Positions 1-53,419 of a stretch of 53,419 bases of DNA are shown in pieces; position 1 is the stretch's first letter; the number at the start of each line of letters is the position of its first letter. Position numbers and translations under genes: made by a program. Under the pieces are notes generated by a model. The model did not search any database. It was not told the origin of the DNA and saw only the letters and a program-made list of their open reading frames with translations. Origin of the DNA: a virus (taxonomy: Duplodnaviria; Caudoviricetes); the IMG/VR virus record IMGVR_UViG_3300050501_000354, positions 1 to 53,419 of that record. One strand, 5' to 3'.

Positions 1-379
1 CAGCGTAGCACAGAGTGGGGTCAGGCGTCAAGGAGGCGTCTGACCCGTCTGATAATGTCTTGCGAATCAGCCGCCCAGTGCTGTGGCGAAAACGCCAGCA
101 CTGTCCACTCGTTGGTGGTCAGGATAATGCTGCTGCTTGCCAACCCGACGGCAACGTGCTGCTCCGGCCACGCCAAATCAAACCGCTTGCCATCGCCGAG
201 TGGATAATCCGCCACCGGCTGCGGATAACTGGGTGCGGCAGCTCGAAAGAAATCAATGAACTCCTGTTGAAATTCGTGCTCGCTCATCCTCGCCTCCTCG
301 GCATTCTATTCCTCGCCTTTCCGGCGTATGGGAATATGCCCCTCGTCCACCAGCCAATCATACGCCTGCTGGGTGATCC
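1..379. repeat. Left copy of imperfect terminal direct repeat (matches 53035-53419); 253-379 is identical to the last 127 bp
   Basis: Direct comparison of both ends; substitutions and a replaced segment in 1-252, exact identity from 253 on. Confidence 0.95.
21..287 (-). CDS. DUF559/Vsr-like PD-(D/E)xK-fold protein, probably inactive (copy 1)
   Basis: SEHEF...PQPVADYPL...RFDLAWPEQHVAVG resembles the RFDFAWP-x-(K/R)VAVE motif, but the E is missing. Confidence 0.55.
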   Translation of the reverse strand: MSEHEFQQEFIDFFRAAAPSYPQPVADYPLGDGKRFDLAWPEQHVAVGLASSSIILTTNEWTVLAFSPQHWAADSQDIIRRVRRLLDA

Positions 380-671
380 GATTGGCATCGTCGGCACTAA
401 TCGGGGTCCCGGTCAGAACCACAATCTCGATGATCGGGTCATCGTCGCGGGTGCTGTCGGTGTGAATCTTCGTTGCTACCAGCTCCATGATTTCTGCACC
501 TTCGAGCACCAGATCGTACGTCGGTTTGCCATCCGGCAGGTAACGGAAGTATGGTGCGGCACCTGGCATGTCTGTGTAGCTCATGTAGATGATTCTCATC
601 TCGACATCGCACCCCCTCACCGCCCCTCCGCCAGCAACGGCAGCATAGAGCGGGTCAGGCGTCAAGCGCAC
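306..671 (-). CDS. Hypothetical protein
   Basis: ORF packed in the minus-strand operon. Confidence 0.6.
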   Translation of the reverse strand: MRLTPDPLYAAVAGGGAVRGCDVEMRIIYMSYTDMPGAAPYFRYLPDGKPTYDLVLEGAEIMELVATKIHTDSTRDDDPIIEIVVLTGTPISADDANRITQQAYDWLVDEGHIPIRRKGEE

Positions 672-1125
672 GTCTGACCCTCTTGATAATGTCTTGCGAA
701 TCCGCCGCCCAGTGCTGTGGCGTAAACGCCAGGACTGTCCACTCGTTGGTGGTCAGGATAATGCTGCCGCTTGCCAACCCGACGGCAACGTGCTGCTCCG
801 GCCACGCCAAATCAAACCGCTTGCCATCGCCGAGTGGATAATCCGCCACCGGCTGCGGATACCCCGCTGCCTCACGCTTGAACATCTCGACAAACTCCTG
901 TTGAAAATCGTGCTCGCTCACCCTCACCGCATCAAATTCTGGGTGCGCAGCGCGATAGCAGTCATCATGAGCGAGAACACGCGGCGACACATTAACCACT
1001 CGCACCACCTTGACATCCTCGCGCGTGAACGGTTTGCCGCAATACGGACAGGGGGTTTCGATCCAGCCCGCAAAATTCAGCATGACCGGCGCTTCAACCA
1101 GTTCCGGTGACTTTTCGTCGCTCAT
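655..1125 (-). CDS. Zn-finger-like N-terminus (CPYC...HxxC) fused to DUF559-like domain (copy 2)
   Basis: C-terminal ~88 aa are paralogous to 21-287 and 53055-53327; SD GAGG. Confidence 0.65.
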   Translation of the reverse strand: MSDEKSPELVEAPVMLNFAGWIETPCPYCGKPFTREDVKVVRVVNVSPRVLAHDDCYRAAHPEFDAVRVSEHDFQQEFVEMFKREAAGYPQPVADYPLGDGKRFDLAWPEQHVAVGLASGSIILTTNEWTVLAFTPQHWAADSQDIIKRVRRALDA

Positions 1126-1133
1126 CCCTCACC

Positions 1134-1388
1134 TCACTCCATCTCTACCAGGTATTTCAGCAGCGCACGCACTTTCACGCCCGCCACCGAAAAAGCCCAG
1201 GCCACTTGGAAATCTTGCGGGGTAGGCTTCGTGAGCAGTTCGGCAGGGGCCTTGCGCTCAATCTCCTCAAGCAGCGCTTTCATCATGGCGTGCTCTTGGC
1301 GCAGGCGCTCAACGCGCGTTTCGTCTTCGCTCTTGACCGCGCCCTGCAGATGGGCGGCATCAGTAGGGTCGAACTTGTGCTCTGCCAT
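1134..1388 (-). CDS. Hypothetical protein
   Basis: ORF with GAGG SD, operon packing. Confidence 0.65.
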   Translation of the reverse strand: MAEHKFDPTDAAHLQGAVKSEDETRVERLRQEHAMMKALLEEIERKAPAELLTKPTPQDFQVAWAFSVAGVKVRALLKYLVEME

Positions 1389-1408
1389 CTACTCACCTCG
1401 CTCATCCC

Positions 1409-1888
1409 TCACCGCCCGTCACTGAGCATCGGCAGCGCCCGCTCCACCAGCGCCTGCATCATCGTCACACCCTTGTCGTCAATCAGGTACGGCACAATCG
1501 GCTCGTAGCCCGGCTGGTAGAACTTGGCGTAGAGTTGCGCTTCGAGCGCGTTTCGCACCAGATACAGCGCCTGCGCCAATGCCCGTTCTTTCTTCCTGGG
1601 CGTTTCGTTGCGAATGGGCAGAGCCACACAATCAATCCGCCCCTTCTGTCCAAAATGGGTAAAGTGAATCTGATAGCCATAGCGCACGGGCTTGTCACTC
1701 GTCTTGCCTGTCATGAACAGCACATTGGCGCAATCCAGCCGCTTGAGCACCGCCTTGATTTCGGTCTGTATCTGGTCAATGGATTTCTCGGTTGCGCACC
1801 CCGGAATATCCTTGGCCGTGATGTCGTCATAGAACGGCGTCTCCAGGTGCTGCGGCTGTCGCTCGTCAGGAATAAAGTTGACCATCAC
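1409..1888 (-). CDS. Hypothetical phage protein
   Basis: 159-aa globular-looking ORF, overlapping start/stop with neighbour. Confidence 0.7.
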   Translation of the reverse strand: MMVNFIPDERQPQHLETPFYDDITAKDIPGCATEKSIDQIQTEIKAVLKRLDCANVLFMTGKTSDKPVRYGYQIHFTHFGQKGRIDCVALPIRNETPRKKERALAQALYLVRNALEAQLYAKFYQPGYEPIVPYLIDDKGVTMMQALVERALPMLSDGR

Positions 1889-2067
1889 TCGCCCCGTTCC
1901 AGTTTCTCAACCCGTGCCCGCAGGTCATCAACCTGCCGCTGCTGTTCATCGATGACCACGAACAACAACGCGCACAGCATACGCCAGTCCCATTCCGGGC
2001 GTGCGCCATGCCGCGATGCGAGACCGTGACCCAGGTCTTGTATCTCCATCTCTTGCTTGGTTGCCAT
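1885..2067 (-). CDS. Small coiled-coil hypothetical protein
   Basis: Abuts the parB stop; overlaps next start. Confidence 0.55.
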   Translation of the reverse strand: MATKQEMEIQDLGHGLASRHGARPEWDWRMLCALLFVVIDEQQRQVDDLRARVEKLERGE

Positions 2068-3192
2068 CTACTCACCTCGCTCAATCTTCTCCAGCCAGCG
2101 CCGGTGCTCGTCGAACAGTTGGGATATTTGCCGCCGCTCCCCCTGCCCTACCGCGCCATATTTGCGCATGATCTTCTCAATCTTGCGCCGTTCTTCGGCC
2201 AGAAACTGCTGGATACTGCCCACCATGTCAGCAGTGGGGGAGTCGCCTACCGTTACAGTTGTAACGCTATCGCCGTCGTTTGGGATAAAATTGCGAAGCT
2301 TGCCCTCCGTCCAATTCTCGTCGTCGGCCAGCCGCCACACCGCATCCGGCAGCCGCAGCAACCGCCGGTACTGGCGCACTTGCCCTCCATCCTTCAACCC
2401 CATCGCTTGCAGCAGCCGTTCGGTTTGCCCACGCGGAATCCGGTACACATCCCCGTCCGCCACCTGGGCGTAATACTCGCGCTCGCTCTCGAAGGCATCC
2501 AGGGGATGGAAACGGTCAGCGCCCAGCACATCAATGATGAGAATGGCAAGCTGGCGAGCGCGGGCAATCGCGTTCAAATTGTCGCGCGCGTTGTTCTCCG
2601 CCGCCTGCCGCCACACGTTGGGCGTCTCCACCACGCGGGCCGGCATCTGCGCCCACTCGTCACCCTCGAACAGCAGGTGCAGCAGGTGGTACGCCAGCCA
2701 GCGCCGCTCGCCCGTCTCCAGGCGGTAACCAAGTCCTGCCCGTGCTACCGTGATGGGATTAATCAGCCCGTCGCGGTAAATTCCAGCCGCCACCTCGACC
2801 AGCTTGCGCAGCGCCGCGCCTGCCGAAGATTCTTCCCCCGCCGCCTCGTAGTCGAATCCGCTCTCGCCCTGCACCATCAGGCGTACCGACTCCCGATAAT
2901 TGGCTTGCGGCAATCCGTCAATGCCATACACCAGCCACGCATCGAGCAGAGCTGGCACACCGTCGGGCAGCCCGTCCCACCCCTGCCGCACGTCGCTGGG
3001 AATCGTGCGCCGCGGCTGGCCCAGGTCGGGGTAAATCTCGAAGATCGAAATGGGTTCGGCCACCTGCCGGCCAGCATCCACGTGCGCGATCGCGCCGTAC
3101 ATGCTCTGGTCAAAGTCGATGAGGCTGCCTCCGCCAGCACCGTTGTTGTCCAGCAGATTCTCGCGGTCTCGCCCGCGCTTGGAGGCCATCAC
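2068..3192 (-). CDS. parB: ParB/Spo0J-family partition protein
   Basis: QPRR, GLINPITV, TGERRWLA (GxRR), AAENNARDNL motifs; directly downstream of parA. Confidence 0.9.
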   Translation of the reverse strand: MMASKRGRDRENLLDNNGAGGGSLIDFDQSMYGAIAHVDAGRQVAEPISIFEIYPDLGQPRRTIPSDVRQGWDGLPDGVPALLDAWLVYGIDGLPQANYRESVRLMVQGESGFDYEAAGEESSAGAALRKLVEVAAGIYRDGLINPITVARAGLGYRLETGERRWLAYHLLHLLFEGDEWAQMPARVVETPNVWRQAAENNARDNLNAIARARQLAILIIDVLGADRFHPLDAFESEREYYAQVADGDVYRIPRGQTERLLQAMGLKDGGQVRQYRRLLRLPDAVWRLADDENWTEGKLRNFIPNDGDSVTTVTVGDSPTADMVGSIQQFLAEERRKIEKIMRKYGAVGQGERRQISQLFDEHRRWLEKIERGE

Positions 3193-3977
3193 TGCACCGC
3201 CAGCCGCTCGACCAGCGCCCGCGCTTCACGGGACGCGGCGCTTCGGGGTGCAACCGCAAAAACGGTGCGGGACTGGCCGCTCGCTTCTGCCCAGGTAATC
3301 CGCTGCGGCAGCGGCTGCCATACCAGCTCGCCGTAATGCCGGACGAGCAGGTTTAGGTTTTCCTCATGCTCGACGGTGGATTTGCGATACATATTCGGGA
3401 TGATCGCCAGCTTGCGGATCGGCCCCAGGTGCGGGCGTCGCATCGCGGTCGCCTCATCCGTGTGCGCCATCGAATCCACCAGCCCCGCCATCGGCAGCCG
3501 TTCGCATATCGTCGGGTAGATGATCGCATCGGCAGCCGCATAAATGAGGGAGTGCAAGAGCGATGGGGTAGGGGCAGTATCAATGATGATGTCGTCCACC
3601 CCTGCCTTGAGAAGCTGCTCCAGCCGGCGGCGCAGTTTCCACACCTCCTGCACCTGCATCGGAATCACCCGCGTCTCCAGGTTGCCGGGCATCAGAAAAA
3701 GCTGACCCTCCGCACGCCCGTGTGCCGCATAGACCTCCGGGCTGACGAACAGCAGGCAGTCTTTCAAATCGGCGTCCCGCACCAGCAGGTTGTAGAATCC
3801 CGGCGACGCGCGAAAGCCAAGCGATTTCGTCAGGCTGCCCTGCTCGTCGGCATCAAGGAGTGCGACCTTGCGGCCCAGCACCGCCAGACCGGCGGCCAGG
3901 GCGGCGGCCAGGGTGCTCTTACCCACCCCGCCCTTCTCAGAATGTATAACCGTAATTGCCTTCATTTGCCTATCCAT
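3189..3977 (-). CDS. parA: ParA/Soj-family ATPase
   Basis: KGGVGKST deviant Walker A, DADEQGS, IIIDTAP Walker B. Confidence 0.95.
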   Translation of the reverse strand: MDRQMKAITVIHSEKGGVGKSTLAAALAAGLAVLGRKVALLDADEQGSLTKSLGFRASPGFYNLLVRDADLKDCLLFVSPEVYAAHGRAEGQLFLMPGNLETRVIPMQVQEVWKLRRRLEQLLKAGVDDIIIDTAPTPSLLHSLIYAAADAIIYPTICERLPMAGLVDSMAHTDEATAMRRPHLGPIRKLAIIPNMYRKSTVEHEENLNLLVRHYGELVWQPLPQRITWAEASGQSRTVFAVAPRSAASREARALVERLAVQ

Positions 3978-4030
3978 CCTTTCTTGCTATACTAGCGAAT
4001 TGTGACCCGAACTTCCATCGCGGGTCAGGA

Positions 4031-4053
4031 GCGCCCTGCCGAAACCAGGGCGC
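4031..4053. terminator. GC hairpin after the 4060-4596 gene
   Basis: GCGCCCTG-N7-CAGGGCGC. Confidence 0.45.
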
Positions 4054-4059
4054 CTCCAT

Positions 4060-4596
4060 CTAACCTGTTGTAATCCGCTCAAACTCCAGCTTCCACGACT
4101 GCCGCACATTCGATACTTCAATCAGCGCCGTGCATTCCAGCGAGGTAAAAATTGCCTCAGCGCCAGCGTTCGCTTCCCCCTCGCTCAGAATAAACAACCC
4201 TGGCGTAAAGAACGACGTGCCTGCGCCGCACTCGCCCTCCAGCGGATTCACAGACGCGATGAAGTACCCGTCCGTTATCACCCGCGCCCGGTACACGCCC
4301 GCCGGGAACGTCACCGGCCCCAGCACCATGTTAGCCGATCCCTGAAACACCAGCGCGTCACACAACGCCCGCATCACCTGAAGACGGTTCTGCACCTGCT
4401 GGAGCGCGTCCATCGCCCCCACCAGGTCGCCCGACTCAATCGCCGGTAAGGCAGTCCCTACTCGTTCTTGCAACGCCGCCACCAGTTCCGTCATACTCTC
4501 TGCTGTACACTCTGTCGGCAGATCAGGCACATCTTCCTGCGCCAGCACCGGCGCTGTCAGCGCCATCAGCAGAACCAGCAAAATGATAGGTCTCAT
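4060..4596 (-). CDS. Secreted protein (signal peptide), downstream of repressor; possible lysogenic conversion or superinfection exclusion
   Basis: Start reassigned to ATG 4596 (MRPIILLVLLMALTAPVLA-QE), SD GGAGG. Confidence 0.7.
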   Translation of the reverse strand: MRPIILLVLLMALTAPVLAQEDVPDLPTECTAESMTELVAALQERVGTALPAIESGDLVGAMDALQQVQNRLQVMRALCDALVFQGSANMVLGPVTFPAGVYRARVITDGYFIASVNPLEGECGAGTSFFTPGLFILSEGEANAGAEAIFTSLECTALIEVSNVRQSWKLEFERITTG

Positions 4597-4765
4597 CTTA
4601 GTACCCCCTCCAACTGACCGGTCCACCAGAATCCCAGCGCCACCAGCGCCAGCCACACCGCGAACACAACACGCTCGCCCTTCTGCATAGCCCCCTCCAT
4701 TTACCAGTGATGTGATCGGTCGCGCACCGATCATGCACCAGTATAAGAGGGCAGGGGAGACGGCG

Positions 4766-5008
4766 CTACTTTCCGCCGTTGCCATTTTCCTTGATGGTCA
4801 GCAAATCCCCCACATCGCAGTTGAAGTATTGACAAAAGGCGATGATGGTCTGTTCATCGAATGACGACACGCGCCCCTTGATCCACTTCAAAACCGTAGG
4901 TCTCGATAACCCCGTGGCATGCACAAGCGTCGTCGTGTCAACCGGGACACCTGTTTCAATCTGCTTCTTTGCCATTAGCTCAACAATGCGGGTTCTCACT
5001 TTTGCCAC
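4766..5008 (-). CDS. XRE/Cro-C1-type HTH repressor
   Basis: LVHATGLSRPTVLKW...FCQYFNCDVGDLL; divergent from early genes. Confidence 0.88.
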   Translation of the reverse strand: MAKVRTRIVELMAKKQIETGVPVDTTTLVHATGLSRPTVLKWIKGRVSSFDEQTIIAFCQYFNCDVGDLLTIKENGNGGK

Positions 5009-5027
5009 TCCCGTTTACCTTTCGTGT

Positions 5028-5038
5028 AGTGTAGCACA
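5028..5038 (-). promoter_or_regulatory. Extended -10 promoter of repressor
   Basis: TGTGCTACACT on minus strand, 20 nt upstream of start. Confidence 0.55.
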
Positions 5039-5082
5039 CCCGCTTATTAAAATCAACTACCGCTAATCTTTATTAGCGCCAC

Positions 5083-5112
5083 TTGACAGAAAAACATAGG
5101 CTGTATTATACT
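5083..5112 (+). promoter_or_regulatory. Sigma70-type rightward promoter
   Basis: TTGACA-N18-TATACT. Confidence 0.65.
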
Positions 5113-5342
5113 ACGGGTATGCTGCTTTAGAAACGTAAAATGTAGACTAACGCGAAGCACACTTTACGTCAACCAAACTCTAACGTTTCATTGCCCGAAC
5201 TGGAACACTCGCAATGCCCGTTTTTAGGAATCCGCTTTGCCAAAGGGGTGTAGACTTGAACCACTCGCATCCTTCATGGGGGAATCAAAAAGGCCAAGCC
5301 CGGCCTTCATACCGTTTTCACAAAAATCTAACCGCAATTGAA

Positions 5343-5372
5343 CTGACAATCGAACACGGTTTTCCGTATAAT
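5343..5372 (+). promoter_or_regulatory. Second rightward promoter
   Basis: CTGACA-N18-TATAAT in AT-rich intergenic DNA. Confidence 0.5.
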
Positions 5373-5561
5373 GTTGGAACAAGAGAATTAAGTAGCACAA
5401 TTATTAGAACACTAAAGGTCTATTTTAAGGTTCACGAATTTTGTAAATAAAAAAAGAGGCAGCCTGCTCCCGCCCCGGTCCATCAAACTAGTGCGAGAGT
5501 AAGCCGCCGCTACTACTACCCTCACCGCTTGACGTTGCGCACCGCTCCACAGTGAGGGTCA

Positions 5562-5607
5562 TGATTTCGCCCTAGAGGGGTATAGATCGCCTCCGGCGAC
5601 GAAATCA
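5562..5607 (+). repeat. Y-shaped palindromic element, family B
   Basis: TGATTTCG-CCCTAGAGGGG-TATAGA-TCGCCTCCGGCGA-CGAAATCA. Confidence 0.85.
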
Positions 5608-5781
5608 ACCAGGGTCGGTCGCCACCAGCCCACACAGCACACAAGACCACCCACGAACGCTTTCACATTCAGGAAGGTCGAGGACTATAGCCATGTGTTC
5701 AGGAATGCAGGTTTCGTACCCCGTAACTCACACTATATTCCCAATTCTTCCTTTACGCAAGAACCTCTATCAAAACGTATA

Positions 5782-5829
5782 CGATTTCGTCGGCCAAAGG
5801 CCGATCTATACCCCTCTGGGGCGAAATCG
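5782..5829 (-). repeat. Family B element, inverted orientation
   Basis: CGATTTCG...TATACCCCTCTGGGG-CGAAATCG. Confidence 0.85.
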
Positions 5830-5923
5830 AAAAGCGCTGCTCCGGGGAGGAGACAGGCGCTTTTGCTCACGTGAGAACAACCAGAGGAAAGGGGTACTTA
5901 TTGAATCCATCTCATTATAGCAC

Positions 5924-6004
5924 TGAACGGTCGCGACCGTTCACATTCGCCCGTAGGGACACGGCCCGCCTTGTCCTTGTAGGGGCGGACCCCCGTGTCC
6001 GCCC
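5924..6004. repeat. Family C palindrome followed by two GTAG-type REP-like hairpins
   Basis: TGAACGGTCGCGACCGTTCA; GTAGGGACA...TGTCC; GTAGGGGCGGAC...GTCCGCCC. Confidence 0.8.
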
Positions 6005-6024
6005 GCCTATCAAAGGAGCGTCCT

Positions 6025-6474
6025 TTGCCTACTAACAAATACAGACCCATCGGACAGAAACAATTGGAGCAGCTCATGGCACTCGACGCCGCCCGCCTGG
6101 AAGGTCGCGGCAGCCTCACCACCAACGACATCCCATACAATGCCTATGGCGTGAAAGGGTTGATGGCAAAGGGCTACATCGCTTCTTCCAACGGCGGCGG
6201 CTACCACATCACCGAAGCTGGCACGCGCGCCCTCATCAACCCTGACCAGCCCGTAAAGGTAAATGGCGCGGTCAAAATTAGCGGTGACCGCCCCTATACC
6301 CCCCCTATAGCCAAACCTGTAACCAACGGCCAAGCTGCGCCCTCCCCATGTTTGGGGAGGAATGGGGAGGGGTCTTGCCCCCACAAGCGCGTCCTCGAAA
6401 TCATCGCGCCCTACGTGCCCGAAGCCGCGCAACTGCTGGCGGCCCTCGAATCCATCGAACGGAGGGTTAAATGA
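6025..6474 (+). CDS. Hypothetical protein, possible winged-helix N-terminus
   Basis: TTG start after AAGGAG; LMAKGYI...YHITEAGTRAL pattern. Confidence 0.6.
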   Translation: MPTNKYRPIGQKQLEQLMALDAARLEGRGSLTTNDIPYNAYGVKGLMAKGYIASSNGGGYHITEAGTRALINPDQPVKVNGAVKISGDRPYTPPIAKPVTNGQAAPSPCLGRNGEGSCPHKRVLEIIAPYVPEAAQLLAALESIERRVK

Positions 6475-7076
6475 ACGAAGCGCCTGTCGAACTAACCACA
6501 CCGCCCAACGGGGAGGGGTTAAAACTCTACGACCCCGCCTACGTCAAAGCCCTCGAAGACCAGGTCGTCCTGCTCAAGATGCAGAACGGCATCGCCGCCC
6601 AGCTCCAGCCCGAACTGGAGAAGCTGCGCGCTGCGCTGCCCAGCACGGCTACCACCCGCAAACAGGTCTTCATGAACGAGGTGATGGCCGCCGATCTGGA
6701 GAAGCTGCTCAACGACGGCTACGAAAAGTGGCACGCTGAATTCAAGGGCAGCAAGCTCTACGTCGTCCTCGTCCGCGACATACCCGCCGAACCCACGCCC
6801 GACCCCGCAGGGGCGAGACATACCTCACCCGAAGCCGAGCCTTCGAAGCCTGCCGCGCGCCAGCCCGACGCCATCATTGACAACCTACCAGTAATCGAAG
6901 CCAGTCCACTTGAAAAAGAAATCCTTGGCGAGCCGGTCATGTCCGTCGCCGAGCGCTACATGGAAACGTCGCGGCAGCGCATCCAGACCGCCTTTCAACT
7001 CGGTTTCTCCCACACACTCCATCTACTCGATCACCAGCGGGCGCTCGTGCCCACCTTTGGAGGCGACTCATGGTAG
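6471..7076 (+). CDS. Hypothetical protein
   Basis: GGAGG SD, overlapping stop/start. Confidence 0.75.
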   Translation: MNEAPVELTTPPNGEGLKLYDPAYVKALEDQVVLLKMQNGIAAQLQPELEKLRAALPSTATTRKQVFMNEVMAADLEKLLNDGYEKWHAEFKGSKLYVVLVRDIPAEPTPDPAGARHTSPEAEPSKPAARQPDAIIDNLPVIEASPLEKEILGEPVMSVAERYMETSRQRIQTAFQLGFSHTLHLLDHQRALVPTFGGDSW

Positions 7077-7651
7077 CCATCATCCCCAAAGCGCCCAATG
7101 TCGCCCTCGAAGCGGAGGCACAAGCCTTCATCGCGCAGCACGTCAACACCAATACCGCGCTCACCCTTGGCGAAGTGCGCGCCTTCTTCTCCCGCATGAA
7201 CCAGGATGCCAAAGAGCGAGGCGATGAGCAGTCGCGCCTCTGGCTGCGCGACGCGTGGCAAAAAGTAAAAGGGCTAGCAGCCGAGAAAGATATCCTCAAC
7301 GCCGTTGCCGTCGGCGCGATCCTCGCCGAACGAGAAGCGGAACGCCAGCACCACGAACTCGCTCATGCGGTGCGCTACCAGGACGCCGGGCATCCGCTTG
7401 TCGGCGGGTTGATTCGCGGTGCGCATGGCGAGAATGAATACAACCGCCAGATTGACGCCTGGGACGGCGCGCGAGGTGATACGGTACTGGGCGTTCAGCG
7501 CATTTTGATGGAGACCTGTGGGCTGAACGAGCATGACGCCATTGCCTGGTCACGCCTGTTTGTCTACGGCGACGCCAGCTTTCTTCCGCCCGACGCCGCT
7601 GCTGCCATCGGCCAGGCCATGCGCCAGATTATGGAGACAGCCAATGTCTAG
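7070..7651 (+). CDS. Hypothetical protein
   Basis: GGAGG SD, operon packing. Confidence 0.75.
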   Translation: MVAIIPKAPNVALEAEAQAFIAQHVNTNTALTLGEVRAFFSRMNQDAKERGDEQSRLWLRDAWQKVKGLAAEKDILNAVAVGAILAEREAERQHHELAHAVRYQDAGHPLVGGLIRGAHGENEYNRQIDAWDGARGDTVLGVQRILMETCGLNEHDAIAWSRLFVYGDASFLPPDAAAAIGQAMRQIMETANV

Positions 7652-8009
7652 CCATGATTTTGTCGGCGATGAATTCCGTCGCCCGGATGGTTTCGCCCCA
7701 GAGGGGCATAGGTCGCCTCCGGCGACGAAACCAGATGCAGACCCGCAAGGCGGGCGGAATTCAGATATAGACCCGCCTCCCGGCGGGCAAAATCAAGCAC
7801 CCATTACCGGCCAGGGCGACGAGTTCTTCCACAAGCTGTCGGAATGGGAGATGTCCCAGCTTCGTAAGCTGCCCGCCGATTATTTCGGCGAGACGCAAAG
7901 CTGCACAGCCGTCGCCATCGAACCGGACATGGATACAGAACCTTATCCGCCGGACTATGACACGCGCCGGATATTACCCACGATCGTCGATTGCGAGGAG
8001 TGGGAATAA
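7644..8009 (+). CDS. Hypothetical protein whose N-terminal ~47 aa are encoded by nested palindromic elements
   Basis: ATG 7644 after GGAG; element 7655-7795 (141 bp) is in frame. Confidence 0.6.
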   Translation: MSSHDFVGDEFRRPDGFAPEGHRSPPATKPDADPQGGRNSDIDPPPGGQNQAPITGQGDEFFHKLSEWEMSQLRKLPADYFGETQSCTAVAIEPDMDTEPYPPDYDTRRILPTIVDCEEWE

Positions 8010-8030
8010 GAAAAGCCTCTTTCGAGGCCA

Positions 8031-8087
8031 TGATCGGTCGCGACCGATCAGTTGGGGCGGACAGACCTGGACGTGTGGCCCGCCCCT
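8031..8087. repeat. Family C palindrome plus REP-like hairpin
   Basis: TGATCGGTCGCGACCGATCA then GTTGGGGCGG...CCGCCCC. Confidence 0.75.
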
Positions 8088-8105
8088 TAATGAAAGGATA
8101 TTCCA

Positions 8106-8300
8106 ATGCCAGTATTTATTCAAGAAGGTGCACTCCTCTTGTATGACACCCGTATCAAATGGCACGGCTTCAAGTTTCCGCCCGAACGGGTCGAGGTGGT
8201 CAAGGTGGGGAAGAAGCGTGTGAAGATTGACCTCGATGGCCGCCATACCTGGGTTACGCCCAGGTATCTCTTTCCTATCGGTGGCCGCCGTGTGCACTGA
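8106..8300 (+). CDS. Small SH3/KOW-like hypothetical protein
   Basis: AAGGA SD; VEVVKVGKKRVKI...WVTP pattern. Confidence 0.6.
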   Translation: MPVFIQEGALLLYDTRIKWHGFKFPPERVEVVKVGKKRVKIDLDGRHTWVTPRYLFPIGGRRVH

Positions 8301-8496
8301 AAACGGACAAGCCACCCTCACGGAGTGTGCTGAGCGAGTCATGGAAGACTATCGCCGCATCGCCGCCTTCATCCGCGCCTATGAACCGGAGGACGAGGAC
8401 GTGCAGCGGGAGGCGCAGTCCGCCCTCAACCACCTGCGCATCGTCGCTGGCAAGCTCGCCTATCTCGCCGTCACGATGGATGCGAAAGGGGACTAA
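8290..8496 (+). CDS. Hypothetical protein
   Basis: GTG start overlapping upstream stop. Confidence 0.55.
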   Translation: MCTENGQATLTECAERVMEDYRRIAAFIRAYEPEDEDVQREAQSALNHLRIVAGKLAYLAVTMDAKGD

Positions 8497-8498
8497 CC

Positions 8499-8774
8499 AT
8501 GTCGAACCACAACGGAGAGGTGCTGCTGCCTACGAACGTTGTCCACGCCAACATCCTGTTTTACAACCGGCGCTGCGCGGCTACCTTCGTGCTATGCGAA
8601 AATGAAACTGGCTGGACGGTGCTTATGCTGTTCGGCGCCCACGAAGCCAGCGCGGTGCTGTCAGAGGGCACACCGCTGCCGCACGATGCTGCCCTGGTCG
8701 TCTTTCCTGAGCATGAGCGCGGCAACTACTACCGCGACGTCTCCTACCATGCTTCGATGAGCCGGAGACGCTGA
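8499..8774 (+). CDS. Hypothetical protein
   Basis: Operon packing, SD. Confidence 0.6.
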   Translation: MSNHNGEVLLPTNVVHANILFYNRRCAATFVLCENETGWTVLMLFGAHEASAVLSEGTPLPHDAALVVFPEHERGNYYRDVSYHASMSRRR

Positions 8775-8931
8775 CCATGCGCCCGTTTATGCGAGTCCTC
8801 GGCCTCTCTCCAGACAGCTTCCGCGCCCGCAAAGCGCATTACGTCCGCGCGTTCCTGCCCCCAAGGCTCAGGCATCGCCACCGTCGCCGTCGGCTGCACC
8901 AGTTGATCCGTGCTAACTTGAGGAGGTTGCC

Positions 8932-9375
8932 GTGAATCACCTCGCCCTCGACGCCCAATTGCACTTCCACCTCTCACGTATGAAGATCGGCGACACGGTT
9001 CTGTTTCAGGATTGGTGCATCACCCGCGCGCCGTCCCGCTTCAAGCTGAAGGGGGGCGACGCCCAATTCGACATGCCCCCTTGTGGCGGGGGGGTGCTGA
9101 ATACTGATTTCGCCCGGCTGCGCGCCATCTCGTGCATCGTCGCCCTCATCCTGGGCAGCGCCTTCGCCCCGGAATTGGCCTACGACAATGTAACGAGGAG
9201 CGGCCCGTCCTTCCAGGCATGGCATTATCACAACGACAGGGAAACTGATAGGCGCGGTTGGAGGCTCGCCGTCACCGCCGCCAGCCCCGACGACGCCCAT
9301 CTCGAATATCTCGCGTGGAAAACCCACGAGAGCAACATCTGGTTCAACTTTTCACGCAGCAGGAGGCGCGCGTGA
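8932..9375 (+). CDS. Hypothetical protein
   Basis: AGGAGG SD. Confidence 0.7.
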   Translation: MNHLALDAQLHFHLSRMKIGDTVLFQDWCITRAPSRFKLKGGDAQFDMPPCGGGVLNTDFARLRAISCIVALILGSAFAPELAYDNVTRSGPSFQAWHYHNDRETDRRGWRLAVTAASPDDAHLEYLAWKTHESNIWFNFSRSRRRA

Positions 9376-9710
9376 GTCTCTTCTCGCTCGACGCATTCCG
9401 CGCCCTGCGCGACGCCAACGGCCTGCGCGCCTACGCCGACTCGGTGTGGCGTCACCGCCAGCGGCTGGCTGGACTGCAAAACCCAGAGGAGCTGCGAGCA
9501 GGCTTCGCCGAGGAATGGGACAAAATCATTGCTGTGTTCGAGGCCGACCACGAGACGCGCGACATCCTGCTCAAGCGCCTGAAGCGCGAGGCCCGGGATG
9601 CCCTGTCCTTGCAGCGCGCGCTCATCCGCCACGAACAGGCCGAGATTGCGCGCGTCACCCTGCTGTATCGAGAACTGGAAGCCCATATGAAACAAAAGGA
9701 GATCGCATGA
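9372..9710 (+). CDS. Hypothetical coiled-coil protein
   Basis: GTG start after AGGAGG, GTGA overlap. Confidence 0.7.
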   Translation: MSLFSLDAFRALRDANGLRAYADSVWRHRQRLAGLQNPEELRAGFAEEWDKIIAVFEADHETRDILLKRLKREARDALSLQRALIRHEQAEIARVTLLYRELEAHMKQKEIA

Positions 9711-9907
9711 TTGTCTACCTGTACGGCCCCAATACCGTCACCGAAGTCAAAGAGGTCTGGCGGGGATCGCGCTACATACGCCTCCGCTACACCGAGATGG
9801 ACATCCATCACAATCCCATCCGCACCCGTTGGGTGATCGAGGAGATCGCACAGCCGGTGGTGAGCGTGCCGCTCGTTGGCAGCCGCGACGCGGGGTTCGG
9901 GCGATGA
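9707..9907 (+). CDS. Hypothetical protein
   Basis: ATGA overlaps on both sides, AAGGAG SD. Confidence 0.65.
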   Translation: MIVYLYGPNTVTEVKEVWRGSRYIRLRYTEMDIHHNPIRTRWVIEEIAQPVVSVPLVGSRDAGFGR

Positions 9908-11586
9908 GCACCGAACCCATTTCTATCGAACGTATTCACCGTGACGAGGCAATCCAGAGCCGTGTCGCCCTGCACGCCGAGACCGTGGCCGACTACGCGG
10001 ACGCCTACCGCGAGGGCAAGCTGCTGCCGCCCATTACGCTCTTCCACGAGTCGGGCAGCGGCAAACTCTGGCTCGCCGATGGTTGGCATCGCGTCGCGGC
10101 GGCTGAACAGGCTGGCATACCGCACATCCTGGCCGACGTGAAGCCGGGCGGCAGGCGAGATGCGCTGCTCTGTTCGGTAGGCGCGAACGCGACACATGGC
10201 CTGCGCCGGACGAACGCCGACAAGCGCCGGGCAGTGGAATTGCTGCTCAAAGATTCAGAACTCGTCAAGATGTCAGACCGGGAAATCGCGCGCTACTGTT
10301 GTGTATCACATCCATTCGTCTCAAGCGTCCGCTCAACTGGTAACGCTTACCAGTCCAGCAAACGAACCGGAGCGGACGGCAAAACGCGCGCCGTCAAACA
10401 TTGGGGTCTATCCAACGGGATGCCCTTCTGGACGCAGGTCGAGAAGTTCAATCTCGACAAGTCCACGATCATGGAGCGGCTTCAGCCAGGCGCAAAGGTG
10501 CTTACCGATCTCGCGGCCAGCAAAGAGGACACCTGGCGCCGTCTCGATCAGCTCGCCTGCGAAGCGAACACGGGACGCTACCCGGCAGACAGCTACGCGC
10601 TGAACAAAGCGATTGACACCTATGGGCGCGTGATGCAGGCTCATTCGACGACTCTGCGTGTGACGAGCCTGGCAACCGGTATTGAGGGGACATGGCTGGT
10701 CAAGGATTGTAAGCCCGGGACCGAAGATGGTTATCAGGCGTGGCGCAAGGATTATCATCTCGCCGATACAAAGCCTGCTGATAACCTCGACATGGCCGCC
10801 ATCAACGCCGATCTCGATAAAGAACTCGCCACCCTCCCACCGCATCTGCCGGTGAAGCCCGCGTCGGACGTTGAGATGAAATCAACCGCTCCAACTCCGT
10901 CCGCCAAACTTGAGGTCGGCGACACTGTGCGCAACATCCACACGAACCAGGGCGGCCCCATCGTCGGCTTCGTCGGCGACGCCGCCCAGGTCGAGACCGC
11001 CAACGGCGTCCGTCCCATCAAGCGCGCCTATCTGGAGCGCATCGAACCAACGAACAACGGCGGTGTAGGGGAGCACCCCCGTGTGCTCCCGCCCGACACG
11101 CCGCCCGCCCCGCCCACCAGTCCTAAAGGGGATAGCGAAACGCCCTCCGCCCTCGACGCCATCGCCCCCCGTCCCTGGGTGGTCACGAAGGGGCCGGATC
11201 GCTTCCATATCTCCGACCGGAAGGGCCAGAATCTCGCGTTCGCCTACTACAGCGGCGGCATCGGCAGCGACGTGGCCTACGCCATCACCCGCGCCGTCAA
11301 CGCCCACCGCGACTACACGACGGCTCAGGTGCGCGACCTCCTGCCTGCGCTGCGCCGCATTCTCGACTTCGCCGATGGCCTGACGAAGGACGTACCCGAC
11401 ACGATCACCGAGGACATCTTCGACGTGCAGGCCTTCCTCGGCCACCTGCGCCACACCATTGCTAAAGGGGAGCAACCGGATCATCCTGCCCGCGAAGCGG
11501 GTATAGATCTAAACTCCATCGCCGGAGGCGACCTTGTCCGCTTCGCGGATGGAATTGACCGGCGACAGGATCAAGTCGCGCCATGA
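9904..11586 (+). CDS. ParB/Srx-like N-terminal domain + HTH multidomain phage protein
   Basis: LPPITLF...LADGWHRVAA...NATHGLRRTNADKRRAV...SDREIARYCCVSHPFV. Confidence 0.85.
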   Translation: MSTEPISIERIHRDEAIQSRVALHAETVADYADAYREGKLLPPITLFHESGSGKLWLADGWHRVAAAEQAGIPHILADVKPGGRRDALLCSVGANATHGLRRTNADKRRAVELLLKDSELVKMSDREIARYCCVSHPFVSSVRSTGNAYQSSKRTGADGKTRAVKHWGLSNGMPFWTQVEKFNLDKSTIMERLQPGAKVLTDLAASKEDTWRRLDQLACEANTGRYPADSYALNKAIDTYGRVMQAHSTTLRVTSLATGIEGTWLVKDCKPGTEDGYQAWRKDYHLADTKPADNLDMAAINADLDKELATLPPHLPVKPASDVEMKSTAPTPSAKLEVGDTVRNIHTNQGGPIVGFVGDAAQVETANGVRPIKRAYLERIEPTNNGGVGEHPRVLPPDTPPAPPTSPKGDSETPSALDAIAPRPWVVTKGPDRFHISDRKGQNLAFAYYSGGIGSDVAYAITRAVNAHRDYTTAQVRDLLPALRRILDFADGLTKDVPDTITEDIFDVQAFLGHLRHTIAKGEQPDHPAREAGIDLNSIAGGDLVRFADGIDRRQDQVAP

Positions 11587-11783
11587 TCGCAGATCGCTTC
11601 ACCCGAATGCTCGTCGGCGCGCACGAAGGCTGTCGGCGTAACCCCACCGTCGAAGGCATCCACATGCACTACGCGCTGGTGCTCCTGGCCTCGGCACGCC
11701 TGCACAACCTGGGCGGGGTCTACCGGAGAGCGGATTGCCTTCCCTACACCCGCGTCGTCTGGCCGAGGGGCCAACGGACATGA
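11583..11783 (+). CDS. Hypothetical protein
   Basis: ATGA overlaps. Confidence 0.5.
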   Translation: MIADRFTRMLVGAHEGCRRNPTVEGIHMHYALVLLASARLHNLGGVYRRADCLPYTRVVWPRGQRT

Positions 11784-11986
11784 GAGCCAGGCGCTACGGA
11801 CTCCGGGACGCCACCCCGAACGCGCCCCCTGTACACGACCCCATAGGCCGCCAGCACCGGATTCCGCGTGGCGAGGATGAGGTCTGCATCCACCCGCGCC
11901 GGGCGATCAAATGGAATCGCTTCAACAACGTTTATCAGTGCTGCATCTGCGGGCACATTCTCTACGATGAGGAGTACGACGAATGA
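11780..11986 (+). CDS. Small Zn-ribbon-like protein
   Basis: CIH...QCCICGH; ATGA overlaps. Confidence 0.55.
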   Translation: MRARRYGLRDATPNAPPVHDPIGRQHRIPRGEDEVCIHPRRAIKWNRFNNVYQCCICGHILYDEEYDE

Positions 11987-12582
11987 AAACTGAATACCCC
12001 TTCGGCTCCTTCGCCTGGCAGCGCGAGCAGAAAGAAAAGGTGGTCGCACTCGCCCGCGAGCTGTCCGCCGGGCAGTTCGTGCTCTTCGACACCGAGACCA
12101 CTGGTTTTAATTCCAGCGACGAAATCATCTCTATCGCCATCATTGACCAGCGCGGCGCAGTCCTGCTCGACACGCTCATCCGCCCCAACCAGGCGATCAC
12201 TAACAGCGACCGGCACGGCATCACCGACGAAAGGGTGGCCGCTGCTCCCACCTTCCCGCAGGTCTACCCCTCCATCCGCGAGTCGCTGGACGGCAAGCTC
12301 GTGCTCGCCTACAACGCGAATTACGACTGGCGAATGCTCGACGCCAGTTGTGACCGGCACAAGCTGCCGCGCATCGTGCCTCTGGCCTACGAGTGCATCA
12401 TGGAACTGTACGCCACCTGGTGGGGCGACTGGAACGATTATCACGAGAGTTTTCGGTGGCAGAAGCTCACAACGGCCTGCCAGCGCTTCGGCATTGACGT
12501 GGGGCAGGAGCACCGGGCGCTCGACGACTGCAAGAGCGCGCTGGGCGTACTGAAGGCGATAGGGGAGGGGAAGAGTGGTTAG
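11983..12582 (+). CDS. DEDDh 3'-5' exonuclease (DnaQ/epsilon-like)
   Basis: FDTETTG, YNANYD, HRALDD motifs. Confidence 0.93.
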   Translation: MKTEYPFGSFAWQREQKEKVVALARELSAGQFVLFDTETTGFNSSDEIISIAIIDQRGAVLLDTLIRPNQAITNSDRHGITDERVAAAPTFPQVYPSIRESLDGKLVLAYNANYDWRMLDASCDRHKLPRIVPLAYECIMELYATWWGDWNDYHESFRWQKLTTACQRFGIDVGQEHRALDDCKSALGVLKAIGEGKSG

Positions 12583-12583
12583 A

Positions 12584-12784
12584 CTAAGCCGGTTCTTTGA
12601 CCAGCTTGATTTTGCCGTCGGCGATGTCCTGGAGGAGTCGGGTGGGTTTACCGTCGGCGAGTTGTTCAGCCAGGTCAACGAGCATCGCAATGCGGCGCTC
12701 TCGGATCTCGCCTTTGCCGAGGTAAAACGACACCGGCGGGTCTTTCGGATACTGTTTTTGGTTTTTACGAGGTGTCTTTTCCAT
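12584..12784 (-). CDS. Small basic protein, possible RHH-like regulator, predicted leaderless
   Basis: ATG 12784 lies 7 nt after the -10 of a TTGACA-N18-TATACT promoter (12791-12820). Confidence 0.6.
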   Translation of the reverse strand: MEKTPRKNQKQYPKDPPVSFYLGKGEIRERRIAMLVDLAEQLADGKPTRLLQDIADGKIKLVKEPA

Positions 12785-12790
12785 GCTTCT

Positions 12791-12867
12791 AGTATAAGAA
12801 ATTCTGTACAGACTTGTCAAGTTTACAAGCGTACAAGTTTGACACCTTCTATTAGAAGTCTTATAAT
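12791..12867. promoter_or_regulatory. Back-to-back sigma70 promoters
   Basis: Minus: TTGACA(12820-12815)/TATACT(12796-12791); plus: perfect TTGACA(12839-12844)-N17-TATAAT(12862-12867). Confidence 0.8.
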
Positions 12868-12907
12868 AGAAGTATGAAACGAACGTTCTAGCGCGAGGTC
12901 TCATAGC

Positions 12908-13603
12908 ATGGCGATGACAATTGGCTACACCTTCGGGGACTACACCTTCCAGATGCACTACGGTTTGCTGTCTGGTGATGGAGTTGTGATTGATCCCCGA
13001 TATGAAGTGGAGATGCCCGGTTTTCTGGAAGCGCTGAAGAAGGCGATTGACCTATATCCCCTTGTTGGACTATCGTGCCATTTCGAGGAATATGCCTCGT
13101 CTTATGCCAGTATGGATAAGCGAGCACTAAATCGGCATTTGTCCAACTGGGAAGATGATGATCTCAAAATGCTACTTGAGGGGTCTGAACTCAAGCGAAC
13201 GCACGCCGCATTTAAGGATTTGGATTTCAGCGAGGCGGATGAGGCTTATACGGCGGCGCTGCTGGCCGAGGTAGAACGACGAGAACAAAAAGCCTTGCTG
13301 GATGAATCTAAACGCGCTAAACAACTGGAACGGGAGCAAAAAGCCTATCCTGGCTATGTTTATCTAATTCAATCTCCTACGGGTGCTTACAAGATTGGGC
13401 GCACAAAGAACCCCGATGACAGGATGAAAACATTTGGGATTCAACTTCCCTTTGAGGTTCAGTTTGTGCATCTTATTGAGACCGCGAATATGTACAAATT
13501 GGAGCGGTCATTGCATAAAAAATTCTCCTCCAAGCGAGTAAATGGCGAGTGGTTCCAGCTTGTGCCAGAAGACATCGAATTCATAAAAGGGATTACTTCA
13601 TGA
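12908..13603 (+). CDS. T5orf172/MUG113 GIY-YIG-like nuclease domain protein
   Basis: GYVYLI...YKIGRT...LERSLHKKF...RVNGEWF. Confidence 0.9.
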   Translation: MAMTIGYTFGDYTFQMHYGLLSGDGVVIDPRYEVEMPGFLEALKKAIDLYPLVGLSCHFEEYASSYASMDKRALNRHLSNWEDDDLKMLLEGSELKRTHAAFKDLDFSEADEAYTAALLAEVERREQKALLDESKRAKQLEREQKAYPGYVYLIQSPTGAYKIGRTKNPDDRMKTFGIQLPFEVQFVHLIETANMYKLERSLHKKFSSKRVNGEWFQLVPEDIEFIKGITS

Positions 13604-14616
13604 GCATAAAAGCCATGACTTATGTCTGGGCGCGTTCGAAGCAAAAAGGCAGCGCCCTGGTCATGATGCTGGCAATTGCCGACATGGCAAATGACGACGG
13701 CGACTGCTGGCCGGGCGTTGGTACACTGGCAAAGAAGACCCGGATGAGTGAGCGTAATGCCCAGAAACTCATCCGCAAACTTGAGGCGGCCGGTGAGGTC
13801 ATTGTCCACCAGGGCGACGGCGTGGAAACGGCGCATGGCAACACGAATCGCTACACACTTATCATGCCCACCGAGGTGAACGCGGTGACACCCCAGAGGC
13901 GTCAGAGGCGACACCCCAGGGGTGAACGCGGTGACACCCCAGAGGCGTCAGAGGCGACACCCCAGGGGGTGAACGCGGTGACACCGAATCCCACAGTATT
14001 TGAACCTTCAGTTGAACCGTCAGTTGAACCGTCATCGTCTTCGGATAGTCAAGAATCATCATCTTCATCCCCACCGACGATGACGACGATTGACCGTAAA
14101 GAACCAACCCCAGAATCACCTGTGCTAAAAAACACGGCGCCAACCCAAAGGCAGATTGACGCCTGGACCGCTGCCTACGGCCAGCTTGAAATTCAGCTTG
14201 ATCGCTTCAGCTTCGAGACCTGGCTTCGAGGTGGGAAACTGCTTGGCATGGACGGCGAGGTGTGGGTAATCGGTGTTAAGAATAACTATGCGAAAGACAT
14301 GTGCCAGCACCGGCTCTACCGCAATATCCGCCGCGTGCTTGGCGATTGCCTGGGGGAGTCGGTAGAATTGCGCTTCGAAGCGCTGCCAGTCAGCCCACTC
14401 AAGGCTGACGAGGACATGGCATTATGGGCGCTGGTAGACGAGGCGGCGCAGGCGTTCAAGCCGCCGGGGGAGAAGCCGCTGACGATGGACGATGCGCGAA
14501 CAATCGCCAAATCCTGGGGCGCTGACGACGTGAACAAATACGCTGCGAAGGTGTTCCAGGGCTGGATTGAGTCGGGGAAAGTGGTGGCTCAGCCAGCAGG
14601 GGAGGGCATAGTTTGA
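13600..14616 (+). CDS. Replication initiator: N-terminal HTH_36-like domain, iteron linker, DnaA domain-I-like C-terminal part
   Basis: LAIADMANDDGDCWPGVGTLAKKTRMSERNAQ; FSFETWL...IGVKNNYAKDMCQHRLYRNIRRVL. Confidence 0.85.
   Translation: MSIKAMTYVWARSKQKGSALVMMLAIADMANDDGDCWPGVGTLAKKTRMSERNAQKLIRKLEAAGEVIVHQGDGVETAHGNTNRYTLIMPTEVNAVTPQRRQRRHPRGERGDTPEASEATPQGVNAVTPNPTVFEPSVEPSVEPSSSSDSQESSSSSPPTMTTIDRKEPTPESPVLKNTAPTQRQIDAWTAAYGQLEIQLDRFSFETWLRGGKLLGMDGEVWVIGVKNNYAKDMCQHRLYRNIRRVLGDCLGESVELRFEALPVSPLKADEDMALWALVDEAAQAFKPPGEKPLTMDDARTIAKSWGADDVNKYAAKVFQGWIESGKVVAQPAGEGIV
13875..14034. repeat. Iteron array / probable origin inside the initiator gene
   Basis: 46- and 47-bp tandem units plus a partial third (GACACC cores), followed by three 12-bp TTGAACC(T/G)TCA repeats. 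Confidence 0.75.
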
Positions 14617-15074
14617 CCGCACACCAACTTGCCCTCTTCCCGCCGCGCAAAATGAGCGACCTCTCAGTGGCCTGGTCGGACGTGCTGGGCGCGTCCATGT
14701 CGCGCAGGCTGCGCCGCCTGGTGCACCGGTGTGAGTGGCTGGTCGGCACGCCGTCGGACAGCGCCATCCTGGCCGTGGAGCGCAAACTCCGCTTCCTACA
14801 CTTCGACCAGGCGCTCACCTGCGACGACTGGCGCGTCGAGTGGCTGCGGTTGGAGCATGGTCGGCCCCAGTACCGCCTCTACCGCCGCTTCCAACTGGTG
14901 GGCGTGGCGGCAGTGGGGTTGGACAGCCGGGGCTTTATGACGAGCGCGAGCTGCGCGCCGGTGCGCCGCCATCTGGCCGTCTACCTGGTGGGGCTGGGGC
15001 TGCGCGCACCCGACTTTCGACAGGTGGGAGCCATCACGCCGTTGAACGCGAGGGGTGGGAGAAGACTGTTTTGA
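14613..15074 (+). CDS. Hypothetical protein
   Basis: TTGA overlap with initiator stop. Confidence 0.6.
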   Translation: MTAHQLALFPPRKMSDLSVAWSDVLGASMSRRLRRLVHRCEWLVGTPSDSAILAVERKLRFLHFDQALTCDDWRVEWLRLEHGRPQYRLYRRFQLVGVAAVGLDSRGFMTSASCAPVRRHLAVYLVGLGLRAPDFRQVGAITPLNARGGRRLF

Positions 15075-15364
15075 TGGACACGACCAAACTGGAGGCAGGG
15101 ATGGACAAATACCCGGATTACATGGTGCAACAGTTTGCGAAGGCGGGTGAGTACGAAGCGTATATTACGGTACTTGAAGAGAAGATACGCAAGCTTCTGG
15201 ACGAACTCGACAAGCCGAGGCCAATCAGCTTTCGCAATGATCTTGCCGGCTTCATACGGGGCGATACTGGGCCAGGCCATGAAGTACAAGCTCAGGCGCG
15301 GAGTATGCGTCTATTCATATATCTGTGTCGGAAGATGCAAGGTCGGTTGACGGACGGATGGTAG
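15074..15364 (+). CDS. Hypothetical protein
   Basis: TGATG overlap; start reassigned to 15074. Confidence 0.6.
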   Translation: MDTTKLEAGMDKYPDYMVQQFAKAGEYEAYITVLEEKIRKLLDELDKPRPISFRNDLAGFIRGDTGPGHEVQAQARSMRLFIYLCRKMQGRLTDGW

Positions 15365-15392
15365 CCCACGAGGCGGGAGGTCATTTATTGCG

Positions 15393-15704
15393 ATGAATGA
15401 GATGGATACACAACCCTACACCGAAGCGGAAGTGCAAGAACGCTTTTTGCAGCATGTGCGGAACATAATCACCTACTGGTCAACGACTGATCTGAATGAT
15501 GCTGATGGCGATTCTATTCAGCGTCGTATAAGGGGCGCTGCTTTCTCTATTCTGGTGATGCTAGACGGCGAGGCAATGGACATACCCGGCTTCCGCGTAT
15601 TGCCATCGCCGCACGAGGATGATAAAGCGTTTCACATGGCACGAGGCGAGCGCTGGTATCCTGACGATGTTAATATTGCGGGCGTTTTACACGAGTTATT
15701 ATAG
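15393..15704 (+). CDS. Hypothetical phage protein
   Basis: GGAGG SD, acidic globular ORF. Confidence 0.7.
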   Translation: MNEMDTQPYTEAEVQERFLQHVRNIITYWSTTDLNDADGDSIQRRIRGAAFSILVMLDGEAMDIPGFRVLPSPHEDDKAFHMARGERWYPDDVNIAGVLHELL

Positions 15705-15731
15705 CCCACGCGAGCCTACGGCTACCGCCGC

Positions 15732-15914
15732 GTGATTGCGCTGGTGCAAGCGCTGGCGCTCGAGGATGGTTATCAAGCCTTGCGCTCACTGGCGGACGCC
15801 TGGGGTATCGAACCGCCGACGTATGAGGAATTGAAGCACACAGGTAGTTGGACGCACACAATGGCGAGGAAGCTGGCGCAGCACGCATTGGAACATGCGC
15901 GGGAAGGGGAGTAG
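15732..15914 (+). CDS. Hypothetical protein
   Basis: Short ORF abutting next gene. Confidence 0.4.
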   Translation: MIALVQALALEDGYQALRSLADAWGIEPPTYEELKHTGSWTHTMARKLAQHALEHAREGE

Positions 15915-15915
15915 A

Positions 15916-16188
15916 ATGAAACTCGAACTGTCTATTGGCAAAATCGAAGTCGAATACGAGGTCGAAGTGGCCGCCATACCTGGATACCTCACCACCGCTG
16001 AAGCCGCCGCGCGCCTGGGCGTCACAGCAGGGCGCATCCGCCAGCTTATTCGATCAGGCGCTATTGAAGCGTCGAAGTTCGGCGACAACTGGCTGATTCC
16101 GGAGCAGGCGCTGGAGCAATTCAAACCGACCTGGCGGCGGCCTGGATGGGAGAAGGGGAAACCTCGTAAAAATAGAGGGAAATCTTAA
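15916..16188 (+). CDS. HTH_17/excisionase-like DNA-binding protein
   Basis: YLTTAEAAARLGVTAGRIRQLIRSGAIEASKFGDNWLIP. Confidence 0.88.
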   Translation: MKLELSIGKIEVEYEVEVAAIPGYLTTAEAAARLGVTAGRIRQLIRSGAIEASKFGDNWLIPEQALEQFKPTWRRPGWEKGKPRKNRGKS

Positions 16189-16199
16189 TGCTTTTCCCC

Positions 16200-16230
16200 T
16201 TGACAATAGATTACTATCTGTGGTAATCTA
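16200..16230 (+). promoter_or_regulatory. Promoter overlapped by palindromic operator
   Basis: TTGACA-N18-TAATCT (with TG extension); TAGATTAC-N8-GTAATCTA at 16207-16230. Confidence 0.65.
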
Positions 16231-16310
16231 TACATAGATTTAGAAAGCAGTCGGGCGGGGATCGCCCTTGGAAGCAGCCCCGCCCGACGCCGCACAGAAA
16301 GGTCATTTCC

Positions 16311-16649
16311 GTGTCTTCAGTCATCACTCTAACACCATACGACGCCAAACGTCAACCCCTCCCCGACCTTGGCGAAGGCGCGACGGTGGTCATCACTGCC
16401 AGCTACTACGGCAGCCGCGCCAACACCCTCACCGCTTGCATCGAGCAGGTGAAGCCTTTCACGAGTGCGACACATGACCCCGTCGCGACGGGGCATGGCT
16501 ACACCGACACCCTCTACGGCGTTCGCACCGCCGCCGGTTACAAAGTCATGTTCAGCGCCGAACTCAAGCGCCGCCTCGTGGCGTACTTGATTTCGTCGCC
16601 GAAGGCGATATTGACCCGCTCCGCGGGCGAAATCAGGGGGCAGTCATGA
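16311..16649 (+). CDS. Hypothetical protein
   Basis: GAAAGG SD, first gene after promoter. Confidence 0.65.
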   Translation: MSSVITLTPYDAKRQPLPDLGEGATVVITASYYGSRANTLTACIEQVKPFTSATHDPVATGHGYTDTLYGVRTAAGYKVMFSAELKRRLVAYLISSPKAILTRSAGEIRGQS

Positions 16650-16861
16650 TGGAGCGCCGCCACCAACTTCTCATCGCCCTGCAAACCGTCGTGGATGCCC
16701 TCGCCATGGGCGTCATCGGCAGCACTGTCACCGAGTGCCAGCGCTTTCAGCTTGCGCTGCACGCCACCGTTTTGAAACACGGCCTGGAGAGCGACACGGC
16801 GCAGGACACCGAGCCGCGCGCCGAACAGTTCCTATCCGACATTCGCCGAATCCAACCTTAG
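16646..16861 (+). CDS. Hypothetical protein
   Basis: ATGA overlap. Confidence 0.6.
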   Translation: MMERRHQLLIALQTVVDALAMGVIGSTVTECQRFQLALHATVLKHGLESDTAQDTEPRAEQFLSDIRRIQP

Positions 16862-16879
16862 TTCTAAGGAGAATTCATC

Positions 16880-17218
16880 ATGGTCACAGCAGCAAATCTG
16901 ATCCCGTTCGACAATGGCGCGATGCGCGACCTCCAGATCAAGGCGGAGGTGCAGGAAATTCGCGCCATTGTTGAGCAGATGGAATACCTGGAGAACGCCG
17001 TCGCCGCCAAGAAAGCGCGGCTGCGCACGCTCCTTGAAGCGCGCGGTGAGTCCTGGTCGGACGAAAGCGGCTATGCCCGCCTCATGGCCGACAGCACCCG
17101 GCGCAGCTTCAACGCTGACGCGCTGGACAAGCTGATGCTGCGCAGCAAGTGGTGGGATGCCCGCTTGCGCCCGTATCGTAAAGAGTTTCCCGTCCGGGGC
17201 GGCGTTCAGGTTCGCTAA
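16880..17218 (+). CDS. Hypothetical phage coiled-coil protein
   Basis: AAGGAG SD. Confidence 0.7.
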   Translation: MVTAANLIPFDNGAMRDLQIKAEVQEIRAIVEQMEYLENAVAAKKARLRTLLEARGESWSDESGYARLMADSTRRSFNADALDKLMLRSKWWDARLRPYRKEFPVRGGVQVR

Positions 17219-17304
17219 CTTCCAGCGCGCCGGACTCGCGCAGAGGGGCGACCTGCCAGGTCGCCCCTTTCTTGTACAATCGTTCTAGTGAGGAGGAAAG
17301 AGCA

Positions 17305-17814
17305 GTGACCGATCAGCATAATCAGTACGCGACTGATTATCCACAGTGGCAAGCAGCCATCCGCGAAGCCCAGGCCGAGGTGCAGCGAAAGGAAGAAACT
17401 GAGAACCAGGAGCGCATCGATGCGGAGCGCGCAGAGTTTACCTCGATGTTTCAAACTGTCCTGGATTATCTCGGCATTCCGGCGACGGCAGACGGCAGGC
17501 ACTCGGCTTTAGAGGATTACCAATTCTATCTCGTAAAAGGCATCAAGCGCGGCAACGAAATACTTTTCGACGTGCAGGTTCGCATGAGCAGTGTTTCCGA
17601 GCCGTATCCACCCATCATTCATGGTCACACAGGGGAGGAAGCGCTTCGCACCATGCGGCGCGCTCAAGTGGCTGACGCGATTGACCGTCTCTTCAATCGC
17701 TGGGGCTCGCAGCAATACACGGCCAGCAAGCATGAATCATCGCGCGCCGAACAGCTTCTCGACCTGTTTCGCCAGATACTGCGCGAGGTTATGGACGAGC
17801 ACTACGACTTCTAG
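17305..17814 (+). CDS. Hypothetical protein
   Basis: GTG after AGGAGG; upstream TACAAT -10. Confidence 0.7.
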   Translation: MTDQHNQYATDYPQWQAAIREAQAEVQRKEETENQERIDAERAEFTSMFQTVLDYLGIPATADGRHSALEDYQFYLVKGIKRGNEILFDVQVRMSSVSEPYPPIIHGHTGEEALRTMRRAQVADAIDRLFNRWGSQQYTASKHESSRAEQLLDLFRQILREVMDEHYDF

Positions 17815-17826
17815 GAGGGTAGGGAT

Positions 17827-18096
17827 ATGGATAAGATTTGGGTCTTGACCGAGGGGAACGCTCAATCCAGCAAGCATTACGTCGGATTGTTCAGTAGCCC
17901 GGAACTGGCAAAAGGTGCAGCACTGGATTTGTGGCCGCCGGTAGGCGACGTTACCTGGGAGTTTGTGACGGAGATCTTTGAGCGCGGCGCGTGGAAGCTG
18001 TCGTATTCGCACCGTCCGTTGGTTACACTTTACACTGTGGACTTCTGGATTGCTGAGGAGACGCTTGACTTTTGCGTTGGTGGCAAGACGAAATAA
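17827..18096 (+). CDS. Hypothetical protein
   Basis: GGAGG SD. Confidence 0.65.
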   Translation: MDKIWVLTEGNAQSSKHYVGLFSSPELAKGAALDLWPPVGDVTWEFVTEIFERGAWKLSYSHRPLVTLYTVDFWIAEETLDFCVGGKTK

Positions 18097-18106
18097 CATC
18101 GTGGGT

Positions 18107-18189
18107 TGAACGGTCGCTGACTGGTCGCGACCAGTCAGCTCAGCTCTGCACTGCGCGGAGTAGGGGAGGGTTTCAAGCCCTCCCTTTTT
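18107..18189. repeat. Nested family C palindromes plus GTAG REP-like hairpin/terminator at the convergence of early and late arms
   Basis: TGACTGGTCGCGACCAGTCA inside TGAAC...GCTCA; GTAGGGGAGGG-TTTCAAG-CCCTCCC-TTTTT. Confidence 0.75.
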
Positions 18190-18478
18190 AATCCTCCGGC
18201 GGCGCGCTCACTCGCACGAAGTAGTAATCGGGGAACGCCGCCGTCGGGTTGGCGAGCGTCAGCGCGTAGTCCACGCGATACAGCCCCGCCGTGCCGACCG
18301 TCAGTTTGCGGGTCGTCAGCCCGCCAGCTACGCTCACGCTGCCGTTTACCGTGATCGGCGCAGGTGGCGTGTCGGTACAGCTCGCAATCGTCTGCCCGCT
18401 CGCCAGGTCGGCGCTGTGGTCAATCGTCACGAGGCCGCTCGCTTCCCCCACTTGCATTTCAAAGAGTCGTCCTGGCAT
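18188..18478 (-). CDS. Putative virion fibre adaptor (beta-sandwich)
   Basis: Last gene of late operon; beta-rich; follows repeat protein. Confidence 0.5.
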   Translation of the reverse strand: MPGRLFEMQVGEASGLVTIDHSADLASGQTIASCTDTPPAPITVNGSVSVAGGLTTRKLTVGTAGLYRVDYALTLANPTAAFPDYYFVRVSAPPED

Positions 18479-19296
18479 CAGTCATCCGCCTTGATAAACG
18501 TTCGCCGTCGTCCAAGTGAAGTAAAGGTACTTCTCCGCCCGTCCAGTTCGCCCGTCCGCCGCCGCCCGCCCGACACAAACACGTCCTCGGCGATGATAAA
18601 CGCGCCACCTGTCACCACCAGATCATACAACGCACTGCCGTCGGCCAGGAAGGGCAGGGAGATGGACGCCGCGCTCTGGATAAGGGTGAAATTGTACAGC
18701 GCGCTTGAGTCGCCCAGGAAGGAGAGTGCAATCGTTTCGTTGACCTGGAAGGCATAGAGCGCCGAGGAGTCGGCCAGGAAACTCAGATGAACGTTCTGGT
18801 TGACCTGGAAGGCATAGAGCGCGCTTGAGTCGGCCAAAAACGCGAGTGCAATCGTTTCGTTGACCTGGAACGCATACAGCGCGCTCGTGTCGCCGAGAAA
18901 ATCAAGGCTGATCGTTTGCGCGCCGGCCTGGGAGACCACGAAGGCGTACAGCGCCGACGAGTCGCCGAGAAAGGACAGCGGAATCGTCTGGTTGATCTGG
19001 AATGCATAGAGCGCGCTGCTGTCCGCCAGGAAGGCGAGCGCAATTGTTTCGTTGACCTGGAAGGTGTAGAGCGCCGAGGAGTCGGCCAAAAACGCGAGTG
19101 CAATCGTCTGGTTGACCTGGAACGCATAGAGCGCACTGCTGTCGCTGAGAAAGGACAGCGATACCGTAACCGCCCCGGTCGTGAGAGTCGGTGCATACAG
19201 CGCCGAGCTGTCGGCCAGGAAGTCCAGGCTGACGGAGAGACCGGAGAGCTGCCGGGCCCCGCCCGGCAGGAGTGGTTGATAAACCCACCCGCTCAC
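18478..19296 (-). CDS. Putative virion fibre protein with ten ~20-aa repeats
   Basis: Repeated LxFLxDSSALYxFQVNxT units. Confidence 0.7.
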   Translation of the reverse strand: MSGWVYQPLLPGGARQLSGLSVSLDFLADSSALYAPTLTTGAVTVSLSFLSDSSALYAFQVNQTIALAFLADSSALYTFQVNETIALAFLADSSALYAFQINQTIPLSFLGDSSALYAFVVSQAGAQTISLDFLGDTSALYAFQVNETIALAFLADSSALYAFQVNQNVHLSFLADSSALYAFQVNETIALSFLGDSSALYNFTLIQSAASISLPFLADGSALYDLVVTGGAFIIAEDVFVSGGRRRTGELDGRRSTFTSLGRRRTFIKADD

Positions 19297-19297
19297 G

Positions 19298-19642
19298 TCA
19301 GGTTATCTTTCTGAGCGACCAGACAATCGTGCGATCGGTTCCGGCGATTTTGTCCATCGTCACGTCCCACCCGTTCCCCAGGATAAAGGATGGCGAAACC
19401 CAAAGGGGAGGGGATTGCGCGCCCACGAGATTACTCTGCCAGGCGATGCGCTGCGTGCCGCCGCCCTGCACCTTTTCATAGAGGCGGATCTGGTATTCAT
19501 CGCCGGCGGCCATGGCGTTCACGTCCAGCCAGATTTGCAGGATACAATCATCCGTTTGCGGGGTGAGCGTTGTTGAGTTGTTGGGCAGGCTGTATTCGGT
19601 GGTGCTGATGGAAGCGCTGTTTTCCGCAAAGGTAATTGCCAC
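19298..19642 (-). CDS. Putative virion structural protein
   Basis: MAITF start, beta-rich, late operon. Confidence 0.6.
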   Translation of the reverse strand: MAITFAENSASISTTEYSLPNNSTTLTPQTDDCILQIWLDVNAMAAGDEYQIRLYEKVQGGGTQRIAWQSNLVGAQSPPLWVSPSFILGNGWDVTMDKIAGTDRTIVWSLRKIT

Positions 19643-19646
19643 GTCC

Positions 19647-20498
19647 CTATCCCCCTAGCCCGTAACCGACCATCGAAAAGCTGCTGTCCGGTGTCCCGAT
19701 ACAAGAAGCCCGTGCATAGAGTGTGACGCCGGATGGCGCGAACCATATTGGCGGCAAACCCCCATCCGCTGCCTTGCCTGCCTTCTCCGATGTGTTGCCG
19801 GAAATCCCCGGCACGTTCTCAATGACCGGGTATTTGTTGGAAGCGTCCCCTACCGCCATGTCGAGCAAATACCCCTGAGTGCCCTGGGTCGTATCGTTGA
19901 TTGCGTGTCCCACCTGCCACCACCAGAGGTCATCGGCGGTTGCCCCCAGGCTGGTATAGGTCCCACGCGCGTTGGTGCCGGGTGTGATGGCGGTGCCATT
20001 GCTGCCTGCCGTGTTTGCGCCGATGGTGCGCACAAAAGAGCCGGTCTTGACCAGGTCGGGGCGGGAGGGCTTGCAAAACAGCTTGATTGCCATGCGCAGG
20101 GTCGCTCCGCCCGTACTGCATTGCGTCGCGCCGGCAAACGACACGCCGCTTTTGACGTAAAGGGGAAAATAATACTGGAAGCCGCCACATTCCAAATTGG
20201 GGCTGTTGGCGACCAGGTTGGCGATGAGGGTCGTCGTGTAGGACGTGCCGCCCGCCGGGTCGATGAGCAGGTCGGTCAGGTATTGGCGGACGGTGGCCGA
20301 TGCGTCGCCACCGCAGAACTGGATCATAATGCCATACACATCTTCCGTGACGCTGCCACCCGCAACCAGGGCAACCGCGGTGCCTTTTACGTTGGCGCTG
20401 GCATTGGCGGTCAGTCCCGCGCCCAGACCACCGTTAGTGATCGTCGCGCCAAAGTTATCTATGGTGGTTTGGAACTGATTGGCCGGCGTCCAGAGCAT
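19647..20498 (-). CDS. Putative virion fibre/receptor-binding protein
   Basis: G/T/A-rich, internal duplication (two LxDxxxG modules). Confidence 0.6.
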   Translation of the reverse strand: MLWTPANQFQTTIDNFGATITNGGLGAGLTANASANVKGTAVALVAGGSVTEDVYGIMIQFCGGDASATVRQYLTDLLIDPAGGTSYTTTLIANLVANSPNLECGGFQYYFPLYVKSGVSFAGATQCSTGGATLRMAIKLFCKPSRPDLVKTGSFVRTIGANTAGSNGTAITPGTNARGTYTSLGATADDLWWWQVGHAINDTTQGTQGYLLDMAVGDASNKYPVIENVPGISGNTSEKAGKAADGGLPPIWFAPSGVTLYARASCIGTPDSSFSMVGYGLGG

Positions 20499-20507
20499 CG
20501 CCTGGCC

Positions 20508-20726
20508 TTACAGTACTTGCTCGATGTGGTAATAGTCCAGGTCCACTTCGCCCGGAATCGGGTCGTCCAGTGTGATGTAGATGCGCGCGAGCAGGATGGT
20601 GAGCGCGGTCAGCGTCACGCTCCAGGTCGGGATGTCCTGGAATACCTCGCGCATATCCGCGCAGACATCATTGTGATTCTCGCTCAGGGTTCGGGTCGTG
20701 CGATAGGTTGTTGCAGCCATTGTCAA
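20508..20726 (-). CDS. Hypothetical protein
   Basis: Operon packing, AGGAG SD. Confidence 0.55.
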   Translation of the reverse strand: MTMAATTYRTTRTLSENHNDVCADMREVFQDIPTWSVTLTALTILLARIYITLDDPIPGEVDLDYYHIEQVL

Positions 20727-20947
20727 TCTCCTTTTGATTGAACGCGTCGCGACGGTTCAGATAGCGGGTCGCGACCCGTCATGCCATTCGGAAGGAAGCG
20801 GATGAGAATGAGCCATCCCAGCAGCGCGATGAGGATGGCCCCGGCGTGCGTCACCGGCGGTGGGATGAAAATCGCGCCCAGCAGCCCACCTGCCATACAA
20901 ATCACCCAATACACATAAAAGTACCGCTTGCGCATGATTCCCCTCAT
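20723..20947 (-). CDS. Small 2-TM membrane protein
   Basis: Two hydrophobic helices. Confidence 0.6.
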   Translation of the reverse strand: MRGIMRKRYFYVYWVICMAGGLLGAIFIPPPVTHAGAILIALLGWLILIRFLPNGMTGRDPLSEPSRRVQSKGD

Positions 20948-20948
20948 T

Positions 20949-21317
20949 TCACCTTTCGGGTGGTTTCTGTGTCACGGTGAACGGATACAGTTCCCCGTTC
21001 ACTTCACGGTGCGGCAGATACCGCCTCAGATTGCTGTCCCAGGCGGCCAGCTTGCCCGCCTCACGTATCATCGCGGGGTTGCCGGTGAAGCCGCCGAACG
21101 GCCAACCAGAACGCATGGCGAGCGCCTGGTCAGCGATCACCTGCTCGGCCTTCGCACCTTCCTCAGCGCGCTTCGCCACCACGTGGATGGCCTTCGCCAG
21201 TTCCAGCGCGCCGTCCCAGGGCAGGTCCATGACGAGCGTCCCGTTGACGATGATCTGCACCGACGTGCCTTCCTGGTGAATGGTGAAGGTCTTGAATTGG
21301 GGGGCAATCAGGCTCAT
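20949..21317 (-). CDS. Hypothetical protein
   Basis: ATGA overlap. Confidence 0.65.
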   Translation of the reverse strand: MSLIAPQFKTFTIHQEGTSVQIIVNGTLVMDLPWDGALELAKAIHVVAKRAEEGAKAEQVIADQALAMRSGWPFGGFTGNPAMIREAGKLAAWDSNLRRYLPHREVNGELYPFTVTQKPPER

Positions 21318-21715
21318 ATCTTAAAAATTCCGCTGGCGTTGAAGATGATATTGATGTCGCCGCCGTTCGGCGAGACGGGCAGCCCGGTCGAAGTGTCGAA
21401 GTTGCAGATGAGAAAGCTGGTGGATTCTGTGCCACTGTCCTTGTGGAACTCCACCTGCTCCGAAGGGTCGCCGGAAACGGCGGTGAGGGTTACGTCGGCG
21501 GCGTCACCCACGCCATTCGTCTTCGTTTTGGACGCGAGATTGCCGGACGTAGCGACGCGCGCGGCTGCCGGGATGTCGTCGAACGCATTGTGTGCGTTCA
21601 GGTCGCGCGTATAGTCGGCAGCGTCCAGCAGACACAGCTTGATGTTGGCGGCATCCCAGTCAATGTCGCCCCCCAGAATATTTTCCCTGCCTGGCTCGTA
21701 GAATCCATTTGCGAT
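21314..21715 (-). CDS. Putative virion/fibre protein with apparent ATC start (ANGFYEPGRENILGGDIDWDAANIKLCLLD...PNGGDINIIFNASGIFKI)
   Basis: Frame is open well upstream of the called GTG; SD GGAAAGG precedes ATC ATC GCA AAT; resembles a common phage structural protein type. Confidence 0.7.
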   Translation of the reverse strand: MANGFYEPGRENILGGDIDWDAANIKLCLLDAADYTRDLNAHNAFDDIPAAARVATSGNLASKTKTNGVGDAADVTLTAVSGDPSEQVEFHKDSGTESTSFLICNFDTSTGLPVSPNGGDINIIFNASGIFKI

Positions 21716-21731
21716 GATGGTTTGCCTTTCC

Positions 21732-21944
21732 CTAGAAGCCCACGTTCTGCGTGAGCGGGTCGTTGTCGGCCTTCTCGCGGCGGCGACGTTGGAGTTCCGC
21801 GCGGATGGGGTCGGCCTTTAGCTGAAGGACGCGCATATCTTCCAGGATGGCGCGTTTCTCCACGTCCAGCGAGAGCACCTCGGCGCTGATGCGCGCCTCT
21901 TCCGCTTCCAGTTCCTCGGTGGGGGTGTCGTCGTAGGGGTTCAC
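21732..21944 (-). CDS. Small coiled-coil protein
   Basis: Operon packing. Confidence 0.6.
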   Translation of the reverse strand: MNPYDDTPTEELEAEEARISAEVLSLDVEKRAILEDMRVLQLKADPIRAELQRRRREKADNDPLTQNVGF

Positions 21945-21945
21945 G

Positions 21946-22569
21946 TCAGGCCGCCTTCACCTGCATCTGGAAACCCGGCTGCTTCGACTGGTGCGCCAGG
22001 TTGTAGACTGCGTGCGCGCCCAGTCCCGTCACAATCGTCACCGGCAGCAAAGGCTGGAAGGCTTTCAGCACGCTTTCCACGACTTGCAGCACGTCGCGGT
22101 ACTGCTGCCCGTAGCCCAGTTGGTTGGTGACGACGTGGCCGACCCAGAACACGACCTGCACGGCCAGCGCCAGCGCCGCCGGGGAAATCCAGTATTTTTG
22201 TGGCAGCAGCCTCGTCATGGCGACCTTGAGAATTTGCGTGATGATCAGCACCAGCGACGCCGCATAGGCCACGCGGGTGATGGTGTCGAGCGCGTTCAGC
22301 AAATAGTCACCCGCTTCATCAGGAGTCGCGGGCGGTTCTTCGTCATGCACATCCGGTTCGTCTGTCACGTGAATTCCATCGCCGGAGGCGACCGTGTCCG
22401 CTTCGCGGATGGAATTCAGCTCGACGACCGGCGCTTCGTCCACCGTCGGCACGGGCGTGTTGGTCACCAACTCTCGCGTCGGCGTGGCGTCGTCCTGCGC
22501 GGCCAGGACATAGCCGTTGAGCAGCAGAACGACGATGGGGATCAGGATGATCCGTTGAAACTGAGTCAT
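21946..22569 (-). CDS. Membrane protein, holin candidate
   Basis: N-terminal hydrophobic segment plus ~3 TM segments; follows lysin candidate. Confidence 0.6.
   Translation of the reverse strand: MTQFQRIILIPIVVLLLNGYVLAAQDDATPTRELVTNTPVPTVDEAPVVELNSIREADTVASGDGIHVTDEPDVHDEEPPATPDEAGDYLLNALDTITRVAYAASLVLIITQILKVAMTRLLPQKYWISPAALALAVQVVFWVGHVVTNQLGYGQQYRDVLQVVESVLKAFQPLLPVTIVTGLGAHAVYNLAHQSKQPGFQMQVKAA
22370..22418. repeat. Family A Y-shaped element inside CDS
   Basis: TGAATTCCATC-GCCGGAGGC-GACCGTGT-CCGCTTCGCG-GATGGAATTCA. Confidence 0.9.
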
Positions 22570-24203
22570 TCGACAGGTACCTCCTCTAAGGCTTTCTCCA
22601 GGTCGGTGAGCGTCACTTCGACCAGGGTCTTTGAATTGAACAGTTCGGCGCGCGCGTGGCTCTTGTCGCTGATGCGCGCGTCCACCTCGGCCAGTTCCGC
22701 CGTTACCGACGCCAGCCGGTTGGCCGTCTCGACCCGCCGCGCGGTCAGGTCGGCAATGTCGGCGCCATATTCCCCAATGCGGCGCTCGATCCCCGGCAGG
22801 GCGCTGCGTAGTTGGTCTATCGTGCGCGCCAGGTCAAATACTGCTGCTGGTGGAATTGGCACCACCACCGGCACGAAGATGCCCGCCTTCACTTCGCACA
22901 CCCAGCCCTGCACGGGGCCGGTCAGGAGCGCGGCGTAGTACCACCGGCGGCCCTGCCGGTCGGAGACCGGTGGGGTGAACCAGACGTACAATTCCTCGCC
23001 GTTACGCGCCTCCCCCAGCTTGCGATACAACTCGCCCGCACCGTTGCGGACGTTGATACTCCCCTCCGGCGCGCCGAGCAGAGTCACCAGTGTCTTGTCG
23101 GCGGCATTGGCCGGTTTGGGCATCGGCATGGTAGTCTGCTCCTGTGGAGAGGCGGCGGCTTCAATCACACGCTTGAAATCCCGGTCACTCTCGGTGTTCG
23201 CATCGTACCAGTCCCTGCTGCTCGCACCTTCGTTGAAGTAGCAGTAGCCCACGATGTCAGGGTGGTTATACGTGACCTGGCTGCTGCCTTCGATGAGTTG
23301 GTGTGCCAGCGCCTCACCAACGCTCCATTCCGGCCACCACGCGCGGTACTGCATTTCCAGCCCCTGATAGAAGCGGGGTTCTTTACTGCCGGTGCGAATA
23401 AGCCCTTTGCGCCAGGCGTCAATCTTCTTGCCGCCTTCATCGTCGCCCCCGACGGCATCCGGGCCGTGCTCGCCGATACCGAACAGCACCCGCAGCCCCT
23501 TCGAGTGGCAATAACGAATCCACTGGTGGACACGCCCACAATGGAAGGCCGTCACCTTATCCATCGTTTTCGGCCACTGGTCGCGCGGGATAAAGCGGGT
23601 GAAGTACAGGCTGTCGCCTGGCTGCGTGATGCCGTCATGCGTAAACCCACTCATCCAGACGGCGGCGAAGTATTCGTTGAGGATGTACAGCACTTCGTCG
23701 GGGTGCACGCTGGCAAGTTCCAGCGTGGGCAGGGCTTCCGCGATCTGGTGAAACTCCGGTGTGCCCACTGACCATCCGCCGGGCGCAACGGGGATGCCCC
23801 GCGCCAGCGCCCGTTCGGTGGTCTTGTTCTGCCAGTCCAGCGCGGCTTTTGACCAACCGGTCTCATTGTGCAGCTTGATGAAGACGTTTCGTTCCCAGCC
23901 GTGCGCGTCCATGATGCGCTCGCGCTCGTCCAGGAATCGGTCTGACCCGTTCGTCTTTCCCGACTCATTGCGATAAACGTTGTGCAGATCGGCGTCGCTG
24001 TCCGAGGTCGTGCCACCGTAAGCCCGGTATTGGCGGTTCTGCCGCCAGATGACCGCGCAGTTGGGATAGCGCTTCTTGGCCTTCACCGCCATCAGCGGAT
24101 TGTCCAGATAGGTGAGTATCGGCGGCTTCGCGATGTCCAGGTGGGCGAAATGTGCCGCTTCGCTGCCCACCGCCCCGACGAAGTAGCCGTGTTTATGGGG
24201 CAT
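22566..24203 (-). CDS. Endolysin candidate: GH-A-like TIM barrel + SH3b + coiled coil
   Basis: KLHNET (NE) and IGEHG motifs; INVRNGAG...GEEL...WYY...GWV SH3b pattern; start reassigned to 24203. Confidence 0.6.
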   Translation of the reverse strand: MPHKHGYFVGAVGSEAAHFAHLDIAKPPILTYLDNPLMAVKAKKRYPNCAVIWRQNRQYRAYGGTTSDSDADLHNVYRNESGKTNGSDRFLDERERIMDAHGWERNVFIKLHNETGWSKAALDWQNKTTERALARGIPVAPGGWSVGTPEFHQIAEALPTLELASVHPDEVLYILNEYFAAVWMSGFTHDGITQPGDSLYFTRFIPRDQWPKTMDKVTAFHCGRVHQWIRYCHSKGLRVLFGIGEHGPDAVGGDDEGGKKIDAWRKGLIRTGSKEPRFYQGLEMQYRAWWPEWSVGEALAHQLIEGSSQVTYNHPDIVGYCYFNEGASSRDWYDANTESDRDFKRVIEAAASPQEQTTMPMPKPANAADKTLVTLLGAPEGSINVRNGAGELYRKLGEARNGEELYVWFTPPVSDRQGRRWYYAALLTGPVQGWVCEVKAGIFVPVVVPIPPAAVFDLARTIDQLRSALPGIERRIGEYGADIADLTARRVETANRLASVTAELAEVDARISDKSHARAELFNSKTLVEVTLTDLEKALEEVPVE

Positions 24204-24435
24204 CTGGTTTCCAGCCCTCCAGCTTCGCAAACTCATGGAAAATACAGCCCATGTAAGGACACACAACCGAAGGAGACACCGTGCCGTCGTCGGCAATGGT
24301 GTGATCGAGCAACGTGAACGTATGCCCATCAGGGCAGGTGACAGTTGCCGCGCGCGTCCGCTTATGGGTTGAGGCGGGTTTCAAACCCTTCCATGACAGT
24401 GGGGCGTAATTGGCATCAAATGGAATAATAATCAC
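24193..24435 (-). CDS. Small Cys/His metal-binding protein
   Basis: TCPDGH...HTI...TVSPSVVCP...CIFH. Confidence 0.6.
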   Translation of the reverse strand: MIIIPFDANYAPLSWKGLKPASTHKRTRAATVTCPDGHTFTLLDHTIADDGTVSPSVVCPYMGCIFHEFAKLEGWKPDAP

Positions 24436-24439
24436 GGCG

Positions 24440-25183
24440 TTACCTCAACAGATCAAATATATTGGGCACGTTCTGCGGATGCTGCCCGGCCAGGAGCGCC
24501 GCCGCAATCGCCGCGCCTGTGCCCAACAACCCCAGCCAGAAGCGCCAGTCGTGCAGCACGGCCCAACCGCCGGTGACGACCTTGCGGAACGCCTCGACCA
24601 TGCGCGTCTCCCACAACTGACGCCGTTCCATGTAGCGTTCGAGCGGCTCAACCCGCTTCACCAGACTGCTTTGCGCGTTCATCAATTCCGTGTGCTTGCT
24701 GTCCCGATCCAGATCCTGGGCGTCCAGCCGCTCGAACAGCGACGGGTTGCCGCTGCGCTCCTCCGGGTTGCCGTGTATGGTGTTGCGCAGCGTGGTGATC
24801 TCCGACGACAGCAGGGCGTGCCGCTGTGCCAGCGCCGCCAGCCCATTCTCGGGGTGATTCACCACGGCTTCCATGCCGTCCAGCCGCTCCTCGTGGGCCT
24901 CCATGCGCGACTTAATGCTGCCCAGCGCGCCGTTGATGTCGGAAATTTTGGTAAAGATCTGTGCCAGATGGGTTTCAATCGTCCGGGTGGTCAGGTCAAT
25001 CGTGTTCATGAGCGGGTAGCTCTGCGACACCCACCGTTCCTGCACCATCTGGGAGAGCAGGGGGCGCAGCGTTTCCAGCGTTGGCGCGTCGGCCATCGCT
25101 TTGCGCACTTCCGCCTGCGCCACCTCGCGTGCGATGTCGCGGGCTTCGACTGCGGTCACTGGCACGGTTGTGGGTTCGTTCAC
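24440..25183 (-). CDS. Coiled-coil protein with C-terminal TM (lysis-associated?)
   Basis: Heptad pattern, WRFWLGLLGTGAAIAAALLA; first gene after the 25201 promoter. Confidence 0.65.
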   Translation of the reverse strand: MNEPTTVPVTAVEARDIAREVAQAEVRKAMADAPTLETLRPLLSQMVQERWVSQSYPLMNTIDLTTRTIETHLAQIFTKISDINGALGSIKSRMEAHEERLDGMEAVVNHPENGLAALAQRHALLSSEITTLRNTIHGNPEERSGNPSLFERLDAQDLDRDSKHTELMNAQSSLVKRVEPLERYMERRQLWETRMVEAFRKVVTGGWAVLHDWRFWLGLLGTGAAIAAALLAGQHPQNVPNIFDLLR

Positions 25184-25226
25184 GCATAACCTCCGCCCTC
25201 AGTGTAGCACAAATGAGCGACGCGAC

Positions 25227-25577
25227 TCAGCACCCGCGCGGCGGCGGCGGGAAAGGGTCAATAGTGAAATGGTTTAGCCGTCCCAGTAGCGCGTAAAAAT
25301 GGTTGACCGCCTCGTACTCGCAGTTGAAGCCCTGTTCCAGTTCAAAGGGCGCACCCAGCCGGGCAATCTCGAACGGGTGGTTGGCGGAGAGAACCATGCG
25401 CCACAGCCCGTCTCCACCTTGCTCATAGCGGACGGTGTACCAGTCGTTGTCGAGCGGGTCCGCTTGGACGGGGGCAGCGAAGAAGCTGCCTACAGTCGGC
25501 GCAGTCGACCCCCTTGTCCACACGGGCTGCCCGATGATTCCAAGCAGCACAATCAGGAAGATCGCTATCGTTCTCAT
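25227..25577 (-). CDS. Secreted/membrane-anchored hypothetical protein
   Basis: MRTIAIFLIVLLGII signal; start 25577. Confidence 0.6.
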   Translation of the reverse strand: MRTIAIFLIVLLGIIGQPVWTRGSTAPTVGSFFAAPVQADPLDNDWYTVRYEQGGDGLWRMVLSANHPFEIARLGAPFELEQGFNCEYEAVNHFYALLGRLNHFTIDPFPPPPRGC

Positions 25578-25969
25578 ATCACCTCGCCTCCTAAGCCGAG
25601 CGTGCTCACAATCCAATCGATCTGTGCTTGCAAGTTCGCAAGCGCCACTTTGAGTTCTTCATTCGTCGGGGAGTCTGAAAGCGCCAGAACCCCATCCCTG
25701 GCCGCACCGATGGCTACCAGTGTTGCCGCCTGGTCGGCTTTTGCCGCCGCTTCCTCGGCCTCTCGCGCTGCCACCCAGGGCTTACTCTCGACGAGCGAGC
25801 GCATGTCGTCTGGCAGAACAATCCCGTCCGCCCCTTGCCATACCCAGGCGGCGATGATGTCCGCATAGACCTCGCCAATCCCGTCCGCACCCCACGCGCG
25901 CGCTGCGGCGATCATCGTCTGCTTGAGTCCCTCCGGCCACGTCTCTGGCCGCCCGACATACTGCTCCAT
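25574..25969 (-). CDS. Hypothetical tail-associated protein
   Basis: ATG 25969 after GGAGG. Confidence 0.6.
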   Translation of the reverse strand: MEQYVGRPETWPEGLKQTMIAAARAWGADGIGEVYADIIAAWVWQGADGIVLPDDMRSLVESKPWVAAREAEEAAAKADQAATLVAIGAARDGVLALSDSPTNEELKVALANLQAQIDWIVSTLGLGGEVI

Positions 25970-25973
25970 GTCT

Positions 25974-27782
25974 CTATACCTCCGGCAAAATAGCCTGCGC
26001 CGCGCCCAGCACCCGCACGCCGCACTGAACAAAGCCGCTGGAACCCACGCCGCCGCCTGCCCCATAACCGGGCACGCGATTGCCCGGCCCGAACGGGTCG
26101 AAGGTGGCGCGGAAGCGAAAGAGGTATTCCTGCCCCAGTCCACCGGCCCGCACGATCTCGGTGATGTCCAAGCTCTGGTCAATCTGCGCGTTCACTGAGG
26201 GCGTTCCAAATGGTTCGATGAGTGTGGGGTTCCACGGGCCACCGAATTGCTCGCTGACCTCCACGTCGTTGATGAAGAGCCGCAGCCCTCTCGGATACTG
26301 GTCGCTGTCGCTGATGTTATAGTAATAATCGGTCGAAGTGCCCACCGACCCGAACAATGCGCTGACGCCGACCGGCGTGGAGAGTGGGAAGGTGCGAAAC
26401 ACCAGCAGCACCTTCGTAATGTCGGTCAGCAGCGTCTGGGGGCGGAAGACAAAATTCGCGTCGCGCCCGGTATTGCCGATATGGCACTCGACCGTATCCG
26501 TCCAGGTGTCGGTGTAGAACATCGGGAAGGTGGCAATCGTCAGGTTGCGCACCTCAATCGCCTCCAGCCCCTCGATGATCGCGCCCACTGCGTCTTTGGC
26601 TACCCGGTCTACCAGCGACACGGCCAGGTCGAACGACTGGCCGCCGTCCGCGACCCGCTCCGTCACCTCCAGCACCCAGAACAGGTCGTCCACGTCCAGC
26701 ACGTCCACCGCCACCCCATCGGCGAACACCTCGCCCTTATACACGATGCGCACCTTATCGCCGGCGTTGAGTCGCTGCTGGCACTTCACCCCGCTTACCT
26801 TATAGGTCTTCTGTGATTGGCTGGCGCGCCGGAGGAAGGCGACTGCCGCGTCGTAGAGCGCGTTGGCCGCCAACACTTTGGCGCTGCCGGAGTTGGAGAT
26901 GGGGCCGATCTGTTTGAACGTCACCGGCTTCTCGATGACCCCGTAGCGATCCATGCTCTCCTGGTCTTCCAGGTAGTAGACGGTCGAGCCGTCGGCGTCG
27001 AGGAGCGAGTGGATTTCGTAGGTGCCGTCGCGCGTGCTGTCGCGCAGCGTCAAGGCCGCCTGTCCCTCCCCCGCCCCCAGCGGAAAAACGCGGTTGATCA
27101 CCTCGCGCGTGCTCTCACCTTCCTTGATGTGGTCAATGAAGATCAGGTCTCTCTGCGCGTGGGCTTCCCGTGTGAGGTTTTCGATGTTGGTGATGACGAG
27201 GGACGACACCGCGCCGAACTCGCCGAGCTCGACTGTGTTGGGTTGCGTCGGGTGTTCGCGCAGGTGCAGCCCGCGTTCGGCGGCCAGGCGGAGTAAGCAT
27301 TTTAAGACCGACGCTCCCGCGAAGCGCGCGCTCTGCAACAGGCTGGCGTACTGCGCTTCCACCACCACGCTCCAGCCCGGCACGAGCGCGATCAGGTCGC
27401 TGGCGATGAAGGCCAGCGTCTGGTTGGCATACTGGCGGTTGAGGCGCACGCTACGCCGCGTGAGGGCGTCCAGCGAGTCCGGCCCACTCCACGTGAGGCT
27501 CGCCCCGCCTTCGGCCACGTCCACGCCCTTCTCGCGGATCACGCCTCGCCCCAGTTCGCGCAGTTCCTCGCCCTGCGGCGTCTCCTCCTCGACCGGGATG
27601 CGCACCCGCCGCTCATTTTGCAGCAGTTCGCGCGCGCGTCTATCTGTGGCCGGGAAGGTGAGCGCGATTGTGCCCGCGCCGTCGAGCTTGCGCGCGGCCT
27701 TCGCCTCCTGGCATGTCGTCAGCGGCCCCTCGCCCAGCCGGAAGACGCCCGTCGCGTCGTATACGTCCACCAGGATTCTCAT
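25974..27782 (-). CDS. Tail tip hub (Tal-like) protein
   Basis: 602 aa; INRVFPLGAGEG, SMDRYGVIEK, GDKVRIVY patterns of siphophage tail hubs. Confidence 0.75.
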   Translation of the reverse strand: MRILVDVYDATGVFRLGEGPLTTCQEAKAARKLDGAGTIALTFPATDRRARELLQNERRVRIPVEEETPQGEELRELGRGVIREKGVDVAEGGASLTWSGPDSLDALTRRSVRLNRQYANQTLAFIASDLIALVPGWSVVVEAQYASLLQSARFAGASVLKCLLRLAAERGLHLREHPTQPNTVELGEFGAVSSLVITNIENLTREAHAQRDLIFIDHIKEGESTREVINRVFPLGAGEGQAALTLRDSTRDGTYEIHSLLDADGSTVYYLEDQESMDRYGVIEKPVTFKQIGPISNSGSAKVLAANALYDAAVAFLRRASQSQKTYKVSGVKCQQRLNAGDKVRIVYKGEVFADGVAVDVLDVDDLFWVLEVTERVADGGQSFDLAVSLVDRVAKDAVGAIIEGLEAIEVRNLTIATFPMFYTDTWTDTVECHIGNTGRDANFVFRPQTLLTDITKVLLVFRTFPLSTPVGVSALFGSVGTSTDYYYNISDSDQYPRGLRLFINDVEVSEQFGGPWNPTLIEPFGTPSVNAQIDQSLDITEIVRAGGLGQEYLFRFRATFDPFGPGNRVPGYGAGGGVGSSGFVQCGVRVLGAAQAILPEV

Positions 27783-29293
27783 TGGCTCACGATGCTCATG
27801 CGGCCAAAGTTCAACACGCGGATGGAGGCGGCCTGCGGGATGACGCGCACGCAGGCGCCCAGGTCGGTGGCGGCAGCGGGTAAATTGGTGGAAAGCTGCG
27901 TTTCCGTCGGCCAGGCGGCGGCAAAGCTCGTCTTCACCGTGAAGTAGGCGATCCCCGCCGCCGTGTCCAGCCGCAGCTTCAGCAGGTACAGGGTGTTGGC
28001 CGCCACCGTCCCAATGGCCGCTCCCGTGTTCTGGGTCGTGCTGTCTTTCACCACCGGACGCCAGCCGGCGTCGCCCGCCACCGTCGAGAAGCGGAAACCC
28101 GCCACCTCAGTCGCCCCGGCTATCGTGTCCACGTCGGTAATGGCCGCGCTGGTTAAGAGCGGCCAGTAGCGAACGCTGGTGATCGGGTCGGGTGTGGCCG
28201 GCGTCTTCACCAGCCATACCACCTCCGGGTTGTGCTGGCGGCGCGTCAGGTTGAAGGTCGTCGAGATGAACCCGGCCAGGTTGCCGGCGGCTGCTGTCGA
28301 GGGCAGCGTGATGAATACGCTGTCGGCGTCGTTCGCGTTGGCGGGCGTATTGGCAATGGTGGGCGTGGCGCAGCCGGTGGGCTGGAGCGTGGCCGCCGCC
28401 GCCTGCACCAGGATGATGTTGGACGCTTCGAAGGCGGGCAGAACAGAGAGGCGGTAGCCGTTGCTCACGCCGTCGTCTGCTATCGCGCGGTCGGGGACAC
28501 GCAGCAAAGTCGAGCCAAAGAGCGTGCTCGACAGCGGCGTGCGCAGGATGACAGCCTGCTGCTCCTCGGCCCAGTTCGTGCCGTCGTAGCGCAGCGTGAT
28601 CGGTGCGGTCGTCTCCAGCTTGCGGGTGGACGAGCCGACCAGCCGGATGTTGCCGGCTGCCGTCAGGCGCACCACCCGTGCCGTGTTCACCGAGCACAGT
28701 TCCAGGTAGTCGCCCTCCACGCCGCCGCTGATGGTGTCCAGGTCGTCGGAGGCCGCCGCCGCTTCGGTGTCAATGAGGTGGCGCGGCAGCGAGCGTGTGA
28801 CCGCACCGCCGGCAATCGTGAGCGTGGTGTCCGCCCCCAGGTTCTGGTTGTTGACCAGCACGGCGATCCAGTTCGTCCCGTCATGCTGGAGCTCGGCATA
28901 CATATTCGTGTTGTTCAGCGAGATGCTGTTGCCGTCGCGGGTGCGGATGTTGCCCGTGCCGCCGCCGTTGTGCCGCAGCACCACCACCCGCGCGTTGGCG
29001 GTGTTGCGGATGCGCATGATACGCCCGACTGCGCCGTTGTTAATCGTATCCAGGTCGTCCGAGGCCGCCGCCGCTTCGGTGTCCACCACCACGTGCGTCT
29101 TGGTCGGGGAGATCACACCGCTGGCAATCGTGAGCGCCTCGGCCACGCCAAACGAGAGGCGATCAAACGCCTGAATGCCGTTGAGCGTGTGCTCCAGGTG
29201 CAGTTTGAGGTCGGCGATTGGCCCCAGCACGTCGTTGGCGTCAATGTTTTGCGTGTCGACGATTGCGGAGGTGTCTACTGCCAGTGTGACCAT
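27779..29293 (-). CDS. Tail fibre with repeated DTEAAAASDDLDTI modules
   Basis: Internal repeats; N-terminus shared with 30425-30901. Confidence 0.75.
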   Translation of the reverse strand: MVTLAVDTSAIVDTQNIDANDVLGPIADLKLHLEHTLNGIQAFDRLSFGVAEALTIASGVISPTKTHVVVDTEAAAASDDLDTINNGAVGRIMRIRNTANARVVVLRHNGGGTGNIRTRDGNSISLNNTNMYAELQHDGTNWIAVLVNNQNLGADTTLTIAGGAVTRSLPRHLIDTEAAAASDDLDTISGGVEGDYLELCSVNTARVVRLTAAGNIRLVGSSTRKLETTAPITLRYDGTNWAEEQQAVILRTPLSSTLFGSTLLRVPDRAIADDGVSNGYRLSVLPAFEASNIILVQAAAATLQPTGCATPTIANTPANANDADSVFITLPSTAAAGNLAGFISTTFNLTRRQHNPEVVWLVKTPATPDPITSVRYWPLLTSAAITDVDTIAGATEVAGFRFSTVAGDAGWRPVVKDSTTQNTGAAIGTVAANTLYLLKLRLDTAAGIAYFTVKTSFAAAWPTETQLSTNLPAAATDLGACVRVIPQAASIRVLNFGRMSIVSQ

Positions 29294-29301
29294 TTACGCT
29301 C

Positions 29302-30054
29302 CTACGCCACCATGCCAGGCACGCGGCTGCGTCGTTTGCCCACCCGCCCGTGACCCCGTCCCAGCGCGACAGGCGATGGGCGACCATCGAAGGGGTAGGT
29401 GCGCCCCATCCCGCTGTTATAGAGCCAGGCGCGCTCCTGCGTGGTCAGGATGCGTTTCCAGAAAGCCACCTCGCATAACCGCCCATCCAAGAAACTGGCC
29501 CCGTTGGCACTTGCACCCAGGTTCAAATCGGCGGTGGAGGTAATGAATGCTCCGGCGGTGGCCGCGCTGTCCACGCCCGTCATGTTGACCTCAATATTGA
29601 TCGTATCGGCCACCGAGTCGTGCCAACCCGTGACGAAGTACCAGGTCGCCGTCGCGGGCGCGCCCAGGGTATCTGCACTCACCGTCACAATCGTCGGGCC
29701 GCTTCGGAAGCCGATGGCCTGGAAACGAGTGCCGCCCCATCGCAGTGCATATTCGCGCTGTGTCGAGCCGTTGTCCTTCCCGACCAGGTACATCGCCGTG
29801 CCCGGCAAGGTGTCGTGATAGACCCAGCACGCCAACGTCCATTCAATATCGCCCGTTTGCAGCGCGCTGTCCGAGGTTGCCACCAGTCGCTCGCTGCTGG
29901 TCGCCGTGAACTGTCCGGCATACACCGCTCGGCCCTGCGCCTGCGTCACCGTATTGGTATCGGTGAGCGCGTGCTGCGCCAGCGCACTCTCACGGTTGCC
30001 GCTTGCCTCGTGCAGCGGCCAGTAATCAATCAGGGACGACAGTAGACTTCTCAC
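29302..30054 (-). CDS. LamG/concanavalin-like domain tail protein
   Basis: YWPLHEASG, WTLACWV, WYFVTG, LDGRLCEVAFWKRILT. Confidence 0.85.
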   Translation of the reverse strand: MRSLLSSLIDYWPLHEASGNRESALAQHALTDTNTVTQAQGRAVYAGQFTATSSERLVATSDSALQTGDIEWTLACWVYHDTLPGTAMYLVGKDNGSTQREYALRWGGTRFQAIGFRSGPTIVTVSADTLGAPATATWYFVTGWHDSVADTINIEVNMTGVDSAATAGAFITSTADLNLGASANGASFLDGRLCEVAFWKRILTTQERAWLYNSGMGRTYPFDGRPSPVALGRGHGRVGKRRSRVPGMVA

Positions 30055-30413
30055 GTGGCCGACATCCGGTTCACATAGCCGCCGATCATGACCACATTGC
30101 CCGTCGCCGCGAACGCGCGCACGACCAGGCTGTTCTGCAAAATCAACCCTGGCACGACCAGCACCAGCCCCGACTCGGCGGGAATGGTGATTTCAATCAG
30201 GTCGTCGGGTGACGTCGTGCCGCCGAACTCAATGGTCAGCTTGCGGTTGACCGTATCGGAGTTGACGGCATACAGCCAGATTTCGTCGTAGTTGTCCGCA
30301 CCTGTGGCCGCCTGCGCCGTGTGGATGAGCGTGCCCGCCGACGCCGTTTGCACCACCTTAATCATGCGCCCATCGGTGGAGCCGGAGAGTTCGATTTTGC
30401 TAAAGGTTGCCAT
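30051..30413 (-). CDS. Putative tail fibre-associated protein
   Basis: Beta-rich 120-aa ORF between fibre genes. Confidence 0.65.
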   Translation of the reverse strand: MATFSKIELSGSTDGRMIKVVQTASAGTLIHTAQAATGADNYDEIWLYAVNSDTVNRKLTIEFGGTTSPDDLIEITIPAESGLVLVVPGLILQNSLVVRAFAATGNVVMIGGYVNRMSAT

Positions 30414-30424
30414 ACGGTCGCTTT

Positions 30425-30901
30425 CTAGCTAAACACCTGAATCTGCAAAATATCCGGCTGCGACACCGCCCCGCCGCCGTCGCCCAGCACGCACCACTGC
30501 GACCCCAGGCAGAAGGCAATCGCGATCTTGTTGCCCGTCAGCGTCAGGTTCTGCGCCGACCAGGTGGTGATGTTGCCCGTGCCGTGCTTGATCGTGATGG
30601 TGTCGCCCGCGTCCGCCTTGAGGATCACGAGCCGGTGGTTCTGCGCCGTAATGGTGGCGAGGTCGTCTGCCGTTCCCGTCTCCGCCGCCACCGTGTGCAC
30701 GAGCTGCGTGGGCGTGATCGTGTCGGTGGCGAGTGTGAGGATGGTCGGCGCGACAAACAGCAGCCGCTCAATCGCCTGCACGCCGTTGATCGTGTTCTCC
30801 AGGTGCGCTTTCAGGTCGGCAATCGCCACCAGCACGTCGTTGGCGTCAATGTTTTGGGTGTCGACGAGTGCGGTGGTATCCACCGCCAGGGTAATCGTCA
30901 T
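30425..30901 (-). CDS. Short tail fibre/adaptor, paralog of 27779-29293 N-terminus
   Basis: VDTQNIDANDVL...ADLK.HLE shared. Confidence 0.7.
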   Translation of the reverse strand: MTITLAVDTTALVDTQNIDANDVLVAIADLKAHLENTINGVQAIERLLFVAPTILTLATDTITPTQLVHTVAAETGTADDLATITAQNHRLVILKADAGDTITIKHGTGNITTWSAQNLTLTGNKIAIAFCLGSQWCVLGDGGGAVSQPDILQIQVFS

Positions 30902-31776
30902 ACGTACCGCTCCGGGTACTGCACGCGCACCACTGCCTCATCCGTTGTGTTGGCGAACAGCACCTTGAGCGAGTTCGACCCTGGCAGCAGCCGCAGCCAG
31001 CTCGCGTTGCGCGCCTGGAAGTTCGTGCCATAGGCTCTGGCCCCGTTCAGCCACACGCCCAACCGCTTCGCGTCAATGAACAGGTAATCAAGCGCAGCCA
31101 GCGTCCCGTTGTAATGCACCTCGTCCACCACCGTCCCGTTCACCATGCGCCGCACAATGGGGTCGGTGGCGCTCTTGCCGGCAGAGGGGCGGATGGAGAC
31201 CGTCGGCAGCGTGAAGGCGTTGCCGTTGTTGGTGAGCGCAATCGTGGCGCTGCCCGTCACCGTCGTGCCCGTCCCGCCGCCCCACTTAGAGGTGCCGTCG
31301 CCCCACTTCACCGCCGCCCCCTGCCCCCACACGATGCCGTTCCCCTTCGTGTACCAGAAGGGGTCGGCAGCCTGCCAGGTAATGGTGGCGCTCTGGTGTA
31401 AATCCGAGTGCATGTGCACCATGTCGCTCATGGTGATGTTGTTGAGGCGCGCCCTCGTCCAGCGCTCGGCGAGGCCCGTGTCGGTGGGCTGCATGTACAA
31501 GACCCCCACGCCCCAGTCGGCCATCTTCTTGAGGAGGTCGCGCTTGGGGTGCATTCCCTCGCGTGTCTCGGACACCAGGTGCATTTGCTGGCGAACCGTG
31601 CCGATCTCGGAGAGCGAGCGAGCGCTGCCCAGTTGGTCGAAGCCGCCGTGCGCGAACGGCAGCCGCGTGGTGCGCGTCACCAGTTCGGCGAAGTTGTCGC
31701 TGTACGTCTCCAGGATCACGTCGCTGGCTGTGAAGTCGTAGGTATTGCCAGCCGCCACAAAGCGCTTGAGGGGCAT
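30898..31776 (-). CDS. Distal tail protein (Dit)
   Basis: Follows tape measure; AADPFWY, NNGNAFTLP, LLPGSNSL motifs. Confidence 0.8.
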   Translation of the reverse strand: MPLKRFVAAGNTYDFTASDVILETYSDNFAELVTRTTRLPFAHGGFDQLGSARSLSEIGTVRQQMHLVSETREGMHPKRDLLKKMADWGVGVLYMQPTDTGLAERWTRARLNNITMSDMVHMHSDLHQSATITWQAADPFWYTKGNGIVWGQGAAVKWGDGTSKWGGGTGTTVTGSATIALTNNGNAFTLPTVSIRPSAGKSATDPIVRRMVNGTVVDEVHYNGTLAALDYLFIDAKRLGVWLNGARAYGTNFQARNASWLRLLPGSNSLKVLFANTTDEAVVRVQYPERYV

Positions 31777-34055
31777 CAGCCGTTCCCCCGTGCGTAGTAG
31801 CGTTCCATAAACTCCGCTTCGAAGCCGCGTGCCGCCGCCCGCCCCTCCGCCTCGCTGTTGGCGTGGATGGTCAAATTCTCGATATTGATGCCGCCGCCCT
31901 TGCCGCCTGCGCCACGCTGGTTCTCCGCCGCCGTCAGCACCCGCTCGCCCGGATCGAGCACCGCCAGCATCCGGCTCGGCACGAAGTCAATCCCGCTCGC
32001 AAAGGTAGGGATGCCCGCGTTCGCCAGAAACTCGCCGCTGCCTGCCGGGACGCCTGCCGCTGCCTGCTGGTTCAGACCCAGCAGCTCGCGCACGCTCTGG
32101 ATGGCATCGCCCACCAGCGAGATCAACCGGTTGACAAAATCAATCACTGGCTGGATGAAGTTGCGCCCGATCCACTGGAAGCTGTCGCGGAACCAGTTGA
32201 GGAGCGCGGTCACGTGCGGCCTGACCGCATTCCAGATGCCCACCAGGATATCCACCAGCGTCTGGATGATCGGCACCACCACGTCCTCGATAAAGTGCGT
32301 GACGAGCGGCAGACCGGTTTCGGTGAACCAGGTGAACAGGTCGCCGAGCGCTGGCCCCACCACTTCCCAGATGGTCATCAGGATGTCAATCACGGTTTCG
32401 ATCACCGGGCGCAGCACCGTGTCCCAGACGTTGGTGATGAGCGGCAGCCCGTCGGTCACCACCCAGTCGAACAGGTTTTGCAACCCCGGCTGCACGCGCG
32501 TCCAGATTTCGCCCAGGATGCCGATAAAGCGGTCAATGGCGGGCATCACCACCTCTTCGACGAAGGCGCGCACGCGCGGCAGGGCGCTGGTGATGAACCA
32601 GTCGTAAATGGCCGCCAGGCCGGGCTGAATGGTGGCCCAGGCGCTGCCCAGAATGCCCAGCAGGCGCTCGATGATGGGCTGCACCACGTCGCGGATGCCG
32701 CCGAAGTTGGTCATCCAGGCCACCCCCAGCGCCGCCACCCCGGCGATCAGCAGGCCAATAGGCGAGAGGATGAAGCCGATCACCGTGCCAATCGCCCCCA
32801 ACGCCGTGCCCACCACGATCAGCACTGGCCCGGCGATGGCGAGCGCTCCGGCGACGAGCGCAATCTGCCCCGCCAGTTCCGGGTTGGCGTTCACCCAGTC
32901 GGTGACGCCGTTCACCACCTCGATCACCTGTTCCACCAGCGGCTGGAGCACGTTCTCCATGAGGGGGGTGAGCGCCTCGATCATCAGCGTCTCTACCGAC
33001 CCCTTGAGGCTTTCCATTCGCCCGCTGAAGGTGTCCATGCGGGCGGCAGCCACGTCGGAGGCGCTGGCCGACTCATCCATCCGCGTCTGCATCTCCTCCA
33101 TCGAGATGCCTGCCGTCAACGCAGAGAGGCCCATCTGCCCGAACGCCCCGCCGAGATCCGCCAGGGTGCGGGTGCGCTCCTGGTCGCTCATGCCCGCCAT
33201 CGCAACCGACAACTCGCGCATCACATCTTGCAAGGGGCGCGCGCGCCCCTGCACGTCGAACATCGAGATGCCCAGCCGCCGCCACGTGCCCTGCACCTTA
33301 TCGGTGTCGCTCGTCATGTTGCGCAGCATCGAGCGCAACTGCGTGCCCGCCTCGGCGCCTTTGATGCCGTTCTCGCTGAAGATGGCGAGGATGGAGGCGG
33401 TCTCGTCCACGCTGAGGCCAAATTCGGCAGCGATGGGCCCGATGTTGGCGAAGCCCTGCCCCAGCCCGGCCATATCGGCGCTCGACGCCCCGGCAGCACG
33501 GGCGAGGGCGTCCACCACCATGCCCGCGTCCTCCACCCCGAGGTGGAAGGCGGCCATAATGTCCGTCACCACGTCCGCCGTTCTGCCCAGGTCTTCGCCG
33601 GAAGCGGCGGCGGCGTCAAGCACCGCCGGCAGCGTGGCGATCGCCTCCTCCGCCGTCTGCCCCGATGCGAGCAGTTGCAGGAAGGCTTCGGCGGCCTGCT
33701 GGGCAGAGAATGACGTTTGAGCACCCATCTCCAGCGCCAAATCCTTAATGCGCTCAAGGTCGGCGCCAGTCGTGCCCGTGCGCGCGGAAATCTCCGCCAT
33801 GGCGCTCTCGAAGTCGGCGGCGACGGTTATCCCGGCCACGCCGAAGGCCATGATGGGTGCAGTGAGGACGGTGAGCTGCGATCCCAGCCCGGCCATCTGC
33901 TGGCCGACGCGCGCGATCCCGTCGCCGATGCCCGCCAGGCCGCCGGAGAAAATCCCCTGCGCCTGCGACATGGCCGACCCCACGCCGGAAGCGTCAATGA
34001 TGACGCGCCCGTGCGCGGTGCCCAGATCAAACCCGCCCCCGCCGCCAAAAACCAC
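31776..34055 (-). CDS. Tape measure protein (TP901-like core)
   Basis: ADFESAM, TSFSAQQAAEA, GIKGAEAGTQLR; W/F-periodic helical repeats. Confidence 0.93.
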   Translation of the reverse strand: MVFGGGGGFDLGTAHGRVIIDASGVGSAMSQAQGIFSGGLAGIGDGIARVGQQMAGLGSQLTVLTAPIMAFGVAGITVAADFESAMAEISARTGTTGADLERIKDLALEMGAQTSFSAQQAAEAFLQLLASGQTAEEAIATLPAVLDAAAASGEDLGRTADVVTDIMAAFHLGVEDAGMVVDALARAAGASSADMAGLGQGFANIGPIAAEFGLSVDETASILAIFSENGIKGAEAGTQLRSMLRNMTSDTDKVQGTWRRLGISMFDVQGRARPLQDVMRELSVAMAGMSDQERTRTLADLGGAFGQMGLSALTAGISMEEMQTRMDESASASDVAAARMDTFSGRMESLKGSVETLMIEALTPLMENVLQPLVEQVIEVVNGVTDWVNANPELAGQIALVAGALAIAGPVLIVVGTALGAIGTVIGFILSPIGLLIAGVAALGVAWMTNFGGIRDVVQPIIERLLGILGSAWATIQPGLAAIYDWFITSALPRVRAFVEEVVMPAIDRFIGILGEIWTRVQPGLQNLFDWVVTDGLPLITNVWDTVLRPVIETVIDILMTIWEVVGPALGDLFTWFTETGLPLVTHFIEDVVVPIIQTLVDILVGIWNAVRPHVTALLNWFRDSFQWIGRNFIQPVIDFVNRLISLVGDAIQSVRELLGLNQQAAAGVPAGSGEFLANAGIPTFASGIDFVPSRMLAVLDPGERVLTAAENQRGAGGKGGGINIENLTIHANSEAEGRAAARGFEAEFMERYYARGNG

Positions 34056-34331
34056 TTACTTGCTCCTCACTCGTATACCCCGCACGCCTGCCAGGTCTGC
34101 CGTCCGGATGGTTGGCCGCTCGCCCAGGCACCACTCCAGGCTGTGGCGGCGCTTGCCCTTATCGTCACGCTCGTCGTACTTGTTCTGCACCGTGCGCCCG
34201 AAGCTGAACACGGCATGATCCACCATGTAAGCGACCCAGGGGTCATCCATCGCCAGCAACTGGCTCGGCCTCGTGTGGAATTCCTGTGCCATCCGCCACA
34301 GCGTCCACGCCCGCCACTTGTCCCGCAGGAA
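34056..34331 (-). CDS. Tail assembly chaperone extension (gpT-like), likely expressed by +1 frameshift
   Basis: Frame is open from TTC at 34331 (FLRDKWRAWTLWRMAQEFHTRPSQLL...). Confidence 0.7.
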   Translation of the reverse strand, partial: FLRDKWRAWTLWRMAQEFHTRPSQLLAMDDPWVAYMVDHAVFSFGRTVQNKYDERDDKGKRRHSLEWCLGERPTIRTADLAGVRGIRVRSK

Positions 34332-34740
34332 ACTGGGCGGCGGCGGCCACCTCCCGCGCCTGCTGGAAACCGTAACTAAAGATGTATTCGCGCTCCTGTG
34401 CGACCAGATCGCCGATCTCGATCTCGTCCTCGTCGTAGTTGGGCGTGTCGCTGATGCGCGGCGAGATCAGCGTGGCGCGGATGATGAGGTTCATGAAGCG
34501 GTTGACCTGCGGCAGGTCTTCGGCGCCGATGTCCCAGCCCGTTGTCGCTTTGCCGTTCTTCCGCCTGCTGCCCGGCTTCAAGCTGTCGAGAAGCTGCTGG
34601 GTGAGCGCTGCCGGCACGTCGCCCTCCGCGTTCGCCATGATGAGCGCGGAGATGTCAGGCCGCCGCAGCAGCACCGTCATACCCCTGCCGGGGAGCTTGT
34701 GTGCTTCGATTTGCTCGTGAAACTGTTGCGCGCGATTCAC
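34243..34740 (-). CDS. Tail assembly chaperone (gpG-like)
   Basis: Lies between major tail and tape measure genes. Confidence 0.8.
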   Translation of the reverse strand: MNRAQQFHEQIEAHKLPGRGMTVLLRRPDISALIMANAEGDVPAALTQQLLDSLKPGSRRKNGKATTGWDIGAEDLPQVNRFMNLIIRATLISPRISDTPNYDEDEIEIGDLVAQEREYIFSYGFQQAREVAAAAQFPAGQVAGVDAVADGTGIPHEAEPVAGDG

Positions 34741-34811
34741 GGTGTCTCCTTATTTTGCCCGCCCGTGCAGCTTTGCTGCGTCCACACCCCGGAGGGGCGG
34801 GCGGGTGCAAA

Positions 34812-35417
34812 TTAATTGGCGGTGAAGAAGGCCAGGAAGTTTGCCCCGGTCGCCGGCGCCGTCCACATGGACGCTTGCTCGTAGCTCTCGATCTGGATCA
34901 GTTCCAGGACGCTCGCCACCGCGATGGGAATGGCATAGCCATCGGTCTCGGACATGTTGAACTTGTTGGCCTTGCCGTCCAGTGTGAACTTGGGGAAGGC
35001 GTCGAGCTTGACGCACTGCAACCCGACGGCCTCCAGCCCGCCGTCGTCGGTGGGCGCTACCCCGATCACGCCGAAGTAGGGCAGCCCGGACCCACCGGCG
35101 CGCACGCGCGTGGTGCGTTTCTGGTTGGGCGTGAGGCCACTGGTGTAGTTGGACATGCCCGTCATGGCGGCAAAGGCGTCAAAGTCTACGCCGCCCGCCC
35201 CCAGCTTCACCTTCGCACCCCTGAGCACCGACAGCAGTGCGCCGGTGACGCCATAAGACGGCAGCTTGTCGTTGTCGGCCTCGGGCTCGATCTCGATCAT
35301 CTGGCCGTCGGCCAGCGCTATCGGCGTCGAGTAGCTGTTCAAGGTTTTGCTATACGCGGCGACGATGCAGTCCGTCAGCGTATAGGCGATCTCTGCGAAT
35401 TCGCGTGTACCCGGCAC
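34812..35417 (-). CDS. Major tail tube protein
   Basis: Synteny, 201 aa, strong AAGGAGG SD. Confidence 0.8.
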   Translation of the reverse strand: MPGTREFAEIAYTLTDCIVAAYSKTLNSYSTPIALADGQMIEIEPEADNDKLPSYGVTGALLSVLRGAKVKLGAGGVDFDAFAAMTGMSNYTSGLTPNQKRTTRVRAGGSGLPYFGVIGVAPTDDGGLEAVGLQCVKLDAFPKFTLDGKANKFNMSETDGYAIPIAVASVLELIQIESYEQASMWTAPATGANFLAFFTAN

Positions 35418-35541
35418 TTAAATGCCTCCTTACTTATGGTGGATGAAACAAAAAAAACGGCGTCGTATCCCCCTTCCGCGAAGGGATACGCGCCGCGCGC
35501 GTGTCTATGGTTATTCTAGCACATAAGTGCTATAGCATCGC

Positions 35542-35994
35542 TCAGTAGCGCCGGGTCACTTCCACGAAATAGCGGCTGGTTCGCATCAGCGCGCCGCCCA
35601 GCTCGTCGGCCACCCCGTCCGGGCCGTCGTCCACGTAGTGGATGAAGCACAGCCGGGCGTCGTCCGCCGTCACCTGCTTCCGGTCCAACACCACCTCGGC
35701 GCGCCGCAACATCTGCTCAATGGTAGCATAGCTTGAGTCGGCATACGCCCACAGTTGGAAGAAGCGCTGCCGCCCGCGCGTGGGGCCGTAGCTGGACATG
35801 GACTTGGACTCGGTGCTCCACGTCAGCACGGCCACTGGCTTGATGCGGATCCCATCGGCCTCTTTCACCGCATTCTTTAAGGTCAGCCCGGTGCGCCCGG
35901 CGGTGTCCCAATCCTTGAGGCCGCCCGTGAGGAGCGCCATCAGCGTGGCGTCAGCGGCCAGGGTGGTGCGAACGATCGTTCTTAAGGTCGCCAC
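35542..35994 (-). CDS. Tail terminator/completion protein
   Basis: LAADATLMALLTGG N-terminus; synteny. Confidence 0.7.
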   Translation of the reverse strand: MATLRTIVRTTLAADATLMALLTGGLKDWDTAGRTGLTLKNAVKEADGIRIKPVAVLTWSTESKSMSSYGPTRGRQRFFQLWAYADSSYATIEQMLRRAEVVLDRKQVTADDARLCFIHYVDDGPDGVADELGGALMRTSRYFVEVTRRY

Positions 35995-36350
35995 TAGGAA
36001 AAAATCTCCCTGAGCATTTGGTTGATGGCCGCGTAATGGTTTTGCAGCGTGGGCAGGATGATGGCGTAACGCCCCTGGTTGGCGAGTTCCAAAAACTTGC
36101 CGTAGTCCATCCCGTGCGCCAGATAGATCGCCACCACATCTTTTGCCAGCTCCTCTTTGAAACCGCGCAAGGTCTGGCGCGCGTTCCCCGTCTGGTCCGT
36201 CCAGGTGGCGTTGTCTTTGGCGTAGGTCTCAAACTGCGCGGCGAAGTGGTCGGCCACCGCCTGGATCGCCTCGTAGACCTTCGCCTCGTAATTGCGCATT
36301 CCCTGGATGACGATGCGGTCGCTGCCGCCCCAGTCAATTCGTCCGCTCAC
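35994..36350 (-). CDS. HK97 gp10-like neck protein
   Basis: AKDNATWTDQTGNARQTL...YGKFLELANQGRYAII. Confidence 0.8.
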   Translation of the reverse strand: MSGRIDWGGSDRIVIQGMRNYEAKVYEAIQAVADHFAAQFETYAKDNATWTDQTGNARQTLRGFKEELAKDVVAIYLAHGMDYGKFLELANQGRYAIILPTLQNHYAAINQMLREIFS

Positions 36351-36742
36351 TCGGCGCTCTCTCCCCTGGCCTCGACCTTGCCGATCATCGTCCGGTCTAC
36401 ATAGGTGATTTCGTAGACCACGCCTGCGAGCGCAAACCGGTCTCCCCGCTGCACGTCCAAGTCGGCCATGTCGCCGTGCCCGGACGTGCCGATCAGATAC
36501 ACATTGTCCGTGCCGGCAATCCCCGCGCCGCCCGCTGCCTCCGGCGTGGACGAGCGCGACCCGCTGGCGGGCACGAGCAGCACCGTCTGGGCCGCGAGCG
36601 GCGCGCCGTCCCGCACCAGGACGACGCTCACGCCCCGGTGGCCGATCATGAAGGCCACGCCCCCGGCGCGGTTGGCGTCATCGAGCCAATCTTCGAGGTT
36701 GCTCTCCTCGTCCCAGTTCATCCAGCGGGTGAAGTCCGGCAT
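36347..36742 (-). CDS. Head-closure protein
   Basis: DVQRGDRF...YEI motif; synteny. Confidence 0.7.
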   Translation of the reverse strand: MPDFTRWMNWDEESNLEDWLDDANRAGGVAFMIGHRGVSVVLVRDGAPLAAQTVLLVPASGSRSSTPEAAGGAGIAGTDNVYLIGTSGHGDMADLDVQRGDRFALAGVVYEITYVDRTMIGKVEARGESAE

Positions 36743-37011
36743 TATTTCCCGCCTATCTTCGCTTTATCCATGAATAGGCTTTGCATTTCACAAAATGCTG
36801 CGATGTACTTCACGTCCATATTCTGTTGTTCAGCGTACTCAAGTAACTGATGGCTGGCACACTGCGCCAAGTAAGGCGGCAACCGCTTGCCGAGCCACCT
36901 GTAGAAACCCTCTAGCCAATACCGCCAGCCGCGATAGTAGAACGGCCAGGTGTCCGTTACGGTGTCTTGGTTTTCTTCATGCTCGATCATGGATTGCGAC
37001 TCTTCCACCAC
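36742..37011 (-). CDS. Hypothetical inserted gene (lower GC)
   Basis: ORF between connector genes. Confidence 0.5.
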   Translation of the reverse strand: MVEESQSMIEHEENQDTVTDTWPFYYRGWRYWLEGFYRWLGKRLPPYLAQCASHQLLEYAEQQNMDVKYIAAFCEMQSLFMDKAKIGGK

Positions 37012-37391
37012 TGATCCGGCACGTTGCCGTTCTCATCCGGCTCGACCCGCGTCGGGTGCGGGTAGGCGCGCAGCCCCGCCACGCTCAACCCCGTCTTCTG
37101 CCCCATGGCCGCCTCCAGCGCCGGTTCGTAGGCCTTCAGCCGGTCTTTCAGATTGGCGACGATCTGGGAGAGTTTTTCGGATGTCGCCCCGGCGGTGTAA
37201 TCGTGCAGCTTGGCGGCGTTGTTTAAGAGTCCCTCGAACATCAGCGCCTTCACCGCCTTCAGGTGGGTATACTCGTCCGCCGCGCCCGACGTGCGATCCC
37301 ACAGCCGGTGCAATTCCGGGTCCTGGAACGCTTCGCTGACATCGCCCATGTCTGCCCTTAGATCAACGATCTGCTGCACGGTCATTGGCAT
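36987..37391 (-). CDS. Head-tail adaptor protein
   Basis: Start reassigned (MPMTVQQIVDLRADMGD...); DYTAGATSEKLSQ; synteny. Confidence 0.7.
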   Translation of the reverse strand: MPMTVQQIVDLRADMGDVSEAFQDPELHRLWDRTSGAADEYTHLKAVKALMFEGLLNNAAKLHDYTAGATSEKLSQIVANLKDRLKAYEPALEAAMGQKTGLSVAGLRAYPHPTRVEPDENGNVPDQWWKSRNP

Positions 37392-38340
37392 AACCCACCT
37401 CCCTGTATCTGAGCGCATCCCGCACCACTTGCTCAACCCCCGCCACCGGCTGCCAGCCCAGGTCACGCAGAGCGCGCGAAGAGTCCGGGTATTTATCCGC
37501 CGCTTCGGCATAGCGCGGCCCAAAGATTGTCTGCGGGTCGACAAAGTGCATGTGCCCCTGACCCACGATCTTCATCACCATCACAGCCAGTTCGACCACA
37601 CGAATCCGGTTCGCCGGGTTGCCCAGGTTGTAGACCGTCCCCGTTTGTCCCCGCTCCGCCGCCTGCACCAGCCCCTCGGCGATCTCGCGCACATGCGTGA
37701 ACGCCCGCTGCTGCTGCCCATCGCCAAACACCGTCAGCGCCTCACCGGAGAGCGCCTGCTCGATGAAGCGCGGCACGACGAACCCCCCTGCACTCGATTG
37801 GCGCGGCCCGGCTACGTTGAATGGGCGCACGATCACGGCGCGCAGCCCGCTCGTGTTGAGGATCGCCGTCTCCGCCGCCAGCTTCGCCACCGCGTATTCC
37901 AGCCGGGGCGTGGTCTGGGCGACGAGTTTGCGCGGCATGTCCTCCCTACATAGGCCCCCCTCGCCGCCGCCGTACACCTCGCTGGTGGACACGTCCACGA
38001 GCACCGCGTCGTTTTGTTGCGCGAGCTTGATGAGCGTGTAGGCGTCGTCCACGATCTGGCGCACCATCTGCCCCGCGTGCGGGATGACACCAGCCGGGCC
38101 GACGGGCGAGGCGAGGTGGTAAATTTCGTCGTAGCGACGCCGATTGTGCTGGCCGTAGGCGATGTCCTGGATGTCAAAGGTCAACCCCTCCGGGTGTCCC
38201 AGGTCATCCAGCAGTTGGCCGGCCGGGACGGGATTGCTCGACAGGTTATCCACCACATGCACCTGCCGCCCACTTCTCAAGAGCGCCTCGACCAGGTGGC
38301 CGCCGATGAAGCCAAATCCGCCGGTGACGAGCGCTCTCAC
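37363..38340 (-). CDS. NAD-dependent NDP-sugar epimerase/dehydratase/decarboxylase (extended SDR)
   Basis: VTGGFGFIG, HLASPVGP, STSEVYG, YAVAK (YxxxK), FNVAGPRQ, VFGDGQQQRAF. Confidence 0.92.
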   Translation of the reverse strand: MRALVTGGFGFIGGHLVEALLRSGRQVHVVDNLSSNPVPAGQLLDDLGHPEGLTFDIQDIAYGQHNRRRYDEIYHLASPVGPAGVIPHAGQMVRQIVDDAYTLIKLAQQNDAVLVDVSTSEVYGGGEGGLCREDMPRKLVAQTTPRLEYAVAKLAAETAILNTSGLRAVIVRPFNVAGPRQSSAGGFVVPRFIEQALSGEALTVFGDGQQQRAFTHVREIAEGLVQAAERGQTGTVYNLGNPANRIRVVELAVMVMKIVGQGHMHFVDPQTIFGPRYAEAADKYPDSSRALRDLGWQPVAGVEQVVRDALRYREVGYANDRAADR

Positions 38341-38359
38341 AGTGTGACCCTCGCTTCGG

Positions 38360-39124
38360 TCATGGGATGTCCTCTCGATTGTGGCCGGGGTAGGGTGCGT
38401 GGCGCGCGTCGGGCGCGATCCGGTACCCGAATTCCGCATTAAACGGCGTGGTAAACTGCTCGTCGCCCTTGTCGCCGCCCCATTTGCGGGTGTAATAGTC
38501 CCGGTTGCGCTTAAACGTCCACTCGTGCGCCGCCCGCGCCCCCTCGGTCGTCAGCGTCCGCAGCGTCTTGCTGCCTGCGTGAATCAGCACCGTATCCTTG
38601 ACGGTGTGGCGGCGCAGCCCGGCCAGCGTCGCCCGACGGTACCAGTCCACGTCTTCGTAATAGATGGGGAAGAAATTCTCGTCGAAGCAGCCCACACCCT
38701 CCAGCGCAATCGGGTTGATCGCGGCCAGCGCCAGCAGCATATCGCCCTGCACCCTCAATTGCGCGTCCATGCCGCTCCCCGTCACCAGATAGGCGTCCCG
38801 CTGTGCATAAGCCGCCGCCGCGATCTTGTGCAAATCGGCGCGCGTCGCGCTCACGTCGTCGTTGGCAATCAGCGCCACGTCGGCCCCGCGCGCGTAAGCC
38901 GCCAGCAGCCCTTCGTTCCAGGATTTCGCCAGGCCGCGATTGATGCCGTAGGCGTTGTAGAACACGTTCGGGTGCAGCGCGATCCGGCGGCAGGCGGCCA
39001 AGATGTCCGGCGCGCGGCTGTGGAGGTACAGATGCCACGTCACGTCGTCGCCGTTCAGGCTCTCAAACAGCGCCCACACGTCGTCCGGCAGTGCATAGGC
39101 GATGAGGATGATGTGGATGTTCAC
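38360..39124 (-). CDS. GT2-family glycosyltransferase
   Basis: NRGLAKSWNEG, ANDD, GCFDENFFPIYYEDVDW, HAGSKT. Confidence 0.9.
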   Translation of the reverse strand: MNIHIILIAYALPDDVWALFESLNGDDVTWHLYLHSRAPDILAACRRIALHPNVFYNAYGINRGLAKSWNEGLLAAYARGADVALIANDDVSATRADLHKIAAAAYAQRDAYLVTGSGMDAQLRVQGDMLLALAAINPIALEGVGCFDENFFPIYYEDVDWYRRATLAGLRRHTVKDTVLIHAGSKTLRTLTTEGARAAHEWTFKRNRDYYTRKWGGDKGDEQFTTPFNAEFGYRIAPDARHAPYPGHNREDIP

Positions 39125-39294
39125 CACAGAGTCTCCCTGAACATGCGCCAGCGTAGCCGCAATCGCGCTGGATACCGCTTGATGGTGTACAGCCACCCAA
39201 TCCAGGGGCGAGCACGAACGAGATACCCATGTTCCACAGGCGTCCACTTCGACCAGAGCGGATGATAGAATCGGGTGTACAGGGATATTTTCAT
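39121..39294 (-). CDS. Small hypothetical protein
   Basis: Overlaps both neighbours. Confidence 0.4.
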   Translation of the reverse strand: MKISLYTRFYHPLWSKWTPVEHGYLVRARPWIGWLYTIKRYPARLRLRWRMFRETLW

Positions 39295-39920
39295 AGCAGC
39301 CGCCCGCCTTCCACCCACTCGTGGGGCAGTCGCTTCCCCTTCTTCGCATTGCAAACAGGGCACGAAATCACGATGTTGGAGGCGTCATTCCAGCCATCTC
39401 TAATCAGTGGTACGACATGCTCCACATGGAATTCTTTGCCGAGCTTGCAGTGTCCACAAGCGGCATAGTAACAGCGCCCTTTCTGGCGCTTCAGTTGTGC
39501 TTGAATGTCGTCGACGGTGTGCTTGCCGGGGGCAGCGCATAACTTTGAGCGGCGATTACTGTTAATGACTTTAATAATCTCAGGATGCTTTTCACGGTAA
39601 CGACGTACTCGCTCCGCTTGCTGTTCACGATGCTTTGGTGCGTACTCTCGCATATATGCACGCTTTTCTTCAGCGTGTTCATTTTGCCAGCGCTTATTCG
39701 CTTCCTGCTGTCGTTCTGGATTGTTCATTCGCCAGACACGACTATTCTCCCGTGATTTTTCTGGGTTATTTTTTCGCCACTCACAGGATTTTGCCTTGTT
39801 ACAGGTTTTGCACACTCCGTTCAATCCATCGTTCGCCCTTTTGTTGCCATGAAAATACGCCGTCGTCGCCGGGAACTCCTGCTTGCACTTGCTGCACTCC
39901 TTCATCCGCTCGTCAGTCAT
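39291..39920 (-). CDS. HNH homing-type endonuclease
   Basis: CSKC/CKTC Zn motifs; HVEHVVPL...NIVISCPVCNAKK; lower GC. Confidence 0.9.
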   Translation of the reverse strand: MTDERMKECSKCKQEFPATTAYFHGNKRANDGLNGVCKTCNKAKSCEWRKNNPEKSRENSRVWRMNNPERQQEANKRWQNEHAEEKRAYMREYAPKHREQQAERVRRYREKHPEIIKVINSNRRSKLCAAPGKHTVDDIQAQLKRQKGRCYYAACGHCKLGKEFHVEHVVPLIRDGWNDASNIVISCPVCNAKKGKRLPHEWVEGGRLL

Positions 39921-40389
39921 TGCTACCGCTTTCGAGCAGCCGCTTATCCTGCTCCCACCGCTCAATCGCCGCTCGGATGGCCGCCACCGGCTGCTGGCCG
40001 AAACCGACATACTCGACACGGCTCCAGTTTGGCTCTGGGATGATGATAATTTGAAGCCGCGCTAGCCACAGTCCCTTCGCTCTTTCCAGTTGACATTCGA
40101 TAGTTTCCGGCAGGCTGTTGAGCATATCGTTGAAAGTGATCTCGTGGGGGCCCGTCATTGCGCCGCTGCCTTGCCAATCCTTACCGTGCTCACGCAACAC
40201 CTGTAGCCGTTCCACAATGTCCTCACATGCGTGACCGAGCGCCCAGGACGGCGTATCTTCAGCGACAGCAATCGGCACATTGGCATACTGCACATCAGGA
40301 ATATCGGACGTTACAGCGAGCCACAGGCCAGGCTTTGCCTCGTCAATAGTGATGGTCACGGTAATGCTCACTCGTTCCGCTCCAGCCAC
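39913..40389 (-). CDS. Hypothetical protein
   Basis: Overlaps neighbours. Confidence 0.55.
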   Translation of the reverse strand: MAGAERVSITVTITIDEAKPGLWLAVTSDIPDVQYANVPIAVAEDTPSWALGHACEDIVERLQVLREHGKDWQGSGAMTGPHEITFNDMLNSLPETIECQLERAKGLWLARLQIIIIPEPNWSRVEYVGFGQQPVAAIRAAIERWEQDKRLLESGSND

Positions 40390-40607
40390 TCCAGGTAATC
40401 AGCCTTCGTCTGAACAATGATGACGTTTGGGCCAATGTCGCGTCGCCGGATGACCTCCACCGCGCCATAGTCGGTGTTCATCGTCGCCACATCGTCCAGC
40501 GGCGATTTGTAAATAAGGGGGATGAGCGCCACGAACGGCCCTTCGTGCCCGTGCGCGGCCATCTCCTCAAGCATGGTCATGATGATGTTGCGCGGATTCT
40601 GAGTCAT
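40368..40607 (-). CDS. Small hypothetical protein
   Basis: ATGA overlap with GT4 stop. Confidence 0.55.
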   Translation of the reverse strand: MTQNPRNIIMTMLEEMAAHGHEGPFVALIPLIYKSPLDDVATMNTDYGAVEVIRRRDIGPNVIIVQTKADYLEWLERNE

Positions 40608-41626
40608 CGCCCTTCCTCGCCGATCACCCTCAAAATCTCCCTGGCACTTTTTTTCCAGGTGAAGTGCTCCATCAGATACACCCGCCCGCGCCGCGCCTGC
40701 AACAGCGCATGGGCGTAGTGGCGGTGCACGTACAGCATCTGGCGATCTAAGGCCTCGATGTCCGCTTCTGCCCACTCGGCCCCCTCCGCATTCGCATCGT
40801 GTACGCCGAACTGCGCCGGCAGCATCCGCCCCACCGGCAGCGCATAGCCCCACTTCTCCACGTCCCAGAGGCCCAGCCACCGGGTGGCGATCACCGGCAG
40901 CCCCGCCAGCACCGCCTCCCTGGGCGGCAGCCCAAAGCCCTCGCCATACGACGGGAACACCAGGCACTGTACCCGCGCGAGCAGCGCGTGCCAGTCGGCC
41001 TCCGACGTTTCGCCGCCGATCACCTCAATATGCGGCTCGTCCAGCCCGGCGATCCACATATTGTCCCAGCCGTCGCGCGCCTTGATGATGAGCCTCACGC
41101 CCGGTTTGTCACGGAACAGCCGGTCGAACGCCAGCATCGCCAGGTGCGCGCCCTTGCGCATGTCGCCGAGCGTGTAGGCTAAAAAGGTGAACTCGGCAGG
41201 GTAGGGGCGGCGAGAGGTGAGATGCGGCGGATTGAGGTCCACGCCCAGGGGCACATAGTGAATGGGAATCTGCACGCCGCTGTCCCGGTACACCTCCACC
41301 AGCGGCGGACAGGGCACACACACGGCCTCAAACCGTTCGTTGAGCGCGTCCACCCACCCCTTGGACACGCGCGTGCTCTCGCTCATGGTGAAGGAGACGA
41401 GTCTGTCGCTGTCTGTGATGCGGTTGCCCCATTCCGGGCTGCCGGCCACCAGCACCGTGCCACCGATTTTTTTGGTGGCGTATTTCGCCTCGCCCTTTTT
41501 GGCGAGCGTGGGGAAGGCCGTCGTCACGCGCGTACCCAGCGCCACGAAGCCCTGGAGCAAGCCTGCCTCGACTTTGCCATAGCCTGTCGCCATATTCATT
41601 TCGGTGGGCGCAAATAGGGTAATCAT
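40604..41626 (-). CDS. GT4-like (GT-B) glycosyltransferase, predicted leaderless
   Basis: TGYG, RKG, PSYGEGFGLPPREAVLAGLPVIAT; ATG 7 nt after TGcTACAAT. Confidence 0.92.
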   Translation of the reverse strand: MITLFAPTEMNMATGYGKVEAGLLQGFVALGTRVTTAFPTLAKKGEAKYATKKIGGTVLVAGSPEWGNRITDSDRLVSFTMSESTRVSKGWVDALNERFEAVCVPCPPLVEVYRDSGVQIPIHYVPLGVDLNPPHLTSRRPYPAEFTFLAYTLGDMRKGAHLAMLAFDRLFRDKPGVRLIIKARDGWDNMWIAGLDEPHIEVIGGETSEADWHALLARVQCLVFPSYGEGFGLPPREAVLAGLPVIATRWLGLWDVEKWGYALPVGRMLPAQFGVHDANAEGAEWAEADIEALDRQMLYVHRHYAHALLQARRGRVYLMEHFTWKKSAREILRVIGEEGR

Positions 41627-41663
41627 GTGCTCATTGTAGCACAAACGTGCTGAGGGCGGGAAC

Positions 41664-41687
41664 AAAAAGAAGCACCCGCGGTGCCTC
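41664..41687 (-). terminator. Intrinsic terminator after major capsid gene
   Basis: GAGGCACC-GCG-GGTGCTTC-TTTTT. Confidence 0.75.
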
Positions 41688-41710
41688 TCCGTTCTCTATA
41701 TTGAATTTCA

Positions 41711-42841
41711 CTAACTAATCGTGGGATTTGTCCAGGTACCGCCGCCGCTGCGGAACGCCGCCACGCCGTTGGTGCGGTCTTCGCCCACGCTCACGCCGAA
41801 CTCGAAGGGCAGCACCGCCCGCTTGATCGGGAACTGGTCGTTGCCCGACGCTTCCGGCACGATGTAGAAGCCGAAGCCCGCCTGCGGGTGCACGCGCACC
41901 TTGAGCGAATTGCGGGCGTTGAGTTCGCCATACGACTTGTGTAACCCGGAGTAGTTGGTTGGGACGCGCGCGGTGGCGAACAGTTCGATCAGCCCGAAGT
42001 CCGACTGGAAGTGGCCGAACAGCCCGTCCGACACCAGCGGCTCGCCGCGCACAAACAGTTGGTTGCCGCTCGACTCGCCGCCCCGGTCAATCGCCACCAC
42101 GATGGGCGACACGTACTGCACGAACTTGGTCAGCGCCCGGTACAGCGCCACGTCGGCGCGGGCCACAATCCCCCGGAAGGGCGCGCGGTGGCCGTGCTCT
42201 TCTAGCGTCGCCGCCATGTTGTTGAGCTGCACGTCCAGCGTCACCGACCCGCTTGCCACGCCCATGTAATGGTCGTGCGAGGTGGTGAACGACTGCCCGG
42301 CGTAAGCGGGCGGCGTGAAGTCCACATCGCCGCCGGTGCCGCGCACGAACGGCACGTCGCGTCCCACCGACCCCACACTATTTTCGGTGTTGGTGAAGAA
42401 GCGTGTCAGGAGCGCCTTCTCAAAGCGCCATCGCGCCCGGTTGACGAGGGTCTGAATGGTGGAGTTGATCTGCGCCCGCCGCGCGTCGCGCCAGAACATC
42501 CACGACCCACCCACCGCGCCGCCGTAGGATTTCAGGTCAATCATGTGCCCGATGGTCTCGCCCTGCACCTGATCGGGGATGTCCAGGTCGGTGATCTCCG
42601 GTAGTTCCGTCACCGCGCCGCCGTCCGGGTATTCCAGCACCAGTTCTTCGGTGAGCGCAAAGAGCCAGCCCCAGTCGCGCACCAGCTCCTGGTTGAAGTC
42701 GCCCACGGCCAGCGAGAGCTGGTTGACAAATTCCTGGAAGCTGATGCCTTCCCGCATCAGCCACTGCGCCATCTTCGTTCCGTCCACGCCCGTCGGCAGC
42801 GCGCGGCTGACGATGGTCATGGGTCCTAATACTTCTGCCAT
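41711..42841 (-). CDS. Major capsid protein
   Basis: 376 aa, strong SD, after scaffold/decoration, followed by terminator. Confidence 0.75.
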   Translation of the reverse strand: MAEVLGPMTIVSRALPTGVDGTKMAQWLMREGISFQEFVNQLSLAVGDFNQELVRDWGWLFALTEELVLEYPDGGAVTELPEITDLDIPDQVQGETIGHMIDLKSYGGAVGGSWMFWRDARRAQINSTIQTLVNRARWRFEKALLTRFFTNTENSVGSVGRDVPFVRGTGGDVDFTPPAYAGQSFTTSHDHYMGVASGSVTLDVQLNNMAATLEEHGHRAPFRGIVARADVALYRALTKFVQYVSPIVVAIDRGGESSGNQLFVRGEPLVSDGLFGHFQSDFGLIELFATARVPTNYSGLHKSYGELNARNSLKVRVHPQAGFGFYIVPEASGNDQFPIKRAVLPFEFGVSVGEDRTNGVAAFRSGGGTWTNPTIS

Positions 42842-42852
42842 GTCTTTTCTCC

Positions 42853-42902
42853 TTAATTTTGTCGGCGAAGCCGATCTATACCCGCTCCGCGGGCAAAATT
42901 AA
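42853..42902. repeat. Family B-variant Y-shaped element
   Basis: TTAATTTTG-TCGGCGAAGCCGA-TCTATA-CCCGCTCCGCGGG-CAAAATTAA. Confidence 0.8.
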
Positions 42903-42907
42903 CTGGT

Positions 42908-43336
42908 TTAGGCCAGCCCGCTAGAGCGCGCCGTCGTGATGCCGGGCGCAACGAACAAAATACCGGCGCTTTCGGCGTAGCCCACCGACTTGGCCCACTT
43001 GCCCGCGCCCGATGGGGCGGTGGCTGTGATGTCGCCTGCCACCGTGTCGCTCAGGTAGTAGATCGCGCCGGGCGTGAGCGAGTCGTAGCCGCCCACCGGC
43101 CCGAACGTCACAATCGTGCACCCGTCGCCGTCGGCCACCGTCGTCTCACCCGGCTCGTTGACCTCCACCAGGACGCCAATCGCCTCGCTGGTCGCCGCCG
43201 CATTGGCGCGCGCCGCTTCCACATCGCCGTCGGCGGCATTGTAGACGACGTTCCCCATCGTCCCCGCGCCGCCTGCCCGCCGCCGCCGTAAGATCGCCCC
43301 TTCCAGGGGTCGCACTTTTGCCGCTGTCACTCCCAT
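42908..43336 (-). CDS. Capsid decoration/cement protein
   Basis: LTPGAIYYLSDTVAG...VGYA motif; synteny. Confidence 0.7.
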   Translation of the reverse strand: MGVTAAKVRPLEGAILRRRRAGGAGTMGNVVYNAADGDVEAARANAAATSEAIGVLVEVNEPGETTVADGDGCTIVTFGPVGGYDSLTPGAIYYLSDTVAGDITATAPSGAGKWAKSVGYAESAGILFVAPGITTARSSGLA

Positions 43337-43363
43337 GGTTCCACTCCCTCTTTATGTCGGTTT

Positions 43364-43409
43364 TGATTTCGCCCCAGAGGGGCATAGGTCGGCTCCGCCG
43401 ACGAAATCA
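43364..43409. repeat. Family B element
   Basis: TGATTTCG-CCCCAGAGGGG-CATAGG-TCGGCTCCGCCGA-CGAAATCA. Confidence 0.85.
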
Positions 43410-43416
43410 GACGAAA

Positions 43417-44541
43417 TTAAATTCCGAAGTTTCCGCGCGCCGCTGCCCGCTTCTCCGGCGTGTCCTCGAACTTGGCGGCCAGCCCCTGCGTGGTGACAAC
43501 CACGCGCGGCCCGCCCAGTTCCAGCACCAGCGACTTGGCGATCCGCTGGATGTGTTCGCTTTGCAGCAGTTCGCGCACGCGCACCTGCGCCGCTTCCTTG
43601 CTCGCCACCGGCCCCAACATCTCGCTGATGATGGGCCGCAGATCGGCCAGCTTCACCTCGCCCGCGATCACCTCGGCGATCTCGGCGGTCAGCACCTGCT
43701 TGCGCAGGTCGGCGATCTCTGACACCAGCACCTTCACGCTCGCCAGTAGGTCGCTGCCGGGCACGAGCTGCTGAAGCTCGGCGACTAATGTATTGCGCTG
43801 CTCCAGCGCCGTCTGCGCGTTGTCGCGTTCGGTGCGCATTTCTGCGATCATCTTGTCGAAGTCTTCGTTCACGATACTCTCCTGTTGGATAACGGGTGTT
43901 TCTGAGGCAGGGGTTTCCACCAGCACCGTCGTCACGCCGTCGTTGTTTGTTCCATCCGTTGGAGTGGGATCAGCCGCGCCGTCTCCATCCTCCATTTCAC
44001 TGGTGATATGTGGCGGCGCCACCGCCTCGCGGATGCCCGCCCGCGTGGGGTCGGCAATATCCAGCTTCTCCAGGTCAATGTCCACCGCCTCGCCGCCCTG
44101 CTCGCTCGCCCAGCCGTAAATGCTGGTGGCGACGCGCGCGCCGGTGGCCTTCGCCTGCCGGAAGTGATCCCGTGCCTTCTGCGTCAGTACGATACCCTTT
44201 GCCCACACCGTCCCGTTCGAGTCCCGCTGCGCTCGCAGCCAGCGGATGTCGGGCGGGTCATAGCGGGTGGCGCGTTCGTCATCGCGCAGATGGCCGAAGC
44301 CGCCCTCCGGTCGCTTGTCGTTGATCTCGCGCTCCAGCGCCGAACCAAACGCACCGCCGTACTTGCGGCCATTACCGGAGCGCGCCTGCCGCGGCATCAC
44401 GGGCAGCGTCACGAACATCGGGTTTGGCCCCAGCCCTTCCACGTCAACGTCAGTGGGCAAGGTGATTTCGGGGTAGCTGCCGCGCAGCTCGCTCACCTGG
44501 ACGTAGAGCATCTCGGAGGCGACCGCTGTTTTCTCGGTCAT
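43417..44541 (-). CDS. Prohead protease/scaffold
   Basis: SGNGRKY, GH, SIYG motifs in N-terminal half; coiled-coil C-terminal half. Confidence 0.7.
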   Translation of the reverse strand: MTEKTAVASEMLYVQVSELRGSYPEITLPTDVDVEGLGPNPMFVTLPVMPRQARSGNGRKYGGAFGSALEREINDKRPEGGFGHLRDDERATRYDPPDIRWLRAQRDSNGTVWAKGIVLTQKARDHFRQAKATGARVATSIYGWASEQGGEAVDIDLEKLDIADPTRAGIREAVAPPHITSEMEDGDGAADPTPTDGTNNDGVTTVLVETPASETPVIQQESIVNEDFDKMIAEMRTERDNAQTALEQRNTLVAELQQLVPGSDLLASVKVLVSEIADLRKQVLTAEIAEVIAGEVKLADLRPIISEMLGPVASKEAAQVRVRELLQSEHIQRIAKSLVLELGGPRVVVTTQGLAAKFEDTPEKRAAARGNFGI

Positions 44542-44687
44542 GCGTACTCCTCAAACTTTCTCAAATACAGATAAAAACGCGACCCGCAAACCTGACGCTC
44601 AGGTCTACGCGCCGCGCGCGTTGAATCATCGTTTATTAGTGTAGCACAAATATGCTAGGGCTTTACTTTCACCGCCGTGACCACTCG

Positions 44688-45001
44688 CTAGAGATTTGGA
44701 TAGGGACCTTTCGTCCGGTCCACAGCGAAACGGTATATTCGTTCCTCAAGCGCCTCCAACGTGAACTGATCCCAGTCCATCTGGATACCATGCTTAAGAC
44801 CCCGCTCGCTCTCGACCACGAACAGTAATATCTTCGCGCCTGGCTTGATTGATACGGTGATGCCGCCCCAGGAAAGTCGCTGGTACTGGCACACTCGTTC
44901 TCGCCCAGGTCAAAGAAATGGAGTTTCACCCCTGCTCGTTCGCAGGCACGCTCGGCCAGTTGAACAATTGCTTTACGTTCAGGAATTGTCATCATGGTCA
45001 T
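44688..45001 (-). other. Hypothetical gene, possibly frameshifted (ORFs 44669-45001 and 44688-44894)
   Basis: Two overlapping frames join at GAGTGTGCCAG. Confidence 0.35.

Positions 45002-53419: not shown

Follow-up and report, generated by a model that had tools for sequence, protein, structure and literature searches.

The Rickettsia palindromic elements (RPEs) and the REPINs are the described systems that come closest, by analogy, to the repeats reported here: RPEs in behavior, through their in-frame spread into unrelated genes, and REPINs in architecture, as inverted hairpin doublets with a 'clover' fold and mutual insertion. RPEs are described in PMC10969869 as short palindromic repeats without a transposase of their own that lie in frame in unrelated genes and are translated. 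The phage elements likewise lie in frame in unrelated ORFs (five) and have no transposase of their own, and absence from homologues was found for ORF 7644 (0 of 6), the one of the five ORFs that was compared. RPEs are about 150 bp long, belong to a bacterial chromosome and have a conserved peptide. The elements here belong to a phage genome and measure 46-52 nt; they have two mini-hairpins, adopt a three-way-junction fold and insert into each other at one set point of a hairpin. The relation to RPEs is an analogy, and the two are set apart by size and host and not by sequence comparison.

REPINs are presented in PMC3116915 as inverted hairpin doublets that adopt a long-hairpin or 'clover' fold and insert into or beside each other, and PMC3333891 and PMC1525189 also concern REP/REPIN sequences as non-autonomous, mutually inserting doublets. 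The phage elements share with them two short inverted palindromes that can fold as a hairpin or clover. They differ in that REPINs are extragenic, about 100 nt long, present in hundreds of copies and tied to a RAYT gene that they flank, whereas 10 of the 14 phage copies are intragenic and no Y1_Tnp domain of a cognate RAYT was found in the six frames of the phage. REPs have a conserved GTAG foot; this was not seen in the phage elements, where the spacer reads (C/T)ATAG(G/A).

Three further kinds of repeat bear on the comparison. Fungal mitochondrial double-hairpin elements, or GC clusters, are short and mobile, have two hairpins and can sit in frame in genes; they are organellar and eukaryotic, in contrast to the phage elements. 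Small dispersed repeats (SDRs) of Nostocaceae, reportedly the subject of Elhai et al. 2008, are about 20-30 nt long and insert into each other. The likeness to the phage elements, that of very small mobile repeats inserting at palindromic sites, is one of description only, and SDRs are cyanobacterial chromosomal repeats. For SDR5, PMC5861425 names the HIP1 palindrome as an insertion site. MITEs are characterized in PMC10969869 as small, noncoding, present in many copies and bounded by terminal inverted repeats, with occasional in-frame fusions. All 14 phage copies have terminal inverted repeats as well. Unlike MITEs, they show a target-site duplication at none of the eight non-nested intact copies, the nested copies instead showing a loss of ~4 nt; no parent IS sharing their ends turned up in the six frames of the phage, and the size of the elements lies at or below the usual lower limit for MITEs. 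Miniature palindromic mobile repeats are a known kind, and what is unusual here is the phage host, the tiny size, the three-way junction and the hairpin-specific nesting. The elements have the appearance of minute mobile DNA belonging to a kind that has not so far been reported from phages.

A triple nest in a complete phage genome

The window analyzed here, 53,419 nt long, makes up a full IMG/VR virus record that has a rating of complete and is carried almost entirely by eight rhizosphere metagenome runs. The phage encodes a small terminase (50402-50932), a large terminase (49038-50405), a portal and a tape-measure protein, and further a ParA, two ParB-like proteins and a glycosylation cluster. 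The closest cultured relatives of the large terminase are actinophages, at ~44% identity. An earlier note on this DNA had reported three concentric inverted-repeat pairs at 7655-7795, and all three are present (Table 1). The outer pair, TGATTTTG (7655) and CAAAATCA (7795), extends to 13 nt with 85% complementarity, and the middle pair, TGAATTCCG (7670) and CGGAATTCA (7763), and the inner pair, TGGTTTCG (7688) and CGAAACCA (7733), are perfect over 9 nt and 8 nt, respectively. Folded as single-stranded DNA, the region 7650-7800 forms three concentric three-way junctions at -40.9 kcal/mol (z = -5.6), with none of 200 shuffles as good.

Table 1. Positions of the repeat copies, their parts and associated genes in the phage genome
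Feature	Position	Strand	Remarks
Complete nested block, three concentric elements	7655-7795	+	141 nt; residues 4-51 of ORF 7644-8009
Outer element, left part	7655-7669	+	stem TGATTTTG, 5' arm and 2 loop bases of TCGGC hairpin
Outer element, right part	7764-7795	+	GA, spacer TATAGA, hairpin CCCGCC-TCCC-GGCGGG, stem CAAAATCA
Middle element, left part	7670-7687	+	stem TGAATTCCG, TCGCC arm and loop
Middle element, right part	7734-7763	+	GA, spacer TGCAGA, hairpin CCCGC-AAG-GCGGG, stem CGGAATTCA
Inner element, intact family-B copy	7688-7733	+	covariance model 65.7 bits
Host ORF, 121 aa	7644-8009	+	conserved part, residues ~52-119
Free-standing copy, B type, intergenic	5562-5607	+	
Free-standing copy, B type, intergenic	5782-5829	-	
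Second nest	11483-11571	+	outer element split in TCGSC hairpin by A-type copy 11510-11558 (minus orientation)
Copy in ORF 16311-16649	16588-16635	-	residues 93-109 of 112, C-terminus
A-type copy in ORF 21946-22569	22370-22418	-	residues 51-67 of 207
Free-standing copy between two head-module genes	42853-42902	-	abuts ribosome-binding site of gene 41711-42841
Free-standing B-type copy, intergenic	43364-43409	+	7 nt after stop of gene 43417-44541
A-type copy in ORF 50948-51583	51063-51111	-	
A-type copy in ORF 50948-51583	51180-51228	-	identical to 51063-51111; within 117-nt tandem duplication
B-type copy in ORF 50948-51583	51276-51324	-	same element frame (DFAPEGHRS) as inner copy at 7688
Candidate trans-acting nuclease, T5orf172/MUG113 (GIY-YIG-like)	12908-13603	+	tie to elements putative
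Candidate trans-acting nuclease, HNH endonuclease	39291-40019	-	tie to elements putative

Every layer of the nest resembles a free-standing element, as had been claimed, with alignment scores far above those of shuffled sequence. The inner layer (7688-7733) is identical to 43364-43409 at 42 of 46 positions (score 38; best of 200 shuffles 9.5). With the middle element removed, the outer layer matches 42854-42901 at 40 of 51 positions (score 28; best of 200 shuffles 7.5), and this alignment has only one gap, a clean one of exactly 4 nt located where the insert had been. The middle layer, with the inner element removed, matches 22370-22418 at 38 of 53 positions (score 21.5; best of 200 shuffles 8.5).

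The nest is not an artifact of one assembly, because contigs of two runs are identical across the block: a 13,073-nt Logan contig of run X1 spans 5000-13904 and a 470-nt Logan contig of run X8 spans 7577-8046, each with 0 differences from the window. X1 may be the source sample, and the independent run for the nest is X8; the block is identical in both of the runs listed with spanning contigs. A protein identical to the product of ORF 7644 is recorded on six contigs. Contig breaks at 7757 in run X5 were considered as variation and rejected as repeat-induced.

A single repeat family with a paired fold

The family was assembled by enumeration of inverted repeats in the window followed by alignment, and comprises 14 copies of 46-52 nt in the 53-kb genome, 11 of them intact and three split by a nested copy, namely the outer and middle elements at 7655-7795 and the outer element at 11483-11571. 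The A type, the B type and the 42853 type had been taken for separate families, but they align as one, the 11 intact copies showing a mean column identity of 73%. Each copy has an AT-rich outer stem of 8-9 bp around two GC-rich hairpins (5 bp, 3-nt loops). In the common orientation, the order is stem, CCC(C/GC)-NNN-(G/GC)GGG, a spacer resembling TATAGA or CATAGG, TCGSC-NNN-GSCGA and the closing stem, and either strand can fold into a three-way junction. Terminal inverted repeats of 8-9 bp are found in 14 of 14 copies, with 94.4% of the outer-helix cells paired, and the ends described earlier as mostly TGA...TCA occur in 10 of the 14.

A covariance model trained on the 11 intact copies gives 56-70 bits for these copies and at most 13 bits for the rest of the window, scores that show exclusivity and not independent discovery. 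A 28-nt core recurs at five sites with 0-3 mismatches, and the reversed control gives 0 matches. Pairing is kept in 95.6% of the cells counted, as against 29-49% in slid controls; 8 of the 19 pairs are changed on both sides, and the covariation score is reached by none of 500 shuffles. G-T pairs account for only 2 of 180 cells, and with the covariance model each copy also scores 27-50 bits when read on the reverse strand; together these results suggest the symmetry of a DNA palindrome and not a one-stranded RNA motif. In a palindrome, covariation may be a product of hairpin-templated repair as well as of selection for mobility. The two mini-hairpins are mirror-related, with a GNA-type loop on opposite strands in the first and the second hairpin.

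Evidence for insertion into a small conserved gene

The ATG of ORF 7644-8009, at 7644, shares bases with the stop codon of the gene before it, and GGAGA is found 8 nt upstream. The block was said to keep the frame of this ORF, and it does so, since its 141 nt make 47 codons with no stop. After the block, GC1/2/3 is 0.60/0.43/0.71 in frame, and GC3 is 0.59 and 0.42 in the other two frames; GC3 of the block itself is 0.51. The block must be translated, because it lacks any in-frame ATG, GTG or TTG and coding-type GC3 sets in immediately behind it.

Homologues of ORF 7644 were searched with HMMER among 1.84 billion representative proteins and then with a profile. The HMMER search returned four (E 6.5e-19 to 3.3e-08), with the alignment limited to residues ~43-119, and the profile search added two, giving six homologues of 65-95 aa in total. 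The 47-residue block is present in none of the six. The homologues start with MSS, MSA, MST or M; AP(T/I)TGQG comes next, after 0-21 intervening residues, and two more distant ones begin at the conserved helix. In one homologue (P0003) the 21-residue linker ends in GGVNP, comparable to GGQNQ in the window, and may be what is left of a single element. Deletion of 7655-7795 yields MSSQAPITGQGDEFF and restores the start MSSQAPITGQG. Since the block is absent in the homologues and its deletion restores a homologue-like start, the block is, judged from these sequences, an insertion, and the homologues represent the empty allele at the protein level. The alignment for empty alleles proposed in the earlier note thus gave a positive answer at the protein level, and the objection raised there, that all orthologues might carry the block, falls away. 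At the DNA level, no empty site, excision footprint or polymorphism was seen in IMG/VR or in the two runs spanning the block; the six-homologue alignment searched in IMG/VR found no locus, and the protein at 7070-7648 had no relative in IMG/VR. A word-index protein search with ORF 7644 returned only itself, a weak null in view of the homologues that HMMER later found. In a structure model of ORF 7644, which is weak evidence owing to its shallow alignment, residues 1-50 are without secondary structure (pLDDT 50-59), and there is a helix in the conserved part, with pLDDT of 71-85 for residues 51-80.

Copies inside reading frames

Ten of the 14 copies lie inside five ORFs and four are intergenic, in both orientations. 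The ORFs concerned are 7644 (residues 4-51), that of a ParB-like protein (552-581 of 585), 16311, 21946 and 50948, the last with three element segments in its acidic C-terminal half, and all ten coding copies sit at protein termini or in acidic linkers. The idea that the elements build new protein sequence fits the in-frame translation of the block and the number of copies in ORFs. The A-type copy gives ORF 21946-22569 and ORF 50948-51583 a common peptide, VELNSIREADTVA(S/A)GDGIH, the same 19 residues in both except at the S/A position. ORF 7644 and ORF 50948 use one and the same element frame of the B-type copy, as GFAPEGHRS in ORF 7644-8009 and DFAPEGHRS in ORF 50948-51583 (TGG for TGA, one element base). 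A protein search with ORF 50948-51583, in which 8000 candidates were scored, matched only the ORF 21946 protein, solely via the element peptide. In most copies four of the six frames are open, so that in-frame survival is not improbable. Using tblastn, the ParB-like protein was matched by its N-terminal part alone, in three records, and ORF 21946 gave no match.

Nesting at one position of the TCGSC hairpin

The genome contains three nestings, two at 7655-7795 and one at 11483-11571. At the latter, the outer element with its insert removed matches the reverse of 42854-42901 at 34 of 48 positions (score 18; best of 200 shuffles 9.0). All three nestings occur at the same position in the TCGSC hairpin, 2 nt from the base of one arm, and in all three ~4 nt of the recipient are missing at the insertion point. 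Read with the TCGSC hairpin first, the recipient keeps the 5' arm and part or all of the loop, followed by the insert, only the last two bases of the 3' arm (GA) and then the spacer. In the fold, the inserted element replaces the TCGSC hairpin as one branch of the junction. The shared position points to a structure-directed insertion site.

The elements make up 1.24% of the genome, and under uniform insertion the probability that at least 3 of 13 insertions fall in element DNA is 5e-4. This excess could also be survivorship, an already tolerated linker being a safe landing place, although survivorship leaves the shared nesting position unexplained. The proposal that the elements insert preferentially into each other is accordingly retained in part: the shared position argues for a target preference, while the excess comes from three events and may be survivorship. 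The flanks of the eight non-nested intact copies showed neither a target-site duplication nor a common motif.

Candidate enzymes

Six-frame searches of the phage found no Y1/RAYT, TnpB, rve, DDE_Tnp_1, resolvase or tyrosine integrase, with all controls positive, in agreement with the earlier statement that no transposase is recognizable in the window. For PF01797 (Y1_Tnp), there were 0 matches at E <= 1 in the phage, and the control was positive in 10 of 14 genomes. It does not follow, as had been argued, that a host enzyme is implied, since the phage itself encodes T5orf172/GIY-YIG-like, HNH and ParB-like proteins. The T5orf172/MUG113 protein also matches 'homing endonuclease' PHROGs, and both nuclease genes lie in stretches of lower GC3. 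The suggestion to look for a gene flanked by the elements led to neither of them: no element adjoins either nuclease gene, and no half-elements flank them.

Mobility and its alternatives

We consider it fairly probable that the block consists of three members of one miniature, non-autonomous, structure-dependent mobile element family, nested in a small conserved gene. From the original idea of tiny mobile elements, a single repeat family and an inserted block have stood up; mobility is inferred from one genome and from protein-level empty alleles, with no gain or loss observed, and for this reason we place our confidence no higher. Under this explanation, a trans-acting nuclease or transposase would spread the copies by recognizing folded hairpins, and this enzyme could be encoded by the phage (the T5orf172/GIY-YIG-like or the HNH protein) or by the host. 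The hairpin of a resident copy would itself be a preferred target. Genic copies would survive only where the frame is kept, the TGA frame is avoided and the terminus or linker is tolerant, and the survivors would be translated as hydrophilic, probably disordered peptide.

A more specific version, which we regard as speculative and somewhat doubtful, would make these a previously unknown group of ultra-small (~48 nt), self-nesting, phage-borne mobile elements guided by their fold. Transposition would then be directed purely by the folded three-way junction, and a nuclease, perhaps the T5orf172/GIY-YIG-like or HNH protein, would cut the TCGSC mini-hairpin always at one position. This would turn resident copies into preferred targets, and self-similar 'Russian-doll' junctions would accumulate, each layer replacing one hairpin of the layer around it with the overall fold preserved, and new N-terminal, C-terminal and linker peptides in phage proteins would be the by-product.

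Spread without a dedicated enzyme, by recombination, gene conversion or template switching between short hairpin-forming repeats, appears unlikely to us. Here a fork would stall or a break would form at an extruded hairpin, another copy would serve as the repair template, and the element would be pasted into the hairpin. The position of all three nests in a hairpin arm with a deletion of ~4 nt is as expected from breakage and repair, and neither a target-site duplication nor a transposase is found. One copy is carried by the 117-nt tandem duplication, and a 57-nt identity block common to ORF 21946 and ORF 50948 lies within flanks of weakly similar acidic-linker sequence. The non-nested copies, however, lie in unrelated flanks that offer no homology to template conversion, and the insert boundaries are the ends of the terminal inverted repeats in 11 of 11 intact copies, more in keeping with a defined mobile unit than with random repair tracts.

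It is rather improbable that the phage uses the elements as cis-acting functional sites and has multiplied them because it needs many, with the coding copies evolved or recruited in place. Candidates would be structured binding sites for a phage protein (ParA and two ParB-like proteins are encoded), signals for single-stranded DNA initiation or priming by the GNA-loop mini-hairpins, or hairpins for mRNA processing or stability. Conservation is far stronger in the hairpin sequences TCGSC...GSCGA and CCCGC...GCGGG than it is in the outer stems, and 10 of the 11 TCGSC-N3-4-GSCGA motifs in the genome lie inside elements, as would suit such sites. GNA loops with a closing C:G pair are frequent, and six element hairpins contain the exact heptamer GCGAAGC, described in PMC13037366 as an extraordinarily stable DNA mini-hairpin found at priming sites of single-stranded DNA phages and plasmids. 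A head-module gene is also flanked by two intergenic copies, one of them touching the ribosome-binding site. Yet 10 of 14 copies are inside ORFs and in both orientations relative to transcription, and the triple nest at one site serves no obvious binding geometry. Moreover, the ORF 7644 homologues without the block indicate arrival by insertion and not evolution in place, and the compensated variation of the outer stems is unfit for a sequence-specific duplex-binding site. A role as cis-acting sites is also compatible with mobility, since co-option of mobile elements is frequent. The joined outer stems were considered as a parS-like site as well, a reading rejected as unconvincing.

We give virtually no weight to the idea that short inverted repeats came together by chance in GC-rich DNA, or to an assembly artifact. 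Inverted repeats of 8 nt do abound, the window containing 166 maximal pairs whose loops measure 20-150 nt, but this explanation is refuted by the fold (z = -5.6), by the alignment of each layer to free-standing copies far above shuffles, by the confinement of model matches to the family and by the identical independent contigs of two runs.

If the family is indeed mobile, a 53-kb phage has been colonized by one of the smallest mobile DNAs known, with most copies expressed as protein, and would provide a compact system for hairpin-only element movement, target choice and the seeding of new peptide segments. The fixed nesting site and the 4-nt loss give a concrete mechanistic clue, a cut on one mini-hairpin arm, and this cut model would be biochemically testable with two or three candidate nucleases only. 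For phage annotation, such inserts would make spurious 'novel' N- and C-termini and strong secondary structure near start codons. Should the elements be fixed functional sites instead, they would be an unusual dispersed structured motif, more ordinary and still of interest.

Distribution outside the phage

No true copies outside the phage were found in IMG/VR, species genomes, JGI metagenomes, phage and plasmid collections or the two nearest relatives, in scans whose exact patterns miss diverged copies and which near-identical records may also escape. The scans for further copies, which the earlier note had proposed with covariance models, therefore leave standing its second objection, that no copies might exist outside this phage. 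The B-core pattern had 0 matches in IMG/VR, two in 185,579 species genomes, in ordinary coding DNA without a surrounding element, and two in JGI metagenomes, in the same Pseudomonas-type gene; the matches in species genomes and metagenomes, which lie in a Pseudomonas-type gene or a MAG, are attributed to chance. An A-type 21-mer pattern and two hairpin-spacer patterns had 0 matches in IMG/VR. A hairpin-plus-stem pattern found seven loci in IMG/VR with weak model scores (20.4 bits at best, the pattern itself fixing 19 nt), and the two best loci (L014, L016) were read as chance. The pattern scans thus numbered seven, five of them in IMG/VR. Neither of the nearest relatives by TerL (L010 and L011; 67-69% identity) has an element by the covariance model or an orthologue of the element-bearing ORFs.

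The family appears undescribed, as had been supposed, in the sources covered. A blastn search of the block against phage and plasmid collections gave no match, and Rfam gave 0 matches at gathering score for the whole window; in 7600-7850, the sole Rfam match at E <= 1 was a CRISPR repeat model, at 17.4 bits versus a gathering score of 39. No description of the family was found in limited literature searches.

Among the metagenome contigs, a 10,825-nt contig of run X1 that matches 16586-16633 with eight differences is most likely the phage's own 42853 copy and not a foreign genome, and a 102-nt contig of double depth is the collapsed pair 51063/51180 and not a copy from another genome. A low-depth contig of X1 (depth 3.15) has a stem of A-like type, differs in its inner letters and may, as a hint, be a copy in another genome.

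Element duplications and a possible remnant

ORF 50948–51583 contains an internal tandem duplication of 117 nt (39 codons) at 51028–51262, each unit of which carries one A-type element, and the two element copies are identical. Immediately 3′ of the copy at 43364–43409, positions 43410–43421 form a near-repeat of the copy's last 10 nt (GACGAAATCA, then GACGAAATTA). It amounts to a short tandem duplication of the 3′ terminus of this element and overlaps the stop codon of the gene at 43417–44541.

In P0003, a homologue of ORF 7644 that lacks the 47-residue block encoded by the nested elements, a linker of 21 residues (residues 4–24) separates MSS from APITGQG and ends in GGVNP. The window counterpart of GGVNP is GGQNQ, whose codons belong to the outer element, at its 3′ end. 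Judged from these protein sequences, the linker in this relative might derive from one element that has since decayed.

The L010 record, from the phage's nearest relative, has at locus G001 three identical copies of a 13-nt GC hairpin (18481–18493, 24972–24984 and 30093–30105). Each scores 11.5 bits against the covariance model of the element, with the match restricted to the model's first mini-hairpin, and these are probably ordinary terminator-like hairpins.

A second palindrome family

The window also holds a second family of perfect palindromes, 20–24 bp in length and of the form TGA-N4-GTCGCGAC-N4-TCA, whose N4 arms differ between copies with compensating changes. The common core is striking, although perfect palindromes 14 nt or longer number eight in the window, which is not above the total in shuffles (2–10).

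Palindromes of the second family in the window
Positions	Class	Location
5924–5943	perfect	
8031–8050	perfect	22 nt downstream of ORF 7644 stop
18116–18139	perfect	
51647–51666	perfect	
16478–16493	near-copy	
20765–20778	near-copy	

Record ends and nuclease genes

The two record ends (1–379 and 53035–53419) are ~90% similar across ~380 nt, and a unit of ~100 nt is present three times, at 104–204, 738–838 and 53138–53244. This pattern looks like tandem paralogous genes across the circular junction, not an exact terminal repeat.

Two regions have reduced G+C and low GC3: 12001–14000, where the T5orf172/MUG113 gene lies, and 39291–40389, which contains the HNH gene. Such a composition is typical for separately acquired, free-standing homing-endonuclease-like genes.
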